Source: a virus (Duplodnaviria > Heunggongvirae > Uroviricota > Caudoviricetes). Taken from it: a stretch of DNA of 64,000 bases. Below are positions 1 to 64,000 of the stretch, piece after piece. The stretch is taken from the IMG/VR virus record IMGVR_UViG_2529292828_000009. One strand, given 5' to 3'. The stretch's first letter is position 1, and every line of letters begins with the position of its first letter. The position numbers were made by a program, and so were the translations under genes. The notes beneath the pieces were generated by a model. The model saw only the letters and a list, made by a program, of their open reading frames with translations. It made no database searches and had not been told where the DNA came from.

Positions 1-34
1 TAGCGGGCGCACAGGTCATTTACCGTCGCGTAAT

Positions 35-445
35 TCATGCATCTGCCTCAGCCAGCGCCGCTTTGATTTGCGCACTGCTCACCGATTCCCCCAGCGCCGC
101 ACTGACGGCTTTCACTTTGGGTTCTCCCCCTGCGGTAAAGTGCTCCGGGTTTGCCTTATCCAGACCGGCAATGGTCGCACGGATACGGGCGTTCAGATCG
201 CCCACACCCAGAACGTCCAGCCACCCAGCCTCAGCGAGCGTTTCTGCTGACGATGCAGATACCACAGACAGCACGCTGTCGGCACGAATGATCGCCAGTT
301 GTTCTTCGGTGACTTCCACGGTGTTTTCGCCACGAATAAAGGCGATTCCGGCGCGGCGGTAGACCGGACGAAGGCATTTAATAATCGCCGTGCAAATGAT
401 GCGAGAAGTGTCCAGCCGTTGTGAATTAAACGAAGTGCCTGACAT
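35..445 (-). CDS. Mu-like head-region protein following the major head gene (gp35-like), 136 aa
   Basis: Position immediately downstream of T in Mu gene order; no motif recognised. Confidence 0.4.
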   Translation of the reverse strand: MSGTSFNSQRLDTSRIICTAIIKCLRPVYRRAGIAFIRGENTVEVTEEQLAIIRADSVLSVVSASSAETLAEAGWLDVLGVGDLNARIRATIAGLDKANPEHFTAGGEPKVKAVSAALGESVSSAQIKAALAEADA

Positions 446-511
446 AACACATGCTCCTCCTTTTCCTTTAAATCAGGTTAAAAGGCGGTCTGAACCGCCT
501 TTTAATGACGG

Positions 512-1429
512 TTACAGGTAGTCAGCGACAACCAGTTGCAGCTTGCCCTTCATCTCGTTGGAGACGGTGGTATTGCCATCCGCGAACAGCTCACGGTTAA
601 GCAGTTGCTCTGCGGCTTTTTCCAGCCCGACCGGTACAACGATATGCGTCGGCTTCAGGCCCAGCTTCTTACCGCCATCACCTTCAAAAGATCGCATCAG
701 TTGCCAGCCCTTCCAGAGGTTATCCAGCGTCAGATCGCCTTTTACCGCGACAGCCATCTGCCAGAAGCCGTAACCGGCAGCACGGCGGGCGCTGGCACCA
801 AACAGGAACTCGTTATCCATAAAAACGTGGTCGTCATCGATACGGGTACGTGCGACCAGTTCCGGTTTGCGGCGCTCCTGGAAAATCAGCGGTTTGACTG
901 CGCGGGAGCAGTCCAGCAGATAGAACGGCAGACCGCTGAAGCTGTCCTGCTCAACGATGTTGGAGGTATTAACCGCGCTGCCCGTGCCGTCCACATTCGG
1001 ATATACCGGATGCTCCTTGTCGAAGAAGTTCTGACCGTCATAGCACGGCTGGGTAAAGCCATCTTTCAGAAGTTTAAAAATCAGCTCATCCGGCTGAACT
1101 GCCGCAGAACGGCCCATCTCCTGAAAAATCGGCGCATAAATACCCAGATTGTCATCCTCGAAGTCATCACGGGAAATACCCACGGTGCCTTCAAACGTTT
1201 TATTGGCGATGGAGTAGCCATGCGCTTCCATTTGCTGAATGGTTCGCTTACCCACCCATTCTTTCAGGGTCGGGAATTTACCCAGCCAGCCATAGGTATT
1301 ACTGCGGGTGGAAGAGTTCACCACCATTGCAATTTTGCTGTACTGCGACGGGGCGTCTTCAAGACCGCCCTGAAAATCCTTACGCCAGGAGGTCATCAGG
1401 GCTTTAATGGATGCCGGGGGGACAATCAT
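512..1429 (-). CDS. T: Mu major head subunit T
   Basis: 305 aa; position after I; 4-nt ATGA overlap with upstream gene. Confidence 0.8.
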   Translation of the reverse strand: MIVPPASIKALMTSWRKDFQGGLEDAPSQYSKIAMVVNSSTRSNTYGWLGKFPTLKEWVGKRTIQQMEAHGYSIANKTFEGTVGISRDDFEDDNLGIYAPIFQEMGRSAAVQPDELIFKLLKDGFTQPCYDGQNFFDKEHPVYPNVDGTGSAVNTSNIVEQDSFSGLPFYLLDCSRAVKPLIFQERRKPELVARTRIDDDHVFMDNEFLFGASARRAAGYGFWQMAVAVKGDLTLDNLWKGWQLMRSFEGDGGKKLGLKPTHIVVPVGLEKAAEQLLNRELFADGNTTVSNEMKGKLQLVVADYL

Positions 1430-2511
1430 TTTTCTTGTTCCTGTTTCATTTTCAGATACTCAGCCTCTGTAATGCCGAGCGCCTTCACTGCTGCCTGTTC
1501 ATCAGCAGACAGCACCGCCACCGCCGTTTTTTCCTGCGACGGGATTTTCGCTGTGGTGGTCTGCATGGCAGATAACGCAGCGATAGGCTGTTTTTTCTCA
1601 AGCTGTGCCGACAGTGCCGCCACGCCAATCTGACCGCCAAGCTGTTCCAGATAGGTACGTTCGCTTTTGAAAATGCGGCCTTCCTGTTCCGCCTTGTCCA
1701 GAACGGCGCTCAGGCTGGCTGTGGCGCTTTGTGCAGTCGCCTGTGCCAGTTCATCACGCAGGGCGTTGTAGCTTTCCACCGGGACGTATTTCGTCAGGTC
1801 AACGGCGGCTTTCTGTGCCTTTTCCAGTTCGGCAGACAACGCCGCCACTTTTCCGGCATCTGTTTCGAGCGCATCAAGCGCACTCAGGGCCGCGCTGGCC
1901 TGTTCATCGGTGATGTCTGCATTTTCGGGGACCGTCACCCCAAGACGCGCAAGCAGCTTGCGCAGCGTTTCATTCATGGGTTTGTTCTCCTGTTGAAGGA
2001 TGTCGGGAAGGTCTGCCGCCAGTGCGGTCAGCTTTTTCATGCCGGTGGCACCGGGGTCATTGGTCAGCGCAGCAAGGCGGATTTGCAGCACCGCACCGGT
2101 GGCGGTGTCATACGGAAAAACCGCAGAGAGATAACCAAATTCGCCGTCATCGATGCGCTGCTGTGCCGCCGCCGTCCAGCGTGGGTGGATAAATAATCCT
2201 TCACCTTCACGCCACTGCATTTCATCGGCGTTAAACCAGCCAGCCGCGACGAGTTGTTCCGGGGGTAATCCTTTGTCCTTACGTAGCTGGTTATGCTCGT
2301 AATCAATCAGCACGTCCTGGTTGAGCGCGCGAACGCCTTCAACCAGACGCCCGGCAATCTCACCGTCGATGAACCACCCCTGACCACCTGTCACATCAAA
2401 CGGACGACCATCACGGGCGCTGAAATGACCGGCAGGCAATAGCTGGCACCAGCCGTCATCGTCAATGGACAGCGCACTCAGTGCGGCAATGCCAATCGCG
2501 TGTTTTTTCAT
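1426..2511 (-). CDS. I: Mu I protein (head protease / scaffold)
   Basis: 361 aa; Ala/Glu-rich coiled C-terminal half typical of scaffold; position between G and T. Confidence 0.75.
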   Translation of the reverse strand: MKKHAIGIAALSALSIDDDGWCQLLPAGHFSARDGRPFDVTGGQGWFIDGEIAGRLVEGVRALNQDVLIDYEHNQLRKDKGLPPEQLVAAGWFNADEMQWREGEGLFIHPRWTAAAQQRIDDGEFGYLSAVFPYDTATGAVLQIRLAALTNDPGATGMKKLTALAADLPDILQQENKPMNETLRKLLARLGVTVPENADITDEQASAALSALDALETDAGKVAALSAELEKAQKAAVDLTKYVPVESYNALRDELAQATAQSATASLSAVLDKAEQEGRIFKSERTYLEQLGGQIGVAALSAQLEKKQPIAALSAMQTTTAKIPSQEKTAVAVLSADEQAAVKALGITEAEYLKMKQEQEK

Positions 2512-2707
2512 GTCCTGCTGCTCATCATGGTTTGTGAGCAGTCAGTTTGCGGGAGGTGCGGGAAAATCTGGGGTTATGCTATTTGAGTACTGGAGAAAGA
2601 AAGTGGAAGGAAGATAAAACGGGATTCATACACCGTTAAATACCGGTTTAAAAATCCCGTGGCGCGTTTTAAAAAATCTGTGCGGCTGATTTTATGTCTG
2701 ATTCCGT

Positions 2708-3178
2708 TTATTTCCTCAGAGCGGCGCTGACGCGTTTTCTGATGGCATCAAAAATTTCCTGTTCCCCGGTCTTATCCAGCCCCATATAAGGACGCGCAGG
2801 AACGCCTGCCGGGCGGGGTGCCATATCGGGTGTACCGCCCCACTGATGAATGGCAGCATAAATTTTTGGCGAACCAATCAGGGCATAATCCTGTCCATAA
2901 TCAGTGGTAATGCTGCGTGCCAGATCGCCATGCAGGGTAAGGATACTGCCCGGAACAAAACCATGATCCTGACGCCATGCCTGCCACGAATCGCTCCACG
3001 CTTCCCAGCCTTTCCCTGTATCCGGGTCTGCCTGCCGTTCAAATGCCTGTTCCGTGGATGACAGCAGCGCCGCAGCCATCACACGGGGAATGACGCGGTC
3101 ACGTGTGACGGTTCCCAGTTCATCCAGCGCAAGCTGAATACGTCGCACATCCACGGCAACGTTCATATCAAGACTCAC
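2708..3178 (-). CDS. G: Mu G protein (virion morphogenesis)
   Basis: 156 aa; position between F and I. Confidence 0.7.
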   Translation of the reverse strand: MSLDMNVAVDVRRIQLALDELGTVTRDRVIPRVMAAALLSSTEQAFERQADPDTGKGWEAWSDSWQAWRQDHGFVPGSILTLHGDLARSITTDYGQDYALIGSPKIYAAIHQWGGTPDMAPRPAGVPARPYMGLDKTGEQEIFDAIRKRVSAALRK

Positions 3179-4530
3179 TTATTCACCTCCACATGCCCCT
3201 CCAGTATGTCAATCATCCCGTCAGCAATCGCGGCTTCAAGCGACTGTGCAGATACGCGGCTGATACTGACCAGCACATCCGCCCGGTCATTCTGTTTGCT
3301 GACAGCCTGCGATGTTCTGACCACAACTTTTGCCGTGCCGTCGCGGGTTGCCACAACATACAGCAACTGGTGGTTCTCCCTGTCCCACAATACCGCCTGT
3401 GGTTTTGCCATCAGCGACGGCAGACGCTGTAAATCCTCCGGTTTCAGGGCGGCATCAGCAGTGGTCGCCAGACTTTTCCCGTTCATCACAAGCAGACGGG
3501 CTGGCATATTCCCGGTGCGCTGATATACGGCCTCCGCCACGGATCCCGTCATAAAACCCAGCGCACGGACCTCATGTCCGGCCCGGCGTGATTTCGCCAG
3601 ACGTTTAAGCCAGAGGGAAAAAGCAAGCTGACGCTCCCGGCTGTTATTCAGCGTCTGAACAACCTGCTCACGCAGCTGCGCGTCACGAACTTCCACCAGT
3701 TTTCGAATCAGTGCCTGATCCGTACCAAATGCCGCCGAACCGGGGTTATATGACCAGCCCACATCTGGCGTCATTTTTACCCGACCGTTGTCAAACGTGG
3801 TTGACGATGTGCGGAAAATCTCTCCGGTGCTTTCATCCGTACCGGCATCCACTTCGCGGGTATTCATGAATGACGCACCATAACTGATCTGTAGCCCCAG
3901 TTCTTTCATGCGGGCCGCAGACACCGCCCGGACGCGACAGCGGCAGTTCCAGCCATTGGGCGGGGAATGCGTCTGCCAGAAAATGTCATCATACCGGAAA
4001 ACCATATTGTGCAGCCGCGCATGTTCCGGGCGTGTTCTGCCATCCATAACGGCAACGTACTGCCAGTACGGGTACAAATCGGCGGTATTCATCATCTGCG
4101 CATAACGTCCTGCCCCATACGCCGTACGGGTATTGACGTTATAAATGGTTGCCAGACGACGCGGACTGCCCAGCTCGATTACCTTTGCGTTTCCGTCTGC
4201 ATCCACGATGATTTGTTTTCCCCACCATCCGAGTTTTTGCAGCCGGGGGGCCAGTGTGCGGGTAAATTCCTCACGGGTGATGCCTTCACTGACAGCCCGC
4301 TCCACTTCCTCACGGATTGTGGTCAGGACATCCATCCGGGTGGCTTTGGCAACGGTAAAGGCGCGGGCGTGCGCGTCTGCCAGTTGTTCGTACCAGTTCC
4401 AGGTGATGTTGTAGCCTTTGGCGCGGAAATACGCGACAGCCTCCTTTGGCGGGAGGCGTGCGGCATACGCCAGATCAATGGTCTGCTGCGGCATCCAGAC
4501 GCCCCCATATATCGGCAACAAAAATGGCAC
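3175..4530 (-). CDS. F: Mu F protein (head morphogenesis, F-like), start uncertain
   Basis: 451 aa ORF after portal gene; ORF start overlaps portal 3-prime end, true start may be the Met at ~4494. Confidence 0.7.
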   Translation of the reverse strand: MPFLLPIYGGVWMPQQTIDLAYAARLPPKEAVAYFRAKGYNITWNWYEQLADAHARAFTVAKATRMDVLTTIREEVERAVSEGITREEFTRTLAPRLQKLGWWGKQIIVDADGNAKVIELGSPRRLATIYNVNTRTAYGAGRYAQMMNTADLYPYWQYVAVMDGRTRPEHARLHNMVFRYDDIFWQTHSPPNGWNCRCRVRAVSAARMKELGLQISYGASFMNTREVDAGTDESTGEIFRTSSTTFDNGRVKMTPDVGWSYNPGSAAFGTDQALIRKLVEVRDAQLREQVVQTLNNSRERQLAFSLWLKRLAKSRRAGHEVRALGFMTGSVAEAVYQRTGNMPARLLVMNGKSLATTADAALKPEDLQRLPSLMAKPQAVLWDRENHQLLYVVATRDGTAKVVVRTSQAVSKQNDRADVLVSISRVSAQSLEAAIADGMIDILEGHVEVNK

Positions 4531-6013
4531 GGGTCAGCATGTCGATAAGTTCTGCATCATCCATCTGCGGATATAATGAAGCGGCTTTGTTCATGGCGGC
4601 TTCCGGGCCATCTTTCAGCACAGAAAAAATGACGGGTTTCAGCAGGGGATCAACCGAACGCTGCCAGTCTTCCGGTGAAACGCCCATCCGGTCGATATCA
4701 TCCTCCTGCGGGATATCATCAGCGGATAATGCGGCTTCTTTCTGCGGACCGTTATCCATGACGACCGGTTGAGCAGTAAACACGGCTTCATCACCGACCG
4801 GCTGTGGAATATGGAGTTTTTCCTGTATCCATGAGACCGGAATACGCATTCCCGCCGCCAGTTTCGGAATGGCGTCAGACAGTGCCGTAATATCACCCGC
4901 TTCACTGGTATCAAATACAATGCCCGGCAGGCGGTTAATATCAATGGTGCTGCCACTGTTCAGTGCCAGCAGGGGATAAATCAGATCACGGTTAATACTG
5001 CGGGCAAGCTGGCCCACATCCGCGTTACGGATTTCCCGGCGAACCTCATCATGCACTTCACCCAGCGACCGCGCGCCTTTATCGCCAGCCTCTGTGGTCA
5101 GGGTGCCGCCCAGAATAGCTTTTGAAATCGCTTTTTCTGCCCAGCCAATCATCGCCATAAAAGGGTCTGACTGACCATCTGCGGCGCTCTGAAAATCCAG
5201 CGTCATCCCCATCGGAATAATGCCACCGGCACGTCGCCCGATATCCATCACGGCCTGCATCAGCGTGGCTTTCTCGCGGTTCGTTGAGCCGGTCGGATAT
5301 TTACCGACGCGCATGGGGAGTCCGTAAATTTCCAGGAACTCTGCAAAATCACGCACGGAATAGTTTTTAAAAATAAAAGGCCAGATAAGCGTGCGCACAA
5401 GACCATTGGTGCCGACATACCCGGTGCGGGATTTGGCCCGGTGCATAAACCAGCCGAACGGTTGCAGCTCCAGCCCGTGATAAGACGCATCACGCAGGCG
5501 TAATTCGTTCAGATTGTCGGGGTTCGCGCAGAACAGCGCCGGATCGCGATGATGCAGCGCCACCGGCACGCGCATTTTCCCAAGCCACCCCCATTCAATC
5601 TCCTGCATGGAATAGCCCTTGAGAATGGCATCACCGGCATCAAACAGGGCATCTTCAAACCACGCCGCATCATGCAGATATTCATTCAGTATGTCAGCGT
5701 CTTTTTTCTCCTGTGTGCTGGCATCACGTGCCGGAGCGATGCGCCATTCCAGCGCCTGAATGGCAAGGCGGCGTTTGCTCAGTTCGGAAAAAAGGTGGGT
5801 GTCCTTTTCTTCCATATCAAAGGCCAGGTCAGCCTGTGCTGTCAGATCACCGCGTTCGGCATCACGCAGCATCTGCGCGGCCCGGTTCGGCGTCACACCA
5901 CTGGAAGGATGCTCCTGCGTACGCTTCATGACCATTGCCAGCTCATCGCTGCGGGTCTGCATTTCATCGTCAAAATCAAACGGCTGCCCGGAAATATCCA
6001 GAATACGGCCCAT
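4475..6013 (-). CDS. H: Mu portal protein H (gp29)
   Basis: 512 aa; directly downstream of terminase large subunit. Confidence 0.8.
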   Translation of the reverse strand: MGRILDISGQPFDFDDEMQTRSDELAMVMKRTQEHPSSGVTPNRAAQMLRDAERGDLTAQADLAFDMEEKDTHLFSELSKRRLAIQALEWRIAPARDASTQEKKDADILNEYLHDAAWFEDALFDAGDAILKGYSMQEIEWGWLGKMRVPVALHHRDPALFCANPDNLNELRLRDASYHGLELQPFGWFMHRAKSRTGYVGTNGLVRTLIWPFIFKNYSVRDFAEFLEIYGLPMRVGKYPTGSTNREKATLMQAVMDIGRRAGGIIPMGMTLDFQSAADGQSDPFMAMIGWAEKAISKAILGGTLTTEAGDKGARSLGEVHDEVRREIRNADVGQLARSINRDLIYPLLALNSGSTIDINRLPGIVFDTSEAGDITALSDAIPKLAAGMRIPVSWIQEKLHIPQPVGDEAVFTAQPVVMDNGPQKEAALSADDIPQEDDIDRMGVSPEDWQRSVDPLLKPVIFSVLKDGPEAAMNKAASLYPQMDDAELIDMLTRAIFVADIWGRLDAAADH

Positions 6014-7668
6014 TACCAGCCCCCTCGTTCAAACTGGTGATAATCATCAAAATCATCGTTATCAACACCATCACCACGGTGGCGTGGTGGCAGCGCCTGT
6101 ATGCTGTCCTCGTCGATAACAAAACCATTCATATAAGACGCCCTGACAGCCATACAGAGCGCCACGGCAAAGTCGCCATGTCGTCGGCCTTTACCGCCTT
6201 CGTCTTTTGTGCGCCCCTTATCAATCTGCGGAATACCTTTGTCCACCTTGATGTGGAGCAGGTCATCAAGTGTGGTCTGGTGCCGGGCAATCGTGATGTT
6301 CTGCGCTTCAAACTCGCCTTTCAGTTTGGGCATCCACTCCTGATACCAGGATGCGGTCAGATTCACACAGTCGATCATCTCCGGGCCATAAATCAGACGG
6401 GCGGCTTCTGCCAGATAACCGCCGTTACCGGTGGCATCAAATGCAGCGCCGGTAAAACGGGGCAAACGGGACAGAATGAATAAAAGGATTTGTCGCTGCT
6501 GGTCATAGGTCACATTACGCAGCTCCACGCGGAAACATTCGCGTTTGCGTAAGTCAGGCGTGATGGCAAGCGGCACAAACACCGTCAGGTCGCCACGGCG
6601 TGCAAAGTCTTCGCCCAGTACGTGTTTATTGAGCGGCGACAGCGCATCGAGCAACGGGAGCAGCTCCTGTTCACACCAGTCCTGAACGATGCCGTGGCGC
6701 ATTTGTGGTGTCAGCGATTCAAAATCGTCCGGGGCTTCAAAACGCAGAATCGGGATATCCCGCGCTGGCGTCATGGCGGCTTCAATCAACACGCGTGACA
6801 GATAAGCGCCCCCGGATTTTTTGGGAATGCAGCCGTATTCCTCGTCGGCACTCTCTTTATTCGGCGCATTCCGGTACAGGCCATCACGCCAGGCTTTTTC
6901 CGCTTCCGGCGACCACGGCTGATTCGTGACGTAACAGATACGTCGGTATAACCCGTCAGCGATGGCATCATCCAGCGTGATGCGGTGAACGCTGTAATCC
7001 TTGCGCCCCTCGCGCGCATCCTGAATGTACTGATTAAACAGATTATCGACGCCGTTATGTGTCGATATGATGCGCACGCTGGCACCCCACATGTTTAGTG
7101 CAAAGGCCGCTTTCAGCAGTTCGTCCAGGGCTTCATGGAATGCCGCCTCATCAATCACCACGTCCCCCTGCAATCCACGCAGGTTAGACGGGCGGCTTGA
7201 CAGAGCCTGTATCTTAAATCCGCTGTTCGGAAAGCGGATCATGTAGGTGAGGATTTCTTCTTTTTTGTCGCTGTCCCAGAAGGTCTGCTCCCAGACGTCA
7301 GCCTTTGCCAGTTGGTTAAAGGCACGGGCAAACAGGGCACAGGCGGCGATGTATTCCAGCGCCATTTCCTGACGGGAACCCACATAAAAGACGTTGCGAC
7401 CACCGCGACGCTTCGGCTTTGCGGCCGTCATGACATTGCGGCCCGCTTCAGCCCATGTCAGACCGGTACGACGGGATTTTTCAGCGATGCAAATCTGGCT
7501 TTCATCCTCAAACCAGCGCCGCTGATAGCCCAGAAAAACCGGTTCATTGCGGGGCTGTGCTTCCCCGATATCGGTCACGATATTCACGCCGAGCAGTCCG
7601 GCTTCCTCACGCAGGTTGATTTTGCGGGGGGCATGAAGGGCTTTAAGGTTGTTTTCTCTGGTGTTCAT
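6013..7668 (-). CDS. E: Mu terminase large subunit E (gp28)
   Basis: Contains VIDEAAFHE Walker-B-like terminase ATPase motif; likely start MNTRENN at 7668 (track ORF extends to 7755). Confidence 0.8.
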   Translation of the reverse strand: MNTRENNLKALHAPRKINLREEAGLLGVNIVTDIGEAQPRNEPVFLGYQRRWFEDESQICIAEKSRRTGLTWAEAGRNVMTAAKPKRRGGRNVFYVGSRQEMALEYIAACALFARAFNQLAKADVWEQTFWDSDKKEEILTYMIRFPNSGFKIQALSSRPSNLRGLQGDVVIDEAAFHEALDELLKAAFALNMWGASVRIISTHNGVDNLFNQYIQDAREGRKDYSVHRITLDDAIADGLYRRICYVTNQPWSPEAEKAWRDGLYRNAPNKESADEEYGCIPKKSGGAYLSRVLIEAAMTPARDIPILRFEAPDDFESLTPQMRHGIVQDWCEQELLPLLDALSPLNKHVLGEDFARRGDLTVFVPLAITPDLRKRECFRVELRNVTYDQQRQILLFILSRLPRFTGAAFDATGNGGYLAEAARLIYGPEMIDCVNLTASWYQEWMPKLKGEFEAQNITIARHQTTLDDLLHIKVDKGIPQIDKGRTKDEGGKGRRHGDFAVALCMAVRASYMNGFVIDEDSIQALPPRHRGDGVDNDDFDDYHQFERGGW

Positions 7669-7675
7669 AACCCTC

Positions 7676-8266
7676 TCATGCCTTACCCAGCAGTACATCA
7701 CGGATACGCTGCTCCAGCTCTTCGCTGATGCCATCCTGCCCGCGCAGTTCTTCACTCACGGCGTTTGCCGCTTCTTCTGCGAATGCCTGGCGGATTTCTT
7801 TCTCGCGCCGGTGGCTGGACATTGCCGTGGATTCCAGACGCTGTGCCGCCAGCATGGCATTTTTCAGCAGGTCAATATCCACGTCAGATTCCGGGGTTTC
7901 GATTTGCCGCATCATGGCCTTAAAAAGCTGGCTGCGGGCCATTTCCAGAATCAGCTTTGTGGTTTCTCCCATTGGCTTGTCGCCAAGTTCTGCGGTCAGT
8001 GCTGACGTCATTTCACGCATCTGTCGCAGGTTATGGCCTACCTGCTCGACGTTCGTCGCGTAACGGTTCAGACCGGAACGGGAGAGTTTCATCTCATCCG
8101 GCAGGCCAGCGTCTTCAATCAGTACGTTAATTTCTTCCAGAATGCGGGCCTGTGGGATCGCTTTATCACGCAGCATTTCATGCAGCGTTTTACGTACGTT
8201 TTCCGGCAGTAAATCCACTTTTGAAGCCCGGCCCCGTGTTTTCCTGTCCATCACGCCTCCTGTCAT
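7676..8266 (-). CDS. Mu gp27-like protein (putative small terminase / DNA-binding)
   Basis: 196 aa, basic N-terminus; position immediately upstream of terminase large subunit. Confidence 0.55.
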   Translation of the reverse strand: MTGGVMDRKTRGRASKVDLLPENVRKTLHEMLRDKAIPQARILEEINVLIEDAGLPDEMKLSRSGLNRYATNVEQVGHNLRQMREMTSALTAELGDKPMGETTKLILEMARSQLFKAMMRQIETPESDVDIDLLKNAMLAAQRLESTAMSSHRREKEIRQAFAEEAANAVSEELRGQDGISEELEQRIRDVLLGKA

Positions 8267-8553
8267 GCACGGGGACGAGGACGCTTGACACCGGCAACGC
8301 GGGCACGACCTTCTGCCACATCCTGACCTCGGGAGGTCAGCGTTACGACATAAAAGCCGCGCAGGTTTTCCACGGTGACCAGTTGCTGCTCTGCCAGCCA
8401 GTCAATCTGGCCGCGAACCACATCGCGGGAAACGTTGTGTCCGTATGCATCCAGACAGTCCTGAAGGATGGATTCGTTTGCTTCGTTATTGCAGTCCATC
8501 AGGGAACGCAGGATGACCAGACGACGGTCTTCGGTCAGAATATCGTTAATCAT
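8263..8553 (-). CDS. Mu-like hypothetical protein (gp26-like)
   Basis: 96 aa ORF, 4-nt overlap with flanking genes. Confidence 0.45.
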   Translation of the reverse strand: MINDILTEDRRLVILRSLMDCNNEANESILQDCLDAYGHNVSRDVVRGQIDWLAEQQLVTVENLRGFYVVTLTSRGQDVAEGRARVAGVKRPRPRA

Positions 8554-8867
8554 GAATTACTCCGGTTTACTGCGTTTTCAAGCAGCAGCTCCAGTTGATG
8601 GGAAAATGACTGCACCCGCTGGGACAGCACCCGGATATCGCCGGACAGCTCTGCAATTCGCAGGCGCATTTCGTGTACATCTTCTGTGCCAGGGATGCTG
8701 GCGTAGCGGGTTTCCATTTCGGTCATCCGGTTTTCAAGACGCTCCACACGCTCAGTGCTGGCAAAACTACGACGCATTGCCCAGACGGCCCCACCGGCCA
8801 CAACAGGCAACAGGTAAGGCCATAACGCTAAAACTGAAATCAAATCCATTATTCTGCTCCACGGCAC
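8550..8867 (-). CDS. Mu-like small membrane protein
   Basis: N-terminal hydrophobic helix (ISVLALWPYLLPVVAGGAVWA) then coiled region. Confidence 0.45.
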   Translation of the reverse strand: MPWSRIMDLISVLALWPYLLPVVAGGAVWAMRRSFASTERVERLENRMTEMETRYASIPGTEDVHEMRLRIAELSGDIRVLSQRVQSFSHQLELLLENAVNRSNS

Positions 8868-9043
8868 CAGTGGCAGTAGTTCGCCATCGGCTGCTGTCTC
8901 AGCACATCAGGCCGCAGCTCACGACCGCAACCGGCACACAATACAGGCGGGTCATACGCCGCCGGGCGGGGAATATCACGGGTATCCCCCTGCCAGAGTT
9001 CAGCGAGCAGCAGCGCCACCGCCCGGTTCTGGTCTTCGTTCAT
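8849..9043 (-). CDS. Zinc-finger protein, TraR/DksA-like
   Basis: CAGCG...21 aa...CHWC four-cysteine motif in 64 aa. Confidence 0.5.
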   Translation of the reverse strand: MNEDQNRAVALLLAELWQGDTRDIPRPAAYDPPVLCAGCGRELRPDVLRQQPMANYCHWCRGAE

Positions 9044-9341
9044 AAATTTCTTTCCTTCGGGTCTCCTGTTCCCGGACTGATGCCTTGTCGCGGTTGCACT
9101 GCCCGAGCGCCATCAACAGGTCAGCATTCCAGAGAAGGGATGCTCCCCACGTCAGGGGCTGTGGCATGGGCGGAACGGGCGTTGCTTCCGTCAGTTCTGC
9201 ATCAGTTTCGGGCAGGATCACCACCGATGGCACGGGTGCGTTTTTCGAGTTCCCGCAACCTGTCAGCAGCAACGGCAGGCACAGGACGAGTGCTGCAATT
9301 GTCACCGGTAATGGCGGGTGTAATTTTTTGTTTTGCATCAT
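9000..9341 (-). CDS. o-spanin-like outer-membrane lipoprotein (Rz1-like), embedded in the i-spanin gene
   Basis: MMQNKK...LLLTGC lipobox, Pro-rich mature part; start nested inside 9202-9588 in another frame. Confidence 0.5.
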   Translation of the reverse strand: MMQNKKLHPPLPVTIAALVLCLPLLLTGCGNSKNAPVPSVVILPETDAELTEATPVPPMPQPLTWGASLLWNADLLMALGQCNRDKASVREQETRRKEIYERRPEPGGGAAAR

Positions 9342-9588
9342 GATGTTCTGTCTCATCTGCCAGCCGCGCGGCACGATTTGCGGCACGGATAGCGGAAAAT
9401 ACCTGCATCGTCTGTTCCTGACCGTGTAACAACCATTCAGCCGTGTTGCGGGCCTGTTGCTCCGTCTGTAATTCACGGCGCAGCGTCTGGTTATCGTGGC
9501 GGGTGCTGTCCAGCCTGTGCCACAACACCCCGGACAGAACGGCGGCAAACACGGCTGCCAGCAGTAAACTTTTACTGGCGAAGGTCAT
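9202..9588 (-). CDS. i-spanin-like protein (Rz-like)
   Basis: N-terminal TM helix followed by charged coiled-coil; directly downstream of endolysin. Confidence 0.5.
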   Translation of the reverse strand: MTFASKSLLLAAVFAAVLSGVLWHRLDSTRHDNQTLRRELQTEQQARNTAEWLLHGQEQTMQVFSAIRAANRAARLADETEHHDAKQKITPAITGDNCSTRPVPAVAADRLRELEKRTRAIGGDPARN

Positions 9589-10090
9589 CCGCCCCCCTGA
9601 TATTCCAGATAGCCATTTCCACTTCGCGACGGTTCATCAGTCCTTTCCATTTATGGCCTGCGGCAAACACCCAGCGGGCCATCTGGTCACGCGCTCCGGC
9701 GTAATCACCGGCATTGAGTTTTTTCAGCAGCGTTGATTTACTGAATGCGGTAACACCGGTGTTGAAAATAAACGTTGCCAGCGCCGTTTTCTGATATGGC
9801 GTCAGCGGCACCCTGACAAGACGATCGATTGCCGCATAAACCGGTTTTAAATCACTGTCGAGGAGAGCCATACACTCCGCATGGCTGTAACGGCGCATTT
9901 CGATATCCGGCCCGGTATGCCCCACACAGACCGAAAGCACACCGCCAATATCGCGGTAAGGCATATAAGCGATATTTTCCAGGTGGATCAGAGACTGACG
10001 GGTCATTTCCTGATAACCACCCACACCGCCACCGGCAATCGTTACAGCCAGCAGTGTGGCTTTCAGTTTTTTTGGTATCCCCGCCATCAT
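9572..10090 (-). CDS. lys: Mu endolysin (lysozyme)
   Basis: 172 aa, T4-lysozyme-like fold signature with N-terminal signal-anchor. Confidence 0.8.
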   Translation of the reverse strand: MMAGIPKKLKATLLAVTIAGGGVGGYQEMTRQSLIHLENIAYMPYRDIGGVLSVCVGHTGPDIEMRRYSHAECMALLDSDLKPVYAAIDRLVRVPLTPYQKTALATFIFNTGVTAFSKSTLLKKLNAGDYAGARDQMARWVFAAGHKWKGLMNRREVEMAIWNIRGADDLRQ

Positions 10091-10181
10091 GCTTCCCTGA
10101 AAAAATGCTCTGATGGCAGTCTAAAAAATCAGGTGGCAGGTGCGGGATTATGGTGACAGGAAATAACCGGCAGGATGCCGG

Positions 10182-10604
10182 TTATTTTGGGCTTTCAGGT
10201 GAGAACAGATCAGGCTGATGACGTCGTGTATGCAGCTTTCTCTGGCGGGCAATAATCTGGTAGATCTGCGGCTGGGACAGGCGGGACTGGCGACGCAGTT
10301 CTTCCATGTTACGACCATTAAACTGGCAGTAAAGCAAATCGTCGCGTAACGCGGTCAGGATCGTATCGCCGCAGGGGATGTAAAACTGCCGTCCACCCAG
10401 AAAACAGGACAGGGCAACGGCCTGTTTACGGGCAAGTTCACGGGGATTGCTGACGTTCTGGCGTTTCAGTTCGTTTTCCAGAACATCAATCAGATCAACC
10501 ACCGAACGGGGCCAGCGTGATTCCAGTTCCGGGGCCGGGATGTTATCAATATGTCCGATTAACTGGCGAATTGCCGGATCGTGTTCAAATAAATCATGCT
10601 GCAT
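10182..10604 (-). CDS. C: Mu late transcription activator C (Mor/C family)
   Basis: 140 aa, homologous in pattern to the Mor ORF at 11583-11972 (C-terminal HTH, shared LxxLxxELxR and FNGRN motifs). Confidence 0.75.
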   Translation of the reverse strand: MQHDLFEHDPAIRQLIGHIDNIPAPELESRWPRSVVDLIDVLENELKRQNVSNPRELARKQAVALSCFLGGRQFYIPCGDTILTALRDDLLYCQFNGRNMEELRRQSRLSQPQIYQIIARQRKLHTRRHQPDLFSPESPK

Positions 10605-10939
10605 ATTTTCCCCCGGTTAACAGACAGAAAGATACACCACGGCACTGATGGTTATCAGAACCACAAGGGCAATCACTTTTATCGCACTCATCAGCGTGGA
10701 CGGCCCGAAACATTCATCACTGAATTTTCTGTACATGGTATTTTTCTCTGTAACGCCGGCAATGGTGGATAATTTCTGGCATATCAACGGACTGCCAGCC
10801 TTTCATGTAATAACTTCCGTGGGTGCCATCGTGCCCTGTGTAATCCATTGGCTTTGGTGGTGGGCCTCCGGCCTCCCGATGTAATACCTCCTGTCGTAAA
10901 CGTTCACGCCTGCCGAACTGAAAGGACGCATCCCACCCT

Positions 10940-11500
10940 TTACCCATGCAGAACCTCCCGACAGGCGCTGGCGAGCAGATCCAGACGGTTAAACCAGCCA
11001 TTCAGATATTTCCCCTGCGAGGCACTGGATTTGATAATCCCTGCGTAATAGCGGGAACGACGCAGGAAGCACTGCAACAGCAGCCAGTCAGTATCGGCAC
11101 GCAGAACGGCTGCGCGTGTGTTTTTACCGACGATGCCATCATCATCAACACCTGCTGCCGCCTGGAGGATCTGAATCGCGCGTTTAACCCCGTGCTGAAC
11201 GGCAGCATCAAAAACGAATAAGGAAACGCCATCAGGCCATTCGTTACACTTTGCCGCCAGCCAGTAATCACGCCAGTAGATCTGCGCCGCCTGCTCGCGG
11301 GTTAAATCCTTAATGCGGGTATCAGGTTTTCCGTCACCGTTAACATCGGTTTTGCCATCAATAACGCCGTCGCGACGGTCAGAAATACCGTATTTCGTTT
11401 CGCCGCCACGGTCGGCAGGATCATTAACATAGCCACCTTCAACATCAGGGCGTATAACGAAATTCAGCGAATGAAGGAATGCAGGGGAAAACTCAGGCAT
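10940..11500 (-). CDS. Peptidoglycan hydrolase-like protein (GH108-type N-terminus)
   Basis: EGGYVNDPADRGGETKYGI motif near N-terminus. Confidence 0.55.
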   Translation of the reverse strand: MPEFSPAFLHSLNFVIRPDVEGGYVNDPADRGGETKYGISDRRDGVIDGKTDVNGDGKPDTRIKDLTREQAAQIYWRDYWLAAKCNEWPDGVSLFVFDAAVQHGVKRAIQILQAAAGVDDDGIVGKNTRAAVLRADTDWLLLQCFLRRSRYYAGIIKSSASQGKYLNGWFNRLDLLASACREVLHG

Positions 11501-11582
11501 GTTGCCCTCCTGTCATGAACGTTTTATCGTCACAACAGAATATTGAGGGCGTAAAAAAAGCCGGATTAACCGGCTTTACTGT

Positions 11583-11972
11583 TTAAAACAAAGGGGGGGA
11601 ATACTGACGATACTTTATACGCCGCATTCGTCGGATGGCTTTATAGACTGTGTTAAATGTCACACCATGACGGATTGCCAGTTCGTGAACATTGCGACCG
11701 TTGAAATCATTCCAGATACGCAAATCCCGAATAAGCGAATCCAGAACCTGACCGCGTGGAATGTAGACCTGACCGCCGCCCAGATGCTTACAGATAGCCA
11801 CAACAATCTCCAGTGAATGGGCCGGGTCAACACCTAACCGGGACAATTCCCCGCGCAGTAAATCGTTCAGCTCCGCCAGCAGTGCCGGAAAGCGTGACGT
11901 ATCCTCTGCGGGATTGTCAAGATGTGCCAGGATGGTGTCATCCTGCAAATCACCAAATAAATCTTCCGTCAT
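11583..11972 (-). CDS. mor: Mu middle-operon activator Mor
   Basis: 129 aa; Mor/C family; position upstream of C. Confidence 0.8.
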   Translation of the reverse strand: MTEDLFGDLQDDTILAHLDNPAEDTSRFPALLAELNDLLRGELSRLGVDPAHSLEIVVAICKHLGGGQVYIPRGQVLDSLIRDLRIWNDFNGRNVHELAIRHGVTFNTVYKAIRRMRRIKYRQYSPPLF

Positions 11973-12520
11973 TGTGCCATCCTCCGTGTCTTTCTGGCAC
12001 GGGCATAAGCCGCCGTCATGGCATCATAGCCGCGCAGTTCACGCCCGGACGGACTGACTGGCAACGGAAGCCCGTGACGGGAAAAGGCTTCACGAATACA
12101 GCGGATATGCCACTGCTTGAGAGTTTCGAGAACAATCAACAGGGTGTCGCCATGACACCACGCCAGCGTGGAAACACCCTGTCCGCCATTACGTTTCGCC
12201 GTCAGGCGCTGAACATATTTATCCAGCGCCACATCACCGCCATCGGTAATAAAACCGTCTTCTGCCATCTGCTGCCAGACTTTGTATACCTTCTCGCGGG
12301 GCGTGACATGCCCCTTAAAGCGGCGACGTGGATGTTTATTCAGCTTCTTAAAGCCGCGTTCTTTCATGGCATCGAGCACCTGTTCCAGTTGCGTAACCGT
12401 CAGCTCGCGGCAACTGATTTTGCCCGTTTTCTGCATCAGAAAAGCGCGGTAAGTGTCGTCGTCGAGTTGTAGCTCCCGACGGGCGACATGGATTAATTTA
12501 ATCAGGGATGTGCGATTCAT
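11969..12520 (-). CDS. gemA: Mu GemA-like protein (gp16)
   Basis: 183 aa, 4-nt overlap with mor; position. Confidence 0.6.
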   Translation of the reverse strand: MNRTSLIKLIHVARRELQLDDDTYRAFLMQKTGKISCRELTVTQLEQVLDAMKERGFKKLNKHPRRRFKGHVTPREKVYKVWQQMAEDGFITDGGDVALDKYVQRLTAKRNGGQGVSTLAWCHGDTLLIVLETLKQWHIRCIREAFSRHGLPLPVSPSGRELRGYDAMTAAYARARKTRRMAQ

Positions 12521-12571
12521 GATCGTACCTCCGGAAAGAGGCGGTGCTGCAACACCGCCTGAATTTACACA

Positions 12572-13093
12572 TCAATCAGAGAGGATTTCAGTCATGCGGC
12601 CCTGTGCGGGAGTCATCCCTGTCATGACGTAAATCACATCACCAACACGGAACCACCGGAGCGGGCCGAATATTGTTGCGCTGAAATCCAGTCCCAGTGC
12701 GGGTAAGAGAGCGTCAGTACGGGCATAAGTGACCGGAATATTCCCCTGCCATATTTTCGCCAGCTCTTTTGACTGCTCCCGCAGATGTGCAGGAATGCGC
12801 GATGTTCTTGGCCTGCAACTGTTACCTGATGCGGAGCGTTGTACAGTCCACAACTCCGGCGAGAAAGGTCGCTCATTCCCCGGAAAATTCACGCCATGAA
12901 AATGACGCCCACCAATACCTGTGCTGAATACTGACCGGCAACCACAACCCAGAACCTTATCAAGATGGCGGGCTTCTTCGCGTAGTTTCAGGCAGTCCGC
13001 CATAAACTGGTCCCATGCCAGCAGTGCTGCGGGATTTGACGTTTTAAAAAACATCACGCCACCTCCTGCACCGCTGCGGGAGCCGGAGAACAA
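12572..13093 (-). CDS. Mu early-region hypothetical protein
   Basis: ORF in semi-essential early region; true start probably internal. Confidence 0.35.
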   Translation of the reverse strand: MFSGSRSGAGGGVMFFKTSNPAALLAWDQFMADCLKLREEARHLDKVLGCGCRSVFSTGIGGRHFHGVNFPGNERPFSPELWTVQRSASGNSCRPRTSRIPAHLREQSKELAKIWQGNIPVTYARTDALLPALGLDFSATIFGPLRWFRVGDVIYVMTGMTPAQGRMTEILSD

Positions 13094-13584
13094 TCAAGAA
13101 TGAGATAACGCAGTACATGGTCGGTGATATTCCAGGCGCTGGAACTGCAAATAAAACGCCCCAGCCGGATATCGATATAAGCCATCACAAAACGGGGCAT
13201 TCCCTGTTCGCACATTCTGTTATCCACCTCAGCAACAATGTGAACTGACTCACAGGTCAGCACGCCCGTCGCAAACTCTTTTGCCAGCGCGGGGATGGTA
13301 TTACCTTCCACCCAGGGTAATGAGCGACGCCAGTTGCACCACACCGCATCATCAACAGCAGGCTGCTCAGTTGCGTTTCGTCTTACAGGCGGCGTCGGAC
13401 GCGGGCGCGGAACGTCATAAAATCCGTTGCATTCGGTGAGCACTCCGGCATCAACCGCATCACGCAGGAAATACACCATTGACGAGGGCAGCATATTCAT
13501 TTTTTCAGCCAGAACTCCGCAGGTCAGGCGTCCGTAAGCCCGTAATAATGTGCTGACACCATTCAGAATTTTTGCATCAACCAT
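13054..13584 (-). CDS. Mu early-region hypothetical protein
   Basis: 176 aa ORF between gam and gemA. Confidence 0.35.
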   Translation of the reverse strand: MVDAKILNGVSTLLRAYGRLTCGVLAEKMNMLPSSMVYFLRDAVDAGVLTECNGFYDVPRPRPTPPVRRNATEQPAVDDAVWCNWRRSLPWVEGNTIPALAKEFATGVLTCESVHIVAEVDNRMCEQGMPRFVMAYIDIRLGRFICSSSAWNITDHVLRYLILDCSPAPAAVQEVA

Positions 13585-13682
13585 GTTTTATTCCTCAGTA
13601 ATCTGTTTCAGGCGCGAGCAATCCCCTGACGTATCGCGCCATAATTAAAAGAATGTGAATTAATTAAATATTAATGGTGGTA

Positions 13683-14207
13683 TTAAATACCGGCTTCCTG
13701 TTCAAATGGAATAATAGAAAAATCCTCAATGCCTGATTTAACTGTAATTCCGGCAACGCCTGCGACCGCTTTCGGTTCCAGTAAAATCGCTTCCTTGTTG
13801 ATTTCCTGCTTCGTGCGAATAAAGCGTTGCAGGCCAAGACGCTCCAGCGTTTCCATCACTGCATCCATACCACGAATACTTACTGATGGTGGACGGACCC
13901 GCCACGATACATCACCGGTGACAAGATTCGCCGTCTTCACTTTGCCGCCGTTCGTCAGTTCGTCGCGGTTCGCTTCACACCATCCCTGAACGCCTTTTGA
14001 AAGGGTTTCAATATCGGTTTTAATCGGTGTAATCCGGGCCGCAAATTTCTCCGTAATTTCCGCGATGGCATCATTCATTTCCGTTTCCAGACGTGATGCT
14101 TCGCGCTGTAAATCCCCGATGCGTTTAATATCGGTAATCACCGCATCGCGGTTTTGTGGCACATAAGCCGCTGCGGCACTTTTGATGCGTTTTGCTGGTT
14201 TAGCCAT
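13683..14207 (-). CDS. gam: Mu Gam host-nuclease inhibitor (DNA-end binding)
   Basis: 174 aa, N-terminal MAKPAKRIK...; length and position match Mu Gam. Confidence 0.8.
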   Translation of the reverse strand: MAKPAKRIKSAAAAYVPQNRDAVITDIKRIGDLQREASRLETEMNDAIAEITEKFAARITPIKTDIETLSKGVQGWCEANRDELTNGGKVKTANLVTGDVSWRVRPPSVSIRGMDAVMETLERLGLQRFIRTKQEINKEAILLEPKAVAGVAGITVKSGIEDFSIIPFEQEAGI

Positions 14208-14226
14208 AAATTAAAGCTCCTGTTAA

Positions 14227-14526
14227 TTAATATCCGCTGTATACAATGCTGGATACAGCACGATTGCTTAATTCCATCTTTCGGGCAATGACATGAATAT
14301 CCAGCCCTTCTTTATAAAGTTCACGACACAAATATTTGTCGTGTTCACTGATTCGGTATACACACAATGATATTCCGTGCCTTCTGGCATGTGCCCGGAG
14401 GGCGGTTGTGGCGACTTTCAGTTTTTCCGCCATTTCTTCAATGGTCATTTTCCCGACGTTGGCTTCGATAAATTCCCGGTCTTCGCGTGACCAGCGCTTA
14501 CGATTACACTTCATGTCAGTCACCAT
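14227..14526 (-). CDS. Mu early-region hypothetical protein
   Basis: 99 aa ORF. Confidence 0.35.
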   Translation of the reverse strand: MVTDMKCNRKRWSREDREFIEANVGKMTIEEMAEKLKVATTALRAHARRHGISLCVYRISEHDKYLCRELYKEGLDIHVIARKMELSNRAVSSIVYSGY

Positions 14527-14970
14527 TCAGTACAGCAGAGGCTCGCGCAGGGATGCCGGAATATGCCGCAGCGATAACTGAACCGCTTTCAGGGCAAGCG
14601 AGGAATAACAGCAGCGCGCCCAGCCTTTTGCCATTAACCGGTAATCGCGCCAGATACGCTGCCACATTTCACGAGATTTCGGGTCTGATGCGCAGATGTA
14701 TTCCCGGTCCATGACGTACTCCCATAAATCCACGTTGAACGCACCGCCAAATGCAATGGCGCGGGATATGCTTTCGCCGCAATAACGCGCACAGATGCTG
14801 TAATGGTCGAAAGTAATCAGGTAAGTCTTTTCACCACAATCATCAACTTTCCGGGCGCAAATAAACTCGCGTAATTCACCACCGTTGTTATTGCGTTCCT
14901 GAATTCGGATTAATGCCTGAATTTCATTTCGGATTTTGACATTCATTGTCAGCGTTCCTTTTAGTGACAT
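14527..14970 (-). CDS. Mu early-region hypothetical protein
   Basis: 147 aa ORF, Cys-rich. Confidence 0.35.
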   Translation of the reverse strand: MSLKGTLTMNVKIRNEIQALIRIQERNNNGGELREFICARKVDDCGEKTYLITFDHYSICARYCGESISRAIAFGGAFNVDLWEYVMDREYICASDPKSREMWQRIWRDYRLMAKGWARCCYSSLALKAVQLSLRHIPASLREPLLY

Positions 14971-15224
14971 GTTTTTTCAACAGCCATTTCAGTGACACTG
15001 CCACCTGTGATGACACCATCGTTTTTCAAAATCTCAATGGCTTCATGAGCTGACTCATTAATTATTTTCTGGCTTTTGTTAAGCACCAATAACGCCACCA
15101 GACCTGCAAGTGTAGCCTCATCCCCTTCCATTTCCACACTACCACCTACCGCAATACTGGTGCGCAAATGCCGTCCTTTAGTTCCAGATACTGTATTTTT
15201 AATTTCAATAATTACCTTTGCCAT
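14961..15224 (-). CDS. Mu early-region hypothetical protein
   Basis: 87 aa ORF. Confidence 0.35.
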   Translation of the reverse strand: MAKVIIEIKNTVSGTKGRHLRTSIAVGGSVEMEGDEATLAGLVALLVLNKSQKIINESAHEAIEILKNDGVITGGSVTEMAVEKTCH

Positions 15225-15235
15225 TTTGTTTCTCC

Positions 15236-15490
15236 TTATTGATTCTGAATAACTGCGCTGGCTTTTACCTTTGCGCCTTTTACCTGCTTAAAGAAAACCA
15301 CGCTGCACCACGGACAACATGCAAAGGAGTCCCATACTTCATTTTCTGGTGAGCATTGCGTCATAATTTGCTCTTTGCATTTGGGGCAATTAAATGCAGT
15401 CAGAGGCACATTGTTATTCTGTACCCGTTTAACCCATTCAATATATTTTTCAGCTTTAGTACACATCGTTATCTCCAGATAATCTGGCAA
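15236..15490 (-). CDS. Mu early-region Cys-rich small protein (zinc-ribbon-like)
   Basis: CPKC ... CCPWC motifs. Confidence 0.4.
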
Positions 15491-15696
15491 CCATTAAGAC
15501 GGGCCGTCCATACAGAACGGGCCACCCCGGACTTATGCTCCATAATTCTGACCGCGCTTTTTACCAGTTCCACCGGTGGGTAAGTGATTTCAAGAATCGG
15601 ACGCGCCACGCCGAGATATGATTCATTTACATGACTCCCGCGCGCCTGTAACCAGTTCTGCGCATCCGTTGCCATTTTTATATTTCGGGCCATCAT
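15469..15696 (-). CDS. kil: Kil-like small protein (first gene after B)
   Basis: 75 aa, position immediately downstream of B as for Mu kil. Confidence 0.4.
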
Positions 15697-15711
15697 AATT
15701 TCTTCTCCTTC

Positions 15712-16650
15712 TTAATTACGCAGCAGCGTTGAAATATCAACGTCCAGGTCTAATTCACGGAAAGCCTGACGCAGATAATCTTCGTTAACACGCTCACCTT
15801 TACCGTGAGCCGTCATGGCGGCAAGGCGAAGTGAATGATTCAGAATGCGAAGCGCACCTGGTTTCTGCGCAATCTGCTGTAATAACTCCAGTTCTTTTTC
15901 GCCGTTAATCTGCCAGGCATCCGCAATAGCTTTTACATCGGCTTTTTTGGTTTTATTAATTGCAGTACGCTTTGCAATACGGGAAAACAGACGGGCAAAT
16001 TCAACCGTTCTGTTACCCCCCGTCATATTTGAATAAACCCGGTGATTTCCCATCAGTACAAGGCCAATACGGGTTGATTCCTGTAACAGGCGGAGTTCTT
16101 CCAGAACTTCGGCACCAAGATGATCAGCTTCGTCGATGATAACCAGCCCCTGTGTACCTTCAAGGCGACGTCGCAGGGCGCGGGAGAGCGGCCCTTTACG
16201 GCGTGGTGCGTCATTCATTCCCAGCTCAAACGCCAGTTCAGTAAGACATTCCAAAACGCTAGCACAGGATGGCGTAATGGTGATCATCCAGACATTGTTA
16301 TTGGTGCGGCGATATTCACGGGCCGCTTCGGTTTTGCCCACACCAGGATTGCCACATACAACAGCAATACTTTCAGTCAGGCTGGCAAAACGCATACTTG
16401 TCCAGATTTGTTTTACCGTCTGCGTTTCCACAAAGCGGGGCGGTTCAGGTAGTTCTGCAACTGCATGATATTTTTCCAGCCAGCGTTGCAGCATTTGTGA
16501 AACACGCTCGTTATCCCCGTTGTACTTATCATTGATAAAACTACTGATAGTTCCGGTAGAAAGTCCGCTCTCAAGAGCAATTTGTTTAAAGGTGGTTTCT
16601 TCATTTTCTACAAGCGTGCGCAGTCCTGCGCGAATATCGGAAATATTCAT
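15712..16650 (-). CDS. B: Mu transposition ATPase MuB
   Basis: 312 aa; Walker A CGNPGVGKTEAA; N-terminal HTH. Confidence 0.9.
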   Translation of the reverse strand: MNISDIRAGLRTLVENEETTFKQIALESGLSTGTISSFINDKYNGDNERVSQMLQRWLEKYHAVAELPEPPRFVETQTVKQIWTSMRFASLTESIAVVCGNPGVGKTEAAREYRRTNNNVWMITITPSCASVLECLTELAFELGMNDAPRRKGPLSRALRRRLEGTQGLVIIDEADHLGAEVLEELRLLQESTRIGLVLMGNHRVYSNMTGGNRTVEFARLFSRIAKRTAINKTKKADVKAIADAWQINGEKELELLQQIAQKPGALRILNHSLRLAAMTAHGKGERVNEDYLRQAFRELDLDVDISTLLRN

Positions 16651-16688
16651 CTGAATAACCTCGTAATTAAATTTTGTTAAAACGTTAA

Positions 16689-18680
16689 TTAAATGACTTT
16701 TTTACGTCTGTTCTGTTCCAGAATATCCAGTGAATGATTCAGATATTCATCACGATCAGTTTCATATTCATCATCGGCTTCCTGGTATTTCACCTGCACC
16801 GTGTTACCGGAAGGCCGGAAAATACCAACAACCCTTGATTCTGGTGCTGCTGGTTCGGCTATCTGCGGCAGCAGTTCAGCAACTTCCAGCGCGTCCATTT
16901 GTTTCTGCGCCTTAATGGCTGCTTTAGTTGCAGATTTCAGTTGTTTCTGGCGGCGGCGATATTCACGGCCTGCCGCTGCATCATTAAATGCAACAGGTGC
17001 CAGACATTCCGCTTCACAGATAAACCGACCGTCCAGGGTGTAACAATAAACCGTGCTGTGTAGCTGCTGCGGATCAAACCTGACCACAACTTTTTTCACG
17101 CCGGCATTCATTAATGCCATGTTGTAATAAACGTTTTTTGCGCCTTTAAGGGAGCCGCCAACTTTAAGCGTAAACTCGCCTTTGCGTGAAACGTTCACCG
17201 CCTCGGCAGGCAGTAACAGCATCCGTTTTTGTTCTTCGGTTGGCTTACGCACAATCGTTCTGGCGTATTCACGCTCGAAAACATCATCAAACGAGAGTTT
17301 GCCCCCGCACATTTCTGTTTCACGGCCTGTTCTGGCATTGAACATCGCCACACCTTCGGCAAGGGTTTTCAGAAACAGCTCTGCATCAACAGCGCGGTCG
17401 CCATAGTTATCAGGTTTTGCCTGCGGATTTGGCCCCGTATATGCGCCAGCCAGTGCCGGATGCTTATCAACGTATTCCTCAAGCCCACCAACACCGAAAG
17501 CACGTTCAACAGGTTTTGCCTGGCCCCAGCCTTTACCAGCAACAACGCTTGTCCAGTGCATTTTCGCACCCATCAGTAAAAACAATCCCTTTGGATCGTC
17601 TTCTTTCACCTTAAAGCGGTAGCGATTGGGCGCGCCTCCCGTCAGCCATTTATTCGCAGCACCACGGGTGTTATCAATGGTGATGTGAAAATCCTCCGGG
17701 ATACCGTAGCGAGTCACAACATCCATGAACGAGAGGCGAATTGAATCAATGTTCTCGCTCACATCGCAGCGCCAGCCCAGAATTTTTCGGGTTTTCACAT
17801 CCTGCCAGAACCATGTTTTCGGGCGGATCACATCACCGTTAAACCAGCGTACAAAGACGTTATGCAGATAACCGTCGCCGTTGATCCACTGCATGGCGTC
17901 CAGGTGTTCCACAGTTCGCTGCTGTGCCGGTATCAGATGCATCAGTGCATGTTCACCTTCACGACAGGCAACAACCATTGCCTCGTCCAGTTGCTGAATC
18001 CGGCGAAAGGCCGTGGCACGGGAGGGAATACTCCAGCCATGCTCGCGGGCTGCCAGTTCCAGACGCTCATAACATTTGCGGAAGGCGGGTTTTTCCGGTC
18101 GCAGATAATCTGCGATCAGAAACTGCCAGGCATCCTCGTCAAATTCACTTTTGTGAACGTTGCGACGGGATGCACCACGTCCATCAACAAGCGCAGCCGC
18201 CCAGTCAGGCTTCGCAAACTTCTGTACCTGGTAATACTTGTCCCGCAAAGTGGATGCGCTGACCTGGTAATGCCCTGCAACGGTCGCAAAAGCCGTTTTT
18301 GTTGAAATCCCCTGGTTCAGCATTTCGTCTGCAGCCTGAACCGCAGGCAACCATTTTTCAGCAAGTCTGCGCTGGGAATCGCTGGCGTTATCCCATTTGC
18401 TCCACAGTGCCTCACGATCATAATCATGGGCTTCCAGCGTGGGGCGGGCGATTTCAAAATACCCCAGGCTTGTTTCAATCTCTCCTTGTCTCAGCAATAA
18501 CGCCGCTTTCGCTTCAACAGGTAAAGAGTTCGCATTGTATTCAATTGCTTTACCACCTTTGACACCTGCTCTAGTGCGGTTTTGCCATCCTTGCTTTTTA
18601 GCAACATAAATCACCCCAGCCGATGTTTTCGGCAAACCAGGAAGATTCGCACACTCTTTCGGTGATACCCAAAGTTCCAT
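16689..18680 (-). CDS. A: Mu transposase MuA (DDE)
   Basis: 663 aa from [15 protein letters not shown]...; recognised as MuA. Confidence 0.9.
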
Positions 18681-18681
18681 G

Positions 18682-18909
18682 TTATTCACCTGCTTGATAT
18701 CGGCTAGGCCAGATTACTTCCGGTTTAGTTTCTAAGGCGTTAGCAATAATCTGCTCACCCTTTGGCCAGTGTCGTTCTAGCGCATTAGCTAATGTAGTTG
18801 GCGCATAACCAAACTGCCGGGAAAGAGCTGATAAAGAGAGCTTTCTTTTCTTAAGTCCCGCAATCACATCCGCACGATGCCAATCACGGGCCTTTTCGTT
18901 GGAACACAT
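18682..18909 (-). CDS. ner: Mu Ner (negative regulator of early transcription)
   Basis: 75 aa [25 protein letters not shown]..., recognised as Mu Ner. Confidence 0.9.
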
Positions 18910-19078
18910 TTAAAAACCCTCCTAAGTTTTGTAATCTATAAAGTTAGCAATTTAACTAAGTGTAAAAACTTAGCTAGCTTGCTAAAAAGATAATTACTGA
19001 AAAGCTTTTTGTAAAGCTGCTTTTTGGTAAATTCCTTTGATTACTGATTAATGCATTGATAAATAAGGGGTTTAAATT
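18910..19078. promoter_or_regulatory. Mu operator region with divergent Pe / Pc promoters (O1-O3)
   Basis: AT-rich divergent intergenic region between ner (minus) and c (plus). Confidence 0.6.
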
Positions 19079-19669
19079 TTGAAAAGTAACTTTATAGAAA
19101 AGGGTGATACTGAAAAGTCAATTTGGTGTTCGCCGCAAGAAATTATGGCTGCTGATGGTATGCCTGGATCTGTTGCTGGTGTTCACTATCGAGCAAATGT
19201 TCAAGGCTGGACGAAGCGGAAAAAGGAAGGTGTCAAGGGGGGGAAAGCTGTTGAATACGATGTGATGTCGATGCCCACCAAAGAACGAGAGCAAGTTATT
19301 GCGCACTTGGGGTTATCCACCCCGGATACTGGTGCTCAAGCCAATGAGAAACAGGATTCTTCGGAACTGATAAACAAATTAACCACAACCTTAATCAATA
19401 TGATTGAAGAGCTGGAACCAGATGAAGCACGCAAGGCACTGAAACTTTTAAGTAAAGGGGGGTTGTTGGCGTTAATGCCTCTTGTATTTAATGAACAGAA
19501 ACTTTACAGCTTTATAGGATTTTCACAGCAAAGTATTCAGACGTTGATGATGCTAGATGCATTACCTGAAGAAAAACGCAAAGAGATTTTGTCAAAGTAT
19601 GGGATTCATGAACAGGAAAGTGTTGTAGTACCTTCACAGGAACCACAGGAGGTAAAAAAAGCCGTATAA
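19079..19669 (+). CDS. c: Mu repressor c
   Basis: 196 aa MKSNFIEKGDTEKSIWCSPQEIMAADGMPGS..., recognised as Mu Repc. Confidence 0.9.
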   Translation: MKSNFIEKGDTEKSIWCSPQEIMAADGMPGSVAGVHYRANVQGWTKRKKEGVKGGKAVEYDVMSMPTKEREQVIAHLGLSTPDTGAQANEKQDSSELINKLTTTLINMIEELEPDEARKALKLLSKGGLLALMPLVFNEQKLYSFIGFSQQSIQTLMMLDALPEEKRKEILSKYGIHEQESVVVPSQEPQEVKKAV

Positions 19670-20004
19670 CAACCATGAACCAGCTAAAACATACTTCACC
19701 TCACATAATCACACATGTAACATACCTAAACGGCATAAGCTGATTTGTGATATGAGTCATTTGGTGACAGCTTGGTTGTTATCGGTTTTGAACGTTTTTT
19801 GAAGCTGTTATTGAAATGATTTGCAGTGTTTTTGTTTTTCGTATTTTCAATGAAACAAAAGCAATTTTTTACTATCTTTCGCGTTTCATTGATTAACGAC
19901 TAAAATTTGCGCTACAGGCTTGCAAGCCCCACCAAATCTAATCCCATCAGATCCCGAATAATCCAATGTCCTCCCGGTTTTTTTCGTACTTCAAGTGAAT
20001 CAAT

Positions 20005-20118
20005 ACAGCCGTTATCTCTGACATAGCCGCGGATAGTAATCGTGCTATCCGCAGCCAAAGCGTGACTCACCGCCAGCCACAAAAAAGCGCACAGAAGATA
20101 AAAAGGTTTGTTTCTCAT
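20005..20118 (-). pseudogene. fimF: fimF 5-prime fragment (first ~38 codons) truncated by the Mu insertion
   Basis: ORF 19912-20121 translates MRNKPFYLLCAFLWLAVSHALAADSTITIRGYVRDNGC (FimF N-terminus) then runs into the Mu end. Confidence 0.85.
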
Positions 20119-20127
20119 CACGCCCCC

Positions 20128-22764
20128 TTAACGACATTCAGCTGATAGCTGGGTTAATAACTGCTGCTGACTCTCTGGTGGCAGTTGATAATTGGCGACA
20201 CAGTGAGCATTTTCCTCTTCTCCCCATTTCACCTGAACTTTTCCCGCTAAAGGCATTCCGCTGAGGTAAACCTGACCATTATCCGCAACAATGCCGCTAC
20301 TCTGGCTACTCTCTGATGTCACCATCGCCCCAAACGGCAGCGGCTTATTATTGTGGGTTAGCGTCATGAGCAGTTTTATCCCAACGCGCGCTTTAAACTC
20401 TGCTCGCACGATCGCCCCACGAGTGGGAACAACGTTAGCGACCGCGTTATCTAAATCGACGTTATCAGCCAGGGTATTGGTATCCAGCGCCACTCTATTT
20501 TCCCGATATTCAGTGGCATAAGGCAGCACGGCATAACCACGCCAGTCGGTACGCACCCCCGTCTGGTTTTCGACTTTTGCATCTTTTGCGCCAGGCGCTT
20601 TAACAAGCACCACTGTTTCGTTTAACGGCTGCCCCAGCGTTACGCCATTGGCATGAGCCAATACCCCACCGCTGACTCCGTAATAGAGCTGCTTAATATC
20701 ATCGCTATGGCTGTAACCGATATTGGCATTGCCGTAACCACCGCGATAATTCAGCGTGGCGTAGCCTGTACTTCCGCTATTACCATCACCTCCCCCGGCA
20801 TAGCCGGTTTGCACGCTATAGCTGAGGTTGTTGTCTTCCAGCAACGTACCGTATACACCAGCCAGATTGGTCATCCGACCGTTGAGATCGTGTGACATGC
20901 TGTAGCTGGCACTGGCATGTCGCCACTGAGATTTACTGTCAGAACGCAGCCAGTGGCTGAAAGGAATATTGACGTTAAGCGCTAACATCTGATCCCGTCC
21001 TTTTTGCCAGGCGTTTTTCGTCAGGCTATAGCTGAGCGTCCAGTTGATATCTTCGAATGCAGTATTTAAACCAGCCTGGAATTGCTCATCGACATTACTC
21101 GTTCCCCAATAAGTTTGATGGCTACCACTCAAATACAGTGTTGATGTGCGCCCGAGTTGCTGAGTAACGGTGAGCTGTAATTTCCCGCGTTTGTTATAAG
21201 CGAGGTTGTAATAGTCGGTGAATTTCGGCTTAACCTGAATAACTCCGTCCTGTGTTTCGATGTTGTAGCCATTCATTCGACTGTATGTTGTATCAGCGAA
21301 ATTAAAATATCCGCTGGTCGAATAACGGTAACCCACTAACTGAATATTCGTGCCTGACTCATTGAGCGATTTGTTATAGAGAAAACGCACCGATTGTCCG
21401 TCATGCTGACTGTCATCGGGAAGTGTGGAATTAGCCTGCGTCATATCCACAGACAGAGCGCCCAATGCCCCCATGTTTTTCCCGATACCGAAATTAAAAG
21501 CACGATAACGATCCGCCAGTTGCGTTCCACCATATATTGTCCAGCCAGCCGGAAGGCCGTGGAGTAATGTACTCTGGAAAAAGCGGGGTTTTTCCTGCTG
21601 CGCATTTCCACTACGGTATTCTCCTGCCGTAATGGAATAACGAGTATGCCCTTCACGTTGCAAAAGCGGGACTGACGAATAGGGTACGGTAAAAATCTGC
21701 GTGCTGCCGTCAGCCTCTTTGATCGTTACCTGCAAGTCACCACTATTACCTGCGGCATAGATATCGTTGATGGTAAAAGGCCCCGGTGGCACCGTACTAT
21801 TATAAATGTCATACCCATTTTGTTTAATAGTGACCTGTGCAGTACCACGAGCAATACCGTGGATCACCGGGGCAAATCCTCTTTGGCTATCGGGTAACAT
21901 ATTGTCATCTGAGGCCAATTGTGCGCCGCGAAAGTTAATACCATCGAAAATATCGCCCTGAGTATAACCATCACCCAGCGTCAGCCGGGAACGTAACGGT
22001 ATTATGTCTCGCTCAAGCCAGGTATTGATATGCTGCCATTTATTTTTGCTACCTGATGATCTGTCGCTACTGTTATAACTCCAGCTGGTATTGTCGCGTA
22101 AACGCCACGCACCAATATTTAACCCACTCTGTAGGTTTAAATATGCATAATGGTTGTTACCCCCAATCCGATTCTGTACACTATTTCCGCTGAAATTATA
22201 ATTGAGCAATCCGGCATTAATACCGGGATCCCATAACTCAGGAGGAATATAACCACGCGCGCGATTACTCATAAATGCCTGAGGGATCGTCAGGTTGAGT
22301 CGCTGCTGACCAACATCTAAATGCGCAGTAGCGTCATGGATCATGGAGGTTAATGGCACGCAGGCATCATCCGCCAGCAGATTCATACCGGAGACAGAAG
22401 CCGTATTCAGCCCCATACTGGCAAGTTGCGCGCGTGTCAGGCAGGGAACAATCCCTTGTTCGCTGTCGCCCGTATTAAATGTGACATCACGCGTTGCCAT
22501 ATAACCATTATTCAAATAGATATCGACACGATACGTCCCTGGCGGTAATTCTTGCCCATTTTCAAAACGCGATAAATCAGCCACAGCCTGGGGATCATCC
22601 GCTAAAAAGCGCGGATTAAAATAGAGTTCGGCAGATGACAAAGGTGTCTGTGCGGCAAAAGCACAGGCGACAAAGAGCCGGACAAAAAAACCAGCCAAAC
22701 GATGCTTACGAATATGCAAGCATTGTGTGTTTCGCTGGTAAAGTCTTAAATTCAGATATGACAT
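20128..22764 (-). CDS. fimD: Type 1 fimbrial usher FimD
   Basis: 878 aa, recognised FimD. Confidence 0.95.
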   Translation of the reverse strand: MSYLNLRLYQRNTQCLHIRKHRLAGFFVRLFVACAFAAQTPLSSAELYFNPRFLADDPQAVADLSRFENGQELPPGTYRVDIYLNNGYMATRDVTFNTGDSEQGIVPCLTRAQLASMGLNTASVSGMNLLADDACVPLTSMIHDATAHLDVGQQRLNLTIPQAFMSNRARGYIPPELWDPGINAGLLNYNFSGNSVQNRIGGNNHYAYLNLQSGLNIGAWRLRDNTSWSYNSSDRSSGSKNKWQHINTWLERDIIPLRSRLTLGDGYTQGDIFDGINFRGAQLASDDNMLPDSQRGFAPVIHGIARGTAQVTIKQNGYDIYNSTVPPGPFTINDIYAAGNSGDLQVTIKEADGSTQIFTVPYSSVPLLQREGHTRYSITAGEYRSGNAQQEKPRFFQSTLLHGLPAGWTIYGGTQLADRYRAFNFGIGKNMGALGALSVDMTQANSTLPDDSQHDGQSVRFLYNKSLNESGTNIQLVGYRYSTSGYFNFADTTYSRMNGYNIETQDGVIQVKPKFTDYYNLAYNKRGKLQLTVTQQLGRTSTLYLSGSHQTYWGTSNVDEQFQAGLNTAFEDINWTLSYSLTKNAWQKGRDQMLALNVNIPFSHWLRSDSKSQWRHASASYSMSHDLNGRMTNLAGVYGTLLEDNNLSYSVQTGYAGGGDGNSGSTGYATLNYRGGYGNANIGYSHSDDIKQLYYGVSGGVLAHANGVTLGQPLNETVVLVKAPGAKDAKVENQTGVRTDWRGYAVLPYATEYRENRVALDTNTLADNVDLDNAVANVVPTRGAIVRAEFKARVGIKLLMTLTHNNKPLPFGAMVTSESSQSSGIVADNGQVYLSGMPLAGKVQVKWGEEENAHCVANYQLPPESQQQLLTQLSAECR

Positions 22765-22830
22765 TATTCCTCCGGTTTAAAATCACCCGGCAGTCAATTC
22801 TTTTTATTCAGGCGAAAAATTCCCCCTGCG

Positions 22831-23556
22831 TTATTCCATTACGCCCGTCATTTTGGGGGTAAGTGCGCCATAATCATTTATTGTTCGGTAAGTAATATTG
22901 CTTCCCGCATCAGAAGGCAATTTAACCGTGCTTTCGCCCATTGGAGGCACCAAGGCATTTTCAAGAACCCGGGCTCCGGCATTCAACTCTGTTACCGTCA
23001 GGTAATAGGGTGTCGGGTTAATCAGCGTCAGAGAATTCGCGCTACGACGAAATCTTAATTTTTCTGCGGCCTGATCGGGTGGCAACGCTAATTTAGCCGG
23101 ACGATAGTACAGTTTAATGCGGCTGATAATTGCGAGCTGTAGCGTATTCTCAGTCAATTTTGATTTATCCATTGACGGAATCGCTTTAACGTTCATCCAG
23201 AATAAACTTTCCCGGTCCTGTGGCAATTGGTTATTTGTTGCATCAAGAATACGCAAGGTATTCTCTTTTTTTCCCTTCATCGCAAACAGAGGAGGCGTCA
23301 CGATAAAACGACCATCCTTTACACCATCGGCATTTTCCACCCATGATTGAATTAAATAGGTACTATTTTCATCATTATTTGTCACGGCAAGTTGCACTTG
23401 TTTTTGCCCTGCCGGATAAATTACGCGAGTCGCACCTAAGGCCACTCCCGCTTCAGCGCGTCCGGCAACCATCATTGCCATGAACATCAGGATACCTGCC
23501 AGCAAGCAGAATGTTATTTCCTGCGATTTCCTTACATTGACGTTTTTATTACTCAC
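22831..23556 (-). CDS. fimC: Type 1 fimbrial periplasmic chaperone FimC
   Basis: 241 aa, recognised FimC. Confidence 0.95.
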   Translation of the reverse strand: MSNKNVNVRKSQEITFCLLAGILMFMAMMVAGRAEAGVALGATRVIYPAGQKQVQLAVTNNDENSTYLIQSWVENADGVKDGRFIVTPPLFAMKGKKENTLRILDATNNQLPQDRESLFWMNVKAIPSMDKSKLTENTLQLAIISRIKLYYRPAKLALPPDQAAEKLRFRRSANSLTLINPTPYYLTVTELNAGARVLENALVPPMGESTVKLPSDAGSNITYRTINDYGALTPKMTGVME

Positions 23557-23592
23557 TGTCCTGTTCCTGTTATCACATTATCTGCTGAACAA

Positions 23593-24132
23593 TTACTGAT
23601 AGGTTAAAGAGAACCAGGCCTGGGCATTGGCGATGCCGCCAGTAACCCGACGCCCGGTAGCACGATATTTGGCGATGAAATGTAGCGAAGTAGAGCCTGA
23701 GTAAAGCCGTTTCCAGTTTGCTGGAGGACGATTAATCGGTACGAGGTTTCCTTCATCATCAAACAACGCTACGCCAATATTGGTGGCTATCCCTGGCCCC
23801 TCTCCCACGGAAAGCACATCCGGATTTTTACCATCCGCGACACCGTGAAACGCCACACCCACACGTTCACTCACCACCGTGCTACATTCCCGTAAATGAA
23901 TAACAAAAGGCACCGGTGCGCTATCTTCCCCTACCGCATGAAACCGGTTACTGCTGATTTGCCCCATATTGACCGTCATTTGTTTATCACCGGCTTCAAT
24001 CCGGCAAGTTTCCGCAATAATGACGCCCTGAAATTGCATATTTCCGCCGGGCAGCGTGGTATTCCATTTATTTCCGGCCAGAGCAAACATTGGCAGCAAC
24101 GACGCTAATAGAAATAATCTCTTCCTTTTCAT
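23593..24132 (-). CDS. fimI: Fimbrin-like protein FimI
   Basis: Start taken at [13 protein letters not shown] (179 aa); the track ORF is extended upstream. Confidence 0.9.
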
Positions 24133-24196
24133 CGTTATTTTTATCGCACAAGGGTGGGCATCCCTGCCCGTAATGACGTCCCTGAACCTGGGTAGG

Positions 24197-24745
24197 TTAT
24201 TGATACTGAACCTTGAAGGTCGCATCCGCATTAGCAGCACCCGGGGTTGCGGCACCGGTTGCAAAATAACGCGCCTGGAACGGAATGGTGTTGGTTCCGT
24301 TATTCAGGGTTGTTTCTGAACTAAATGTCGCACCGTCCAGCGCCAGCGCAGCACCCGTTCTGTCCAGGATCTGCACACCAACGTTTGTTGCGCTACCCGC
24401 AGCTGAACTCTGCAGAGCCAGAACGTTGGTATGACCCGCATCAATCGCCGTACCTAAAAAGGCAACAGCGGCTTTAGATGCAACATTGGTATCGCAATCA
24501 TTCAGCTGAATGTTAAAACCGACAGCAGAACTGGTCGCTCCTTCCTGTGCCAGCGATGCGGTACGAACCTGTCCTAACTGAACGGTTTGATCAACAGAGC
24601 CTGCATCAACTGCGCAAGCGGCGTTAACAACTTCCCCTTTAAAGTGAACGGTCCCACCATTTACCGTCGTGGCAGCGGCCAGAGCCGCTGTAGAACTGAG
24701 GGACAGAGCCGACAGAACAACGATTGCCAGAGTTTTAATTTTCAT
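24197..24745 (-). CDS. fimA: Type 1 fimbrial major subunit FimA
   Basis: 182 aa, recognised FimA. Confidence 0.95.
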
Positions 24746-24864
24746 GCTGCTTTCCTTTCAAAAAACTATTTCTAAATCGACATGGGCAGTCGTTCTGTAC
24801 ACTTTGTTTTGTCAACGAGTTTGACTGCCAACACTGCACAGTTTTCCCCCAAAAGATGAAACAT

Positions 24865-25178
24865 TTGGGGCCATTTTGACTCATAGAGGAAAGCATCGCG
24901 GACAAACTTTTTCAGTTTATTTGTTGGCTTAATATTCTATTGTTATCTTTATTTATAGATGTTTATATTGCATGAGGTGGTTTTTGGAGAGAAGAATGAG
25001 GAAGATGCGTCGAGCCACAGAAACGTTAGCTTTACATATAGCGGAGGTGATGTGAAATTAATTTATAAGAGAAATAATTTACATATCAAACATTTAGATG
25101 CTTTTTGTCGTTTTTTAATATTTTTATGCTTGAGAAAAAATACGTAACTTATTTATGATATGGACAGTTTGGCCCCAA
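24865..25178. mobile_element. fimS invertible phase-variation switch (314 bp) bounded by 9-bp inverted repeats
   Basis: TTGGGGCCA at 24865-24873 and its complement TGGCCCCAA at 25170-25178. Confidence 0.9.
25130..25159 (+). promoter_or_regulatory. Sigma70-like promoter inside fimS (TTGAGA-18 bp-TATGAT), pointing toward fimE and away from fimA
   Basis: Hexamers read directly at 25130-25135 and 25154-25159 on the plus strand. Confidence 0.55.
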
Positions 25179-25225
25179 TTGTCTTGTATTTATTTGTTTT
25201 TTAACTTTATTATCAATAAGTTAAA

Positions 25226-25822
25226 TCAAACCTCTTCTCTTTTTAATTTTTCGTTTATGAGATTATTTCTTTCCCATAATCCGGCAAAACGAGCAGCATT
25301 ACTGGCGGTATAACGCACAGTATGGCGAATATTTCGATGCCCGAGATAATCCTGAATTAAACGAGTATCTGCACCACGCTCCGCCAGTTCATAACCGCAA
25401 GCATGCCTTAACATATGAGGATGAGTCTGCGTTACGGTTCCAGCTTCAATACCGGCATCGCGAATAATGCGATAGGCCTGCTGGCGAGAAAGCCGACTCC
25501 CGCGGCGAGAAATAAATATAGCGTCAGTCCGGTCAGCGCCTTTCCAGTTAGCACGTTCCTGGGTCCATCGTTCCACGGCTTCACGCTCATCAAAACGTAA
25601 CGGGTGAACGGTAGAAAATCCGTTCTTCAGTCGGCGAATATTTATTCTACCTTCATTAAGGTCAAGGTCCTGATAATGCAGATCAAGCAGTTCACTAATA
25701 CGCATCCCATGCCGATATGCCAACAGAATAAGACAATAATCTCTGGCTCCCGTTGCCCCGTAACAAACCGCCTGCATCATGGCCTGAACTTCTTTACCGG
25801 TAAGATAACGACGTTTACTCAC
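25226..25822 (-). CDS. fimE: fim switch tyrosine recombinase FimE
   Basis: 198 aa, recognised FimE. Confidence 0.95.
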   Translation of the reverse strand: MSKRRYLTGKEVQAMMQAVCYGATGARDYCLILLAYRHGMRISELLDLHYQDLDLNEGRINIRRLKNGFSTVHPLRFDEREAVERWTQERANWKGADRTDAIFISRRGSRLSRQQAYRIIRDAGIEAGTVTQTHPHMLRHACGYELAERGADTRLIQDYLGHRNIRHTVRYTASNAARFAGLWERNNLINEKLKREEV

Positions 25823-26299
25823 AATAGTAGTACTCCTAACTGAGATATATTTGAATGAATACCTATAGGAAACCTCAATCGGTCAAAATTAGCCCAATAG
25901 ATAAAAAGATAACCACACACGGAGTGATGTGGCTATCAGTCAATTACATTAAATATCATACAAAAATAAAATATCACTGATGTGACAACATCTATTTTCA
26001 TTGATTTGATTCAATATAACAATAGATTGCAGTGGATTAACTTCCAGTTGCTTAAAAAATAAAGAAAAAAGTGCGGAAACAGGAGAATTTAAGTGATGTG
26101 TAAATTTATGAATGATTTTGTTTATTTATTTTGAAGAACATAAACCATTGTATTTTGTATGGATATGGTTAACTTAATGTTTATTATGAAAATTAATAAT
26201 CACACTTACAATAACATCAATTAATAAATGGTTAATCATTTTTGATATATCGTAAGAATAATGTAGTTTTTAACACCATCCCTGGTATCTCAACTATCT

Positions 26300-26902
26300 C
26301 TATAAAACAGCGTGACGCTGTCGTCCTCTGGCTCTATCCCAGATGCCGTAAAAACGCCCTGCATTGCTGGCGGTATACCAGACAGTATGACGAATATTGC
26401 GATGCCCAAGATAATCCTGGATAAGTCGCGTATCTATTCCCATATTCGCCAAAGCAAAACCACACGAATGGCGTAACATGTGCGGATGAATCTCCAGTGA
26501 CAACCCGGCATTACCACCGGAAGTCGAGATAATATGGTAAAACTGTTGCCGAGAAAGCGGATTTCCCTTACGAGATAAAAATACCCACTCGCTCTCAGCA
26601 TGCGGGTACGAAGTACGGATACTCAACCAGTTTTTTAAAGCCTGAACTTCTTTGTTCAATAGCGGATGCGTTGTTGAAAAGCCTTTTTTTAATCGATGGA
26701 TATATATACACTTTGCCTTAAGATCAATATCCGAAATCCTCAATCGACAAATTTCACTCGCCCGGAAACCATGAATAAAACAAAGCAAAGTCAGACAATA
26801 ATTACGTGCTGCATGAGGCCCGGTATTTGCTGCTTTAAGGAGTGATTCGATTTCACTATGGGTCAGGAAGTTCCTTTTTTTGTTATCAGCCTTATTCTTC
26901 AT
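26300..26902 (-). CDS. fimB: fim switch tyrosine recombinase FimB
   Basis: Start at MKNKADNKKRNFLTHSE (200 aa). Confidence 0.95.
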   Translation of the reverse strand: MKNKADNKKRNFLTHSEIESLLKAANTGPHAARNYCLTLLCFIHGFRASEICRLRISDIDLKAKCIYIHRLKKGFSTTHPLLNKEVQALKNWLSIRTSYPHAESEWVFLSRKGNPLSRQQFYHIISTSGGNAGLSLEIHPHMLRHSCGFALANMGIDTRLIQDYLGHRNIRHTVWYTASNAGRFYGIWDRARGRQRHAVL

Positions 26903-28357
26903 CGTTTTTCCCTTATAATTACAGACGCGCACTAGCTGTGCTGGGTTAGCAATAATCCAACATTTTTATCCTGATTATGTTTATAAAAGCGAACGTTTGC
27001 TTAATAACTAACGTAAGTGGACCAGTTCTTCTGAGTGAACTTAAATGGAGTAGCAACAGTTAATTATAATAACGTTGCCATACAAACGCCATGCTCTTGC
27101 ATGCTATGTACCTTTATATATTTATCAATCGGATACGAATCTAATAATAACCCTCATCATTAATGCAACTAATCTTATCTATATATCATGTGATATGTTC
27201 TGTAACAAGTAAAATCAACATAAAAAATTCAGCAAAATTTAATATTCGTTCAACTAGCCGTCTCACATATGACATTATTAGTCAACTCCATTTGCCACAA
27301 AATGGCTATTTCATGGAGCGCAGTAATTTCTTAGTGGCTATTATCATGCTAATTCTTAGGTCCCTAGCGATTATTCCTGGCTGATTCGTCAGCTTACGCC
27401 ATGAGATTGTTACATTCCTTTTTATCCTGGAGATATGGGGAACGCAGGAGATGATTTTTTCATCTACATTCGTTGGTAAATATAGCTTTGGTCACTACGA
27501 CTTAAACCTTCCTCAATCACAGCCATTCGCCGGGCGATACGGCAAACAAACTAAGTGAAACATCATCCTGAAAACACCAACATCAACAAGCCTCTCCAGA
27601 TCGACTTCAGAAGTGACCAGTTACAAGCCACAAACCAGGAAACATATTTCATGATGAGAATTATGCTCAGCCTGATGGCGGGTAAACACTGATTTTCACC
27701 ACGCTCACTGAGTTAGCTTGCAAATCTTTCCTTGTTTATACTTTAAATAAATTACTTATAAAACAGATAATTAAACAACAATCTTTGGTTTGTGAAGGCC
27801 TCCGCAAGTGTTCGTCTGGCTTCACATGGCATCTTCTTCTTAGAAAAATATCGACATATTTTGTGACACGAATTGCAAATCTGGTTTTGTTGTATGGATT
27901 GCGTGATTTTTGATCTGGTATAACAGGTATAAAGGTGCGCCAAGATAGTCAATGAGACAGGGCATCTCGCAATCTATGGCAAACATCACTTCAGTTCTTT
28001 CTCATCGGGTGATGAAAACGCACTTCAGTCTGAAAGGAATATGAAAATGAGATCAACAGACATTCTATTTTATGACTCTGGGTAAAATGGATTGAGTAAG
28101 TGATATAGCTTACGAACATTCAAATCAATTAAACATCAGAAGAGATTTTATACTCAGGTATTTAATCTGGATCTCTGTTTATTTAAATAATGTGAAAAGA
28201 GATTTTTCACAGGAGACCTTATACAAAAAAATATAAAATACAGCTACCGGTTGCCAAAGACACTATAAGCCTGGCAAAAAAATATTACACAACATAAATG
28301 CTAATTGTTTATGCGGGCTTTGTATTGCTTTCTGTATCCTACAAATGAGTGAAATTT
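26903..28357. promoter_or_regulatory. Long AT-rich divergent fimB / nanC regulatory intergenic region
   Basis: ~1.45 kb non-coding region between divergent fimB and nanC; known to carry NanR/NagC/IHF sites in K-12 (not individually mapped here). Confidence 0.6.
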
Positions 28358-29074
28358 ATGAAAAAGGCTAAAATACTTTCTGGCGTATTATTACTGTGCT
28401 TTTCGTCACCATTAATTTCTCAGGCTGCAACACTGGACGTACGTGGTGGATATCGTAGTGGAAGCCACGCCTATGAGACTCGACTCAAAGTCAGTGAGGG
28501 ATGGCAAAATGGATGGTGGGCAAGCATGGAAAGTAATACCTGGAATACCATTCATGATAATAAAAAGGAAAATGCCGCACTCAATGATGTTCAGGTTGAA
28601 GTTAATTACGCAATTAAACTTGATGATCAATGGACGGTGCGCCCGGGAATGTTAACGCATTTTAGCAGCAACGGCACACGCTACGGACCCTACGTAAAAC
28701 TGTCCTGGGACGCGACAAAAGATCTTAATTTTGGCATTCGCTATCGTTACGACTGGAAAGCTTACCGACAACAAGACTTATCCGGTGATATGTCTCGTGA
28801 TAACGTTCATCGTTGGGATGGATATGTCACTTACCATATTAATAGTGATTTCACCTTCGCATGGCAAACGACGCTATACAGCAAACAGAACGATTATCGC
28901 TATGCAAACCATAAGAAATGGGCGACGGAAAATGCATTTGTTCTACAATACCATATGACGCCCGATATTACGCCATACATAGAATATGACTACCTTGACC
29001 GTCAGGGTGTTTACAACGGCAGAGATAATTTATCGGAAAACAGTTATCGCATTGGTGTGTCATTTAAACTGTAG
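28358..29074 (+). CDS. nanC: N-acetylneuraminic acid outer-membrane channel NanC (KdgM family)
   Basis: Start at MKKAKILSGVLLL; 238 aa. Confidence 0.9.
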   Translation: MKKAKILSGVLLLCFSSPLISQAATLDVRGGYRSGSHAYETRLKVSEGWQNGWWASMESNTWNTIHDNKKENAALNDVQVEVNYAIKLDDQWTVRPGMLTHFSSNGTRYGPYVKLSWDATKDLNFGIRYRYDWKAYRQQDLSGDMSRDNVHRWDGYVTYHINSDFTFAWQTTLYSKQNDYRYANHKKWATENAFVLQYHMTPDITPYIEYDYLDRQGVYNGRDNLSENSYRIGVSFKL

Positions 29075-29093
29075 TAGACAGGAGACAGTCACA

Positions 29094-30200
29094 ATGAATA
29101 AAACAATAACGGCGCTTGCTATCATGATGGCTTCATTTGCCGCAAACGCGTCTGTATTACCGGAAACTCCTGTGCCATTTAAAAGTGGTACCGGAGCAAT
29201 TGATAACGACACTGTCTACATTGGTTTAGGTAGCGCAGGTACGGCATGGTACAAGCTGGATACACAGGCCAAAGATAAAAAATGGACAGCGTTAGCTGCA
29301 TTCCCTGGTGGACCAAGAGATCAAGCAACCTCGGCATTTATTGATGGCAATCTGTATGTGTTTGGCGGCATTGGCAAAAATAGCAAGGGCTTGACTCAGG
29401 TATTTAATGACGTACACAAATACAACCCCAAAACCAATAGTTGGGTTAAATTGATGTCGCATGCACCGATGGGCATGGCGGGTCATGTGACTTTTGTACA
29501 CAACGGCAAGGCTTATGTTACTGGCGGTGTTAACCAGAATATCTTCAATGGCTATTTTGAAGATCTCAACGAGGCTGGAAAAGATTCAGCAACTATAGAC
29601 AAGATCAATGCCCATTATTTTGACAAAAAAGCAGAAGATTATTTCTTCAATAAGTTTCTGTTGTCTTTTGATCCCTCAACACAGCAATGGAGTTACGCTG
29701 GCGAATCTCCCTGGTACGGAACGGCTGGTGCGGCGCTTGTGAATAAAGGTGATAAAACCTGGCTTATTAATGGCGAAGCCAAACCAGGATTGCGAACGGA
29801 TGCCGTATTTGAACTTGATTTCACCGGTAATAATTTAAAATGGAATAAGCTTGCTCCCGTCTCATCACCAGATGGCGTCGCTGGCGGTTTTGCGGGGATA
29901 AGCAATGATTCTCTTATATTTGCCGGAGGGGCCGGATTCAAAGGTTCACGAGAAAATTACCAGAACGGTAAGAACTATGCGCATGAAGGCCTAAAAAAAT
30001 CATATAGCACTGATATTCATCTTTGGCATAACGGGAAATGGGATAAATCGGGTGAATTATCGCAAGGTCGGGCCTACGGAGTATCATTGCCCTGGAATAA
30101 TAGTCTATTGATTATTGGCGGTGAAACTGCAGGCGGCAAAGCGGTGACGGATTCAGTTTTGATCTCTGTGAAGGATAATAAAGTCACAGTACAAAATTAA
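29094..30200 (+). CDS. nanM: N-acetylneuraminate mutarotase NanM (Kelch-repeat)
   Basis: Start at MNKTITALAIMMASFAANA; 368 aa. Confidence 0.9.
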   Translation: MNKTITALAIMMASFAANASVLPETPVPFKSGTGAIDNDTVYIGLGSAGTAWYKLDTQAKDKKWTALAAFPGGPRDQATSAFIDGNLYVFGGIGKNSKGLTQVFNDVHKYNPKTNSWVKLMSHAPMGMAGHVTFVHNGKAYVTGGVNQNIFNGYFEDLNEAGKDSATIDKINAHYFDKKAEDYFFNKFLLSFDPSTQQWSYAGESPWYGTAGAALVNKGDKTWLINGEAKPGLRTDAVFELDFTGNNLKWNKLAPVSSPDGVAGGFAGISNDSLIFAGGAGFKGSRENYQNGKNYAHEGLKKSYSTDIHLWHNGKWDKSGELSQGRAYGVSLPWNNSLLIIGGETAGGKAVTDSVLISVKDNKVTVQN

Positions 30201-30264
30201 CGCTTCAGGGCCCCGGTAAAGGGGCCTTGCTATCAATTTGTCATTTCAATTACGCGAAATTTAT

Positions 30265-31245
30265 ATGAACGCAATAATATCGCCCGATTATTACTATGTT
30301 CTTACCGTTGCTGGTCAGTCTAATGCCATGGCGTATGGCGAAGGACTGCCATTACCGGACAGGGAAGATGCGCCTCATCCCAGAATTAAACAATTAGCGA
30401 GATTTGCGCATACGCATCCCGGAGGCCCGTCATGTCACTTTAACGACATTATTCCACTGACTCACTGCCCACACGATGTTCAGGATATGCAGGGTTATCA
30501 CCATCCTCTGGCAACGAATCATCAAACACAGTACGGCACCGTTGGCCAGGCACTGCATATTGCACGGAAATTACTACCCTTTATTCCTGATAATGCAGGG
30601 GTTCTCATCGTTCCATGTTGCCGTGGCGGATCGGCTTTTACCGCGGGCAGCGAAGGGACATATTCAGAACGGCACGGAGCCAGCCATGATGCTTGTCGTT
30701 GGGGAACGGATACTCCGCTGTACCAGGATTTAGTCAGCAGAACGCGAGCCGCACTGGCAAAAAATCCGCAGAACAAATTCCTCGGCGTATGCTGGATGCA
30801 AGGCGAATTTGACTTAATGACCAGTGACTACGCGTCACACCCTCAACACTTTAATCATATGGTTGAAGCCTTTCGTAGGGATCTAAAACAATACCATTCT
30901 CAGCTTAATAATATTACTGACGCGCCGTGGTTTTGCGGCGATACCACCTGGTACTGGAAAGAAAATTTCCCGCATTCGTATGAAGCTATTTATGGCAATT
31001 ATCAAAATAATGTTTTAGCCAATATTATTTTCGTCGACTTCCAGCAACAAGGTGAAAGAGGACTGACGAACGCGCCTGATGAAGACCCGGACGATTTAAG
31101 CACGGGATATTACGGTTCAGCGTACCGGTCACCGGAGAACTGGACGACGGCACTGCGAAGCAGTCATTTCAGCACGGCAGCCCGTCGGGGGGTTATTTCT
31201 GACAGGTTTGTAGAAGCAATTTTGCAGTTTTGGCGTGAAAAGTGA
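30265..31245 (+). CDS. nanS: 9-O-acetyl-N-acetylneuraminate esterase NanS
   Basis: Start at MNAIISPDYYYVLTVAGQSNA; 326 aa. Confidence 0.9.
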   Translation: MNAIISPDYYYVLTVAGQSNAMAYGEGLPLPDREDAPHPRIKQLARFAHTHPGGPSCHFNDIIPLTHCPHDVQDMQGYHHPLATNHQTQYGTVGQALHIARKLLPFIPDNAGVLIVPCCRGGSAFTAGSEGTYSERHGASHDACRWGTDTPLYQDLVSRTRAALAKNPQNKFLGVCWMQGEFDLMTSDYASHPQHFNHMVEAFRRDLKQYHSQLNNITDAPWFCGDTTWYWKENFPHSYEAIYGNYQNNVLANIIFVDFQQQGERGLTNAPDEDPDDLSTGYYGSAYRSPENWTTALRSSHFSTAARRGVISDRFVEAILQFWREK

Positions 31246-31252
31246 GCGTTCA

Positions 31253-31903
31253 TTAATTTGATTTATTCGCATCCATCAACGCTTTTAACTCCTCCGGCGT
31301 AAAAGGTGGTTTGCGTCGGTGCAACATCGCATGGCAATTAGGACACACAGGAAGCAAATCATTAACTGGATCCAGCAGGTAATCCTCTTTAACGGCTGAA
31401 AGCGGCACCAGGTGATGCATATGGATAAAGCCCTCAGCGATATCGCCATAGATCTTCACCAGATCAACGCCGCATACGTTGCACTGGCATCCGTGATATT
31501 CGACTGCTTTCTCGCGAGCTTTTTTATCGCGTTCATAGCGGTTTACCGTCACCTTTATCGCCGCACCTTCAACGTAGGTCCCCTGCGACGGCAACTCATC
31601 CGGGAACAGAACATCGGCTATGGGAGCCGCAGCGGCTTTATCCTGATGAATATGAAATCCCTGATCTATAAGTAGTTTGACGCATTTAGATTTTATTCCG
31701 CCGGTGAAATCCGCAGGGGTAAATTGCGTCCCCGTCATCAATGTCGCTGCGATGCCAGCAATCGCCTTCGAGGGGTAACGTCGGCCATGATATTCAATTT
31801 CATACAACCGTGCAGGCTGGAACTGATGAGTTTCTCCCGCATCCCATAAATGAATAGCTTCGATGATATACCGCCGCGGAAGATGATCGGGGAGTTTATT
31901 CAT
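31253..31903 (-). CDS. HNH endonuclease with an unassigned ~110-aa N-terminal domain
   Basis: C-terminal CQCNVCG...HMHHLVPL...CPNCHAMLH HNH zinc-finger nuclease motif. Confidence 0.65.
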   Translation of the reverse strand: MNKLPDHLPRRYIIEAIHLWDAGETHQFQPARLYEIEYHGRRYPSKAIAGIAATLMTGTQFTPADFTGGIKSKCVKLLIDQGFHIHQDKAAAAPIADVLFPDELPSQGTYVEGAAIKVTVNRYERDKKAREKAVEYHGCQCNVCGVDLVKIYGDIAEGFIHMHHLVPLSAVKEDYLLDPVNDLLPVCPNCHAMLHRRKPPFTPEELKALMDANKSN

Positions 31904-32668
31904 AGAGAATGTCCTTATACGTTCTCAGAACAAGCAGCAAAAAAACAAATGAGATCAAAGTAATATATCTTCACTTGCAGGCTTGAACAGCAGAAAATTT
32001 GCGAGCATGATCGCAATTATTTCACTGCCAGGGATATCAATGGCTTCCAGTAAATCGCTACAGCAGGCAATTGCCAATATAAAAATCTGGCATAAGGGTG
32101 AACAGCGCGCACCGCATAAACCATTGTTATTGCTATACGTATTAGCGGGATACCTGAATGGACATCCACGCCTTTTCGATTATTGTAGTGGAACAGTCTA
32201 CGAGGATGCAGTTCGAAGTGAGTAAGTAAAGGTTGCTGGAAACGATCAATGCCGCCATACAATGATATTTGAGGATCAACAATGAGTAATAAAAACTACG
32301 AAAGTCACCGCAAAGCGATTGTTAGTAAAGGTATACCACCCGCTCTATTAAATAGGCTCACCAATTCGGATGTTCAGGTGATCAATACCTTCTTAACACG
32401 AGTGAGCAAACTGGAACTATCTCAACAAGAGAAAGACTGGATCATAAAAATCATCTCTATGGTTTAGAGAATTTCAGCCTTGTAGCCTTTCAAGGGTTTT
32501 GTGTGGGTACAAACATTATCGAATCGGGATATAGCCGCAGCTGTAGCTGTATCCACATCAGTAAGTTGATGTAGGTTGACTTAGGTTGAGCGAAAAATAG
32601 CGAAAAGCCTTGTGTGGCGCGGATTTCAGTCATAAAAAAACGTCCGTTGACGTCTATTGATGTTCCGA

Positions 32669-32704
32669 TGGTGCGAAGGTGCGAAGGTGCGAAGGCCGGA
32701 CTCG
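32669..32704. repeat. Degenerate copy of the leuX 3-prime end (distal att of the P4-like island), with triplicated TGCGAAGG
   Basis: GGTGCGAAGG TGCGAAGG TGCGAAGGCCGGACTCG matches tRNA-end sequence GAAGGCCGGACTCG. Confidence 0.6.
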
Positions 32705-33055
32705 CATATTCATTTAAATTGTTGTAAAAAATGGATTTTATTAATAATTAATTCAATTATGCCCCCTTTTGTGCCCCCTCCATTCGCTGTTCACATTTTG
32801 ATTTTTGTTGATTATTTATCCAAAAATTATCGAAGAAATAGTCAATCCAGTTAGGTTCCGTTAAACGGATCCAAACCGGGACTTGACTCAACAAAAAATA
32901 CTTTTTTTTCGCAAAACCATGCACACTATTCACTCTGCAACTTTTAATTTATATATCAATTGGTTATGTATTAACAGTTAGGTGAAGAGTGAACTGCTAT
33001 CTCTACATTCGTACGTTTCCAATAAGAAACCCGGCATCAGCCGGGTTAGTTGTAA

Positions 33056-35440
33056 TTATTTGATTGTTAGCTCATCACACTTGGGAAGCCAGTCTGCATT
33101 ACTTTCCTCTTTTAAAGTGAGGTTAGTCTGCATTCCCTGATTAGTTCGCCGCTTCTCATAATTTAGCCCGTATTCCTTCAGCATAACTGGTAGCCCTTTG
33201 CCAAACATTGTCAGGCTAAGGGTATTTTTAAAGCCATTAGCCTCCATGTATACGAGATAGGCATGGTAAAGGTACGTACGTGGCTGGCGCGGGACAATAT
33301 TGGCGTTCCCCATAAACATGCCGTTGGTGTCAGGTAATGCCTCAAGGTAGCCACAAAAATCAAATGCTGGATCAGCATCACGCTTGATGGTGAGAGCCTC
33401 ATCAGAATTCTGCTGCGACTGAAGCAATGTTCTGGCGCTCATCGGATCGCTGAAACGCTGCATGAGCTGACGAACAATCACAGCCAGTTCTCGTGCAATT
33501 TTATCTTTCAACTGCGGATCGCGTTCTTCCGGTGCTATCTGCTCAGGAAAATGCAGAATAACTCTCCTGCGGGACACACCACCACTGCGATCAGTGAAGC
33601 GCATAGGATTATTATTTACGGCCAAGATAACCGCCGGAATATGTGTTGAATAAGCATTCTGATATTTGGGGTCCACAGATACTGCATCGCCACCAGTTAT
33701 AGCCTTAAGCCCGGCGCCGTCGCCGCTCCACTTCTCCTGATCAGGCAGGCGAATAAGAGAAAAACCTATCAGAGCCGCACGTTCTCGCGGGGACTCCAGC
33801 GTTTCAATGGTCGCAGAGGTGGCGTTATCCTCTCCAGCAAGCATGGTCGCAATTTCAGCCAGAATACTTTTGCCACTTCCACCAGGGCCAGTCACTTCCA
33901 GAAAGAGCTGCCAGTCATAACGGTTCGCCAGCACCATAAATAACGCTGCAAGAATAATGTCGCGTTTTGCTGGCTTGTGTCCGGCGGCCCGGTCCAACCA
34001 ACGCCAGAATGCCGGGGCATGAGTTTCAAGCGTTTCCCCCTTTACCGGTGGCGTGAAATCGACTTCACACAGGGTACGCAGCCAGTTCTCTTTACAGTGC
34101 GGACTAAAAAGCCCTGTTCGCGTATCGAGAACGCCATTACGAAAACCAATCAGATGACGTGACGGATTTTGCTGCTGCGGAACAATTAACTTTAATGTTT
34201 CCACCAGTGAGGCAATTTTTCCTGAGGAAAACGGTGCCCCGAGGCGCTGGAAAAGGGCTGCGACATCTCGGGCAAAATCTGACTGAGAAATAACTTTCCA
34301 CGCTCCAGACTCGTAGCGGGATAAAAGCTGCCCGTTCGGATCAACCGCCAGTGCATCCCTGTAATGCTCCCGAACCCTCTGAGCTTTTTCGCTGACACTC
34401 ATCGCTGTGAATTCTGCTTCACTCATTGTGTCGAAAGGACTGGCGTTATGTGGCTTCAAAGCCTCAAGAATTGCCTTCCGGGTGGATTCCTCTCCGTATT
34501 GGGTAAGCGCATCATTCCAGTCACCAAAAACCGGTGGCAGCACAATGTCACACTGACTCGCTTTTGCAGCAGTTTCAGCCCTGTTCTGGCCTGAACCATT
34601 CAGATCGCGGTCCGCTGCAATAATTAACTGATATCCAGGATACTTATTATGGGCAACGCTGCTCAGAGAAAGAAAGTTGACCGACGAAAATGCCACCATG
34701 ACGGCTTCTCCTGTCAAATAATGAATGGTAAGCGCCGTGGCGTAACCTTCCGTAATCCAAATCCTTCTTACAGAACTCCCGCCCCCTTCTATCAGATGAT
34801 AGGCCTCCTTAACCTGACCTCCTTTAAGAAAACACTTGCTACCATTGCTACTGATAAGCTGAATATTCACCAGCTCCCCGTCAGCGTTATAGAGTGGGAC
34901 GATCAAATCACCGGGGCGGAACATCACACCACCGGCCTTATGAGCTGAAGTCAGCTCATGGCAAATATGCTCCGGGAAACCTTTATGTGTAAGATAAGTG
35001 TTTCCGGCAGATTCACGCGAGGCTTGCAGCAGTCGCGCGGCAAGTGCTGCCGCTGCATCTTTCCCGCTATCGGTATCGGCGGTTAACGTCCTGACCTCGG
35101 AATTAACTATAGACAGATCATGTGTCAGTCCATGTATCCTGTCAGCTGCTTCACTGATATCCACATTCAGTGCCCTGGTGACAAGCGCTAAACCATCCCC
35201 GGCTCCGCACTGATTGCAGAACCATGTTCCGCGTCCTTCCTGATCGTCGAAGCGAAAACGATCTTTACCGCCACAGACCGGGCAAGGCTGATGGCGATTT
35301 TTCAATATATTCACGCCCAGCGCTGGCAGAATCTGAGCCCAGTGACCGCGGGCAGCCTTCACGGCCTGACTGACTTTCATTCCTGACATGACGCAGTTCT
35401 CCCTCAGTGTAAAACCGGCTTTTTGATGTGACGGACGCAT
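33056..35440 (-). CDS. P4 alpha-like primase / helicase
   Basis: N-terminal zinc-binding CPVCGG...CNQCG, central Toprim-like region, C-terminal Walker A GPGGSGKS; true start probably at MSGMKVSQ. Confidence 0.8.
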
Positions 35441-35727
35441 AACTCATCCATTACGGCTATTCCGAGCTGGGAGAGTGCGGGACAGGACATTAGAGGGCCG
35501 TATTCCATCAGGTCTGAAAGCAGGGCGCAGGCGATTTCCATGCCTTTTGTTTGCCCGTGCTGTCGCAGATAAAATCCTTCAAGCTCACGGGCAATAGCGG
35601 TTTCAATTTCATCCAGAGTGAGCTGCAGATGGCGGTTTTGCTGATAGCAGGCACTCAACCAGGCGCAGGCTACCGCGCGGCGATACAACGCTACCCGAAG
35701 TGAAAGGGAAAGAGTGCGTGATTTCAT
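35404..35727 (-). CDS. P4-like hypothetical protein upstream of primase
   Basis: 107 aa ORF, position. Confidence 0.3.
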
Positions 35728-35987
35728 TGCACCACCTCCATGTTCATGAGGTCATCCTGGCAACGCTGTACCACGCCATCAAGCTGCTCTGTCATCAGAT
35801 AAATCAGGGAAACCAGTTGTTCACATTGAGCACTGGCAGGTTTTTCGTAGCAATCCTGAAGAACAGCCATTCCAGTGACAAACTCTCCCACGTTACGAAG
35901 ATGCTTCAGGCGGAGAATATCGTCATAAGAGATTGCGGCGTGATTCATTAGATCACCTCCCGGACAGGCAGGCGAGCAGCAAGACAA
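35724..35987 (-). CDS. P4-like hypothetical protein
   Basis: 87 aa ORF, position. Confidence 0.3.
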
Positions 35988-36139
35988 AGCACATACTCAT
36001 GGACCAGTGAAAGACGTGCATGATGCTCATTGCTGGCGATGATACGCAGCATACTGATACGTGGTTTACGTTCTGCACGACGAACGGCGGCAAAAACAAA
36101 TATAAATTGAGGATGTGACGGGGCGAGGATCGTAGCCAT

Positions 36140-36410
36140 AAGGGCAACCTCCAATAAGTAGCGGTAAATGCCACCACCGGAGTTCCTACGCTCATGGGTG
36201 GTGACCCGAACGGGGGTAGGAATACCGGCCTTATTGGAAACCGGCCAGCCCGAAGGCTGCCCCGCCCGGACCACCATTATCTGAAAGGGGCTAAGGTATA
36301 AGCACCGCAGCCCGAAAAATGGGTGTGCCTGAGCAACGACGTAAAAAAAGACGCACGGCGCGTCTGGTGTCGCCAATAAGTAACTCGGGTTCCTACGCCC
36401 GGCAGCCGAT
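36140..36410 (-). ncRNA. Candidate structured RNA / P4-type RNA immunity region (direct repeats flanking a complementary element)
   Basis: CCAATAAGTA...GTTCCTACGC at 36151-36191 and again at 36373-36400; complementary GGCCTTATTGG at 36227-36237; GC-rich, no convincing ORF. Confidence 0.35.
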
Positions 36411-36492
36411 TTTGCGGCAGCGGGAAAACTATACCTGGAAAAGATATCAGGACGCAAGCCAGAAAAAAGGAGATGAGACTGCAAAGCAAGTT

Positions 36493-36753
36493 TCACGCAT
36501 GGCCTCCTTGCTCGCGGGCAGCAATTCGCGCCGCCATCCATGCACTGACCTCCGACTGTACCCAGGCCACATTTTTTCCACCCAGGGATATCTGCTGCGG
36601 GAAGGCATCGCGGCTGATAAGGTCGTAGATGGTTGAACGGGATAGCCCGCAAAGGTGCATCACTTCAGGTAATCGTATGAAGCGCTCCTGCTGAGCCGGA
36701 ACCGGGAGCACCGGAGCAGCTGGTGCCGGGGTGGAAACGGAAATACTATTCAT
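36493..36753 (-). CDS. AlpA-family phage transcriptional regulator / excisionase-like
   Basis: [25 protein letters not shown]. Confidence 0.75.
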
Positions 36754-37299
36754 CTGGCTACCTCTCTAATATGTTTACAACAGTCCGGGCAATTCCATGC
36801 GGATTCAGGTAGCTCCTTATTATGTTTATATAAGCGGCTCGCGCATGCTTTATTTATTTTGTGTGAAATGTTGATTTCTCAAAAAATAAAACAGCTAAAA
36901 ACCGTATGAAACGAACAAAAACAAACAATTCCTTTATGGAATATAATAAGGAGCATCAATAATAAAAAAGTCTATTACACTAGGCAGGATCACAGCTCAA
37001 ATCTGAACCAGCCCATATCATTCAGGGCTTTACATCATAAGCACTAAGACAACACCTGATTAATAAAAGAGCCAAAAACGGCCAAAAATAAACAGCTCAC
37101 CATATGTATCAATAAATCCGATGATTAAAGAAATTAAATTACCATCTTACTTCCGCATGTATCCGAATGTGTTTAATGAACATCAGACAAATTCATTTTT
37201 ATGAATATTTTCCTGAAATGCAACTGAGTGCAGGGAGGTTGAATGTTCAATTATTAAACAGATATAAGACATCTTTTATTCTTTACATAGAATATGTAT

Positions 37300-37503
37300 T
37301 GAATACTGGTGAATATTGGTGAGGAGAAAAGATCCAGTAATAAACTGAAATAAATATCGCGACTTATATGAAAAAGAAATATATGTTTAATTTTATCTCT
37401 GTGAACAGTCATGAACAGTAGATGATCACTTTAATTAAAACACTACACCACTTAACCACATGTATTTACTATATTTTTATTGAAGTGAACAGTAGTGAAT
37501 AGT
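37300..37503. repeat. Clusters of tandem 9-10 bp repeats (GTGAACAGT / GTGAATAYTGG) upstream of the sid-like operon
   Basis: gtgaacagt at 37401-37409, atgaacagt 37411-37419, gtgaacagt 37485-37493, gtgaatagt 37495-37503; gaatactggt gaatattggt at 37301-37320. Confidence 0.5.
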
Positions 37504-37625
37504 ATGTATTAAAGGAAGCGTGTAGATCAGACATGACACCTTTCTCTGGCTAGCCAGAACAAGGTCATTGTTCAGTCACTGACACAATCCTCCTCGGTAG
37601 TGCGCTTGTATGGACCCCGGCACAA

Positions 37626-38411
37626 TTGACACAACAACAAAACACTACCGGAGCAGCCATGACAACTGTTAACCAGATCTCTGATGCAAACATTACCCCC
37701 ACCCTCCCGCCGAAAATTCGCGAAGCGGTGGAAAAAGTTAAGGCAGCAAAAGCTGTCTGGCAGGAAGAACGGCGAAAACAAACCGAAGCTGCTGCAATGA
37801 CTGAAACTATCCGTAAACGTCAGGAAGATACAAAAACGGAGACGCAGGCGCTTAATGATGAATGGCGAAACCTGTTTCGTGAGAATCAGGGGAATATGAC
37901 GCCACGAATGAAAAAACTGCGGGCAGAAATCGCCCTCGGACGCGAAACACTAGATGAGTTCGAAGATTTGCTGGCTGCTCAGGCTGCAGAAAATGAATTC
38001 CTGCCATGGAAAACTGCGGATGCTGCAAACCGCTACATCAGCGAACATAATCACCTGATTGAAACTCATGCAGTGTGGCTCTGGAATGAGTTTATGAAGG
38101 AACACGGCCAGAAACTTATTCAGATCCTTGGACTGCTGAAAATGACTCTGGGCCGAAGCGCATCTTCTGTTATCGGTGTAGTTCATACCGTAAACGACCC
38201 CGAAAGTGTGCTGAAGCAATTTATCAGCGAGCAACTCACCACTCCGGCACTGTTCTGTAACGTATCTTCAACGGATGATATTGCCCTGCCGGGGATCAGC
38301 ATTTATGCGGACGATAAAGCCATACAGGATGCCAGACAATCACCCAGCCCTGCAGCACGTTCCCGGATGCTTAAACAGCGTGACATGGCTAAAGGGGGCG
38401 AGAAGGAATGA
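37626..38411 (+). CDS. P4 Sid-like protein (putative external scaffold / capsid size determination)
   Basis: 261 aa coiled-coil-rich protein first in the psu-containing operon; assignment by position. Confidence 0.4.
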   Translation: MTQQQNTTGAAMTTVNQISDANITPTLPPKIREAVEKVKAAKAVWQEERRKQTEAAAMTETIRKRQEDTKTETQALNDEWRNLFRENQGNMTPRMKKLRAEIALGRETLDEFEDLLAAQAAENEFLPWKTADAANRYISEHNHLIETHAVWLWNEFMKEHGQKLIQILGLLKMTLGRSASSVIGVVHTVNDPESVLKQFISEQLTTPALFCNVSSTDDIALPGISIYADDKAIQDARQSPSPAARSRMLKQRDMAKGGEKE

Positions 38412-38962
38412 ATACCGGAACCATTACTCAGGAAGCTCTCAACGATTACCGCGCGGCAATAAAAAGCTGGCTGACACTACGTAATGTGCAAAGTACCAGC
38501 CAGCTTCGTCTGGCTGCTTTGCTGGATACTGAAGAAAAACCCGCAGCATATGCCAGCCAACTTGAGGATCTTCGTGAGCGTCTTGCACTCCTCGAATGGC
38601 AGATTAACTGTGCCGCCCGGGATGGTCTTTATGCTCACCAGATTGTGCTGGAAAGCTGTGTTACAAGCGCAACTGAAAACTTCATGAGCGAGCATGGTGA
38701 TGCACTCACTGACGCTCTGGCTCCTTTTCTTTGTGCACCATACGGGCTTGAGGCGGCAATGAAAATATTACGAACCGCTGTAGCCCGACAAACGGAAGTC
38801 CGTACTCCGGTAATTTCAGCAGCATATAAGAGCATTATCGACGAAACCGGATTAACGGTGGATGCATCAATGCGCGCTGATGCTTCAGCCAGTTTCACCC
38901 CGGCACAACATAAAGTTTTCCTGGCCCGCCTTAACCGACTTAATGAAAAAGGAGTGTGCTGA
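38408..38962 (+). CDS. P4 Psu-like protein (polarity suppression / capsid decoration)
   Basis: 184 aa; HGDALTDALAP and SFTPAQ motifs resemble P4 Psu as I recall it. Confidence 0.55.
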   Translation: MNTGTITQEALNDYRAAIKSWLTLRNVQSTSQLRLAALLDTEEKPAAYASQLEDLRERLALLEWQINCAARDGLYAHQIVLESCVTSATENFMSEHGDALTDALAPFLCAPYGLEAAMKILRTAVARQTEVRTPVISAAYKSIIDETGLTVDASMRADASASFTPAQHKVFLARLNRLNEKGVC

Positions 38963-38963
38963 T

Positions 38964-39236
38964 ATGGCCCTGAAGTGTCCTGAATGTGGCGCGGTCGCTC
39001 ACGCCAGAACCAGCGCCTATGAAGCTCCGTCGGTTAAACGCTCATGGTATCAGTGCCAGAATCTGGAATGTTCCTGCACATTTACCGCACTGGAAAGCGT
39101 GGATACGATAATTATGAAGCCTCGGTGCAATGAACAGGAATCAGACAAAGCAAAAATACCGGAAAAACAACAGCAAACTCTCAATCGCTATGGCTCCGCG
39201 TCAAAGCTGTCAAACCGTCAGCAAATTCCTGTCTGA
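38964..39236 (+). CDS. Ogr/Delta-family zinc-finger late transcription activator
   Basis: MALKCPECG...YQCQNLECSCTF; start at 38964 with AAAAAGGAG upstream. Confidence 0.75.
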   Translation: MALKCPECGAVAHARTSAYEAPSVKRSWYQCQNLECSCTFTALESVDTIIMKPRCNEQESDKAKIPEKQQQTLNRYGSASKLSNRQQIPV

Positions 39237-39842
39237 TTAGCAAAATACGACCACGAAGTCCCGGTCCAGTACCGGGATTTTTTACGCCTTTTCCCTGGCT
39301 GGCCTGAGAGCGTATGAGTGCATATCTATGGCGCATGAAAACGCATGAGTCTCATGCGCCATTTTTGACGCGAAAGCCCTTGTGTGGTGGCTTCTGAGAC
39401 GATTTACGGGGTGCATGAAAACCAGTCTGTTAAGCGAAGCTGGCAGGCGGGCGGGGCTGCTCGCGCTAAGGGAGAAAATAGCAAACTCAGCCGCGCAGGC
39501 GGTGACAATGATTGACGAGATACTGGCTGGCAGTTGCTGAAATCTCCGCAATGATTCAAGAACTGCAGTGTATCGATGCAGCACACGTAAACTGAGCGGC
39601 GCTACGGGTAATATTTATAGATTTGTCATCCTTAGTGAGCATGGTTCTCACTCTTGTAACCTCTACCTGTACAAGATATCGTAAGACCTCAGATCAAACA
39701 TGCACGTGTATTAAAGGTGGGCAAGCGTGGCGGGAAGATAATTGTGCGCACTGTAGTCAAAGATAGGGATTGTGATTACTTTTTCTTCCAGCCGTGGTGT
39801 AGTAAATTATTGGGAACAAACTCTTAATGACATCAATGGATA

Positions 39843-41141
39843 ATGATTATGACTACAAATCCGGACGGATACATCTCATTTTTAAAACCCGGTAGTAACG
39901 ACTGGAAAGCATTAGATAGTAAATCGTTTATTTATTGGCGAGACTACATAACGAATGAAAGTTTAGAAGAGTCAGGAGATTCTATTTCTCCAGCACAATC
40001 TCTTACTGATGGTGAAAAGAAGGAGTTGAAAGACAATCAGGCATATATAAACGAACTATTACTAAAATCATTACAATTCCCAAATCTTGCATTCTTCGCT
40101 GGGAGTGGTACTTCGCTTGGGGACGTTGGAGGACCAAGCATGTGGGATCTCTGGAAGTGTGCAATGTGGAGTGAATCTTCTATAAACGAGGATGGTCAAT
40201 TAAAACCTGATGCTCAAATTGTTTGTGATAAAGTAAAATATAAAGAGCGAGAGTATCCTAACATAGAACACTTTCTTTCTAATTGTGAAGCATATTTAGC
40301 ATTTCATGATGATGAAGAAGTGTTGAATTTTTTAAATAAAGTTAAAACAATTATTTTAGACAAATGTCGCTCATTTATTGATGATGGCAACTGTGATCTT
40401 TCAGCTTACATCAATTTATTACAAAAAATGGGGAGGAGGAGAGTCAGAGATCCTAGACTAAAAGTTTTCACAACTAACTATGATTTAGCCTTTGAAACAG
40501 CTGCTTCTGAATTAGGAATGATGGTAGTTGATGGTCTTTCATATACAGGAGTTCGCAGATTCGATGGTAAATATTTTAACTACGATGTTGTTAAAAGAGA
40601 TGAAAACGAGCATGAGTTTGTAGAGGGCGTATTCCAGTTATTTAAACTCCACGGTTCTGTAAGTTGGATAAGAAAGGATGGGCAAATATATGAATCCAGC
40701 CAACCAACAGCAACAAACGCATGTCTAATATATCCAGCGAAAGGTAAATATCAGCAAGCCTTTATTCAACCTCACTTAGAATTACTTTCAAGATTGTTAG
40801 ATTTCTTGAGAAAAAGAAATAACTGTTTAGTTATATCTGGATTTGGTTTCAATGATGACCATCTTTCTGAACCAATTTACTCAGCAATAAAATCCAATCC
40901 AAGCATGAGGTTGATTATAGTAGATTTCAAATGTGCAACTCATATTCGGAATAAAGGGGGGGACGGTTCTAGTAAATATTGGGATTTACTAAAACAACTC
41001 TCACTATCAGGTTATGACATTCACTTCATAAATGCATCTTTCAGTGATTTTGTTAAATTAGTTCCCAATCTTAAAGCATTAACCCCAGCAGAACAGTTGG
41101 CTAAGGTAATAAAACAAGTAGGAGTTAACAATCAATTATGA
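39843..41141 (+). CDS. SIR2-family (sirtuin-like NADase) protein, partner of HerA
   Basis: FFAGSGTS Rossmann loop, VFTTNYD, KLHGS motifs; 432 aa. Confidence 0.7.
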   Translation: MIMTTNPDGYISFLKPGSNDWKALDSKSFIYWRDYITNESLEESGDSISPAQSLTDGEKKELKDNQAYINELLLKSLQFPNLAFFAGSGTSLGDVGGPSMWDLWKCAMWSESSINEDGQLKPDAQIVCDKVKYKEREYPNIEHFLSNCEAYLAFHDDEEVLNFLNKVKTIILDKCRSFIDDGNCDLSAYINLLQKMGRRRVRDPRLKVFTTNYDLAFETAASELGMMVVDGLSYTGVRRFDGKYFNYDVVKRDENEHEFVEGVFQLFKLHGSVSWIRKDGQIYESSQPTATNACLIYPAKGKYQQAFIQPHLELLSRLLDFLRKRNNCLVISGFGFNDDHLSEPIYSAIKSNPSMRLIIVDFKCATHIRNKGGDGSSKYWDLLKQLSLSGYDIHFINASFSDFVKLVPNLKALTPAEQLAKVIKQVGVNNQL

Positions 41142-42859
41142 TTAATACAACACTACAGCTTGGTATTTTGAGGGGCGACCTTAAGGTTGGAGTAGTCTCA
41201 TCAATTTTTGCTCAAACAGTTAGAGCAAATTTAATCTATGCAGGGGAACTCAGCGGAACATATATAGAAGGTTGTAGATATGGAAAAGGAGAAGTTGGTG
41301 AAATATTATTAATAGAAGGACAACAATCTATTGTTCTTGGCCGTTTAATAGAGGTTAAATTACCAGAGCGAGATAGAGGTGAAATATCTGTCGGGTCTCA
41401 AGGAAACTTCAAAGTTGATGCTATCGGCATTATACAACTTCTTGGAACTATTGATCCTTCAAATTTTAGAATTGATTCAGGAATCAAATCATATCCTCGA
41501 TTAGGAGATCGAGTTTATTCTGCTCCCTTAGATTTTATTTCTTTAATACCAGAATTAATTAATAAAGGAATTAAAGATAACGAGGAAGAAAGAATAGGTA
41601 TTGTATTAGGCATTATATCTGGAGGGGCAACAAGTATAGTAACTGTTGAACCTGATAAACTCTTCGGTCGTCATTGTGCTATCTTAGGAGCTACAGGCGG
41701 TGGAAAAAGTTGGACAACTTCCAAGTTAATTGAAGAGTGTTCGAATTACGAAAACTCTAAAACTATAATAATTGATGCAACCAGTGAGTATAGATCGTTT
41801 AAATCTGATTATTGTTTACATTACCATTTAGGTGCCCCAATAAATAAAAACATAAATTCTTTAGAATTTAGAATTCCACCTACCGACTTTGTTGAGTCAG
41901 ACTTTATTGCCATGTTCGATCCTTCTGGAAAAGTACAGGGTCCTAAGCTAAAAGAAGCGATAAAAAGCCTTAGATTAGTAGCTTTAGAACCTAGAATAGC
42001 AACCGATGGTATTTTAAAAAAAATCAATCAACCTAAAACAGATTATCGACGCGCAATGAATACTGGAGACAACTCTAAACTTGTTGATAATCCATCACAA
42101 CCATTTGATATAACAAAACTTATAAAACAGATTGTACAAGAATGTTGTTACGATAATGGAGATAATACTTGGGGAAACGCTGCAACTCAAGACTTAAGCT
42201 ATTGCTCATCTTTGTTAACCAGAATTCAAGCAGTAACGTATGCCAACTCGTTAAGGTCTGTTTTTAATAGTAACGAGGATATATCCACACTAGGTGAAAT
42301 ATTAGAAACTTTTTTACAATCTGATAAACGAGTCCTAAGGTTATGCCTAAGTGATGTTAGCTATGAGTTTTATGCTAGAGAAATTTTAGCCAATGTAATC
42401 GGCAGAAAACTTTTAACTTTAGCTAGGCTTGAAAAATTCAGAACAAGACCGCTGTTAGTTATTGTTGATGAAGCCCATAACTTCCTTGGCAAACGGGTTG
42501 GTTCTGAAGATCATGCAATTAAACTTGACGCTTTTGAGATGATTGCAAAAGAAGGCAGGAAATATGGCCTTAATATATGCTTAACAACTCAAAGACCCAG
42601 AGATATCACTGAAGGTGTGCTTAGTCAAATTGGAACCTTATTGGTTCATCGCTTAACAAACGACCGAGATCGAGAAGTCGTTGAGCGTGCATGCGGTGAA
42701 ATTGATAAATCTGCAGCATCTTTTCTACCAAGTCTCAAACAAGGTGAAGTTGCTCTTGTAGGGGTTGACTTCCCTATTCCTATGACCATCCAGATAGATA
42801 AGCCAATATATCCACCAGAATCTGATTCTCCAGGCTATTGCAATATATGGAAAAAATAA
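41138..42859 (+). CDS. HerA-like FtsK/HerA-family ATPase
   Basis: Walker A AILGATGGGKSWT, Walker B LLVIVDEAHNF, TTQRP; 4-nt ATGA overlap with SIR2 gene. Confidence 0.8.
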   Translation: MINTTLQLGILRGDLKVGVVSSIFAQTVRANLIYAGELSGTYIEGCRYGKGEVGEILLIEGQQSIVLGRLIEVKLPERDRGEISVGSQGNFKVDAIGIIQLLGTIDPSNFRIDSGIKSYPRLGDRVYSAPLDFISLIPELINKGIKDNEEERIGIVLGIISGGATSIVTVEPDKLFGRHCAILGATGGGKSWTTSKLIEECSNYENSKTIIIDATSEYRSFKSDYCLHYHLGAPINKNINSLEFRIPPTDFVESDFIAMFDPSGKVQGPKLKEAIKSLRLVALEPRIATDGILKKINQPKTDYRRAMNTGDNSKLVDNPSQPFDITKLIKQIVQECCYDNGDNTWGNAATQDLSYCSSLLTRIQAVTYANSLRSVFNSNEDISTLGEILETFLQSDKRVLRLCLSDVSYEFYAREILANVIGRKLLTLARLEKFRTRPLLVIVDEAHNFLGKRVGSEDHAIKLDAFEMIAKEGRKYGLNICLTTQRPRDITEGVLSQIGTLLVHRLTNDRDREVVERACGEIDKSAASFLPSLKQGEVALVGVDFPIPMTIQIDKPIYPPESDSPGYCNIWKK

Positions 42860-42897
42860 TTAGTAGGGTCTTTGACCCTACTTTAAAATTTTTAAAG

Positions 42898-44169
42898 CTA
42901 GATAGTTTTTTTTGCAAAGTCGTAGGGGGTTATATATTCCTGAGTGTTAGCATCAAGATAATCGGCCCACCACTGAACCATTAAACGACGCTCATCCAAA
43001 TGCTCTGAAGTATGAATATAAGCAGCCCTAACGCTATTACGCTCAGAGTGGCTTAGCTGACGTTCTATCGCGTCATCACTCCACAACCCTGATTCGCCCA
43101 AAGCACCGCGCGCCATAGTTCTGAATCCATGCCCGCAAACTTCGGTTTTTGTGTCATACCCCATTGTGCGCAAAGCACTGTTAACCGTGTTTTCACTCAT
43201 AACTTTAGTTGCGTCATGATCTCCCGGAAACAGTAGCTCTTTATCACCACTAATCTGCTTAAGCTGCTCTAACAAAATCATCGCCTGCCGACTAAGCGGA
43301 ACGATATGCTCCTCTTTCATCTTCATCCCACGGTACGAGTAACGGACACCTTTAATTTCTTCTCGTTTTGCCGGTATACGCCAAAGAGATTTATCGAAGT
43401 CGAATTCATCCCAGCGAGCGAAACGCAACTCACTGGAACGCACAAAAGTTAGTAAGGAAAGCTCGACTGCAATCCGTGTCATTAAACGGCCACGATATGC
43501 AGCAAGACGTGCAAGAAACTCAGGGAAACGGTTAGAGGGTAAAGCTGGATAGTGTCGTGCTTTGGTTGTCGATAAAGCACCAGCCATATCACTGGCTGGG
43601 TTTGAGTCGATATAATCGTTCTGTACGGCATAACGCATAATAGCTGTAACACGCTGCTGAAGACGCTGCGCGACGTCATGCTTACCACTGGCATCAACTT
43701 TTTTAATCGGGGCTAACAGGTGGCTTGTTTTAAGCTGGCGGATATCGGACGATCCGATATGAGGGAAGATATAAAGCTCAAGATAGCGAAGAACGCGCGC
43801 TCTATGGTCTTCACTCCAGCGCTTGTTACTGGCATGCCATTCACGAGCGATCGTTTCGAAAGTATATGCCCCCGATTTCTCGGCCTGAGCCGCTTTCTGC
43901 TCGGCTTTTGGATCAATACCCTGCACTAATAATCTTTTAGCTTCATCACGTTTTGCCCTTGCCTGGGCAAGTGTCACAGTAGGCCAAACGCCAAAAGCGA
44001 GGCGATCCTCTTTTTTGTCTGAAGGGCGTCTGTATTTCATACGCCAGTATTTAGATCCCTTGGCCGAAACCTCAAGATACAAACCGCCACCATCGGCCAT
44101 TTTGTAGGTTTTGTCTTTTGGCTTTGCGGTCTCGACCAGTCTGGCGTTGAGCTTCATTTGGGGGCACAT
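42898..44169 (-). CDS. P4-family tyrosine integrase of the satellite island
   Basis: Homologous to the integrase at 62135-63385 (shared AVMRYAVQN, FVRSSELRFARW, VCGHGFR, RAAYIH); probable start MKLNARL at 44157. Confidence 0.85.
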   Translation of the reverse strand: MCPQMKLNARLVETAKPKDKTYKMADGGGLYLEVSAKGSKYWRMKYRRPSDKKEDRLAFGVWPTVTLAQARAKRDEAKRLLVQGIDPKAEQKAAQAEKSGAYTFETIAREWHASNKRWSEDHRARVLRYLELYIFPHIGSSDIRQLKTSHLLAPIKKVDASGKHDVAQRLQQRVTAIMRYAVQNDYIDSNPASDMAGALSTTKARHYPALPSNRFPEFLARLAAYRGRLMTRIAVELSLLTFVRSSELRFARWDEFDFDKSLWRIPAKREEIKGVRYSYRGMKMKEEHIVPLSRQAMILLEQLKQISGDKELLFPGDHDATKVMSENTVNSALRTMGYDTKTEVCGHGFRTMARGALGESGLWSDDAIERQLSHSERNSVRAAYIHTSEHLDERRLMVQWWADYLDANTQEYITPYDFAKKTI

Positions 44170-44320
44170 TTCTAATCGAAGTCAAGATGCCCCTAATTAT
44201 GCCCCCAATGGCATCCGGATTTCAACGGACAATCTCGGACGACTCCGGACATAAGAATCACTGTACTCATTGAATTATAAGGAACAATTGGACTTTCTCG
44301 GATGATCTTGGAAGTGCTAA

Positions 44321-44344
44321 TGGTGCCGAAGGCCGGACTCGAAC
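44321..44344. repeat. 24-bp direct repeat of the leuX 3-prime end (att junction between the two islands)
   Basis: TGGTGCCGAAGGCCGGACTCGAAC identical to 63575-63598. Confidence 0.85.
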
Positions 44345-44691
44345 ATCGCAACTATCCTTATGATCTTTAGTAATTAAAGCAATCTACATTGTCGATGATA
44401 CCATCATTGATACCATCAGACCCGATTGATGATAATCGAACAGTAATAAAATATGACTAAACAATTTATGCTTCAACATAAGATTGAATGCTTTGATCTA
44501 CCATTTTAATGCAGTGGAAAAATTTTTAACACAATACTTAAGAAAAATAATTTCATATAAAAACTACATTTCATTTCATATAGTTAACACACCAAAAACA
44601 ACTGTATATAAACCCAGTAAAAAATGGTAGAATCACTATTGTGTTCAATTGTTGAACATTTATAATACATTTGTCGGATAGGGGGGTGTTT

Positions 44692-45279
44692 ATGCAAAGG
44701 AACACATACAACAAAGTAGGTCTATACATCCTATCTTTAGCTATGCTTTTTGTTTTTATTATTATCCTGACTGCCAAAATCCCCTTTTGCTTCACTTCGG
44801 ATTGTAGCTTCATAGGTTTGAAGAGACTTGTATTAACAAATATTGTTCCTATTGTTTGCTTTGTATTTTTTCTATTTAGTATTTATTTTTATAATAGATT
44901 AAAAAACATAACAAAATACAATGGACAAGATAGCGTTAAAATAACATCATGTCAAAGCGAAAGCTATGAAAGTTTAACATTCTTAGCAACATACATTGTA
45001 CCTTTTATGGGGTTTAGTTTTGAAGACATGCAAAAGAATATAGCATATCTTTTGCTTGTAGTAGTAATAGGCATTATTTTTATTAAAACAGACAAGTATT
45101 ATGCGAATCCAACTTTAGCTCTGTTTGGCTTTAAACTATACAGGGTAAATATACTACACCCAGGAAGTGGAGAAACAAAAAATCTGATAGCTATTTCAAA
45201 TGATGTATTAAAAGTGGACGATAATGTTTATTATAGTTTCTTTGATGAATTTGTTTTTATAGCAAGGAAAAAAATATGA
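44692..45279 (+). CDS. Four-TM membrane protein, KwaA-like (Kiwa defence system component A)
   Basis: Four hydrophobic helices; ATG at 44692 after a G-rich RBS; 4-nt overlap with the downstream gene; call is by architecture only. Confidence 0.45.
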   Translation: MQRNTYNKVGLYILSLAMLFVFIIILTAKIPFCFTSDCSFIGLKRLVLTNIVPIVCFVFFLFSIYFYNRLKNITKYNGQDSVKITSCQSESYESLTFLATYIVPFMGFSFEDMQKNIAYLLLVVVIGIIFIKTDKYYANPTLALFGFKLYRVNILHPGSGETKNLIAISNDVLKVDDNVYYSFFDEFVFIARKKI

Positions 45280-46223
45280 CTACTCAGCAGTTAAAAGAAA
45301 AAATTTCAAAAATAATTGATAACTTTAGCGGAATCAGGGTTGTATTTACTACTACTGCTAATGAACTAAAGCTTTCCAGAATTGAAGGGAGTGCATTAAA
45401 TAGCATAGCTGAAGGGTTTATTGACAAAATCAAAGAAGACATTATAAATAATGAAGATCTCACCTCACCATTGCTGTCCAATTTTGATGATAGAAAAAAT
45501 GCCTTGTTTAAATTTGATTACGAACAATATCCTGAAGAATTTAACAAAATCACTCAGGCCATCGCTATCCCTCCTAACTCACAAGATTATTATAACCCTT
45601 TAAATAAATTCACAGATGTGAAAGGAATTATAATTTTAATAAGTGGAGATAACAAATGCCTGGCTCTTTATAAAAACAAAACTAACCTTGCAGTATTGAG
45701 AAATAGCAGAAAAATGTTTAATTTAGTCCCTGACCCTGATGGATACTTGAAACAACTCCCTAATGAGATATTACGGTTAGATTTCAATTATGATCTATTA
45801 TCAATTGGTGAGGATTTTTACATTAAAAATCACAAGACTCTTGAAACTCAAATGAAATTTCATCAAGTGATTGAAGCCCAGGCAGTTATTGCTTTAAATT
45901 CTTTACGGGATTCACTACTAATTGAAGACATATCAGGTTTAGAAAAGAGTTCGAGAGAAATTTCATTCGCTAGAAAGTTGGCAAAAATCTCCAAACATTC
46001 TCCTGTTTTGGGGAAAATAGATACTAAAACAATTATCGATTATGTATCCCAACATAAATATTTATCTGCAATACTTCAGATTAATGAAGCAGGAAATAAG
46101 TTATTAATTAAAACCAAGACATCACAGAAGCATTTCATTAAACTCATGAGCGATGATTATTTACAATCAGATCTAACTAAAATAATATACATGAGCATAG
46201 CAAAAGACAGATTAGATGAATAG
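45276..46223 (+). CDS. KwaB-like soluble protein (DUF4868-like, Kiwa component B)
   Basis: 315 aa, coupled to the upstream 4-TM protein; call by size and architecture. Confidence 0.45.
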   Translation: MTTQQLKEKISKIIDNFSGIRVVFTTTANELKLSRIEGSALNSIAEGFIDKIKEDIINNEDLTSPLLSNFDDRKNALFKFDYEQYPEEFNKITQAIAIPPNSQDYYNPLNKFTDVKGIIILISGDNKCLALYKNKTNLAVLRNSRKMFNLVPDPDGYLKQLPNEILRLDFNYDLLSIGEDFYIKNHKTLETQMKFHQVIEAQAVIALNSLRDSLLIEDISGLEKSSREISFARKLAKISKHSPVLGKIDTKTIIDYVSQHKYLSAILQINEAGNKLLIKTKTSQKHFIKLMSDDYLQSDLTKIIYMSIAKDRLDE

Positions 46224-46237
46224 AATTTTAAGTAGAA

Positions 46238-46278
46238 GTGACAAATATTATAAACCATTCTTGAAATATATTTGTCAC
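46238..46278. terminator. Bidirectional hairpin between convergent genes
   Basis: 11-bp perfect inverted repeat GTGACAAATAT (46238-46248) / ATATTTGTCAC (46268-46278). Confidence 0.5.
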
Positions 46279-46287
46279 TATTACTAA

Positions 46288-46959
46288 TCATTCGCGTGCT
46301 TGATTATTTATGCTGGATGTTCTAATTGTTGCCGAATGCCAATACCCACCACTATATGTTCTTGCTATAGTAATAAATCCAGTACAGGTAATTACTGTCA
46401 TTAAAATCAGGAAAATATAATAGAAATTAAGCGGAGCTTTCAAATCAAAAGGAGGTAACGAATACACCAGCAACCCTATCCATACAATAGTTATAAATAA
46501 ACTAATAATTTGGTTTATCTTAGATACTGATATTGGAGATGGACCAGTAAGTAAATGAACCGAAAACTCTTTTATTCCTTTCGGTTTTGCACGAGATAAC
46601 ACCACTTTATATAGTGGACCATTAATATTATCTTCTAACATATCGACATGTTTTTCCCAGTTTCCCTGCCAATATTTACTACCACGGTTAACACAGAGCC
46701 AACCGAATGAAAATACAATTCCCAGTGAACACAGTAATACGGATAAATCTGTCTTAGCTGTAGAAGAGGAAGTCTGTATAGCAACAAAACCAGCTAAAGT
46801 TGCCGCTATAAAAGTCCAGAAATAAGTTGCTCTTTTCCAGTAATGGTCTATCTCATATTTCCGTATATCTAAAGCCTGTAGCAGAGCATTCTTATTACAG
46901 TCTCTATCATTAAGAAAACGGCTACGATATTCCTCATCTGAAAATGGAGTAATTGGCAT
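46288..46959 (-). CDS. Orphan multi-TM membrane protein with a SLATT-like N-terminal arrangement
   Basis: Charged helix, then TM pair (YFWTFIAATLAGFVAI ... LSVLLCSLGIVFSFGWLCV), then two further C-terminal TM helices; no match recognised. Confidence 0.5.
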   Translation of the reverse strand: MPITPFSDEEYRSRFLNDRDCNKNALLQALDIRKYEIDHYWKRATYFWTFIAATLAGFVAIQTSSSTAKTDLSVLLCSLGIVFSFGWLCVNRGSKYWQGNWEKHVDMLEDNINGPLYKVVLSRAKPKGIKEFSVHLLTGPSPISVSKINQIISLFITIVWIGLLVYSLPPFDLKAPLNFYYIFLILMTVITCTGFITIARTYSGGYWHSATIRTSSINNQARE

Positions 46960-46985
46960 ATTGATTTACCTCTATTTATAATAGT

Positions 46986-47013
46986 AAAAGAGGGGTCCCC
47001 CCCCCTCTTTTTT
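46986..47013 (-). terminator. Rho-independent terminator at the 3-prime end of the RM gene
   Basis: AAAAGAGGGG (46986-46995) / CCCCTCTTTT (47002-47011) stem with flanking T-run. Confidence 0.55.
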
Positions 47014-50000
47014 AGTTATTTTTAAACAAAACCTTTACTATTCCATCTATATCCCTTAGGAAACTCTCGAAAGAGGATCTATTAGCCTTAGCTTCATGAG
47101 CCTTTTTTGAAAGTTCAGACAGCTCACGATGCTTTTTATTACCTTCATCATAAAGAGGAACATTAATTGGAGGTCTGATTTTAAAAGTTCTGCTATCACT
47201 GGACTTCAGAATGTACTCCCCAGTGATTGATGAGTTAAAAATAGCACAAATGTAATGTGCCTCATCCAGGGTAATAAATTTACCATCTTGCCTCTGAGAT
47301 ATACTCACAGCATGGTTCTGAAATAAAGGTCTCTTTTTGTCACCCCATGGAGTATCCATTTGACTCACAACTGCTGCTGCCCATTTAGTGTTATCACGAA
47401 AACAAACAAAATGATCACCATAAGTATATTCACCTACACGAGCCAATGCGTAAAATGCAGTAATATTGCTTTTACCTATGATTTTGTCATTGTATCGAGT
47501 CTGCGACTCTAATAACTGTTTATTATTAATGAAATAGTCAGCCAACATAGGGCTTTCTTTAACAAGCTCATCTACAGGTATCGGTTTACGACTCAATTCT
47601 CTATATGGAAAGGGTACGAAGAACTCAACATCTTTTACCCCAAAAGGTTCAATATTTGTTCCTTTAATCAGGGGGTATATATGCTTGGTTTCAGCAAAAA
47701 TCATTTGTTTTGCCACTTTATACTTAGACTTGCCACCCTGATAATTTTCAAAAATTGCAGTGTTGTTAGCTTTTTTTGTCTTAAATTTCCATAAGAATAA
47801 TTCTTGAGGGAAAAATTCAATCCCTTCCCTGCCATGATATTCGCAATATCCACTGATATTTCTGTAATCATTGAGTTTTTCGGAATCTGAAGCATATGTA
47901 AAGGCTGTATTGCTTACACTAACAGTGCCAGCGATCTCTTTACGGATAGAGAACTCATGCGAAATAGCATTAAAATGCGTATGCTGTGAGTAGCTATCAA
48001 GGCTTCTTCCGGTTTTATTTTTCGTCAAAAATGTTAAAGGTATCCCTTTTAAATAATCGACATTTTTTGACGAGAATAAATAAGTCGCAAACTTGATTGT
48101 AACAGGCTTGAATGGATGCCCGGATTCACTCCAGTCGTATACCTCTTGGAGATATAGTTTTTGGTTATCCCCAAAGTTAAACTCTCGAAATCCTTCATAT
48201 GTTTGCTGGAAAAGGATATTTTGAGGCATAAGGAATGCCAATATGCCATCTTTCTCTAACCAGTTTTCAGCAGATACATTAGAAATTAATGCACAAATGT
48301 TAAGGTTTATACCACCAGTAAGCCTATCACCAGAAAATAGGCTCCTACTTAAGCATAAGCCTTTAATTCGTTCTCGATATCCTGCAGGTAAATTTTTCCA
48401 GTCAATCCATGGTGGATTACCAACAACCATATTAAATTTGCCTAAGTTTGCAGTGGTCAAAAAATTAGTGACTATTCTAGCCCAAATTCCATTCCAGTCT
48501 CTTTCTTCTAGTTCGACAAACTTATCTGATAAAGTTTTTAATTTTTCATAAATGCTAGGAGAACTACTAATATCCCCACTTACTTCGATTAATTTTGCAA
48601 AAACACTATCACGATCTCGAAGTTTAATATATCGTTCAATATCAACAATTGCTTTTGAGAACTTATGAGAATCACTCAAAGCTTGAGTAGGCATCTCGAT
48701 ATAAATCGAGCCTTGCAAAGTATTTATTTCGTATCGCAAACAGTCAATGCCATCAATTATGACCTTTTCTGGAACATACGATGCGTCACCAAGATAAATT
48801 GGAATTTCAACTTCGCTACCTTCATCAAGCAAATGTGATATATTGATGAAATAGTTGATTCTTGCAGTTAAAGCTGCAAGAGGATTTAAATCAATACCTT
48901 TGACAGATGTTATGACATCTTTTAATTTAGCTTTGCTATCAGTATGAGTACGACTCAGAACTTTACCTATTAATGTAATTATAAAGGTTCCGCTACCACA
49001 ACATGGATCAATTGCAGTCCAGTTGTTCTTATTTACAACATGCTCTTCAGCAGAGGATATCAAATGCTCTGCAAGCCATTCAGGAGTGTAAAATTCTCCA
49101 AGAGAATGTCTTACTTTATCAGGAATAATGTTCATGTATAGATCTTTGAAAAGATCGTATACTTTTTCACCCTCTTTGAAAAGGTTTCCTTCCTCATATT
49201 CACTTAGTAATGAAAATATATTTTTAATACTAATGAATATATCATCTCCCCATTGTTCCTTAGTACAATACCAAGAGAAAAAGTCACCTTCCAGCAGGTT
49301 CAAAATCCCATACTTCCTGAAAATAGCACCTTCTTCTAATGTGTATAAATAGTTTCTCATTGATTCAGAGTTACTATTGATCATATCTGAAAAATTATAA
49401 TCATTTTCAAATACAAGTCCAGATAATGTTTTATAAGCTATTATTTTTACAATAATCGCATATGCAGTCTGGAGAGCATAAAGAACTTTATATTCATCAT
49501 CGTTAGTAAGTAACCTATGACCAGCAATATCTTCAAGTGATAACTTTCGTTCTAAAATTGCTGTTTGCTGAGATTTATCATCATGTGCAAGTCTAAATAG
49601 CTCCTTCCATTCGTTGAAGAGCATTTGAGAGCGGCCCGTCATGTTATTTTCAAGAGCCGAAAGAAGATTACCTATTAATTGAGTTGTTAAAGATGGAGAT
49701 CCATAGCAAAAATCATCAACGATGTTTTTTGGATGCAATGCCTTCTTATTCAAAAGAACTAAAAGCCCGCAAATTTTTTTAATTGCATTCTTATCAAGCG
49801 GTTGCAACTTTGATGTTAAAATGCCATCAGTATCACGAATAAGGTAATTAATACCGTCTGTTAGCACTCCAACATAGCGTTGATTCCCTTCTAACTTTAA
49901 AGAATCAAGGTAAGCCTGGATTTGAAGCACAGCCTTATTAATATCATTATCTTTTTTTAATTTCTCTCTATGCTTAAACTCTATTACTAAAGATCCAATA

Positions 50001-50290
50001 CGACTATCGATACGCCCCTTACTGTTGCTTCTGCCGGTCGTGTTGTATTTAATACCATCAATAAAAATTTCTTTTTCGGGACGGTAATCAATACCAATGA
50101 AATCTTTAATGAAAGGAATAAAAGCAAGGTCGAAACCAGAAACAACTTCTGCTTCATTTTTGGCTAAATATGAGGACTCATTAATTTTTTTAGATATAAT
50201 ATCAGCAGCTAAAAGAAAATCTGAGTCAGTAACAATCTTTTCTTGAGCTTTGAACTTAATTTTTTTTTGAATTTCTTCTAACACAGCCAT
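47012..50290 (-). CDS. Type IIG restriction-modification enzyme, MmeI-like (PD-ExK nuclease + N6-adenine methyltransferase + target recognition)
   Basis: N-terminal IDSRIGSLVIEFK (D...ExK), SAM motif DPCCGSGTF, catalytic VGNPPW; 1092 aa in one polypeptide. Confidence 0.65.
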   Translation of the reverse strand: MAVLEEIQKKIKFKAQEKIVTDSDFLLAADIISKKINESSYLAKNEAEVVSGFDLAFIPFIKDFIGIDYRPEKEIFIDGIKYNTTGRSNSKGRIDSRIGSLVIEFKHREKLKKDNDINKAVLQIQAYLDSLKLEGNQRYVGVLTDGINYLIRDTDGILTSKLQPLDKNAIKKICGLLVLLNKKALHPKNIVDDFCYGSPSLTTQLIGNLLSALENNMTGRSQMLFNEWKELFRLAHDDKSQQTAILERKLSLEDIAGHRLLTNDDEYKVLYALQTAYAIIVKIIAYKTLSGLVFENDYNFSDMINSNSESMRNYLYTLEEGAIFRKYGILNLLEGDFFSWYCTKEQWGDDIFISIKNIFSLLSEYEEGNLFKEGEKVYDLFKDLYMNIIPDKVRHSLGEFYTPEWLAEHLISSAEEHVVNKNNWTAIDPCCGSGTFIITLIGKVLSRTHTDSKAKLKDVITSVKGIDLNPLAALTARINYFINISHLLDEGSEVEIPIYLGDASYVPEKVIIDGIDCLRYEINTLQGSIYIEMPTQALSDSHKFSKAIVDIERYIKLRDRDSVFAKLIEVSGDISSSPSIYEKLKTLSDKFVELEERDWNGIWARIVTNFLTTANLGKFNMVVGNPPWIDWKNLPAGYRERIKGLCLSRSLFSGDRLTGGINLNICALISNVSAENWLEKDGILAFLMPQNILFQQTYEGFREFNFGDNQKLYLQEVYDWSESGHPFKPVTIKFATYLFSSKNVDYLKGIPLTFLTKNKTGRSLDSYSQHTHFNAISHEFSIRKEIAGTVSVSNTAFTYASDSEKLNDYRNISGYCEYHGREGIEFFPQELFLWKFKTKKANNTAIFENYQGGKSKYKVAKQMIFAETKHIYPLIKGTNIEPFGVKDVEFFVPFPYRELSRKPIPVDELVKESPMLADYFINNKQLLESQTRYNDKIIGKSNITAFYALARVGEYTYGDHFVCFRDNTKWAAAVVSQMDTPWGDKKRPLFQNHAVSISQRQDGKFITLDEAHYICAIFNSSITGEYILKSSDSRTFKIRPPINVPLYDEGNKKHRELSELSKKAHEAKANRSSFESFLRDIDGIVKVLFKNN

Positions 50291-50835
50291 CGTTACATCT
50301 CTATGTTACATAGCAAATTTCTTATAATTTTACCACATTTCAATAAATATTTCATCATGTTTGTTTGGTATTATCCATACACTTGAGAAAAGTTAATTTC
50401 ACAATTAAGCAAGGGCTAACTCTCCGAAGCTCCGCTTCTTATAGTTCCCCTTGATTTTCTTTCTTTCAGTCAGAAAATACAGACATTTCATCATGAAAAT
50501 TGATAATTTATTTTTAGTATTAAAGTATTATCTCACCTTATCGCCGAACCGATTTGAGATTTAGTGCAACTATAAGTATAGTTCCCCTGACAAATAGCTT
50601 TCTTATTTAAGTAACGGTTAAACGATAGGGCCTCACTACTGGTGCCAATCATGCCATACTCTCAAATGCTACCCCTGCAGACAGGGCTCTACTACCGTAA
50701 AGCTGGCATAAAGTATTATAGTTACCTCTCTTAAAAGGAATTTCTAACTCATGTACCAGATCTACATGAGTTCTACATCCCCCTGATGAACTTAGCAGTG
50801 ATAGCTAACCGATACTGAAGTGTACTGCTGAGTGA

Positions 50836-50887
50836 TTTGACAAATAGAAAATATTAAGCTATAACAGTTGTATCCTACAGGATACAA
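50836..50887 (+). promoter_or_regulatory. Sigma70-like promoter (TTGACA-17 bp-TATAAC) followed by a perfect palindromic operator
   Basis: TTGACA 50836-50841, TATAAC 50859-50864, palindrome GTTGTATCCTACAGGATACAAC 50866-50887. Confidence 0.55.
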
Positions 50888-50899
50888 CATGAGAGCATT

Positions 50900-51157
50900 A
50901 TGCCAGAAATAGATAGGCAGGGAGGTTTGGCTTTCTACATGTACTTTTTCGATACGGGAAAACATCATGTTCCTCATGTACATGTAAAATTTGGCGAATA
51001 TGAATTGGTTTTAAGTATAGCGGATGCCCAAGAACTCGCAGGATACTTACCCGATAAATGGAGAAATAAAGCAAGAAAACATGTATTAACAAATAAACAG
51101 AAACTTAAGAAAATGTGGGTTCTCGCCGTGAATGGAAAACAGCCAGGAACTATCTGA
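50900..51157 (+). CDS. DUF4160-family protein
   Basis: MPEIDRQGGLAFYMYFFDTGKHHVPHVHV N-terminal signature. Confidence 0.6.
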   Translation: MPEIDRQGGLAFYMYFFDTGKHHVPHVHVKFGEYELVLSIADAQELAGYLPDKWRNKARKHVLTNKQKLKKMWVLAVNGKQPGTI

Positions 51158-51170
51158 AGAGGAGAGATTT

Positions 51171-51671
51171 ATGAGCAGAATTATAGACTTAGATATTATT
51201 GATGATTTTACTTTGCAGTTAACCTATGAAAGTGGTTTGTCTGGAAAATTTAACTTCTTTAAATATCGTGATTGCGAAGTTTTTAATAATCCTAAAAAAT
51301 TCCAGAAATTTGCTTTGCTACCTACTGGTGATCTCGAATGGTTAGGGGGCGAACGAGTTACTTCCTTAGAACTGTTAGATAAACTTGTTAATATAAGCTC
51401 TACTGAAAAGAGTAATATTTCAGGCACCACCGACATACTCATGATGGCGTTTCAAGATGCTGTTCGTGAAAATAGACCACAGATTATTCAGGCAGCTTTG
51501 CGAGCTATGCTTGATAAGCATGGTGTAGCAAATGTTGCAAATATGACAAATGGAAGTAGAACAAGTATTTATAAGTCCCTAAGCGAAAATACTAATGTAT
51601 CTATGTCTACTGTTATTAACCTTGCTCATAGTGTTATGGAAATTGAGAAAAAAGAAAAAGAAATATATTAA
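51171..51671 (+). CDS. DUF2442-like domain fused to a C-terminal HTH (antidote-like) domain
   Basis: MSRIIDLDIIDDFTLQLTYESG start after an AGGAGAG RBS; C-terminal LRAMLDKHGVANVANMTNGSRTSIYKSL HTH. Confidence 0.5.
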   Translation: MSRIIDLDIIDDFTLQLTYESGLSGKFNFFKYRDCEVFNNPKKFQKFALLPTGDLEWLGGERVTSLELLDKLVNISSTEKSNISGTTDILMMAFQDAVRENRPQIIQAALRAMLDKHGVANVANMTNGSRTSIYKSLSENTNVSMSTVINLAHSVMEIEKKEKEIY

Positions 51672-52013
51672 TCCCCCATTTTAAGAACGAGGATTGTACA
51701 CCCACCTGATTCAATAGCATTCTCTTAATTCGTTTATATGCCCTTGTCCTCATGATAGAATTGAGTACAGAATAGCTTCTCCAAAAAGGAAAATAATGCG
51801 GATAATTATAGCATTTTTAATTTATTCCCTGCGAGTTAAATACCTTTACTATTATAAGATAAAAACCCAAGCATTAGCATAACTTCATTTCATACATCAC
51901 ATCCCCTCACATTTTCTTCATTACATGTTGACATGAAATAAATTTACTTATAATTATATAATATCAATAAGTAATATAGGGCATTTTAACACACACATAT
52001 AAAAGGAGTTTAT

Positions 52014-52418
52014 ATGGAAGATATAAAAAACAAAGAAGACATTTCACCATCTACAGAAGTCAGGCTCTTCACCCCCACCATGAAAAAAACTTCTAAAGTG
52101 CATCCCAACGAGCGGAGATTACACTGTGTCAGTGTCCGATTAAATAAAAAAGAGTTAGAGAAGATTGAAGAACTCAGGGGTCGTTACCGTAGGGGAGAAT
52201 GGCTGCGTATGGTGTCGTTAAGCAAACTTCCTCCATTGATCCCAGAGATAAACAAGGATGTCTGGATCATGTTGGGGGAAATATCGCAGAAACTTAATCG
52301 TCTGATAGTACATCTGGATTCTAAAACCAGTGACAGCCCTCTGACTAAGACAGAAGCTTATGCAGTCAAAAAACAACTTCATGAGCTTCGTTTAAGCCTG
52401 ATAACTTCTCGTCCATAA
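52014..52418 (+). CDS. MobC-like relaxosome accessory protein
   Basis: 134 aa basic protein immediately upstream of the relaxase; RRLHCVSVRLNKKELEKIEELR. Confidence 0.5.
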   Translation: MEDIKNKEDISPSTEVRLFTPTMKKTSKVHPNERRLHCVSVRLNKKELEKIEELRGRYRRGEWLRMVSLSKLPPLIPEINKDVWIMLGEISQKLNRLIVHLDSKTSDSPLTKTEAYAVKKQLHELRLSLITSRP

Positions 52419-52430
52419 AAATTTCTAATT

Positions 52431-53621
<1,191 letters not shown>

Positions 53622-53845
53622 ACAGCTAGTTGTAAACACCTTTCGTAACCTAACTCAATTGCTTAGTAATAAATTTGTGTTTAGTCAAGAAAATATTGAT
53701 CGTTATTACAGATCGATAATCTAGTTATGATAGACAATAACTATCAAGTAACAATCATCGATCGGTACAAGCAATTTTACTAAAGCGAGTCGGTCATCGA
53801 GAATCTCTGTAAACGCACCATTTAATCTGCAACCCTGGGGTTGAT

Positions 53846-54118
53846 ATGAAAGACGAAACAATAAAGTGCCCGTTCTGCTTTACACAAAGTCCTCATGGTG
53901 TGCGGATTTGCAAAGGGTGTCATGCAAAGGTTGCTTACGGTGAAAGCCCGCTCAGTGTGGCATTCCTGTTTCAATTCGTGGCATTTGGTCTCGCGTGGTT
54001 AGCATTTTCGTGGACCGACAGCACTCTTGTATCAGTCATTACGTTTTTCGTAAGCATCATTATTCTTATCTATAAAATCAAAAGAATGTATGCAGACAGA
54101 GTTGTTTTTATACGGTGA
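53846..54118 (+). CDS. Small membrane protein: N-terminal zinc ribbon + two TM helices
   Basis: CPFC...CKGC followed by two hydrophobic helices. Confidence 0.45.
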   Translation: MKDETIKCPFCFTQSPHGVRICKGCHAKVAYGESPLSVAFLFQFVAFGLAWLAFSWTDSTLVSVITFFVSIIILIYKIKRMYADRVVFIR

Positions 54119-54159
54119 AATTAATTTCACACAATCGCAAACATAAAATGAGAAAGTAA

Positions 54160-54546
54160 ATGAACCGATTTATAACGTCCTCTTTTTTTATTATTGTCTT
54201 CCTGCTTTCTGGCTGTTCAACATCAGGGAACCAGAACCTTAAAAACGAAACACCACAAAGCCTCCAGTCAAAGATCATTAAAAACAAAACAACTAAGACG
54301 GAATTACTCTCTAAGTTAGGTGAGCCTGATACAAGAACCACACTCGATGACGGAAATGAGCAGTGGAAATATTTCATGACTAACAATCAGTTCAGTGCAA
54401 CGACTTTCATTCCAGTTGTGGGGCTGTTTACTGGCGGTTCCCAAACTCAGTCTAAAACTCTTGAAATCGACTTCAAGGGAGAGACTGTAAGTAAATGGAC
54501 TTTTTCCTCTGACAATAACAACACCAAAACTGGAATTCTTAATTAA
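54160..54546 (+). CDS. Predicted lipoprotein
   Basis: Signal peptide with lipobox LLSGC. Confidence 0.5.
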   Translation: MNRFITSSFFIIVFLLSGCSTSGNQNLKNETPQSLQSKIIKNKTTKTELLSKLGEPDTRTTLDDGNEQWKYFMTNNQFSATTFIPVVGLFTGGSQTQSKTLEIDFKGETVSKWTFSSDNNNTKTGILN

Positions 54547-54553
54547 TTGTTTT

Positions 54554-54880
54554 TTGGATAAGAAAATGAAAATATACTCAATTATCACAGTTATCATTAC
54601 CACCTTCCTTCTAACCGCATGTAACAATGAACCATCGCAAGACGATATATACAATGTTTTCAAAAGTGTTGTAGATAGAACAAATACAAGTATGAAAGCT
54701 CTTGATTCAAGAGTTACAGAAAAAGATCTTTTAAGAATCGATTACGTGAAGAAAGTTAGTTGCACAGAAGAAGCAAACAATGTTTATAACTGCATTGTCG
54801 ATGCCTCTATTAGTAATATGAAACAAACAAAACCAGTAAAACTAATCAAATCTGATGGTGTCTGGAAAGAAGTTCAGTAG
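54554..54880 (+). CDS. Predicted lipoprotein
   Basis: Signal peptide with lipobox LLTAC. Confidence 0.5.
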   Translation: MDKKMKIYSIITVIITTFLLTACNNEPSQDDIYNVFKSVVDRTNTSMKALDSRVTEKDLLRIDYVKKVSCTEEANNVYNCIVDASISNMKQTKPVKLIKSDGVWKEVQ

Positions 54881-54930
54881 TAGCCTATATCAAGAAGTCT
54901 TTTAGCCCCTGCACAGGGGCTTTTTATTGC

Positions 54931-55365
54931 CTATAACCTGACGGTTCTTACGCGAACGTCATAGGTTAACTCTTTCTCAATTACTTTCATTTCATATTGT
55001 GCTTTGACAGTAGCAGAGATTTCTTCTGCTTTTTCTTGATTATTATCGATGTAATTAACAAGCGAGTTTAGCTCCCTGATAACAGCATCCTTATTGTTTA
55101 ATCTTTGTAGTAGATTGCTTGTAAGACTTTTGTATACCGAGCTAAACATAGTCATTATGTTATCAATATTACGATTGGATTTGGAATAAATCCTTTCAGG
55201 GTAGAAATACTTCAAATGGTATCCCACAAAAATTAAGTAAAGCTGGTATGAGAAACTTTTATCACCTGGCTGGTATCGTTTTGAGATATATTTATCGACG
55301 ATAATGATAAGTTGCTCTTCCAGAGTAAACTCTGGATAGATAATGTTTTTGTCCATAAAATGCAT
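54931..55365 (-). CDS. Hypothetical protein
   Basis: 144 aa ORF, AT-rich codon usage, no motif recognised. Confidence 0.35.
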   Translation of the reverse strand: MHFMDKNIIYPEFTLEEQLIIIVDKYISKRYQPGDKSFSYQLYLIFVGYHLKYFYPERIYSKSNRNIDNIMTMFSSVYKSLTSNLLQRLNNKDAVIRELNSLVNYIDNNQEKAEEISATVKAQYEMKVIEKELTYDVRVRTVRL

Positions 55366-55452
55366 CCTTGCATTAGTTAAATAGTCTTCCTGACCATATA
55401 TTTATATTTATCGCATTTATTAAACTTGTCAATAGGTGTAACCTATCAAATA

Positions 55453-55839
55453 TTATTTTTTATTAAATGGCCTATTCAACTGTTCCATAGTAAGACCGTG
55501 TCTATAAGCATTATACTGCCAATAGCTAAATTGCTCTTTGTATCTATTGTTCTGTTTTTTCAACATTTCGTTTTCGGCTTTAAGGTTTATTATTTGTTGT
55601 GCCGCAATAGTTAAGTTAGCTGGTTTCTTTAGACCAGATTTTTTCAAATTGGACAAACTTTTCTTTATTCTATATGCTTCAACAACTTCATCATGAGCAC
55701 TTAAAGATTGCCTTGTGATAGTTCTGTTTAGATTCTTATACACTGATTCACATAAATCACTCCATGTGATTTTACCGTCCCAAGTCAGTATAATGTGTTT
55801 AATTGCTTTTATTTCACTCCTGTTCAAATGTTTTGCCAT
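55453..55839 (-). CDS. Small basic protein downstream of the recombinase array (TnpC-like by size and position)
   Basis: 128 aa, 14 bp after the 624-aa recombinase gene. Confidence 0.4.
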   Translation of the reverse strand: MAKHLNRSEIKAIKHIILTWDGKITWSDLCESVYKNLNRTITRQSLSAHDEVVEAYRIKKSLSNLKKSGLKKPANLTIAAQQIINLKAENEMLKKQNNRYKEQFSYWQYNAYRHGLTMEQLNRPFNKK

Positions 55840-55853
55840 AAGTATCTCCTGTT

Positions 55854-57728
55854 TTAATTATTCAAAAGCTTATTAATTCTTTCCAAATTTTTTTCATGGT
55901 GTTGCAACCATTTGTCTGCACCATAATCACCATTTTCATAAGCGATCTGAGTTATTCTCTTTAATTGCATTACTTTCTCTCGGACAGATTGCAGTCTAAT
56001 TCTATCTACTGAGTTAATGTCCGGTGTTTCATTATCACATTCAATAAGATGATTAATTTTTGCACAAGGCTTGATTAAATAGTTATGTACACAGTAACCA
56101 AATTCAGTTAAGTGTATTGCACCTTGATTAAGGTTATCAAAATCAATTGTCAGTTCATTTGTGGGTATTGACTCCCTTTGACAGTAATTACTCCTATTCA
56201 ATTTAATAGCTTTGATTTTATCTAACATATCTTCTTCCGACACATGGTTATAAACTCTGTTCTGATTCGCATTGATACGACCAGACCATTTAGCTATATC
56301 CAGTTCAGACATTTCACCATAATGGGCTATTGTGTTTAAAAGGTGCCGTGGCTGGTGTGAGCGAATAAGTAGTGGTTTACCTTCATCATCATAATATCCA
56401 TATCGGGAAAATATATTTTTATAATTCATCTCATAGCTTTTTTTTCTTTGTATGTCACTGAAAAAGAAACTTTTAGTAGGCTTATAAAATGTGAAAATTG
56501 AAGTCATTCTTGATAAAGAAAATTGATCAGTATTGAGCAAGCATAAAGCATTACTAAATTTTATGGATTTTTCTTTATCATACCATGGAAAGTCTCTGCT
56601 AAAATTAGAACTAATAATTTCCCACAAATCACTCAATGAATAGTTGTAATCATTGTGGTTTAAGAAGCTTTTCCCACCATCCAAACTCGTTCTTTTAATT
56701 TTTAAAACACATGATTTATGATCAAATAAATGATATCCCAGTGCATGGCAAACTTGTACAACGGTCAATTTAGCTTTTTCATCAACTGTTGGGCAAAGCT
56801 CATGTCGGTAAAATTTATCCGGGTACTTTTCGCACCAGTGAGCAAGTGCTCTTGCATTTTGTGATAAGGAAAGTAATCTTCTAATCGCTTTCTTTGCAAC
56901 TGGTATCATAACCCGTGGAATCCATTTGATATTAGGGCCATACCCTTTTACCGAATAAAATCTCAAACCATATCTTTCGATACCCTTGCCATCTATTTGT
57001 GTAATCTCACAATCAGCAGGTAAGGCTAAAATTTCAGAAATTCTGCTCGGACAACAAAGTAGAAGTGCAAATACTGAACTGGTGAACTTATCCCTTGGAC
57101 TCAGTAACTCATCATTTTGAGAAAAAATATCAGCAATAGCGAGCAATGCTTCTTCATCTGGTAACTTATCGCTTCGGTGATAATCCTCAATCTCAGGAAG
57201 ATAATTGTTTTTGACTTTCTGTTTTACATGGTTTTTCCATGAGATATATCCTGACTTCACAAGATTATGTTCACACAGAAACTTTGATATTTTTTCAAGC
57301 TGTATTCCACATTTAGCCAAAACGTTACCTTCAAAATATTTACTCCCGATCTGCATTGCCTCATCGAAAACAACGGCTGTAACATTATAAATGAGACCAG
57401 TGTTCTGAACCTGCAAAAGGGCCTGTTCGAGACATCGCAAGGCCATCATAATAACCCCATAATTTTTCAATGGTTTCAATGTGTGTTGATATCTGATATA
57501 TGCTTTCGCAAAATTGATATAATCTTCGTGCATTGCATCAATGGAATCAAAGATTTTATTTCCAATCCCTATTTTTCTAAATGTGACATATCCTTTCCAG
57601 GCATACTGCTCCCAATCCTGAGTTTGGGTTAGTCCGGACAGTTGATAGCGACAAAATTTTATGAACTCATTATAATTTTCTTCTACAAGAATATGTTTTT
57701 TTGATTTGAACAAAATAATATTATTCAT
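55854..57728 (-). CDS. Tyrosine recombinase-like protein, third of three (624 aa)
   Basis: C-terminal SHQPRHLLNT ... NQNRVYNHV pattern; ATGA overlap with upstream gene. Confidence 0.5.
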   Translation of the reverse strand: MNNIILFKSKKHILVEENYNEFIKFCRYQLSGLTQTQDWEQYAWKGYVTFRKIGIGNKIFDSIDAMHEDYINFAKAYIRYQHTLKPLKNYGVIMMALRCLEQALLQVQNTGLIYNVTAVVFDEAMQIGSKYFEGNVLAKCGIQLEKISKFLCEHNLVKSGYISWKNHVKQKVKNNYLPEIEDYHRSDKLPDEEALLAIADIFSQNDELLSPRDKFTSSVFALLLCCPSRISEILALPADCEITQIDGKGIERYGLRFYSVKGYGPNIKWIPRVMIPVAKKAIRRLLSLSQNARALAHWCEKYPDKFYRHELCPTVDEKAKLTVVQVCHALGYHLFDHKSCVLKIKRTSLDGGKSFLNHNDYNYSLSDLWEIISSNFSRDFPWYDKEKSIKFSNALCLLNTDQFSLSRMTSIFTFYKPTKSFFFSDIQRKKSYEMNYKNIFSRYGYYDDEGKPLLIRSHQPRHLLNTIAHYGEMSELDIAKWSGRINANQNRVYNHVSEEDMLDKIKAIKLNRSNYCQRESIPTNELTIDFDNLNQGAIHLTEFGYCVHNYLIKPCAKINHLIECDNETPDINSVDRIRLQSVREKVMQLKRITQIAYENGDYGADKWLQHHEKNLERINKLLNN

Positions 57729-59029
57729 AGTTGATTCACCTCACTGCGATCAATCGGAATAAAAAACATACATTGATTGCAAGGAAATCCTGAATTCTGA
57801 CTCTGGCATCTACTTGAAGAAAAAAATTTGAAATGACTACTCTTTTTCGATTTGATTCCGTTCATAAAAATATCAGCGACAAATGACAATTGTTCTGAAA
57901 CAGCGGAATCAATCCTTTCAACACTGTCAGCATGATTTTTAATATAAATCCCCGCACTTGAAGTAGATGAATGATCCAATAATTCAGCTATAGTATTAAC
58001 ATTATGCCCATTCTTAGCCAGCATAGTTGCTATTGTATAACGAAGCCTACGAGGAGTAATATTTAGTATCGAACCGGTACGGTTGGATATTACATTCCCA
58101 TTATTAACAATACTTTTCAATGCTACATTAGCAATTGTAGGCTTCGCATATAATTTATTATATTCCAGAAGAATTGAACCTGTTATGGATAAATCTGAGA
58201 GTTTTTCCTCATTTAAGAAAATAGGAACTTCTCGTTTAGAATAATCATCAAGAGTTTTTCCAAGAGCTTGTTCAACAAGTTTCACTGATTGATTAGCTTG
58301 CAATTGAACAATTGATGCAACCTCTGATATTATTGCAAGTTCTCGATATCGTAGTTCTTTACCCCGTTGTTTTACTCGTGGCACTGAAATTACATATTCT
58401 ACTTTGCCATTATCTAAGTTCTTTTGAAGAAGGTCTTTATATTTCAACATAACTAACTGCTGAGGTCTTCTACCTGTAAGACTGATCAATAGTGATATTG
58501 CATAATGTGGCAGTGACAGTTCACCTTTTCTATATGCATGATTCATAGCCTTAATCAAAGAAGTATGTTCTTCTTTATTTAATGGTCCCTCTGTTGGATC
58601 ATCTTGAAGCACAGACTGACCAGATTTTTTTATTTTTAGGTCCAAATGCTTTAACAGTTCTACCGCACTTTCATCTATTCCCGGATATCCTAACTCAAAC
58701 CATTTAATCAAAAATGGTCGTAAAACGCGAAATGATGCTGGGGCTTTTGATAATTTCTTATTTTGATATTCAATTAGAACCTTATCATCAATATGAGTAG
58801 GAGATAGTTTACGGATAAGACTCTCCATATTTCTAACAATATTTTTCACATACAAATAGCTGTTGCTATTAAAATAATATTGTACTGTATATACAAACCC
58901 ACAAACCAAATTTTCGTTCATAGCATATATTAAGTTTGTAAGATTGATTCCGTTATTTTCAATCGAACTGACGACTTTATGTTCATGCAAAGACATTTTA
59001 TCAGATTTATTTTTAATTAAATTATTCAT
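57725..59029 (-). CDS. Tyrosine recombinase, second of three
   Basis: LTGRRPQQL ... RRLRYTIATMLAKNGHNVNTIAELLDHSSTSSAGIYIKN; start MNNLIKNK overlapping upstream stop by 8 nt. Confidence 0.6.
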   Translation of the reverse strand: MNNLIKNKSDKMSLHEHKVVSSIENNGINLTNLIYAMNENLVCGFVYTVQYYFNSNSYLYVKNIVRNMESLIRKLSPTHIDDKVLIEYQNKKLSKAPASFRVLRPFLIKWFELGYPGIDESAVELLKHLDLKIKKSGQSVLQDDPTEGPLNKEEHTSLIKAMNHAYRKGELSLPHYAISLLISLTGRRPQQLVMLKYKDLLQKNLDNGKVEYVISVPRVKQRGKELRYRELAIISEVASIVQLQANQSVKLVEQALGKTLDDYSKREVPIFLNEEKLSDLSITGSILLEYNKLYAKPTIANVALKSIVNNGNVISNRTGSILNITPRRLRYTIATMLAKNGHNVNTIAELLDHSSTSSAGIYIKNHADSVERIDSAVSEQLSFVADIFMNGIKSKKSSHFKFFSSSRCQSQNSGFPCNQCMFFIPIDRSEVNQL

Positions 59030-60224
59030 CAAATTCTCCTTTGAATAGTTGCTCTTGTTGTTCAAGTGCAGTTTTTTTCGATAGCTCATAAATATGCCTG
59101 CGATTATAAATCATTGAAGTTTCTGAACCCGGTCGCCATCCCATGAGATAAGAACGGATTTGTTGCTCTTTTTCATCGGATATGTCCTGATTCTTGTCTA
59201 TTGCTTTCGAAAACTCATAATTCCATGTATGTCTGAGTTTGTGACCTGTCAATCCCCCTAGAAGTGAGGAGGATTGACGAACAACACTCACCACTTTGTG
59301 ATATGAAGAAAATGAAATAGGTTGCCCTTGAGTTTTTCCTTCCTTATAAGTAATAAACAGGAAATCATGTTTGTTAGAATTTTTTATGTTTCTTCGATCA
59401 TTCAGAATATAATCTGAAATTTCAAACATGAGCTTTTTATCAGCAATTAATTTCCTCTCACAAGTTTTAACTAAAGGCTGATACACTCGCGGATCTGTTT
59501 TATCATTTGCTCTTCTTCTTATTGCAATTGTCGATTCTGCAAAATCTATATCACCAATTCGCAGATTCAAAAGTTCACCTGCTCTCAGGCCAAAGCAGTG
59601 TAATAGCAGGAATATTAGATTGTTTCTTTTTTGCACTTTTTCTGAAAAAGGATTTAATTTGCTACCCGGTGCAAGAATGCTAAACAAAGAATCCAATTGT
59701 TCATTATTTAAACTTTTTTCTATATCCATATTATATTTATCATTATTTCTCGGTTTCTTTCGTTTTATGTTGTTAATGAAATCTAAAATATATTTGAGAG
59801 TATCCTTCTGTCCTGTATGAGAAAGATGTATTTTGCACAGCCATTCCAGATAGTTAGCTATGGTTGTTATCCGAAAGTACTTAGTTGGTTTTTTGACATT
59901 TGAACTTCTAAAATTATCATTCTCGCCATCTCGAAAATTGAATGAAGTGAATTCGATCAAATCTTCAATTTCATGAGGAGCCAGAAATATCCTTTTCTGA
60001 ATTCTTTCATCAATATTGATCTCTTTCCTCATAAAGAATCGATATAACAATGAAATGCTACCGGCAATAACCTTCATTGTTGATATAGACTCTGACCGAT
60101 TCCTGACCTGTGTTGTTATATACAAGTTAGGATAATACAATGGTTCACCAGTATTTTTATTTACGATATGACAATATCTCTCACCATTTTCGAACATAAA
60201 AGAATCCACACAAATACTACGCAT
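59022..60224 (-). CDS. Tyrosine recombinase, first of three
   Basis: GLRAGELLNLRIGDID ... GHKLRHTWNYEFS ... MIY catalytic-domain pattern. Confidence 0.6.
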   Translation of the reverse strand: MRSICVDSFMFENGERYCHIVNKNTGEPLYYPNLYITTQVRNRSESISTMKVIAGSISLLYRFFMRKEINIDERIQKRIFLAPHEIEDLIEFTSFNFRDGENDNFRSSNVKKPTKYFRITTIANYLEWLCKIHLSHTGQKDTLKYILDFINNIKRKKPRNNDKYNMDIEKSLNNEQLDSLFSILAPGSKLNPFSEKVQKRNNLIFLLLHCFGLRAGELLNLRIGDIDFAESTIAIRRRANDKTDPRVYQPLVKTCERKLIADKKLMFEISDYILNDRRNIKNSNKHDFLFITYKEGKTQGQPISFSSYHKVVSVVRQSSSLLGGLTGHKLRHTWNYEFSKAIDKNQDISDEKEQQIRSYLMGWRPGSETSMIYNRRHIYELSKKTALEQQEQLFKGEFDE

Positions 60225-60519
60225 ATTTTCCTCCTAAACTTTACAAAAAGTATAATTCCAATATATTAATAATAAGCATTTCGTAGATTTACAAATTTAT
60301 TTGAATTGATTAAGCCATTTAGTTAAATTAAAACAGTGAGATAGATGTTTATTCCTGTCAAATTATCATCTGGTAGATCTAGTTATTATTATGTACACCT
60401 AATACCTCGAAAACTATCTCACTGCCTTGCTAATAAACGATCATAAAAATAATGTAAGTTATTCTGTAAAGTTTTAAGCAAAAATATACAGCCAAACTTT
60501 ACATTTTCATAAATATTTA

Positions 60520-60819
60520 TTAATCCAACAGATATAGAATTATCCGCTTCGCCAAGAGTTTCATTTCATCAGGGCATTTAATTAGCGAGAACCAGGTCTC
60601 GTAAACATATATCTGTTTGGAAGCATTAAGCTCAGAGATCGAGTCTAAAGGTTCTCTCAAATTTCCTACAAGGTACTGACTGAGCCAGTAAATTATTTCT
60701 TTATTAAACTCGTTATTGGGTAAGTCATAAATCACTTCTTGGTCAAAGATCTTGTAAAACCGATCTCCGCATAAATTGCACATATGGTTATCCTCACTCA
60801 CAAATTCTTCGATATTCAT
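60520..60819 (-). CDS. Hypothetical protein
   Basis: 99 aa ORF downstream of the AlpA-like gene. Confidence 0.35.
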   Translation of the reverse strand: MNIEEFVSEDNHMCNLCGDRFYKIFDQEVIYDLPNNEFNKEIIYWLSQYLVGNLREPLDSISELNASKQIYVYETWFSLIKCPDEMKLLAKRIILYLLD

Positions 60820-60840
60820 AAAAATCTCTCCCAGGTTTAA

Positions 60841-61047
60841 TTAAGCAACATTAATTCTGCTTGATTCGATAACTGATTGAATCCACTCGTCAACTTCACT
60901 CTCGACAAAAGCAACGGCACGAACACCGATCTTAACGGGGGCCGGAAACCGACCTTCACTGATCAGACGATAAATCCAGGCCTTGCCGAAACCAGTTCGT
61001 TTCAAGACTTCTGGTAAACGAATTAAGCTTTGATTAGTTGTACTCAT
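60841..61047 (-). CDS. AlpA-family regulator / excisionase-like
   Basis: LIRLPEVLKRTGFGKAWIYRLISEGRFPAPVKIG HTH. Confidence 0.7.
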   Translation of the reverse strand: MSTTNQSLIRLPEVLKRTGFGKAWIYRLISEGRFPAPVKIGVRAVAFVESEVDEWIQSVIESSRINVA

Positions 61048-61213
61048 TTGGCTGTCTCCTCCGCTTCCGTTACGAAGATATTAGCCACACAGATTCGTAT
61101 CTATGAAGGGAATGCTGATAACTGAAAAGTTAGATGAGGGAAGAATGAAAGGAAATTCCGGGGAAGAAAAATATTTACGCCCTCCCCTTGACAATTAACA
61201 TGATGATTTACAA

Positions 61214-62044
61214 CTAGAAAGATCCGAGTTCCGAAATCGGTATGTTGCGGAGATGGCTGTTTTTGCTGATAAAATATTCCAGACTACGGGTTGTTTCGCC
61301 ATTCAATGACTTCTCTGCAACAGGCCTGTCTGTATCTTTAATGTGATCTTCTCCTCTGATCTCATTTGTAAAGTCGGGATACAAGACACGAGACAAGACC
61401 ATATTTGAGATTTTTACTTTTTTAAACTTTGCCCAAATCAATAAATCCATCATTGGGATAATATTGTAATCGACAAGTTTTCTTATTTTTGCAAGTCCAA
61501 TTTTTTCTGTTTTCACTGGCTCAATTTCATATTCTTTTCTAAGATCTGGTAGCATCGTTTGTAAGGCTGTTATAATTTCTTCATCGCTGGACATTCCTAA
61601 ATCAAATGAAACATACATCTTGCTGCTATTTTGGTTAAGAAAAAAGTCCCTCATAGTTTTTGTAATTGGCTTCTTTTTCAACTCTTTTTTGAAATCGCCA
61701 TTTTCTTCAAAAAAATCCATGCTAAACATTATTAACTTGTTCTCTAATTTTTTTATATCACCAAAGCTAACCTGCGCAACATGTCTTTGGCCCTTGCCAA
61801 AATGACCATGATTATTATCTTGTATGCTTAAAATAGGATTACCTTCAAGGATAGACCTTAAATTTTGATTATCATCTTCCCAACCAAAATTTACACTGTC
61901 GAAAATCGCTTCTCTAAAGGCAAGCTCTGTATGCAGTTCTTTGATTGTAAGTGATTTTAACTGCTCATAGTTTTCGAGACTAAACCAGCTTTTTAATTCT
62001 TCATAAGGGCTTACTACTTTCATTAATCCCTCCACTGTATTCAA
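61214..62044 (-). CDS. Hypothetical protein adjacent to the integrase
   Basis: 276 aa ORF, no motif recognised. Confidence 0.4.
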   Translation of the reverse strand: MNTVEGLMKVVSPYEELKSWFSLENYEQLKSLTIKELHTELAFREAIFDSVNFGWEDDNQNLRSILEGNPILSIQDNNHGHFGKGQRHVAQVSFGDIKKLENKLIMFSMDFFEENGDFKKELKKKPITKTMRDFFLNQNSSKMYVSFDLGMSSDEEIITALQTMLPDLRKEYEIEPVKTEKIGLAKIRKLVDYNIIPMMDLLIWAKFKKVKISNMVLSRVLYPDFTNEIRGEDHIKDTDRPVAEKSLNGETTRSLEYFISKNSHLRNIPISELGSF

Positions 62045-62134
62045 AGCTTGAATGAGTTAACACTGCTTATTTGAATTAATTCTCCCTTAACAAGGTTGAT
62101 AAGGGAGAACGATTAATTAACTACTTATTCATAG

Positions 62135-63385
62135 TTAAGTCTTTTTAAAATCAAATGGTGAAACTTGTCGTATTCTAAGGAGGTCAAGGTAATCGGCCCA
62201 CCACTGCAACATAAGCTTTCTCTCATCAAGGTGCTGTGCTTTATGTATGTAGGCAGCACGAACTGAGTTCCGCTCCTGATGGCTCATTTGCCGTTCAACA
62301 GCATCTTTCGACCACAAGCCGGATTCAATCAAGGCACTACAAGCCATAGCCCTGAATCCATGTCCACAGACCTCCACGGTTGTGTCATAGCCCATAGCTC
62401 GCAAAGCTTTATTAACTGTGTTCTCGCTCATAGGTTTGCGGAAATTATGATCGCCAATAAATACGAGTTCATGGTCACCACTGATCTCTTTGATTTTCGT
62501 CAGCACAGCCAATGCCTGACAACTCAAAGGAACAAGATGTGGAGTTCGCATTTTCGAACCACGGTGCGAATGTTTGACCCCTGGCAATGGTTCGCGTTCT
62601 CCAGGGATAGTCCACATCGCATTTTCAAAGTCGATCTCCGACCATCTTGCGAATCTGAGTTCACTGGAACGAATGAAAATGAGCAATGTAAGCTTTACGG
62701 CTAACTTAGTGAGTTTTCTACCCTTGAAGCTATCTATTCGTTCTAAAAGTTCTGAGAATCGTTCGAATGGCAAAGCTGGCCTGTGGACTCTTTTAGCTAC
62801 CGCAATAGCTCCTGCCATCTCTTGAGCAGGGTTGTAATCTATCAGCCCGTTCTGGACAGCATATCGCATCACTGCCGTTGTTCTTTGCTGTAGGCGGGAA
62901 GCAACTTCCAGTCGCCCAGAAGCTTCAACAGCCTTGATAGGGGCAAGAAGATCTCTGGTATTAAGCTCGGATATTTTTCTTTTACCAATAGCAGTAAAGA
63001 GACCATCTTCCATGCTTTTTAGAACTCTCTCGCTATGGGAATCTGACCATTTCCTTTTACAAGCCTTATGCCAGTCCCTGGCAACAGATTCAAAAGTAAG
63101 AGCTTCGCTCTGCTCGATCTTGTCTGCCTTTTTCTTCTCGGAAGGGTCGATACCATCAGATACCAACTTTTTAGCCTCATCTCGTTTCCTGCGAGCTTCA
63201 CCAAGAGAGACCATTGGATAAACACCCAATGCTAAAACTTTCTGTTTGCCATCGAAACGGTATTGGAGTCGCCAGTATTTTGAACCATTGGGGTTGATCA
63301 GCAGGTGCATACCCTGCCCATCTGTGAGTTTGAAAGGTTTGTCGGAGGGCTTGGTAGTCCTAACTTTGATATCGGTGAGAGCCAT
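62135..63385 (-). CDS. P4-family tyrosine integrase adjacent to leuX
   Basis: 416 aa; homologous to the integrase at 42898-44169; lies directly 3-prime of tRNA-Leu. Confidence 0.9.
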   Translation of the reverse strand: MALTDIKVRTTKPSDKPFKLTDGQGMHLLINPNGSKYWRLQYRFDGKQKVLALGVYPMVSLGEARRKRDEAKKLVSDGIDPSEKKKADKIEQSEALTFESVARDWHKACKRKWSDSHSERVLKSMEDGLFTAIGKRKISELNTRDLLAPIKAVEASGRLEVASRLQQRTTAVMRYAVQNGLIDYNPAQEMAGAIAVAKRVHRPALPFERFSELLERIDSFKGRKLTKLAVKLTLLIFIRSSELRFARWSEIDFENAMWTIPGEREPLPGVKHSHRGSKMRTPHLVPLSCQALAVLTKIKEISGDHELVFIGDHNFRKPMSENTVNKALRAMGYDTTVEVCGHGFRAMACSALIESGLWSKDAVERQMSHQERNSVRAAYIHKAQHLDERKLMLQWWADYLDLLRIRQVSPFDFKKT

Positions 63386-63574
63386 CAGTTGATACCTCCA
63401 GTGTTGGTACCAAAATCAATCGAACCGGGAATACCATCAGTTATACCATCATCGGTTGGTATATGTTCAAGGAACTGAGTAGACGTGAACAGACTAAGCC
63501 AAGTTAGAAACCTGCTTAACTTACTGTTTTTATGGACTAAAGTAGACGTTAGTAGACTTAAAAAAAGCTTTGTA

Positions 63575-63659
63575 TGGTGCCGAAGGCCGGACTCGAACCG
63601 GCACGTATTTCTACGGTTGATTTTGAATCAACTGCGTCTACCGATTTCGCCACTTCGGC
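63575..63659 (-). tRNA. leuX: tRNA-Leu (leuX-type)
   Basis: Reverse complement reads GCCGAAGTGGCGAAATCGGTAGACGCAGTTGATTCAAAATCAACCGTAGAAATACGTGCCGGTTCGAGTCCGGCCTTCGGCACCA. Confidence 0.9.
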
Positions 63660-63854
63660 ACTGAAGAGGTATGCGGAAAACGTTGTGGATTATACCTGTC
63701 GCACGCCACCATGCAAGCGCCAGCTTGCTCGCACCTCGCTAAGTGCTGAAATTTTCAGCATTGCATACCGCGATGTGTAACCTTTGTCACACTCCAGGCA
63801 CCCCGCCCTGCCATGCTCTACACTTCCCAGACAACACCAGAGAAGGACCAAAAA

Positions 63855-64000
63855 ATGTCGATGATAAAAAGCTATGCCGCAAAAGAAGCGGGCGGCGAAC
63901 TGGAAGTTTATGAGTACGATCCCGGTGAGCTGAAGCCACAAGATGTTGAAGTACAGGTGGATTACTGCGGGATTTGTCATTCCGATCTGTCGATGATCGA
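63855..64000 (+). CDS. ahr: Zn-dependent aldehyde reductase Ahr/YjgB, 5-prime part only (runs off window)
   Basis: [48 protein letters not shown]. Confidence 0.8.

Follow-up and report, generated by a model that had tools for sequence, protein, structure and literature searches.

Two adjacent genes on the plus strand lie between an Ogr/Delta-type gene and an oppositely oriented integrase gene in the 64,000-nucleotide stretch of viral DNA analyzed here (hereafter the window; IMG/VR record IMGVR_UViG_2529292828_000009). In the ORF listing they span 39843-41141 (432 aa) and 41138-42859 (573 aa), and a reading of the sequence bears out the translational coupling claimed in a preliminary description of this DNA: the frames share a 4-bp ATGA at 41138-41141, in which the ATG of the second gene (41138-41140) overlaps the TGA of the first (41139-41141). 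The SIR2 motifs (GSGTS, TTNYD, LHGS) and HerA motifs (GATGGGKS, VIVDEAH) named in that description are all found in the translations, within FFAGSGTSLG, FTTNYDLAF and KLHGSVSW in the first protein and LGATGGGKSW and LLVIVDEAHNF in the second, and profile searches recover both flanking genes as described. The span originally given for the pair, 39843-42859, holds except at its left end, where the second in-frame ATG, at 39849, is the likelier SIR2 start than the ATG at 39843. This choice is favored because RefSeq annotation starts the gene at 39849, homologues all start at the position equivalent to MTTNPDG, and the second ATG has a GGA (39838-39840) 8 nt ahead of it, a spacing that is only 2 nt for the first. 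A sigma-70 scan upstream of SIR2 returned 10 sites, where 11.6 were expected, and none was convincingly placed. A GC-rich hairpin that separates the convergent HerA and int genes is a candidate bidirectional terminator by consensus match only, with a terminator-like site on the minus strand and a T-rich tail on the plus strand. The features of the locus are collected in Table 1.

Table 1. Coordinates of the SIR2-HerA pair and of the P4-like element around it, in window positions
Feature	Start	End	Strand	Basis
Degenerate left att, TGGTGCGAAGGTGCGAAGGTGCGAAGGCCGGACTC	32671	32703		attP core with triplicated GGTGCGAA unit
P4 alpha-like primase-helicase	33056	35440	-	phrog_2249 E=1.8e-220; 73% identity to P4 alpha
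Vis/AlpA-like excisionase and regulator	36493	36753	-	phrog_2790 1.9e-15; 64% identity to P4 ORF88
Sid-like capsid size determination protein	37626	38411	+	phrog_6165 2.2e-91
Psu (polarity suppression protein)	38408	38962	+	Pfam Psu 2.7e-35; phrog_6366 5.6e-70; 27% identity to P4 Psu
Delta, single Ogr/Delta zinc-finger late activator	38964	39236	+	Pfam Ogr_Delta 7.3e-17; 43% identity to first half of P4 Delta
cos-like region, shortened non-canonical core GGCAGGCGGGCGGGGCTGC	39411	39470		local alignment to P4 cos
Variable cargo segment of hotspot	39471	42957		breakpoints against elppa5
SIR2 NADase effector (predicted)	39849	41141	+	430 aa; PADLOC, alignment, AF2 and Foldseek, HMMER
HerA ASCE ATPase	41138	42859	+	573 aa; PADLOC, Pfam, PDB profile search, invariant motifs
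GC-rich hairpin, candidate bidirectional terminator	42862	42882		between convergent HerA and int
P4-type tyrosine integrase	42898	44169	-	95% aa identity to P4 Int
Right att	44321	44344		exact 24-bp copy, tRNA-Leu 3' end

Profile searches, which the preliminary description had proposed as a check, match both proteins to the expected families at levels far beyond chance. The SIR2 protein covers nearly the whole of PADLOC profile PDLC04075 (E=7e-82) and also matches Pfam SIR2_2 (3.4e-11). In the 430-aa numbering, it carries GSGTS at 85-89, the catalytic residues N210, D212 and H268, and GFGFNDDH at 331-338; no variation is seen in GSGxS, TTNYD, HGS or GFGFND.H among 27 members of its clade (54-84% identity). 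N210/D212/H268 align to the catalytic N163/D165/H212 of PsSIR2, the catalytic residues also align to N226/H287 of SaSir2, and a HMMER alignment relates the protein to EcSIR2 (8j4u_A, E=2.3e-20). Collectively, these alignments show an intact NAD-binding and catalytic signature. When the AF2 model was compared with the PDB by Foldseek, ranks 1-39 were all SIR2 subunits of SIR2-HerA complexes; ThsA, SPARSA and DSR2 appeared from rank 40, and Avs5 likewise fell behind the SIR2-HerA chains. The model is of moderate quality (pLDDT 71), with low confidence around the active-site loops, and identity to any solved SIR2 in this search is only 17-25%. The fold ranking indicates that the protein belongs to the HerA-associated kind of SIR2 and not to the ThsA, DSR, SPARSA or Avs5 kinds. 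At its N terminus lies a module of about 75 residues, a β-hairpin and a helix with an invariant Trp, which is confidently modelled and conserved in the clade.

The second protein matches nearly the whole of PADLOC PDLC04103 (E=1.7e-166), as well as Pfam DUF87 (6.7e-19) and HerA_C. Its layout comprises an N-terminal β-barrel, a Walker A motif GATGGGKS (K190), a helical insertion, a Walker B motif DEAH (D444/E445) and a TQRPRD motif, and neither the Walker motifs nor those downstream vary within a large proteobacterial clade. A profile search of the PDB aligns its residues 14-228 with PsHerA 11-216 (E=3.6e-11) and its residues 427-573 with PsHerA 442-586. By these comparisons, it is a HerA-type ATPase with a β-barrel and a RecA core. 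Full-length defense profiles, invariant catalytic residues, the fold search and the HerA alignment therefore uphold the proposed identification, and sequence and model together support the two genes as a SIR2-HerA pair.

The pair was compared with the closest characterized systems. E. coli Nezha (PDB 8J4U, 8SU9, 8SUB; Sir2 WP_021577683) is likewise a two-gene operon with SIR2 followed by HerA, and shares with the pair the SIR2 Rossmann fold with its N/D/H triad and the HerA β-barrel and RecA domains with Walker A and B motifs. Nezha is the best structural match to the SIR2 model (TM 0.52-0.58), yet the two SIR2 proteins are only about 22-25% identical, the HerA protein is shorter (573 aa, compared with 610 aa for that of Nezha), and SIR2 here extends about 55 residues further at the N terminus (the β-hairpin and helix with the invariant Trp). 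Nezha gating has been reported to be passive, by ATP. The best sequence match to HerA is the SIR2-HerA system of Paenibacillus sp. 453MF (PDB 8W9L, 8WIV, 8WLD; profile E=6e-37). HerA here lacks the C-terminal arm of PsHerA (about 110 residues, 576-696), and the two SIR2 proteins are only 17-21% identical. The HerA-DUF4297 system (PDB 8XAU and related) is about as close in HerA (E=3.5e-36) as the SIR2-partnered HerAs, but its effector is a DUF4297 nuclease, whereas the partner here is a SIR2 protein. We read the pair as a divergent SIR2-HerA subtype, divergence of that size being normal within the family.

The element that carries the pair also conforms to its preliminary description as a P4-like satellite. 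It measures 11,662 bp and retains in P4 synteny the core set of alpha, Vis/AlpA, cI/Ash-like, sid, psu, delta and integrase genes; epsilon was not identified in the satellite. Amino-acid identity to P4 is 95% for Int, 73% for alpha, 70% for ORF106, 64% for Vis and 63% for cI. The integrase contains the Arm-DNA-bind_3, Phage_int_M and Phage_integrase domains, and the int-attP DNA is 88.5% identical to that of P4. When the whole satellite was compared by megablast with phage records, P4 int-attP was the only match, and the remaining genes were therefore compared at the protein level. The Sid-like protein, named "phage capsid assembly protein" in RefSeq, matches the PHROG family that corresponds to the product name on P4 sid (NC_001609; phrog_6165). 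Departures from P4 include the gene order, which is sid-psu-delta here and sid-delta-psu in P4, a Delta that is a single Ogr-size protein, and a non-canonical cos core. The satellite is integrated at tRNA-Leu (leuX), with the attP core duplicated at its ends. The exact 20-bp P4 attP core occurs at 44321-44340 and again at 63575-63594, the latter copy within an intact tRNA-Leu(caa) gene (63575-63659); the only other core-like site within the window is the left att, the last 20 nt of which differ from the P4 core by 5 mismatches. These core-gene identities, the Psu, Sid and Delta profiles, the exact attP core and the size of the element identify it, by sequence, as a genuine P4-family satellite residing as a prophage in E. 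coli. The satellite stands in tandem with a second leuX island, which carries Kiwa and a type IIG restriction-modification enzyme.

Searches for the canonical P2/P4 cos 19-mer, at up to 3 and then up to 6 mismatches, returned no site, and blastn also returned none. A divergent cos-like region at 39411-39470 was revealed only by indel-tolerant alignment, with a score of 44 against P4 cos, compared with 21.2 +/- 3.2 (maximum 32) for shuffled spacer. This region is common to the satellite and to a sister element in strain elppa5, and marks the left edge of a hotspot, since homology between the two elements breaks off at 39470 and resumes at 42958. The GC content of the intervening segment is about 35%, compared with about 48% in the P4 core. 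In the elppa5 element, the flanks are 94.8% identical and the cargo consists of an AAA ATPase and an ABC-three-component system, while P4 itself carries gop, beta and cII in the cos-int slot, in whose place the SIR2-HerA pair stands here. Some part of the flanks is matched in 1,300 genomes, of which only 21 cover at least 80% of the query. The psu-int interval was described as a defense hotspot of P4-like satellites by Rousset et al. 2022 (PMC9122126), whose known systems for this interval include "SIR2 + HerA"; entries of "hypothetical + DUF87" among the rows listed of their P4 table may represent further variants. As in that description, the segment here is small, of foreign GC content, and lies between the late operon with cos and int. 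The hotspot assignment made for this locus thus agrees with the published one and with the pattern of widespread flanks, rare SIR2-HerA cargo and different cargo in elppa5. By its conserved flanks and varying cargo, the site occupied by the pair corresponds to the published P4 cos-int hotspot.

The pair occurs in 22 of 5,426 complete genomes. Among these E. coli copies, 21 are annotated as intact, and both genes are fragmented in the remaining one (strain 19KM2326N). Adjacency of SIR2 and HerA is kept in Serratia, in the same P4 slot, and in P. putida and B. cenocepacia, in non-P4 elements, and the two proteins diverge in parallel across these three (79/54/54% identity for SIR2 and 84/60/59% for HerA, respectively). 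Relative to Serratia, pN is 0.12 for SIR2 and 0.094 for HerA, and pS is about 0.75; these values are given instead of a dN/dS ratio because synonymous sites are saturated. Such figures indicate joint inheritance of the two genes across Proteobacteria, with strong purifying selection acting on them.

We consider it likely, with a probability of roughly 0.8, that the accessory cargo of this integrated P4-like satellite is a SIR2-HerA module acting by abortive infection. An anti-phage activity of the pair is inferred by analogy, and its mechanism likewise from relatives, namely the E. coli Nezha, Paenibacillus, S. aureus and E. coli type III systems (PMC11514289, PMC11472057, PMC13434337). On this model, a HerA hexamer and a SIR2 12-14-mer would assemble into a complex of roughly 1 MDa, in which, as long as the cell is uninfected, ATP on HerA would keep the SIR2 NADase inactive. 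On infection, a drop in ATP, DNA ends and/or a phage protein (an SSB, for example) would lift this block, whereupon SIR2 would hydrolyze NAD+ to ADP-ribose and nicotinamide, possibly accompanied by HerA- or SIR2-associated DNA nicking or cleavage. Growth of the infected cell would then halt ahead of phage progeny. The satellite could gain from such a response if phages that it cannot use were blocked, protecting the host and possibly a helper P2-like prophage too.

Since the pair directly adjoins a cos-like site and HerA is an FtsK/HerA-type translocase, whose C-terminal ATPase weakly matches phrog_2666 "terminase large subunit" (1.1e-15), we considered whether the genes serve the satellite life cycle, in DNA translocation or packaging at cos or in helper interference, and not general defense. 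This is very unlikely: the same pair is found outside satellites in Pseudomonas and Burkholderia, the terminase likeness is confined to the generic ASCE ATPase core, and the SIR2 partner is closest to defense SIR2 proteins. Moreover, P4 fills the same position with other genes, and the cargo is unrelated in sister P4-like elements whose flanks are nearly identical, which implies that the pair is dispensable for the satellite. A packaging role was accordingly rejected despite the terminase match and the adjacency to cos. A HerA-based module for DNA repair or end resection, as in archaeal HerA-NurA, would fit the match of HerA to Sulfolobus HerA (4d2i, 1e-16) and the weak matches to NCBIfam DNA-repair HerA models (82 bits against a cut-off of 970). 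Such a module is scarcely credible here, given that the HerA partner is a SIR2 protein, that no NurA, Mre11 or Rad50 genes lie nearby, and that the two genes form cargo of foreign GC content in a mobile element, and it too was rejected.

A more serious alternative is that the pair is a true SIR2-HerA homologue whose protection is undetectable or very narrow, either because it belongs to a non-protective cluster or because it is silent in the prophage. The one systematic test in E. coli, by Zhang et al. 2026 (PMC13434337) with MG1655 and 110 phages, gave robust protection for only four of eight E. coli Sir2-HerA clusters; the lack of a promoter above chance upstream of SIR2, the fragmented copy in 19KM2326N and the rarity of the pair among complete genomes point in the same direction. 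We nevertheless regard this outcome as improbable, since purifying selection on both genes is strong, no catalytic motif varies across a large clade, unrelated mobile elements in three other genera have retained the two genes side by side, and every other E. coli copy is annotated as intact. Failure to protect a single host from a single set of phages would, in addition, not make a system functionless. Types I-III of that study, found by mining E. coli genomes, are divergent Sir2-HerA lineages other than Nezha, and the cluster of the present pair is probably among the eight, because genomes carrying it were public before the October 2020 data cut-off. As a comparison of numbering only, the type III residues HerA K188/D218 and Sir2 N238 do not coincide with K190, D213/E217 and N210 here, a mismatch that argues against type III. 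The pair could fall under type I or type II, or in one of the four clusters that did not protect robustly.

Returning to a functional SIR2-HerA module, it is also possible, if on balance doubtful, that the proteobacterial clade constitutes a mechanistically distinct subtype with its own trigger or gating. This suggestion stems from the conserved N-terminal module of SIR2, which could be a HerA-docking or phage-sensing element, and from a HerA without the C-terminal arm. Type III offers a precedent, with a HerA nickase and sensing of phage SSB as opposed to the passive ATP sensing of Nezha (PMC13434337). A trigger logic particular to the clade, if shown, would count as one more case of Sir2-HerA being a family of differently wired systems, which would be an incremental advance and not a new kind of system.

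Both the SIR2-HerA system and its location in the P4 hotspot are already known, and the locus is an ordinary example of them, of little import beyond annotation: a textbook case of satellite-borne immunity, with a low-GC defense cassette beside cos in a P4-like element. The RefSeq accessions of the two proteins, WP_001402808 and WP_001402807, returned no mention in the searchable literature and are absent among the rows listed of the Rousset 2022 supplementary tables (PMC9122126). SIR2 scores 123 bits against NCBIfam SIR2_antiphage (NF042942; cut-off 500), and HerA scores 150 bits against 800 and 123 against 850 for the HerA_antiphage models (NF042943/4), so that, by score, the pair is not a member of these equivalog subfamilies. 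Because the scores fall below the cut-offs, RefSeq names the proteins simply "SIR2 family protein" and "ATP-binding protein", and surveys relying on these names overlook the SIR2-HerA subtype to which they belong.

Our analysis identifies the two cargo genes of the P4-like satellite as a SIR2-HerA pair that is already known in kind, since the system, the PADLOC subtype profiles and the occurrence in the P4 hotspot have all been published. Both open reading frames of the preliminary description are present (see table), including the ATGA overlap at 41138-41141, and all the SIR2 and HerA motifs quoted for them are found in the translations. The SIR2 start held only in part: the frame does reach 39843, but the second ATG, at 39849, is the likelier start: RefSeq uses it and every homologue begins at the equivalent MTTNPDG. 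This ATG is preceded by a GGA 8 nt upstream, and SIR2 residue numbers below refer to the resulting 430-aa form. No promoter for the pair was identified upstream of SIR2.

Features of the satellite, its cargo and the neighbouring island (window coordinates)
Feature	Coordinates	Strand	Remarks
HNH endonuclease gene	31253-31903	-	just outside satellite
Truncated phosphorothioated-DNA-binding restriction endonuclease	~32040-32190		RefSeq, strain D6; beside HNH gene
Left att copy	32671-32703		degenerate
Region homologous to P4 cos	39411-39470		shortened core
SIR2 ORF	39843-41141	+	432 aa
HerA ORF	41138-42859	+	573 aa
Right att copy	44321-44340		exact 20-bp P4 attP core
Second island	44345-63574		~19 kb
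KwaA (Kiwa)	44671-45279		PADLOC 9.4e-77
KwaB (Kiwa)	45276-46223		PADLOC 1.7e-115
8xMP octameric membrane protein gene	46288-46959	opposite to Kiwa	Pfam 1.3e-39
Type IIG restriction-methyltransferase fusion	47012-50290	-	1,092 aa; PADLOC REase_MTase_IIG 2.3e-156
MobA/VirD2 relaxase	52431-53621		near recombinase ORFs
Three tandem overlapping ORFs	55854-60224	-	400, 454, 624 aa
P4-type integrase of second island	62135-63385	-	57% identical to P4 Int
tRNA-Leu(caa)	63575-63659		intact; contains attP core

Profile searches bore out the assignment of both proteins, with PADLOC models matching nearly their whole length: PDLC04075, the SIR2 model of the SIR2-HerA system (7e-82), and PDLC04103, the HerA model (1.7e-166). 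Pfam identifies SIR2_2 in the former and DUF87 and HerA_C in the latter. Both proteins match the NCBIfam anti-phage equivalogs, but at scores far below the cut-offs (123 vs 500 for SIR2, 150 vs 800 for HerA), which accounts for the unspecific names they have in RefSeq, 'SIR2 family protein' and 'ATP-binding protein'. Sequence searches of the PDB with SIR2 returned exclusively SIR2 chains of SIR2-HerA complexes, namely those of E. coli Nezha (8J4U, 2.3e-20), S. aureus (8YHX) and Paenibacillus (8W9L), and HerA matched defence HerAs partnered by SIR2 or DUF4297.

A homologue search recovered 2,481 SIR2 relatives at E<=1e-10, the best 120 of which are full-length and come from Serratia, Pantoea, Erwinia, Dickeya, Pseudomonas, Burkholderia and others. 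In an alignment of 27 of these nearest 120 (54-84% identity), GSGxS, T208-T-N210-Y-D212, H268-G-S and GFGFND.H are invariant, and by alignment these motifs match the catalytic N163/D165/H212 of Paenibacillus PsSIR2 and N226/H287 of S. aureus SaSir2. The AlphaFold2 model of SIR2 built from this alignment was moderate (pLDDT 71, pTM 0.71); its top 39 Foldseek matches in the PDB consist solely of SIR2 subunits from SIR2-HerA complexes, with Nezha at TM 0.52-0.58 and 22-25% identity. SIR2 proteins of the ThsA, SPARSA, DSR2 and Avs5 type rank only below these 39 chains. For HerA, a profile of four orthologues aligns residues 14-228, comprising the beta-barrel and Walker A, to residues 11-216 of Paenibacillus PsHerA (E=3.6e-11), and residues 427-573 to 442-586. 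Walker A K190, Walker B D444/E445, TQRPRD and HRLTNDRDR are invariant among the HerA orthologues.

In contrast to PsHerA, the HerA described here ends where the C-terminal arm of PsHerA starts. This armless HerA distinguishes the clade, as does a conserved, well-modelled SIR2 N-terminal module of ~75 residues with an invariant Trp, and both are variations within the known kind. Identity to the solved SIR2-HerA systems is low (17-25%), which is normal for the family, since the E. coli and Paenibacillus systems share only 28% (SIR2) and 23% (HerA). Types I-III of E. coli Sir2-HerA are likewise divergent, sharing 13-22% identity (PMC13434337). Compared by numbering, the type III residues (HerA K188 and D218, Sir2 N238) do not fit the pair here.

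In Nezha and in the Paenibacillus and S. aureus systems, HerA hexamers assemble with SIR2 12- or 14-mers, and complexing licenses NADase as well as ATPase, helicase and nuclease activities, with ATP being inhibitory (PMC11514289, PMC11472057). The type III system of E. coli has a HerA nickase that is unlocked by a phage SSB, Gp2.5 or Gp5.9; the DNA ends it produces drive ATP consumption, which frees the NADase from its ATP checkpoint (PMC13434337). By analogy with these relatives, the same general logic would be expected here: under the control of HerA and gated by ATP, NAD+ would be depleted and growth would stop. The literature searched yielded no phage-protection or NAD+ data for this SIR2-HerA subtype. 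Zhang et al. (2026) studied eight E. coli Sir2-HerA clusters, among which Nezha and types I-III alone were robustly protective (PMC13434337); the present pair was probably one of the eight, because its carrier genomes predate the data cut-off of that study.

The description of the host element as a P4-like satellite agrees with our comparison with the P4 reference, in which amino-acid identity is 95% for Int, 73% for alpha, 70% for ORF106, 64% for Vis, 63% for cI, 43% for Delta and 27% for Psu. PHROG and Pfam profiles bear out the identity of Sid, Psu, Delta, primase and integrase, and the P4 accessory genes gop, beta and cII left no trace in this comparison. At the DNA level, int-att shares 88.5% identity with P4, and the attP core recurs exactly inside the tRNA-Leu(caa). 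The left att copy carries the 8-bp unit GGTGCGAA three times ahead of a conserved GGCCGGACTC, an imperfection that may hamper excision. Measured between its att copies, the satellite is 11,662 bp long, vs 11,624 bp for P4. The canonical cos 19-mer is absent from the element, and the region homologous to P4 cos scores 44 (shuffles 21 +/- 3, maximum 32). The cos core is non-canonical in this P4 subfamily, GGCAGGCGGGCGGGGCTGC vs GGCGAGGCGGGGAAAGCAC in P4, as seen here and in comparison locus L002 (~3326-3368). The Serratia element (L004, position 6874) has a near-canonical core, with 3 mismatches, ~125 bp upstream of SIR2. Outside the satellite, the truncated restriction endonuclease may be what is left of an element that previously occupied the leuX site.

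Comparison of flanks and cargo also reproduces the proposed psu-int defence hotspot, which is published for P4 satellites: Rousset et al. (2022) explicitly name 'SIR2 + HerA (Gao et al., 2020)' as one of the known occupants of this cos-adjacent site (PMC9122126). A sid-to-attR query had partial matches in 1,300 genomes and was at least 80% covered in only 21. In the sister satellite of strain elppa5, both flanks are 94.8% identical and the cargo consists of an AAA ATPase and ABC-three-component proteins; homology between the two elements runs up to 39470, where the cos-like site has its right edge, and restarts at 42958, inside the int 3' end. The cargo has 35% GC vs ~48% in the satellite core.

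The two genes also travel together elsewhere. In Serratia, a 573-aa HerA comes after the SIR2 orthologue, and the two again fill the Ogr/Delta-to-integrase slot of a P4-like element; P. putida and B. cenocepacia also have this pair, next to other integrases and outside any satellite. Divergence across Serratia, P. putida and B. cenocepacia is parallel (SIR2 79/54/54%, HerA 84/60/59% identity). Relative to Serratia, pN is low (0.12 for SIR2, 0.094 for HerA) and synonymous sites are saturated (pS ~0.75), a pattern that points to both genes being under strong purifying selection. The pair has 35-38% GC in E. coli and Serratia vs ~54% in Pseudomonas and Burkholderia, and the Serratia flanks have 58%; this composition suggests that the low-GC version arrived recently in enterobacterial P4-like satellites. 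The window is E. coli chromosome; of 5,426 complete genomes, 22 carry the 3.4-kb region at 99% identity or more, in every case on the chromosome. In E. coli 19KM2326N (L009, 1750-4759), the otherwise 99.7%-identical SIR2 and HerA are each annotated in two fragments, which means that the system has decayed there or that the assembly contains errors.

The second island and the P4-like element form a tandem, with the island lying between the right att of the satellite and the tRNA-Leu(caa). The leuX region holds three defence systems in ~11 kb, the Kiwa region has ~29% GC, and the island also carries a DUF6387 gene. Among its three overlapping ORFs, the 454-aa product is a tyrosine recombinase (NF041502 integrase_1, 7e-94), as is the 400-aa product, which weakly matches the gamma-mobile-trio recombinase GmtY (4.6e-9); the 624-aa product had no family match in profile searches. 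The arrangement of these ORFs is similar to a recombinase-trio or GMT-type mobile module. The int-attR-KwaA junction of the two islands is absent from all 5,426 complete E. coli genomes, although the parts occur separately, such as Kiwa in O55:H7 strains.

Follow-up and report, generated by a model that had tools for sequence, protein, structure and literature searches.

A two-gene Kiwa operon of the RM12579 clade at the far end of a leuX island

Background

The first account of Kiwa is said to be that of Doron et al. (Science, 2018), and the preprint from which we take its mechanism has reportedly since been published in Cell (2025). In that preprint, Zhang, Todeschini et al. found that both genes, kwaA and kwaB, and the transmembrane (TM) helices of KwaA are required for defence, and their clones establish that kwaA and kwaB alone suffice for it (PMC11785009). 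The supercomplex built from tetrameric KwaA and dimeric KwaB spans the membrane like a fence and curves in the direction opposite to it, KwaB forms foci at phage attachment sites before DNA ejection, phages escape through mutations in their tail fibres, and the defence is non-abortive (PMC11785009). KwaB binds single- and double-stranded DNA non-specifically via a channel in its DUF4868 domain, without cleavage, and this binding lowers phage DNA replication and late transcription; the lambda protein Gam inhibits KwaB, yet is split between KwaB and RecBCD (PMC11785009).

The strain treated as the reference for Kiwa in the literature is Escherichia coli O55:H7 RM12579, whose system protects against lambda and SECphi18, and both phage protection and reduced conjugation have been reported for this system plus five other Kiwa operons (PMC11785009). 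Clones from E. coli ECOR8, ECOR12, ECOR49 and D9 are active under their native promoters, and Kiwa systems of other clades, those of ECOR8, ECOR12 and ECOR49 among them, work by the same supercomplex mechanism but differ in phage specificity (PMC11785009). Here, we analyse a pair of genes within a 64,000-nucleotide stretch of DNA, hereafter the window, that a sequence-only reading had proposed to be a Kiwa-like module on the basis of architecture and size, and we compare this locus with the reference system and with other Kiwa loci in E. coli. Coordinates of the main features are collected in Table 1.

Table 1. Features of the window discussed in the text, with positions counted from its first letter
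Feature	Position	Strand	Remarks
MuB	15712-16650	-	Mu-like prophage
MuA transposase	16689-18689	-	Mu-like prophage
Mu c-type repressor	19079-19669	+	Mu-like prophage
P4-like primase	33056-35440	-	P4-like satellite
Ash	35948-36652		P4-like satellite
Psu	37626-38411		P4-like satellite
SIR2	39843-41141		Defence pair with HerA, between psu and int
HerA	41138-42859		Defence pair with SIR2, between psu and int
P4-like integrase	42898-44169	-	P4-like satellite
Distal att direct repeat	44320-44344		25 bp; identical to the tRNA-Leu 3' end, 63574-63598
Candidate kwaA promoter region	44625-44666	+	Motif match and position; identical in RM12579
Shine-Dalgarno-like GGGGGG run	44681-44686	+	5 nt before the kwaA ATG
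kwaA	44692-45279	+	195-aa integral membrane protein; KwaA profile matches
kwaB	45276-46223	+	315-aa soluble protein; DUF4868/KwaB domain at residues 114-301
AT-rich hairpin	46231-46285		Between convergent kwaB and 8xMP; -16.9 kcal/mol
8xMP ('RipA family octameric membrane protein')	46288-46959	-	223 aa; PF24838, 1.3e-39
Type IIG restriction-modification enzyme	47012-50290	-	1092 aa, single chain; PADLOC REase_MTase_IIG 2.3e-156; Eco57I and N6_Mtase domains
leuX, tRNA-Leu(CAA)	63575-63659	-	Only tRNA gene in the window; integration site and proximal island boundary

Results

Identity and integrity of the operon

The sequence-only reading had named profile searches of the larger protein against DUF4868 and of the membrane protein against KwaA models as the way to check its proposal, and both searches bear it out. 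KwaB matches Pfam family PF16162 (KwaB, formerly DUF4868) with an E-value of 4.5e-30 and 105.5 bits against a cut-off of 26.3, covering profile positions 3-186 of 186, and the Pfam search matched no second family to this protein; it additionally matches PADLOC PDLC00233 (1.7e-115, residues 1-314) and the NCBIfam equivalog NF041623 (248.1 bits, cut-off 200). KwaA matches PADLOC PDLC00219 (8.3e-77, residues 4-194, profile 3-193 of 194) as well as the NCBIfam equivalog NF041622 (188.3 bits, cut-off 100). The KwaA/KwaB call is therefore carried by full-length profile matches in three independent libraries, above curated cut-offs where these exist. Structures in the PDB point the same way, with KwaA identical at 194 of 195 residues to 9mrg_A ('Kiwa protein KwaA') and KwaB at 313 of 315 to 9mrx_K, named Kiwa protein KwaB. 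With matches to Kiwa models and structures ranging from 1e-77 to 1e-201 and no competing family at any threshold, the notion that the pair is some other module of a membrane and a soluble protein, or chance open reading frames in AT-rich DNA, is refuted; nothing was found in its favour, and we give it a vanishingly small chance. The term 'Kiwa-like' was right as an assignment but understated, as the genes are Kiwa itself, from the reference clade.

The two genes are adjacent on the same strand and both intact, and their products align to the reference proteins over full length without gaps. The kwaA stop and the kwaB start share a 4-base ATGA overlap (45276-45279), consistent with translational coupling of the pair. 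Reading kwaA from its earliest possible start, a TTG at 44671, gives the 202 aa of the program-made list of open reading frames, compared with 195 aa from the ATG at 44692; we prefer the ATG because it matches the starts of the PDB and RefSeq proteins exactly and is preceded by the GGGGGG run. The sizes proposed from sequence, about 195 aa for a membrane protein and about 315 aa for a coupled soluble protein, hold for kwaA read from this ATG and for kwaB.

By Kyte-Doolittle hydropathy, KwaA is strongly hydrophobic at about residues 7-31, 43-67 and 115-133 and weakly so in a fourth segment at about 91-109, and KwaB has no hydrophobic segment. The published description assigns KwaA four TM helices (PMC11785009), and the solved structures with four TM helices are of a protein that differs from this KwaA at K45R only. 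Collectively, we are close to certain that kwaA and kwaB form an intact Kiwa operon, a two-gene anti-phage and anti-plasmid system of the RM12579 clade, and that it belongs to the cargo of an island of about 19 kb in leuX, at whose far end it lies.

Functional residues and allele distribution

Over about 2 kb, the Kiwa locus shows 99.5% DNA identity to E. coli O55:H7 RM12579, DEC5D and TB182A, in which the genes are annotated as kwaA and kwaB. Relative to RM12579, kwaA carries one non-synonymous and one synonymous codon change, and kwaB two non-synonymous and five synonymous changes. The resulting substitutions (K45R in KwaA; F175L and D274N in KwaB) are conservative and fall outside the published functional residues.

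Using lists of DNA-contact and interface residues taken from PMC11785009, we found all six KwaB residues that contact DNA (N134, R142, R167, D169, K187 and R233) and, of the 17 residues listed there for the KwaA-KwaB interface, all but one, namely K75, N77, Q79, D80, H156, T162, Y181, F183 and K194 in KwaA and R21, R35, N42, P100, N101, Q103 and Y157 in KwaB. Positions at which changes abolish defence are all kept (KwaA K75, N77, Y181, F183 and K194; KwaB R21, R35, Y157, P100, N101 and Q103). The one exception at the interface is KwaA position 76, which the text of the paper names as V76 but which is a Y both in 9mrg and in the window; this looks like a wording issue in PMC11785009 and not like a difference in this allele. 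With every published DNA-contact and defence-critical interface residue retained, the operon would be expected to have the same function as RM12579 Kiwa. The points established for this operon are what it is, that it is intact, how its genes are ordered and overlap, where it lies in the genome, and that the published functional residues are retained.

Among 5,426 complete E. coli genomes, 6 carry the Kiwa allele (counted as a match over at least 80% of the allele length) and none of these is identical to the window, so the allele is uncommon. One of the six, E. coli ST2350 (NZ_CP031321; locus L002 2012-3048), has a decayed copy, about 90% identical, at the same island position, and its annotation gives kwaA 123 aa and a KwaB-like gene 222 aa; the operon can thus be lost by erosion.

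Expression signals and the possibility of silencing

Upstream of kwaA, the candidate promoter region contains an extended -10-like element, TGGTAGAAT, at 44625-44633, followed by TTGTGT (44639-44644), a 16-bp spacer and TATAAT (44661-44666). The sequence-only reading had located the TTGTGT-16-TATAAT element exactly, at 44639-44666, whereas TGGTAGAAT lies one base to the left of where it had been placed. A generic sigma-70 scan of 44200-46500 listed neither candidate site, its omission of the candidate promoter being explained by a -35 element that matches at only 3 of 6 positions, and the 9 promoter-like sites that it returned over the same interval represent no excess over shuffled sequence (13.2 +/- 3.4). 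With both strands of the 19-kb island counted, the pattern TTGnnn-16..18-TATAAT has only three occurrences, and the one at kwaA ends 26 bp before the ATG; this rarity, together with the position, makes it a reasonable candidate for the kwaA promoter. Both hexamers are identical in four loci, and the 370 bp upstream are essentially identical to RM12579, although the four-locus conservation is uninformative since these sequences are at least 90% identical throughout.

Downstream of kwaB, the AT-rich hairpin has a perfect 12-bp inner stem (46237-46248 paired with 46268-46279) and a 19-nt loop, and it is possibly a bidirectional terminator. A terminator scan of 44200-46500, which requires G+C-rich stems, listed no terminator, and an Rfam scan of 42000-51000 returned no RNA family.

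These observations bear on whether the operon, while genuinely Kiwa, might be silent or non-functional here, either through xenogeneic silencing of AT-rich island DNA or through an inactivating substitution, and thus travel as a passenger that provides no active defence. The G+C content of the locus is 30%, against roughly 50% in the window's core part, and it could permit silencing by H-NS; a silent operon would also fit the lack of a statistical promoter signal in the generic scan, and the ST2350 copy demonstrates that loss happens. Yet neither reading frame is truncated, synonymous changes relative to RM12579 are at least as many as non-synonymous ones, the published functional residues are kept, and the upstream 370 bp scarcely differ from those of RM12579, while clones of other E. 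coli Kiwa operons are active from their native promoters (PMC11785009). We regard a silent or inactivated operon as unlikely, and infer that the operon of the window is expressed from the TTGTGT/TATAAT promoter and active in this strain.

The 8xMP neighbour and the type IIG gene

Across the shared hairpin, 64 bp from kwaB and convergent with it, lies the 8xMP gene, which sits downstream of the type IIG gene and on the opposite strand to kwaAB. The type IIG gene replaces the HsdM-like pair of RM12579, which shows that cargo is swapped within one island family. Searches of the 8xMP protein against PDB sequences, PADLOC, NCBIfam and PHROGs gave no match, and a literature search on the 8xMP/RipA family retrieved nothing relevant, the papers concerning, for instance, RIPA buffer and Ralstonia Rip effectors.

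The proximity of 8xMP raises the question of whether kwaA and kwaB are only part of the functional unit, with 8xMP/RipA, and perhaps the type IIG gene as well, working together with KwaA and KwaB. Beyond the short distance and the common hairpin, the 8xMP allele stands beside Kiwa wherever a complete E. coli genome has this Kiwa allele at full length (5 of 5), and homology between the window and RM12579 forms one block (44321-46938) that spans Kiwa and 8xMP before breaking inside the 5' end of the latter. However, the five linked loci are near-identical, so that the linkage may reflect a single inherited block, and more distant loci separate the two: the diverged Kiwa loci of JSWP006 and NCTC9080 have a winged helix-turn-helix (wHTH) gene in that place and no 8xMP, while MB06233 has a diverged 8xMP with no Kiwa nearby. 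Moreover, kwaA and kwaB protect on their own in the published clones (PMC11785009), and 8xMP, being on the opposite strand, reads as the downstream gene of a restriction-modification operon. A unit of more than two genes is hardly credible to us on this evidence. As a general third component of Kiwa, 8xMP was rejected on the grounds of the diverged Kiwa loci that lack it and the diverged 8xMP that lacks Kiwa, and we treat it as a separate, linked module beside a two-gene operon.

In each of three different islands 8xMP is the downstream gene, and its upstream partner varies: the type IIG gene in the window, an HsdM-like gene together with a hypothetical one in RM12579, and in MB06233 a gene for a 286-aa hypothetical protein. 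Such a pattern of partner swapping would fit an uncharacterised defence-associated membrane component. That 8xMP modulates this Kiwa clade or, more plausibly, is the constant membrane part of an undescribed two-gene defence cassette with variable partners would nevertheless be a long shot. For the Kiwa operon itself, there is no novel reading beyond the three conservative substitutions.

Position within the leuX island

The distal att repeat, ATGGTGCCGAAGGCCGGACTCGAAC, gave 0 chance matches in 100 shuffles, and it also forms the boundary with the P4-like satellite to its left. The module had been described as lying immediately inside an island att repeat, and kwaA does start 347 bp inside this leuX-derived repeat, which makes Kiwa the last cargo at the far end of the island (44345-63574). 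The island further comprises a P4-type integrase beside the tRNA gene (62135-63385), a DUF6387 gene, another two tyrosine recombinases and a MobA/VirD2-type relaxase (52431-53621, plus strand); with this content, the roughly 19-kb island is an integrative mobilisable element. These two additional recombinase genes overlap on the minus strand (59022-60224 and 57725-59089) and are followed by a 624-aa open reading frame (55854-57728) with no Pfam match, and together they resemble a recombinase-trio arrangement.

The same island family occurs at leuX in other E. coli, with a common backbone and different cargo. About 120 bp of sequence next to the distal att on its island side (window 44345-44442) is kept in the leuX islands of other strains such as EcPF5, MS15046 and 401656, and the persistence of this stretch beside other cargo suggests an island end (recombination arm) next to a variable cargo slot.

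Other elements in the window

In tandem with the Kiwa island lies a P4-like satellite of about 11.6 kb (32669-44344), which ends at the 25-bp att on one side and at a degenerate att (32669-32707) with a tripled GGTGCGAA unit on the other. Its SIR2-HerA pair occupies the interval between psu and int, which we take to be a known defence hotspot of P4. Between nanS and this satellite, the region 31253-32183 encodes a 216-aa HNH-domain protein (31253-31903, minus strand) with weak matches to type IV methyl-directed restriction enzymes. The adjoining segment 31956-32183 is 94.7% identical to RM12579 DNA (L001 17500-17727), and in RM12579 that segment runs into the 5' end of a gene annotated as 'phosphorothioated DNA-binding restriction endonuclease'.

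At the other end of the window, a Mu-like prophage covers positions 1-20007, with its left end at 19989-20007, an exact match to the canonical Mu left-end sequence. It is followed by fim genes (20128-24745), among which fimD, fimC and fimI are 100% identical to many E. coli strains, which identifies the window as E. coli DNA, and homology to the E. coli fim operon begins at about 20001. The apparent insertion site of the prophage is thus in fimF, which lies just downstream of fimD, at about 110 bp into the gene, and type 1 fimbriae should be disrupted by a prophage at this site.

Discussion

A mechanism for this operon can be proposed from published work on near-identical proteins. Inner-membrane KwaA tetramers and KwaB dimers would assemble a fence-like transmembrane supercomplex, and KwaA would sense the perturbation of the membrane caused by phage attachment or DNA ejection or by a conjugative pilus. 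KwaB would then use its DUF4868 channel to bind DNA entering the cell, non-specifically and with no cleavage, and the bound protein would stall replication forks and block late transcription, with the cell surviving without abortive infection. The phage DNA mimic Gam would be expected to inhibit KwaB but would have to divide itself between KwaB and RecBCD.

The operon is an already known system in a known genomic setting, with nothing to surprise a specialist, and it carries little weight for discovery. A first-stage call made from architecture and size alone turned out to be correct, and the main use of the present result is as a check on that stage; it also serves to annotate the window. The stacked mobile elements at leuX bring the strain three defence systems within 25 kb, of which Kiwa and the type IIG restriction-modification enzyme share an island and SIR2-HerA belongs to the P4-like satellite.

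The closest relative is the RM12579 system itself (PDB 9mrg, 9mrr, 9mrx, 9mtn, 9nyu and 9o0i), which agrees with our locus in gene order, in protein lengths (195 and 315 aa) and in its ATGA overlap. The upstream region and the adjoining 8xMP gene are shared as well, and each operon is placed at the distal att end of its leuX island. The two loci differ on both sides of this common segment. Beyond 8xMP, RM12579 has an HsdM-like methyltransferase and a hypothetical gene where the window has the 1092-aa type IIG enzyme, and beyond the att repeat it has a truncated integrase and then other defence genes, including a type II Zorya, in contrast to the intact P4-like satellite found here.

A four-gene cargo of kwaA, kwaB, RipA/8xMP and a type IIG Eco57I-like gene is shared with E. 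coli BA22372 (NZ_CP040397), in which the visible part of the type IIG gene ends at the same spacing from 8xMP as here. DNA identity to BA22372 is 97.1% over Kiwa and 98.2% over 8xMP, with KwaB 98% identical, but its left flank carries HNH and restriction-gene remnants instead of a P4-like satellite. Other E. coli Kiwa clades, represented by JSWP006 and NCTC9080, likewise place a kwaA-kwaB pair beside a tyrosine recombinase in an island, though at about 70% DNA identity that extends over part of kwaB only, and with other neighbours in place of 8xMP.

No Zorya genes lie near Kiwa in the window. In Zorya, an inner-membrane complex senses perturbation of the envelope, and a cytoplasmic effector acts locally on incoming DNA. 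Kiwa is likewise membrane-anchored and acts at the site of phage entry, but the proteins of the two systems are unrelated, Zorya being built around the MotAB-like ZorAB motor.

Follow-up and report, generated by a model that had tools for sequence, protein, structure and literature searches.

A mobile 8xMP/RipA-family membrane protein gene between Kiwa and a type IIG restriction-modification gene, and its possible anti-phage role

The 8xMP gene and its neighbours

We analyzed a 64,000-nucleotide stretch of a caudoviricete virus record (IMG/VR IMGVR_UViG_2529292828_000009; this whole stretch is referred to as the window), in which the gene of a small inner-membrane protein, here called the 8xMP gene, lies between a Kiwa system and a type IIG restriction-modification (RM) gene. 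The locus comprises the following features:

44671-46223, plus strand: Kiwa genes kwaA and kwaB, convergent with the 8xMP gene (context only)
46231-46285, no strand assigned: AT-rich inverted repeat with a 12-bp core stem and a loop of 19 nt, in the gap between kwaB and the 8xMP gene, whose stop codons face each other
46288-46959, minus strand: coding sequence of an 8xMP/RipA-family inner-membrane protein of 223 amino acids, with the Pfam domain at residues 27-168
46969-46972, minus strand: ribosome-binding site GAGG, read from the sequence, 9 nt 5' of the ATG
46986-47011, minus strand: GC-rich 10-bp hairpin with a short U-tract, terminator- or attenuator-like, separating the RM stop codon from the 8xMP start
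47012-50290, minus strand: type IIG RM enzyme, directly upstream on the same strand (context only)

The open reading frame at 46288-46959 begins with ATG and is a genuine gene under strong conservation. Its N-terminal motif MPxxx(F/Y)S is kept among homologues, which indicates that the start codon was called correctly. Kiwa was recovered on one side with NCBIfam (KwaA, 188 bits; KwaB, 248 bits) and the type IIG RM enzyme on the other with PADLOC (2.3e-156), in agreement with an earlier reading of the letters alone (the original prediction), which had placed the gene between two defence modules. The same reading had assigned the locus to a horizontally acquired island, and this is supported; the island is AT-rich (31-36% GC). 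An Rfam scan of positions 44000-52000 returned no match.

Hairpins that had been expected toward the RM gene and toward Kiwa were found at 46986-47011 (-17.4 kcal/mol, z -2.75) and at 46231-46285 (z -3.0 on one strand and -4.2 on the other), respectively. The further claim that the gene forms its own transcription unit is not supported. The 8xMP gene lies 52 nt downstream of the IIG gene on the same strand, the upstream hairpin ends only about 26 nt before the ATG, and a scan extending to position 47200 detected no promoter-like site on the minus strand upstream of the gene. The layout of RM gene, hairpin and 8xMP gene also recurs at locus L006, where the whole IIG and 8xMP module is collinear with that of the window at 84.3% identity, without Kiwa, and carries a like hairpin in the same place, with other stem bases and a T5 tail. 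From the short distance between hairpin and ATG and the lack of a promoter-like site we infer attenuated read-through from the RM promoter in preference to an independent unit; low-level expression of the 8xMP gene in the window would then probably depend on transcripts that pass through the post-RM hairpin.

Family membership and taxonomic spread

The gene had initially been described as an orphan of no recognised family. This description is overturned by a match of residues 27-168 to Pfam PF24838 (8xMP, "Octameric membrane protein family") at 135.6 bits (cut-off 30; E = 1.3e-39), covering model positions 5-135 of 136, and the same model is matched by all 80 diverse relatives that we compared. 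RefSeq names the same gene in Escherichia coli BA22372 (98% DNA identity) a "RipA family octameric membrane protein", a product name that several homologues carry in identical form in UniRef. By these matches the protein is classed as a clear member of the catalogued 8xMP family, of which it is a new member. The family name implies a homo-octamer, an oligomeric state that is taken here from the Pfam name.

A word-indexed search (E ≤ 1e-3) retrieved 1,449 homologues, among them many full-length proteins with 57-93% identity. Cluster representatives (50% identity) were also searched exhaustively with HMMER: with E ≤ 1e-3 as the threshold 2,184 clusters matched, and with E ≤ 1e-10 the number was 1,494. 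Relatives span the Pseudomonadota, Bacteroidota, Acidobacteriota, Planctomycetota, Desulfobacterota, Verrucomicrobiota and Bacillota. In longer homologues the 8xMP domain is the only one in nine of ten proteins, the tenth carrying C-terminal TPR repeats. Within E. coli the gene is rare, being present in only 6 of 5,426 complete genomes. The protein matched no PADLOC v2.0.0 family at E ≤ 0.01, and no match was obtained in PHROGs or NCBIfam; these blanks count against a defence reading. No significant PDB match was obtained with the single sequence or with the family profile, and there was none by fold either. Literature searches on 8xMP and PF24838 returned no paper on the family beyond those on Francisella RipA.

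Membrane topology, predicted structure and conservation

The protein had been predicted to be a multi-pass membrane protein with an N-terminal helix, a tight pair of transmembrane (TM) helices and two further C-terminal TM helices, an architecture on which hydropathy and AlphaFold2 agree. Four hydrophobic segments were recognized by hydropathy (residues about 44-62, 72-90, 149-167 and 178-199). Lys and Arg residues number eight in residues 1-44 and nine in the loop 91-148, with one in each short periplasmic loop, a distribution that indicates N-in/C-in topology; the regions assigned to the cytoplasm by this topology are residues 1-43 and 91-148. Structure prediction, which had been proposed as a check, yielded a confident four-TM model when built on 80 diverse homologues (mean pLDDT 90, pTM 0.82). 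In this single-chain model, helix 19-63 runs from the cytoplasm into TM1 and helix 69-109 continues from TM2 back into the cytoplasm, followed by a short helix (128-138), TM3 (145-167) and TM4 (179-197).

The mean majority fraction among homologues reaches 0.84 in the cytoplasmic helix 91-110 (N-RGSK-WQENWE-HV-LE) and 0.69 in the cytoplasmic helix 19-43, and the GPLYK and SVSKxN motifs ahead of TM3 are almost invariant. Invariant residues on the cytoplasmic side include E36, W41, W101, E102, H104 and S144/N149. The variable parts are the periplasmic loops of only about 9-10 residues each (0.29-0.32), TM4 (0.31) and the C-terminal tail (0.38). This concentration of conservation on the cytoplasmic side suggests that the functional face of the protein is cytoplasmic. 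The PF24838 model stops after TM3, leaving TM4 and the C-terminal tail outside, and TM1-TM3 can be taken as the family core, matching the extent of the Pfam model. Beyond the end of that model, the subfamily to which the window protein belongs has TM4, which is poorly conserved, and a tail on the cytoplasmic side that bears a GG(Y/F)WH..TIR motif.

Local history and recombination

Two further features within the coding sequence bear on the history of the locus:

46860-46880, minus strand: recombination junction within the 8xMP gene, codons 1 to about 30 being L006-like
46663-46665, minus strand: codon 99, GGA (Gly), in an alignment column that is Glu in 61 and Gly in 3 of 80 homologues

The segment that comprises Kiwa and the 8xMP gene is 98% identical to the corresponding locus of E. 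coli O55:H7 RM12579, where the 8xMP gene lies immediately downstream of kwaB. This is reportedly the strain in which Kiwa was first characterised, by Doron and colleagues in 2018. At the O55:H7 locus the 8xMP gene is preceded by a different RM cassette, consisting of a 686-aa N6-methyltransferase (MTase) gene and then the gene of a 370-aa protein, and the same arrangement of N6-MTase and 370-aa protein upstream of the 8xMP gene occurs in Salmonella.

The first 85-95 nt of the 8xMP gene in the window share 77-82% identity with the IIG-linked allele of L006 and 57-62% with the O55:H7 allele, and the rest of the gene is 93-100% identical to the Kiwa-linked allele of O55:H7 RM12579. On this pattern the gene is a recombinant, the RM cassette having been exchanged through recombination inside the 8xMP gene. 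Since the junction falls inside the gene, both parental cassettes had an RM system followed by 8xMP.

The closest E. coli copy has Glu at residue 99. An inactivating effect of the Glu-to-Gly change was considered and rejected as unproven, Gly being found at this position in the three relatives given above.

Genetic contexts of close relatives

Close relatives (≥57% identity) were compared in 12 independent contexts, and in seven of them the 8xMP gene has defence genes no more than a few kilobases away, a clear defence association among close relatives. These neighbours are an IIG RM enzyme; an MTase with the 370-aa protein and Kiwa; IIG alone; an adjoining Mrr_cat protein (L007); a D12 MTase with an AAA_15/21 ATPase in an island with integrase and relaxase genes (L098); GmrSD with an ABC-3C-like set (L161); and, in one more context, an AAA_15/21 ATPase with a 279-aa protein, SduA_C and DUF4145 being nearby. 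Linkage to IIG was seen in the window, in BA22372 and in L006, other RM types accompany the gene in four more contexts, and solo copies also exist.

Minimal mobile units make up two of the 12 contexts. In a chromosomal integron of Vibrio parahaemolyticus the 8xMP gene forms a single cassette bounded by attC-like repeats, and at L162 it is the sole gene between two inverted IS copies. Nothing defence-like was found in the other three contexts, which counts against a defence reading. In Pantoea the gene lies near an integrase gene, and a divergent copy in E. coli MB06233 is one gene away from an integrase gene at the mutS site. The 8xMP gene is an accessory, single-gene cargo of mobile elements.

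Copies in prophages

A tblastn search of 50,697 deposited phage genomes returned no match, which also counts against a defence reading, and only 58 loci with 8xMP were found among the 2.9 million contigs of IMG/VR. Nine P2-like prophages carry the gene between the tail-completion gene S and the baseplate gene V, on the opposite strand, and these copies share 38-44% identity with the window protein. The interval, known as the orf30 moron site, belongs to the three regions of P2-like phages that take up horizontally acquired genes (PMC6823313, PMC3091744). At two further loci (L112 and L113; 52% identity) the gene lies between the replication gene A (GpA) and the portal gene Q (GpQ), an interval that corresponds to the TO region with old and tin in P2 and is a hotspot for many P2 defence systems (PMC13586616).

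At 14 viral loci the 8xMP protein is paired with a protein of two TM helices and a helical domain that matches no Pfam or PHROG family, and at L144 the two are fused. Paired copies are mostly distant relatives (30-44% identity), and they include the hotspot copies L112 and L113. Neither the window nor any of the 79 genome loci analysed below has the partner.

A broad sample of species-level loci

For a broader view we took the neighbours within four genes on each side of the 8xMP gene in species-representative loci (79 of 80, those with the gene called). The 524 neighbours fall into 492 clusters, the largest of which, ThiC, reflects the synteny of a few MAGs (four of them Acidobacteriota-type). 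No neighbour family recurs across the 79 loci as would a conserved partner, no homologue of KwaA, KwaB or the window IIG enzyme was detected within 8 kb, and 19 neighbour proteins taken from other contexts showed almost no recurrence in phmmer searches.

The first and second neighbours (n = 285) match more than 200 Pfam families. Among the matches listed, the recurrent ones are AAA_21/AAA_15 OLD-like ATPases (at least six proteins), DNA methylases (at least three) and DUF4145 (at least two), together with at least about seven integrases, resolvases and transposases; RVT (RVT_1), AbiTii, RE_TdeIII and GmrSD occur as single cases. At least about 15 of the 285 are visibly of defence type among the matches listed, a raw count taken without a background set that amounts to a modest defence association across the broad sample. 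The many housekeeping neighbours, such as tRNA synthetases, cytochrome bd and ThiC, count against a defence reading. No lpx gene was recurrent among the matches listed. The survey of neighbourhoods that had been suggested as a check gave a divided answer: the association with defence genes is clear in the close contexts but only modest in the broad sample.

Proposed role

We tentatively favour a role for the 8xMP protein as a stand-alone, membrane-embedded anti-phage protein of the abortive type that senses infection on its cytoplasmic side, a reading that we consider a real possibility but would stop short of calling probable. The original prediction had held a stand-alone abortive-infection or toxin-like function to be plausible. 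This is upheld insofar as the gene has no obligate partner, travels as mobile cargo and occupies hotspot contexts, and it is weakened by the modest defence association of the broad sample. Because integrons, IS units, islands and P2 morons carry the gene as single-gene cargo, often beside defence genes, a stand-alone role is plausible, and the mobile-element and hotspot contexts lend the functional hypothesis some added strength.

Under the proposed mechanism, a cue of infection would be recognized by the conserved face in the cytoplasm, whereupon an oligomer would perturb the inner membrane by leaking ions or dissipating the proton-motive force. The core would consist of TM1-TM3 together with the pair of conserved helices that continue from TM1 and TM2 into the cytoplasm, with TM4 as a variable peripheral helix and with short, poorly conserved periplasmic loops. 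The oligomeric ring, the pore activity, the sensing of phage and the defence phenotype are parts of the model that we infer.

In a more ambitious version, 8xMP would be a widespread one-gene anti-phage system that is missing from defence catalogues, forming a ring whose cytoplasmic vestibule senses a phage product and gates a pore, and moving as a mobile cassette. We regard this version as doubtful. Its corollary, that such a system could have been overlooked next to the Kiwa locus of the type strain, E. coli O55:H7 RM12579, is similarly speculative.

The alternative that survives best, although we think it unlikely, is that 8xMP forms an inner-membrane homo-oligomer concerned with envelope physiology like Francisella RipA, which would use its cytoplasmic domains to modulate biosynthesis of the envelope or of lipid A, or pH and ion homeostasis, and would spread as a mobile fitness or lysogenic-conversion factor without direct anti-phage action. 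The RefSeq and UniRef family name points this way, as does the fact that RipA is homo-oligomeric, has two essential cytoplasmic domains and interacts with LpxA and GlmU (PMC4322802, PMC4688374), given that conservation in 8xMP lies mostly in two cytoplasmic regions and that many family members sit among housekeeping genes. However, the presumed homology to Francisella RipA is drawn from the database name only. The presence of the gene in so few E. coli genomes and its location in an AT-rich island argue that 8xMP is not a core envelope function in E. coli, and P2 moron and defence hotspots, an integron cassette and defence islands would be unexpected places for a metabolic regulator.

A role as accessory of the adjoining RM system, co-transcribed with it, is less likely again. 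The protein could provide membrane help or regulation, allow restriction at sites of DNA entry or act as a back-up killer; a variant would make it a partner of Kiwa. Such a role is suggested by the position of the gene 52 nt downstream of IIG on the same strand with no promoter-like site between them, by the collinear IIG and 8xMP module of L006, which has a like hairpin and no Kiwa, and by the likewise arranged N6-MTase and 370-aa protein cassette of O55:H7 and Salmonella. The junction inside the 8xMP gene, with RM followed by 8xMP in both parents, is in keeping with it, as are the restriction-type immediate neighbours in L007 (Mrr_cat), L161 (GmrSD) and L098 (D12 MTase). But the adjoining restriction genes come from families that are not related to one another, a homologue of IIG, KwaA or KwaB was detected within 8 kb in none of the 79 species-level loci, no neighbour family recurs, and solo copies of the gene occupy an integron cassette, prophage moron sites and a unit flanked by IS copies. 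The Kiwa variant is further opposed by the two-gene composition of Kiwa, by seven other E. coli Kiwa loci without 8xMP and by the convergent orientation.

Superinfection exclusion, in which the protein would block phage genome entry at the inner membrane in the manner of Sie proteins and without cell death, is improbable. It would suit an inner-membrane protein encoded at moron positions of P2-like prophages, in loci of the lysogenic-conversion type on the strand opposite to the late genes. Nearly all invariant residues are cytoplasmic, however, and the periplasmic loops are both very short and the least conserved parts of the protein, a poor fit to recognition of ejection proteins or a periplasmic receptor; moreover, most family members lie outside prophages, with only 58 loci among the 2.9 million IMG/VR contigs.

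Hardly credible, finally, is a divergent SLATT-type effector derived from or shared with nucleotide-signalling defence and gated by a second messenger: in its favour are a cytoplasmic helix at the N-terminus that leads into a tight hairpin of TMs, one homologue (P0076) that UniRef names "DUF4231 domain-containing protein", and weak DUF4231 matches in two of 80 members (E ≥ 0.11), but neither the query nor 78 of the 80 relatives has a significant SLATT_1-6 or DUF4231 match, no cyclase, SLOG, TIR or similar partner was seen in the window or, among the matches listed, as a recurrent neighbour, and the family core comprises three TMs and a large conserved loop, not two TMs.

If the favoured anti-phage reading is correct, 8xMP would be a very compact, self-contained membrane defence module of about 2,200 clusters in many phyla that PADLOC v2 does not detect, and it would bear on work on Kiwa in E. 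coli O55:H7 RM12579 owing to its position immediately downstream of kwaB. If the protein is RipA-like, its mobile spread would represent a transferable way to adjust envelope physiology. Either way the family is large and conserved, and the E. coli copy offers a tractable system for its study. We consider the gene a reasonable candidate for experiment and not a surprise, the family being already catalogued and the member new.

Comparison with known systems

Kiwa is a two-gene system. Its KwaA component resembles the 8xMP protein as a multi-TM inner-membrane protein of about 200 aa and is its neighbour in the island, but of the two only KwaA matches NF041622. The 8xMP gene also differs from the Kiwa genes in being transcribed convergently with them, and it is lacking at the seven other E. 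coli Kiwa loci.

The proteins of the SLATT clan (SLATT_1-6, DUF4231) resemble 8xMP in having a tight TM hairpin preceded by a helix in the cytoplasm, and both are small membrane proteins of conflict loci. The SLATT-type resemblance noted in the original prediction therefore stands for the architecture. It does not extend to the profiles: SLATT_1-6 and DUF4231 HMMs gave no match to the query even at E ≤ 10, and the two DUF4231 matches among the 80 relatives are not significant. Nor does it extend to the neighbours, where no nucleotide-signalling partner (SMODS/CD-NTase, SLOG, TIR or RT) is recurrent in the matches listed for the 285 first and second neighbours, and no nucleotide-signalling gene was seen beside the 8xMP gene in the window. 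The 8xMP protein further differs in having four TMs and a 58-residue conserved cytoplasmic loop.

Francisella tularensis RipA (FTT0181c / FTL1914) is a homo-oligomeric protein of the cytoplasmic membrane whose two cytoplasmic domains are essential for its function (PMC4322802), and its functional interaction with LpxA and GlmU links it to lipid A synthesis (PMC4322802, PMC4688374). As the one RipA found to fit, it is presumed to be the source of the RefSeq name "RipA family". The 8xMP protein is likewise a membrane protein with two conserved cytoplasmic regions (0.69-0.84), and the family link to Francisella RipA, which is based on the database name and the matching topology, can be treated as a lead. 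RipA differs in being a core gene of Francisella that is required for intracellular growth (PMC4688374), whereas the 8xMP gene described here is rare island cargo, and RipA migrates at about 18 kDa (PMC2767360), smaller than the 223-aa 8xMP protein. The role of a core gene in lipid A synthesis, not in defence against phage, counts against a defence reading of 8xMP.

The moron genes of P2 (old, tin, Z/fun and orf30) differ from 8xMP in sequence, 8xMP having no sequence relation to Old, Tin or Fun. The P2 prophage copies of 8xMP are themselves only 38-52% identical to the window protein, and those at GpA-GpQ (L112 and L113) have the two-TM partner gene, unlike the window copy. What 8xMP has in common with these morons is location: its relatives occupy both the orf30 site and the TO/GpA-GpQ region of P2-like prophages.

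Genetic context and sequence history of the 8xMP gene

The features surrounding and dividing the 8xMP gene in the window are as follows.

39843-42859, +: anti-phage pair of SIR2 (432 aa; PADLOC 7e-82) and HerA (573 aa; PADLOC 1.7e-166)
42898-44169, -: tyrosine integrase
~46860-46880: recombination junction within the 8xMP gene
50900-51157, +: 85-aa ORF overlapping the DhiA-like gene from just upstream
51132-51671, +: antitoxin homologue, DhiA-like (132.9 bits against NCBIfam antoxin_DhiA, under the 200-bit cut-off)
52431-53621, +: MobA/VirD2-type relaxase

The relaxase and the integrase together mark an integrative mobilisable island, and the SIR2-HerA pair adjoins the integrase on its outer side. 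E. coli O55:H7, Salmonella and Pantoea have islands with integrase and relaxase genes of these kinds and with differing defence cargo. The 85-aa ORF could be the toxin partner of the DhiA-like antitoxin homologue.

The junction divides the 8xMP gene into two parts of different ancestry: the 5' ~90 nt originated with the type IIG RM cassette and the remainder with the Kiwa-linked allele. The gene itself acted as the homology arm in the exchange of RM cassettes. In E. coli O55:H7 RM12579, the Kiwa type strain, the RM cassette found 5' of 8xMP (locus L004, 11410-14575) encodes a 686-aa N6_Mtase/Eco57I-like protein and a 370-aa protein with no Pfam match, the latter presumably being the nuclease or specificity partner. 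Codon 99 of the window's gene (46663-46665), which lies in the WQENWE motif, encodes Gly in place of the usual Glu; the closest E. coli copy (BA22372) retains Glu at this residue, and Gly occurs in three of 80 relatives.

Partners and fusions of 8xMP relatives

Prophage-borne 8xMP genes from IMG/VR (loci L133, L138-L140, L143, L144, L146-L148, L151, L152, L157, L112 and L113) are paired with a conserved partner of 177-285 aa, which comprises two TM helices and a helical domain and has no match in Pfam or PHROG. The two may constitute a two-gene membrane system; in L144 (5902-7239) they are fused into a single 445-aa protein.

The homologue P0205 (566 aa), a single protein with an N-terminal 8xMP domain and C-terminal TPR_12/TPR_10 repeats, may be a sensor fusion. 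Two distantly related species, Thiolapillus brandeum and a Duganella MAG, share one pair immediately 5' of 8xMP, consisting of an AAA_15/21 ATPase and a ~280-aa partner (L163, 3514-6663; L055, 5187-8624). In Pseudomaricurvus albidus (L161, 6744-11777), GmrSD and a set of genes whose products contain CTD10, MC6/MC7 and DUF2326 domains lie downstream of 8xMP in the same orientation; these domains are components of ABC-3C conflict systems.

Follow-up and report, generated by a model that had tools for sequence, protein, structure and literature searches.

The gene described here very probably encodes an intact, stand-alone, bifunctional restriction-modification (RM) enzyme of Type IIG (also IIC/IIS), which belongs to the TspDTI/TsoI/Tth111II family and whose activity we infer. 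It lies in a window of 64,000 nucleotides, the whole stretch of DNA that was analysed, and the features of the region are listed in Table 1. The protein has four modules: from the N-terminus, a PD-(D/E)XK nuclease is joined through a helical spacer to a gamma-class N6-adenine methyltransferase, and a recognition domain forms the C-terminal module. All residue positions refer to the full-length protein, with Met1 counted.

Table 1. Positions in the window of the Type IIG gene, its domains and motifs, and the adjoining features
Feature	Position	Strand	Remarks
Predicted single-chain Type IIG RM enzyme, TspDTI/Tth111II family (CDS)	47012..50290	-	ORF list and translation; 1092 codons plus stop
N-terminal nuclease domain	49736..50290	-	aa 1-185; three N-terminal helices, then PD-(D/E)XK core
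Nuclease motif GRIDSRIGSLVIEFK	49973..50017	-	aa 92-106; D95, E104, K106; D-x8-E-x-K
All-helical spacer joining nuclease and methyltransferase	49166..49735	-	aa ~186-375; AF2 secondary structure
Segment between helical spacer and recognition domain	48071..49165	-	contains motif I and motif IV
SAM-binding motif I, IDPCCGSGTF	48983..49012	-	aa 427-436
Catalytic motif IV, MVVGNPPW	48407..48430	-	aa 621-628
Target-recognition domain and C-terminal helices	47015..48070	-	aa ~741-1092; Thermus BLASTP alignment reaches residue 1081
Intrinsic-terminator-like hairpin AAAAGAGGGG-GGGGGA-CCCCTCTTTT	46986..47011	-	10-bp stem, G-rich 6-nt loop, then UUUUACUAUU; starts 1 base past the stop codon
Candidate sigma-70 promoter ATGAAA-17-TAAAAT, extended -10 TG	50327..50355	-	37 nt upstream of the ATG; consensus scan
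8xMP/'RipA-family' small membrane gene	46288-46959

The reading frame begins with ATG (ORF list and translation). At about 34 % GC, approximately 7 % of random codons are stop codons, and an open frame of 1092 codons would be expected by chance with a probability of about 1e-36 (by arithmetic). The preliminary description had placed a nuclease motif (GRIDSRIGSLVIEFK), a SAM-binding motif (DPCCGSGTF) and a methyltransferase motif (VGNPPW) in this one frame, and all three strings are present in the translation. D95, E104, K106, DPCxGSGTF and NPPW are invariant among 32 homologues that share 47-88 % identity with the window protein.

Type IIG enzymes are defined as gamma-class methyltransferases with an N-terminal cleavage domain (PMC3874165). 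Their recognition domain is either fused at the C-terminus or provided by a separate S subunit, and they cut at a fixed distance from the site with an activity that SAM influences. The window protein carries an N-terminal PD-(D/E)XK cleavage domain of ~200 aa, followed in the same chain by a gamma-class N6-adenine methyltransferase (motif I preceding motif IV, with NPPW/Y) and by a recognition domain fused at the C-terminus. When structures were compared, the fold of the nuclease domain resembled the nucleases of BpuSI and DrdV, and Foldseek matched CamA and M.BseCI, both MTase-plus-TRD enzymes of ~540 aa, across ~730-770 alignment columns. The Eco57I and N6_Mtase Pfam models both scored above their cut-offs. 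The proposal that nuclease and N6-adenine methyltransferase are combined in one polypeptide was thus borne out, as both domains were found and a Type IIG model was matched: PADLOC REase_MTase_IIG (PDLC03630) aligned over aa 90-1070 of the window protein with an E-value of 2.3e-156. A hypervariable recognition domain was considered and rejected. Identity per domain is fairly even along the protein, and the recognition domain is not regarded as hypervariable because mean pairwise identity within the family is 47-57 %.

The family was assigned by comparison with a Thermus sequence of 1116 aa (printed in Additional file 3 of PMC3384240). In BLASTP the two proteins aligned nearly end to end (290 bits; E = 4e-86; query 28-1081, subject 13-1081), and the residues of motifs I, IV and VIII lined up, as did those of the nuclease. 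The Thermus sequence matched the same three PADLOC models as the window protein (PDLC03580, 2189 bits; PDLC03630, 1748 bits; PDLC03625, 306 bits). Against the IIG ORFs of the homologous loci, it gave E-values from ~1e-33 (fragmented ORFs) to 1e-103.

Homology to the TspDTI subfamily therefore extends over the whole length, with the same R-Mh-Mc-S domain order and a near-equal size (1092 aa here; 1106-1116 aa in the subfamily, with Tth111II, GenBank AY726624, at ~1106 and TsoI at 1116). The SAM motif DP(A/C)CGSG lies at residue 428 (422 in Thermus) and aligns with the DPACGSG of TsoI and TspDTI. VVGNPPW ends at residue 628, compared with NPPW626 in TspDTI, and the identical string occupies residues 614-620 of Tth111II; motif VIII is at F727 here and at F732 in the Thermus enzyme. 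In TspDTI, the segment described as 'helical linker ~160-360' is the counterpart of the helical spacer. The TspGWI subfamily is characterized by the motifs DPA(V/M)GTG and NPPY and the TspDTI subfamily by DPACGSG and NPPW; the window protein has DPCCGSG (one A-to-C change) and NPPW.

There are also differences. With the characterised Thermus enzymes the window protein shares only 26 % identity, and the host is a mesophilic enterobacterium, whereas the TspDTI-subfamily enzymes come from Thermus. In the alignment, the Thermus enzymes have D66, E75 and E77 opposite D95, E104 and K106, so that the window protein has a D-EXK nuclease motif (VIEFK) instead of the atypical D-EXE (VIEYE) that is shared by TspDTI, TsoI, Tth111II and TthHB27I. 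Other TspDTI homologues were reported in the TspDTI paper to carry the typical D-EXK. The D-EXE/D-EXK difference sets the Thermus enzymes apart as a core within the wider family, without excluding homology. Since the motif is D-EXK rather than D-EXE, kinetics and cleavage completeness may differ from those of the Thermus enzymes; cleavage by mesophilic D-EXK members might be more complete than that by the thermophilic D-EXE enzymes, and such members could supply new specificities.

The enzyme had been labelled MmeI-like in the preliminary description, and at the family level this label is contradicted. A true MmeI-family (Type IIL) enzyme would cut 20/18 nt from its site, would methylate one strand only and would be expected to show high similarity throughout, nuclease and recognition domains included. 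The window protein has the five-module architecture of that family, and no second methyltransferase flanks it, but the Pfam MmeI_Mtase model reached only 12 bits, below its cut-off of 27, the Pfam search of the window protein gave no match to the remaining MmeI domain models, and structure-based identity was 12-14 %. Significant sequence similarity to MmeI and DrdV is confined to motifs X-I. Neither the protein sequence nor the family profile, when searched against the PDB, recovered MmeI or a solved close relative; the searches returned only StySJI M and DrdV (~70 residues, motifs X-I). Together with the end-to-end alignment to the Thermus TspDTI-subfamily sequence, these results make membership of the MmeI family highly improbable. 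The protein is indeed longer than MmeI (1092 aa versus 919 aa, the MmeI length given in the preliminary description being correct). However, the surplus does not represent an added or divergent recognition region, as had been suggested: 1092 aa is usual for the family, and the ~170 extra residues are spread over the modules. Relative to the MmeI domain boundaries, the nuclease is longer by ~30, the spacer by ~45 (residues 156-300 of MmeI correspond to the helical spacer here), the methyltransferase by ~45 and the TRD/C-terminus by ~50 residues. The methyltransferase surplus includes an insertion of ~110 aa between motifs III and IV.

Three other readings were weighed against the Type IIG assignment. 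A non-restricting methyltransferase, either BREX PglX-like or an orphan, in which the N-terminal domain does not function as a nuclease, is very unlikely. PglX/BrxX proteins are likewise large gamma-class N6-adenine methyltransferases that carry a fused TRD and are distantly related in fold. Their structures are among the fold matches, and a subset of MmeI homologues has no nuclease activity. PglX, however, lacks a nuclease domain and acts together with BrxA/B/C, PglZ and BrxL; brxA/B/C, pglZ and brxL are absent within ~15 kb, and the gene instead has Kiwa, 8xMP, a toxin-antitoxin pair, a relaxase and recombinases beside it. A better match to BREX PglX had been named beforehand as grounds for abandoning the restriction enzyme, and it was not obtained. 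The PglX models were matched weakly and locally (36 bits against a cut-off of 400 for NF033451; 37 bits in PADLOC against 520 for the IIG model), and BREX PglX is excluded. The inactive MmeI-like proteins lack the PD-ExK motif too, whereas D95, E104 and K106 are invariant here and the nuclease fold is BpuSI/DrdV-like. There is likewise very little chance that the protein is an Eco57I/BpuSI-type enzyme dependent on a separate companion methyltransferase for host protection. The Pfam Eco57I result and the NCBI family name ('Eco57I restriction-modification methylase domain-containing protein') would agree with such an enzyme, but no methyltransferase gene was found in the window flanks and none recurs beside the homologues (80 loci). 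Within the matched family, Tth111II is also listed as solitary, without a companion methyltransferase (PMC3874165).

It is unlikely, though to a lesser degree, that the gene is intact in sequence yet silent or inactive in this strain, as a passenger of the island that is decaying. In E. coli the gene is rare, being present in 1 of 5426 complete genomes, and the family is subject to decay, because the copies on Vibrio plasmids are partial matches, some of them broken by IS elements. Evidence for a promoter is weak: the promoter region contains fewer promoter-like sites than its own shuffles, and the candidate in Table 1 marks a position only. On the other hand, the frame is full length and differs by only 12 amino acids from the copy in E. 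coli BA22372, accession NZ_CP040397, with none of the changes within the catalytic motifs. Every family-invariant residue is retained, and the cluster recorded for the identical protein has 163 member sequences. Phase variation through an A9 run (nt 23-31 of the gene) was also considered and rejected, as the run had the same length in 4 of 4 sequences and a run that long occurred in 17 % of shuffles.

A working model of the Type IIG enzyme can be proposed by analogy with its relatives. TspDTI recognizes ATGAA, TsoI TARCCA and Tth111II/TthHB27I CAARCA, and all cut 11/9. Tth111II methylates one strand only (CAARC(m6A)), is stimulated by SAM and requires multiple sites. For Tth111II and TspDTI alike, one-strand m6A, stimulation by SAM and cleavage that is incomplete or dependent on multiple sites are known. 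By analogy with Tth111II and TspDTI, and with DrdV and MmeI as structural analogues, a recognition domain common to both activities would read a short asymmetric site of 5-7 bp. The methyltransferase would slowly add m6A to one strand only and thereby mark host DNA as self. On incoming DNA, SAM-bound molecules on several unmethylated sites would assemble, and their single nuclease domains would together cleave the two strands at a fixed downstream distance. An isolated, freshly replicated host site would be nicked at most and then methylated. The cleavage distance is most likely ~11/9 nt, as in the Thermus relatives; the reassignment from MmeI to TspDTI/Tth111II thus shifts the expected reach to probably about one helical turn, not the two (20/18) of the MmeI family.

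The gene belongs to an array of mobile elements, rich in defence genes, at a tRNA-Leu in E. coli, a hotspot at which SIR2-HerA, Kiwa and the Type IIG enzyme are stacked. It is presumably one of several defence modules on the tRNA-Leu mobile elements of this strain, and it would add one further barrier to incoming DNA beside SIR2-HerA and Kiwa at a single site. The Tth111II gene similarly adjoins an integrase/transposase gene. More than 1900 database proteins of ~1090 aa are homologous to the window protein, and a pattern-limited scan of species-representative genomes located relatives at 331 sites, which cover many bacterial phyla and also some archaea. No family was a neighbour in more than 5 of 80 homologous loci. 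We regard the gene as an ordinary defence gene on a mobile island and as an added member of an already characterised family, which leaves current understanding unchallenged. The assignment ties a large and poorly named group, mostly annotated as 'Eco57I ... methylase domain-containing protein', to biochemically studied enzymes.

The gene travels on mobile elements as a gene-plus-terminator cassette. A hairpin had been noted behind the stop codon and is present; the 81-nt junction has a folding energy of -21.4 kcal/mol (z = -2.7), a stability matched by 1 of 200 shuffles. The hairpin is symmetric enough to work bidirectionally. The homologue with 88 % identity has an equivalent hairpin behind its stop codon, at a locus where the membrane gene is absent. 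The length of the poly-G in the loop differs between strains (G9, G8 and G5CG).

On the strength of this hairpin, the enzyme had been described as a separate unit from the membrane gene. Genetically, at least, this holds. The gap between the hairpin and the ATG of the membrane gene is only 26 nt, too short to accommodate a standard promoter. The membrane gene is presumably linked to Francisella RipA; a literature search on the 8xMP/RipA octameric membrane protein returned only RIPA lysis buffer and unrelated papers. In the window and in E. coli BA22372, 8xMP is directly downstream of the single-chain enzyme. In E. coli O55:H7 and Salmonella, it is directly downstream of HsdM-like (686 aa) and specificity-like (370 aa) proteins. 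Both of these unrelated RM cassettes end in their own hairpin, ~20-26 nt before the start codon of the membrane gene, a distance that does not accommodate a standard promoter in either case. It is conceivable, but quite improbable, that the membrane protein is expressed through terminator read-through as a restriction-coupled membrane effector or back-up. As a general rule, a conserved partnership was rejected, since 8xMP and the RM gene also occur apart: in a phmmer search, the 80 loci from other taxa yielded no 8xMP homologue, and no RM gene adjoins the 8xMP homologues of Vibrio, Shewanella, Aeromonas, Thiolapillus and Pseudovibrio. The Pantoea copy of 8xMP adjoins only a small Dam-type (D12-class) methyltransferase.

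The 1092-aa ORF, its three motifs and the hairpin after its stop codon were confirmed as in the preliminary description by the ORF list, translation, terminator scan and folding (see table; residues are numbered from Met1 of the full-length protein). As stops make up ~7 % of random codons at ~34 % GC, a 1092-codon open frame is not attributable to chance (~1e-36 by our own arithmetic), and the gene is, judging from its sequence, real and intact.

When the protein was compared with PADLOC models, a Type IIG model was matched over its full length (PDLC03630, E = 2.3e-156, aa 90-1070 against model positions 56-1054 of 1100), with PDLC03580 (311 bits) and PDLC03625 (166 bits) next. Pfam found Eco57I methylase (36.9 bits; cut-off 25.3) and N6_Mtase (33.2 bits; cut-off 20.4). 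Residues D95, E104, K106, K73, E74 and F727, and likewise D-P-C-x-G-S-G-T-F and N-P-P-W, did not vary among 32 homologues that share 47-88 % identity with the window protein; the AlphaFold2 model from this 32-sequence alignment had a mean pLDDT of 82 and a pTM of 0.73. The single-chain Type IIG assignment was thus correct. BREX PglX, considered as a possible better match, reached just 37 bits in PADLOC and 36 bits (BREX-2 PglX; cut-off 400) in NCBIfam, where all matches were local and sub-threshold. More than 1900 relatives were found in the protein database; the best 120, from many phyla, were nearly all 1060-1130 aa long and mostly unnamed or named 'Eco57I restriction-modification methylase domain-containing protein'.

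The protein had also been called MmeI-like. However, Pfam MmeI_Mtase scored below its cut-off (12 vs 27 bits) and the other MmeI domain models gave no match, whereas a complete 1116-aa Thermus sequence captioned TsoI (Additional file 3, PMC3384240) was aligned nearly end to end by BLASTP (290 bits, E = 4e-86, 26 % identity; query 28-1081, subject 13-1081). The alignment paired GRIDS...VIEFK with GRADA...VIEYE, DPCCGSG with DPACGSG, VVGNPPW with IVGNPPW and HPF with NPF732. The Thermus sequence matched the same three PADLOC models (PDLC03580, 2189 bits; PDLC03630, 1748 bits, full length; PDLC03625, 306 bits) and the IIG ORFs of the fetched loci, with E-values from ~1e-33 (fragmented ORFs) to 1e-103. 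TspDTI is reported to carry DPACGSG (D422), NPPW626 and motif VIII F732 in the domain order R-Mh-Mc-S (PMC3384240). The heptapeptide VVGNPPW, at residues 614-620 of Tth111II (gene of 3321 bp; Tth111II paper), is identical at 622-628 here. Together, the alignment, the common models and the ORF matches place this mesophilic protein in the wider TspDTI/TsoI/Tth111II family, as a new member of an already known enzyme kind.

The length of the protein had been read as a sign of an extra or divergent recognition region, which was not borne out. MmeI is 173 residues shorter, with modules at 1-155, 156-300, 301-620, 621-825 and 826-919; those of the window protein lie roughly at 1-185, 186-375, 376-740 and 741-1092. 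Comparison of these boundaries placed the surplus in every module and revealed no added recognition domain; proteins of the TspDTI/TsoI/Tth111II family normally have this total length. The recognition region was not hypervariable among family members (mean pairwise identity 47-57 % vs 47 % for the nuclease domain).

A scan of species-representative genomes with two conserved peptide patterns confirmed relatives at 331 sites, and 80 loci were fetched, which came from numerous bacterial phyla and, in a few cases, archaeal contigs. When the ORFs located up to 3.5 kb from the gene were all clustered, no family occurred in more than 5 of the 80 loci; the few recurrent ones were recombinases, a Fic-like protein and an ABC transporter. 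Eco57I, BpuSI and BseRI have a companion methyltransferase (PMC3874165), but none was found among the neighbours in the 80 loci, and Pfam scans of the flanking ORFs in the window detected neither methyltransferase nor BREX genes. The RM gene is a one-gene system, an organisation shared with Tth111II and MmeI (PMC3874165).

Tth111II methylates (m6A-type) the last adenine of CAARCA alone, on one strand, cuts at 11/9 and is stimulated by SAM or sinefungin; its monomer nicks the top strand, and double-strand cleavage requires either a further site or the addition of cognate oligonucleotide. By analogy, the window enzyme would be expected to place m6A on one strand of a short asymmetric site, as in its relatives, and to cleave about one helical turn downstream in a multi-site-dependent manner. 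Four Thermus enzymes carry an atypical D-EXE nuclease motif, whereas the window protein has the canonical D-EXK of other homologues (PMC3384240); speculatively, its cleavage may be more complete than that of the D-EXE enzymes.

The downstream membrane gene (ripA; its RefSeq counterpart is named 'RipA family octameric membrane protein') had been described as a separate unit, and this was supported at the genetic level. In L091, the fetched locus with the 88 % identical homologue, the RM gene is flanked by a relaxase and an integrase without an 8xMP gene, and an equivalent hairpin is retained 3' of the stop codon, which indicates that the hairpin is part of the RM cassette. The 81-nt junction folded at -21.4 kcal/mol (z = -2.7; 1 of 200 shuffles equally stable). 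Since the gap between hairpin and ripA ATG is just 26 nt, ripA transcription probably must cross the hairpin. Otherwise near-identical copies differ in the length of the poly-G in the hairpin loop (window 46991-47000), which is G9 here, G8 in the fetched locus L092 and G5CG in BA22372, an E. coli strain.

No 8xMP homologue was found by phmmer in the 80 loci of other taxa. Elsewhere, the context of 8xMP genes is an array of cassettes in Vibrio, a mobile or defence-type island in Pantoea and Thiolapillus, and an ordinary one in Shewanella, Aeromonas and Pseudovibrio, and in these six genera they have no RM neighbour except a small Dam-type methyltransferase in Pantoea. We treated the 8xMP-RM adjacency as local island history and gave a low probability to the alternative, in which the membrane gene would not be independent of the RM gene. 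A different cassette (HsdM-like 686-aa and specificity-like 370-aa proteins) lies ahead of the same kwaA-kwaB-ripA block in E. coli O55:H7 and Salmonella, and it too closes with a hairpin, ~20 nt short of the ripA ATG. In enterobacteria, the 8xMP gene (window 46288-46959, minus strand; fetched loci L002, 8089-8760, and L083/L084, 6001-6672) immediately follows either of two RM cassettes that are unrelated to each other, and each of these has its own terminal hairpin ~20-26 nt from the ripA start codon. Homology between the two versions of the island breaks off within the ripA 5' end, near window 46897.

Features of the RM gene and its surroundings in the window
Feature	Position	Strand	Details
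Mu-like prophage, one end	~15700-20000		MuB 15712-16650; MuA transposase 16689-18689; Mu repressor-like 19079-19669
P4-like satellite	~31250-44170		HNH endonuclease, primase, DUF5375, Ash, two Psu-like genes
Satellite primase	33056-35440		
SIR2 + HerA defence pair	39843-41141; 41138-42859		Between psu and integrase gene
Satellite integrase gene	42898-44169		
Kiwa, complete	44671-46223	plus	kwaA 44671-45279, kwaB 45276-46223; both above NCBIfam equivalog cut-offs
Membrane gene	46288-46959	minus	Pfam 8xMP, E = 1e-39
Hairpin AAAAGAGGGG-GGGGGA-CCCCTCTTTT	46986-47011	flagged on both	Terminator scan; 1 base past RM stop codon
Type IIG enzyme ORF	47012..50290	minus	ATG start, 1092 aa; ORF list
Nuclease motif GRIDSRIGSLVIEFK	aa 92-106	minus	Translation
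IDPCCGSGTF	aa 427-436	minus	Translation
MVVGNPPW	aa 621-628	minus	Translation
DUF4160 + HI1420-like antitoxin	50900-51157; 51132-51671 (50900-51671)	plus	Overlapping; probable toxin-antitoxin pair
MobA/VirD2 relaxase	52431-53621		
Three tandem ORFs	55854-60224		Position and size match three tandem annotated integrase/recombinase genes of BA22372
DUF6387	61214-62044		
P4-type integrase	62135-63385		Adjoins tRNA-Leu(CAA)
tRNA-Leu(CAA)	63575-63659		

The backbone is E. coli, its fim region being 100 % identical to many strains. Among the 5426 complete genomes of E. coli, only BA22372 carried the RM gene (98 % DNA identity, 12 amino-acid differences, none in the catalytic motifs); in public run assemblies, the identical protein is represented by a cluster of 163 sequences. 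The gene lies within an array of mobile elements adjoining tRNA-Leu(CAA). Next to the P4-like satellite, an element carries Kiwa (convergent with the 8xMP gene), 8xMP, the IIG enzyme, the DUF4160/HI1420-like pair, the relaxase and three tandem tyrosine-recombinase-like ORFs, two with a Phage_integrase domain and one (624 aa) without any Pfam domain. The stretch 52431-63659 resembles a further integrative mobilisable element, arranged in tandem with the satellite.

The DUF4160/HI1420-like pair is missing from the otherwise similar BA22372 island, where homology breaks near window 50458. This breakpoint coincides with a segment of 57 bp upstream of the RM gene (50404-50460) that is 89.5 % identical to a chromosomal site without annotation in ETEC H10407 and SEC470; the segment is possibly a short repeat or a scar of recombination. 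On the fimF side, the window is homologous to other fim operons of E. coli only from ~20001 onward; fimG and fimH may therefore have been displaced or disrupted by the Mu-like prophage.

Plasmid-borne relatives occur in Vibrio, Thermus and other genera. Plasmids of ~70 kb from shrimp-associated Vibrio parahaemolyticus, V. campbellii and V. owensii (H14-H27) carry homologues with 54-58 % identity; these are often partial (aa 439-1085) and two are broken by an IS5-family element, which suggests recurrent inactivation.

Follow-up and report, generated by a model that had tools for sequence, protein, structure and literature searches.

The closest described counterparts of the locus reported here are the origins of transfer (oriTs) of MOBP plasmids of the IncP and IncQ-2 groups (RP4 and pTF-FC2-type plasmids). 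These have a short block of high conservation with an inverted repeat next to it, and they precede an accessory gene and the gene for a PF03432 relaxase. An oriT is usually situated a short distance upstream of mobC. The IncP-type nick-region consensus is YATCCTG|Y. In IncP, the strand that is cut leads from the relaxase side across the inverted repeat towards the nick, and the relaxase genes enter the recipient last. Relaxosome accessory proteins such as TraY of F and TrwA of R388 bind the oriT plus a nearby promoter: TraY has sites at oriT and at the traY promoter, and TrwA represses its own operon. The oriTs of chromosomal mobilizable islands were reportedly mostly unknown, and 52 candidate families have been predicted from sequences that precede relaxase genes (Ares-Arroyo et al. 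2026, bioRxiv 10.64898/2026.01.13.699239). The method of that study relies on the first intergenic region that precedes the relaxase gene, and defence genes were found to be concentrated near the oriT (10.64898/2026.01.13.699239). In E. coli, integrative mobilizable elements are known to carry defence systems into hotspots at tRNA and tmRNA genes (PMC10121019).

The window analysed here is a stretch of 64,000 nucleotides (IMG/VR record IMGVR_UViG_2529292828_000009), to which all positions refer. It contains an integrative mobilizable element inserted in tRNA-Leu. This island of 19.3 kb (44320–63598) has 35% G+C and is bounded by a 25-bp exact direct repeat (44320–44344 and 63574–63598, plus strand). 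The right attachment repeat corresponds to the 3' end of tRNA-Leu(CAA) (63575–63659, minus strand). The integrase gene (62135–63385, minus strand) is of the tRNA-targeting tyrosine type and matches PRK09692 below the cut-off of that model. The left cargo block is 97.6% identical to an annotated block in a related locus, L001, and its first gene is an Eco57I-type restriction-modification gene (47012–50290, minus strand), followed by a RipA-like gene (46288–46959, minus strand) and KwaA/KwaB (44671–46223, plus strand). On the other side are the DUF4160 gene (DhiT; 50900–51157, plus strand) and its partner, which form a cargo pair of DhiT toxin and DhiA antitoxin (50900–51671, plus strand; NCBIfam NF048015 above and NF048016 below the cut-off). 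DhiTA has its own promoter-like site (TTGACA at 50837–50842 and TATAAC at 50860–50865) and a perfect palindrome at 50867–50888.

The mob genes are next, with a separate promoter-like site at 51928. The gene at 52014–52418 (plus strand) encodes a MobC-like relaxosome accessory protein of 134 aa, assigned by homology to annotated MobC; it is 40% identical to MobC of the IncQ2 plasmid pBRST7.6. It is probably a ribbon-helix-helix protein. Its residues 34–57 show weak RHH_1 and NikA-like matches, and in a structure model of low confidence (pLDDT 61, insufficient for a fold search) the conserved CVSVRLN motif precedes two helices. The relaxase gene (52431–53621, plus strand) encodes a MobA/VirD2-type nuclease domain (PF03432, E = 4.7e-23). 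It is MOBP-like, being 41–51% identical to plasmid relaxases typed MOBP by MOB-suite, and it matches NF041893 TraI/MobA(P) below the cut-off of that model. Backbone genes on both strands occupy 53846–62044.

The intergenic gap under study (50291–50899, 609 bp) lies between the start of the minus-strand restriction-modification gene and the DUF4160 gene. Its G+C content is 35% versus 44% for the window, and both the gap and the 125 bp between the repeat copies hold short low-complexity frames with nothing convincing as coding sequence, in agreement with the preliminary description of an AT-rich, gene-free region. The 12-mer TATAGTTCCCCT occurs there exactly at 50440–50451 (copy 1) and 50577–50588 (copy 2), both on the plus strand and 137 bp apart from start to start. 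These coordinates, first given in the preliminary description, were confirmed by reading the sequence and by pattern search. The repeat is limited to exactly 12 bp, as the preceding bases are T and G and the following bases are T and G, respectively; allowing a one-base gap lengthens the match to TATAGTTCCCCT(T)GA. A pattern search with one mismatch allowed found no third match on either strand of the 64-kb window. A degenerate third copy, TTATAGTTACC (10/11), is seen at 50716–50726 on the plus strand. It has no palindrome partner and no flanking similarity, and is probably due to chance.

A direct repeat of at least 12 bp appeared in 1.7% of 2000 dinucleotide-preserving shuffles of the gap. 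When the real window was cut into overlapping tiles of 609 bp, such a repeat was present in 11 of 208, corresponding to six distinct places. The earlier remark that a chance match is unlikely but possible agrees with these figures. The length of the repeat alone is weak evidence and chance is possible, because about one or two such repeats are expected per 64 kb. Tandem Repeats Finder reported no array at the 12-mer site, and local alignments around the two copies revealed no similarity past the 12-mer itself. Identity at the 137-bp offset is 0.316, and other high-scoring offsets reach 0.334. A tandem or ancient duplication of a unit of about 137 bp was rejected, since Tandem Repeats Finder was negative and the offset statistics and local alignments gave short exact words only. 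The 11-mer ATTTCATCATG, at 50349 and 50485, is also repeated, at a spacing of 136 bp, close to that of the 12-mer. This spacing must be accidental because its copies sit in blocks which recombine independently.

Copy 1 lies within a 77-bp element of two hairpins (50407–50483), which is the probable oriT of the island. A covariance model of the element has a single match in the window (90 bits). The element is composed of the near-invariant block AAGCAAGGGCTAAC, a long imperfect hairpin and a second hairpin. Hairpin 1 (50411–50452) has the outer stem AAGGG/CCCTT, a 13-bp imperfect stem, AACTCTCCGAAGC/GCTTCTTATAGTT, and the loop TCC; copy 1 is its right arm, and would be the nick-distal arm if the minus strand is nicked. 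Hairpin 2 (50454–50478) pairs ATTTTCT with AGAAAAT around an 11-nt loop. The most conserved block, GTTAGCCCTTGCTT (50407–50420, minus strand), forms a sharp left edge of conservation and is the putative nick region, judging by position, conservation and a partial resemblance to the IncP-type site. It is unchanged in all 19 variants of the alignment, and shows one G>T change in the locus L176. Close relatives carry point variants of copy 1, namely 50447 C>T (L008) and 50443 A>C (L020).

Both hairpins are supported by covariation among the 19 distinct variants. In hairpin 1, 86% of the cells are paired, with compensatory changes from C-G to T-A, and the length of the apical loop ranges between 3 and 10 nt. 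In hairpin 2, 96% of the cells are paired and compensatory changes are seen in three of the seven pairs. For both helices together, 88.8% of the cells are paired. Cells changed on both sides number 26 versus 10.4 in shuffles; none of 500 shuffles reached 26, and slid controls were far lower. As single-stranded DNA, the element folds on the minus strand with a z of -4.2. The element could instead be a structured RNA or a terminator, or a site at which a site-specific recombinase exchanges cargo, and copy 1 would then belong to that and not to an oriT. An RNA would show covariation as well. Hairpin 1, which precedes a T-rich stretch and was flagged as terminator-like, fits such a reading. Against it, Rfam returned no family at the gathering score, and only noise in 50250–50950 at E up to 10. 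A conserved promoter is also lacking to the left of the element, since that flank differs between loci and most often carries a divergent gene. An apical loop that varies in length differs from the fixed spacer of a crossover site.

About 80 bp around copy 1 are kept in 526 of 5426 complete E. coli genomes (about 10%), always in chromosomes, according to a sensitive search, with a median of one place per genome. The relaxase family was found in 427 genomes. The element is also present in Leclercia, Raoultella, Brenneria and Erwinia, and in 17 IMG/VR contigs. A scan of a genome collection with the 14-mer AGCAAGGGCTAACT was ill-suited for this purpose: nearly all of its 120 matches were due to chance, and only four were real elements, those of the four genera just named. 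At every locus where both were seen, the element is upstream of mobC and the relaxase gene on the same strand (the window, L001, L002, L004, L006, L008, L096, L147, L159, L162, L164, L168 and L173). In L176, where the element was located by blastn, it is upstream of mobC only, and no relaxase gene was called there. The copies in L030, L166, L169 and L170 have no relaxase within 7–12 kb, which would suit a function other than transfer.

The distance from the start of the element to mobC is about 0.2 kb in L001, L096, L159 and L164, and up to 11.6 kb in E24377A; the other variants carry cargo of 0.6 to 11.6 kb between the two. Variable cargo blocks end abruptly at the element. In E. coli BA22372 (L001), all of the left cargo matches the window at 97.6% identity, and the alignment reaches only to 50458. 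L008 shows the reverse arrangement, with the same right side, a different left cargo, and homology that begins exactly at 50405. In ETEC H10407 (L002), only 50404–50460 is common to the window, and homology resumes from the relaxase onwards. In L173 and L176, with MobC alleles of about 76% identity, homology covers 50405–50481 at 90–92% and ends just past hairpin 2. The variable cargo slot of the window can be placed at about 50484–51995, from hairpin 2 to the ribosome-binding site of mobC, and it holds copy 2 and the DhiTA pair.

The location exactly at the boundaries of cargo would be expected of a recombinase site as well. The position is also reminiscent of integron attC sites, which are similar in being imperfect palindromes with a variable centre and outer AAC...GTT motifs, located at the boundaries of cargo genes. 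Unlike attC, the element occurs once per island, is accompanied by no IntI-type integrase, is strongly conserved in sequence and not in structure alone, and is linked to a relaxase. Identity with attC was rejected from the single match of the covariance model in the window and from the type of the integrase, which is a tRNA-targeting tyrosine integrase. The presence of one copy per island, not an array, also argues against a recombinase site in general.

The same motif is found at the canonical oriT position in mobilizable plasmids, which is the other point against a function outside transfer. Searches of plasmid DNA with the gap or the element gave nothing significant at the DNA level, and the plasmid counterparts were reached only through a protein search with the relaxase. 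The sequence AGC(A/C)AGG(G/T)(C/G)TAAC with an inverted repeat is situated about 125 bp upstream of mobC in pHNGDW697-2, pBRST7.6 and pWES-1. The counterpart in the Pseudomonas plasmid pHNGDW697-2, whose relaxase is 47.6% identical, is AGCCAGGGCTAACTCGGC-TCC-GCCGAGTT. In the IncQ2-type plasmids pBRST7.6 and pWES-1, which MOB-suite types as mobilizable and MOBP and whose relaxases are 41–42% identical, it is AGCAAGGTGTAACC...GGTT. In the plasmid counterparts upstream of mobC (L149, L150 and L151), the putative nick block appears as AGCCAGGGCTAAC and AGCAAGGTGTAAC. A literature search by sequence string found nothing relevant.

The resemblance to IncQ2-type plasmids thus consists of AGCAAGG(G/T)(C/G)TAAC at the same position and of mob proteins that are 41% (relaxase) and 40% (MobC) identical. 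The resemblance to IncP and IncQ-2 oriTs in general lies in the inverted repeat beside a short, highly conserved block and in the location upstream of an accessory gene and a PF03432 relaxase gene. There are also differences. The element here is chromosomal and belongs to an integrative element; its inverted repeat crosses the putative nick region, which makes the site nearly palindromic; a second covarying hairpin is next to it; and up to 11.6 kb of variable cargo is inserted between the element and the mob genes. The IncP nick hexamer ATCCTG is absent from the element, and its nearest equivalent is CCCTTG. The candidate island oriT families of Ares-Arroyo et al. are similar in being conserved non-coding regions upstream of an island relaxase (10.64898/2026.01.13.699239). 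Their method would miss the element where cargo separates it from mobC, because only the first intergenic region is taken.

From conservation, covariation, relaxase linkage and the plasmid counterparts, it is probable that 50407–50483 is the oriT of the island, and equally that copy 1 belongs to the inverted repeat in an oriT of MOBP type. The element is probably a further representative of a known class, the oriTs of MOBP-type mobilizable elements. A structured RNA, a terminator or a recombinase site in its place appears improbable.

The strand and the position of the nick can be proposed with less certainty. By analogy with IncP and IncQ2 (MOBP) origins, the relaxase encoded at 52431–53621 would cut within GTTAGCCCTTG|CT of the minus strand (about 50408/50409), where the element has its left edge. 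The conserved block has the minus-strand sequence GTTAGCCCTTGCT, compared with GTTACACCTTGCT in IncQ2-type plasmids; this is a resemblance only. The putative nick, CCCTTG|C, partially resembles the IncP-type YATCCTG|Y. The proposed nick at the left edge coincides with the point where conservation and the cargo blocks begin. The assignment of the strand is tentative because the inverted repeat spans the putative nick region on both sides, AA(G/T)CAAGGG...CCCTTG(C/A)TT, with a compensatory change in L176. The nick as proposed here has about an even chance of being correct. If it is, transfer would run leftwards, and the restriction-modification and Kiwa cargo would enter the recipient first and the mob genes last.

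It can also be speculated that the element is an uncharacterized, near-palindromic oriT which acts as a hinge between the two cargo slots of defence islands. The inverted repeat would then take in the nick region on both strands, including the outermost covarying pair (G...C, or T...A in L176). Cargo could be swapped at the edges by a relaxase that joins two oriTs, or that initiates at one and terminates at another. The relaxase or an accessory protein would have a second site in the small palindrome of copy 2, after which CCCCTG stands, and this site could act as an alternative point of termination or initiation. This scenario as a whole is considered unlikely.

According to the preliminary description, the two 12-mers could delimit a small insertion. 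Insertion sequences and MITEs are likewise flanked by short perfect direct repeats, their target-site duplications, and here the spacing is about 140 bp. The direct repeat itself is the only observation in favour of this origin. The intervening DNA begins in a conserved element: hairpin 2 (50454–50478) occupies the first 30 or so of the 125 bp and is contiguous with copy 1 in all relatives, many of which have no copy 2. Unlike insertion sequences and MITEs, the segment has no terminal inverted repeats, it encodes nothing convincing, and there is no empty site, that is, no relative with a single copy of the 12-mer at an uninterrupted locus. Searches of 72,556 plasmids and 5426 E. coli genomes gave no other match to the segment beyond the conserved element. 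A target-site duplication or small insertion is refuted by these comparisons. The comparison with relatives also bears on the remark that conservation of the segment without the repeat would count against its significance. Such conservation was found on the copy 1 side, where hundreds of genomes keep the element with other arm sequences and without a second copy.

The other suggestion, regulatory binding sites, is possible and comes near to the explanation preferred here. Copy 1 is the arm of the inverted repeat of a probable oriT, and copy 2 is the arm of a separate palindrome. Copy 2 (50577–50588, plus strand) is in the variable cargo slot, and is the right arm of the short imperfect palindrome AGTGCAACTATA-AG-TATAGTTCCCCT (50563–50588), in which 10 of 12 positions are complementary across a 2-nt spacer. 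Arms of such inverted repeats make up only 0.2% of the 12-mers of the window and 1.7% of those in the gap. As single-stranded DNA, this palindrome forms a weak hairpin only. It is overlapped by a sigma-70-like match, TTGAGA-17-TATAGT (50554–50582, plus strand), with 10 of 12 consensus positions; the first half of copy 2 serves as its -10 hexamer. Sigma-70-like matches in this region are no more frequent than in shuffles, and this one is regarded as a lead only. Copy 2 is outside the conserved backbone, 1.4 kb upstream of the mob genes.

In the preferred reading, copy 2 would be a second site for the protein that recognizes the arm of the oriT, most likely the MobC-like ribbon-helix-helix protein (52014–52418). 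The secondary sites of TraY of F and TrwA of R388 are similar in that a sequence of the oriT repeat recurs nearby, is palindromic and overlaps a promoter-like site, and in that a probable ribbon-helix-helix protein is encoded. They differ in that copy 2 is in cargo, 1.4 kb upstream of the mob genes, and is absent from the 13 other variants checked. In those 13 oriT variants, no second copy of the own arm was found within about 1.5–2.5 kb with up to two mismatches, and a second site as in copy 2 is therefore not a feature of the family. Copy 2 is unchanged in 20 near-identical loci, whose divergence is too low to show constraint. Homologues of DhiT were sought elsewhere to date copy 2; three were found, the nearest at 53% identity, and they were uninformative for dating. 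A scan of viral contigs for the palindrome gave three unrelated matches.

The similarity of the two copies could also be a coincidence, in which copy 1 is the oriT arm and copy 2 is an unrelated sequence of the DhiTA segment, perhaps the operator of another regulator or nothing at all. The frequency of 12-bp repeats in the shuffles and at six places in the window is compatible with this, as are the accidental spacing of ATTTCATCATG across independently recombining blocks and the limitation of similarity to the 12-mer, with none in the flanks. The lack of a second copy in the 13 other oriT variants points in the same direction, and the variation of copy 1 in close relatives breaks the perfect identity. 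However, copy 2 is itself half of a palindrome and copy 1 is inside a 45-bp hairpin, and the two together form a far less frequent arrangement than a 12-bp repeat by itself. Among random 12-mer repeats, few would place one copy in the arm of a functional inverted repeat and the other in a palindrome. Coincidence is a possible explanation, though not the favoured one.

An origin by duplication can be considered, too. The palindrome of copy 2 would be a degenerate hairpin 1 which has lost the apical part (CCGAAGCTCCGCTTCT), a pseudo-oriT without function or with residual affinity for the relaxase. The left arms are similar, AGTGC-AACTATA in the palindrome and AGGGCTAACTCT in hairpin 1, including a C which is unpaired in hairpin 1, and the right arm with the next two bases matches with one gap. 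However, the minus-strand equivalent of the nick region is not kept (GCACTAAAT versus GCCCTTGCT), the copy 2 region received no score from the covariance model of the element, the flanks show no similarity, and no intermediate form was seen in the relatives checked. Such a vestige is rather unlikely.

The best explanation combines an oriT, of which copy 1 is an arm, with copy 2 as a second site, and its probability can be put at roughly 0.5. By itself, the proposal that copy 2 is a candidate second site for an arm-binding relaxosome protein, which relies on the palindrome and on the analogy with TraY and TrwA, falls somewhat short of an even chance; that copy 2 has any function at all is held with the same reserve.

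The 12-mer is a small detail, yet it points to the probable oriT of a common family of mobilizable islands in E. coli and other Enterobacterales, whose cargo includes Kiwa, restriction-modification, retron, CBASS-like and toxin-antitoxin systems. If copy 2 is not a second binding site, the finding of the repeat is ordinary. If it is, it would represent a route by which new cargo comes under the control of the relaxosome. An oriT with exact edges accounts for the start and the end of the variable cargo blocks, and knowledge of the oriT predicts which genes enter the recipient first. The 77-bp element could serve as a simple marker for these islands, including those in which cargo separates it from the relaxase gene and those without a relaxase nearby.

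The 12-mer direct repeat (window 50440–50451 and 50577–50588) is not the only repeat with such a spacing. The 11-mer ATTTCATCATG is seen at 50349–50359 and 50485–50495, with a spacing of 136 bp, nearly that of the 12-mer. Its two copies are in blocks that are found separately in relatives: E. coli BA22372 (L001) contains only the first copy, and L008, a related locus with different left cargo, only the second. The 136-bp spacing is accidental because the blocks carrying the copies are separable among relatives, and it is a caution against giving meaning to the 137-bp spacing of the 12-mer. Direct repeats of at least 12 bp are also present in other 609-bp tiles of the window, at ~5186–5800, ~17,081–18,000, ~20,436–21,350 and ~32,331–33,250; the longest in these tiles are 13 bp near 17.1–18.0 kb and 18 bp near 32.3–33.2 kb.

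The first 12-mer copy is the right arm of hairpin 1 in the conserved two-hairpin element, a probable oriT. The inverted repeat of this element extends to its outermost bases, AAGCAAGGG...CCCTTG(C/A)TT (window 50407–50456; 2506–2578 in L176, a locus with a divergent MobC allele). In L176, AATCAAGGG pairs with CCCTTGATT, which is a compensatory change in the outer inverted repeat. Since the repeat reaches the outermost bases, the putative nick region is mirrored on the plus strand, and the site is a nearly full palindrome.

A further palindrome of this region is upstream of DhiTA. A perfect 10-bp palindrome, GTTGTATCCT-AC-AGGATACAAC (50867–50888), is located 12 bp 5' of the DhiT start, directly after a promoter-like TTGACA-17-TATAAC (50837–50865). 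It is a likely operator of the DhiTA toxin-antitoxin operon. The minus strand of this palindrome contains TATCCTGT, which agrees letter for letter with the IncP-type nick consensus. The sequence TGACAAATAG directly follows the second 12-mer copy on its 3' side (50588–50597), and is seen again at 50838–50847, where it provides the -35 region for the promoter-like site of DhiT. In L173 (~2335–2350), another locus with a divergent MobC allele, hairpin 2 is followed by the similar CCCAGACAAATAG. This recurrence may represent a common promoter motif, or chance.

The relaxase gene contains a perfect hexanucleotide repeat, (CCTGCT) x 11.8, at 53262–53332. It is in frame and its product is a Pro-Ala run. 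The relaxase varies from 383 to 413 aa across near-identical islands, which fits a repeat that differs in copy number among them. About 8 kb left of the left end of the island, a C4 antisense RNA (83 bits) adjoins isrK (72 bits) on the minus strand (36194–36421). Together they make up the immunity region of a prophage that is P1/P7-like or related.

Among plasmid relaxases, the closest (51% identity) is encoded by a 3.6-kb Salmonella record labelled plasmid, OX345050.1 (L148). Upstream of its mobC, only a hairpin-2-like sequence is seen (2240–2290, minus strand), and coding sequence is in place of hairpin 1 and the conserved block. This linear record may be an assembly fragment. In E. coli 97.3 (L003, 4021–4333 and 5006), a frameshifted MobC-like gene fragment is located left of the element, a sign that the islands there may be tandem or decayed. 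Element variants with a long apical loop (GAAGCCGCTGCGCTTGCTTC) are often without a relaxase within 7–12 kb rightward, as in L030, L166, L169 and L170, which are loci on contigs of genomes and of IMG/VR. In E. coli E24377A (L147, 12018 versus 24056), the relaxase is 11.6 kb from the element, with a type I restriction-modification system, Kiwa and ankyrin genes between them. Some of the long-loop variants may be islands that retain only oriT.
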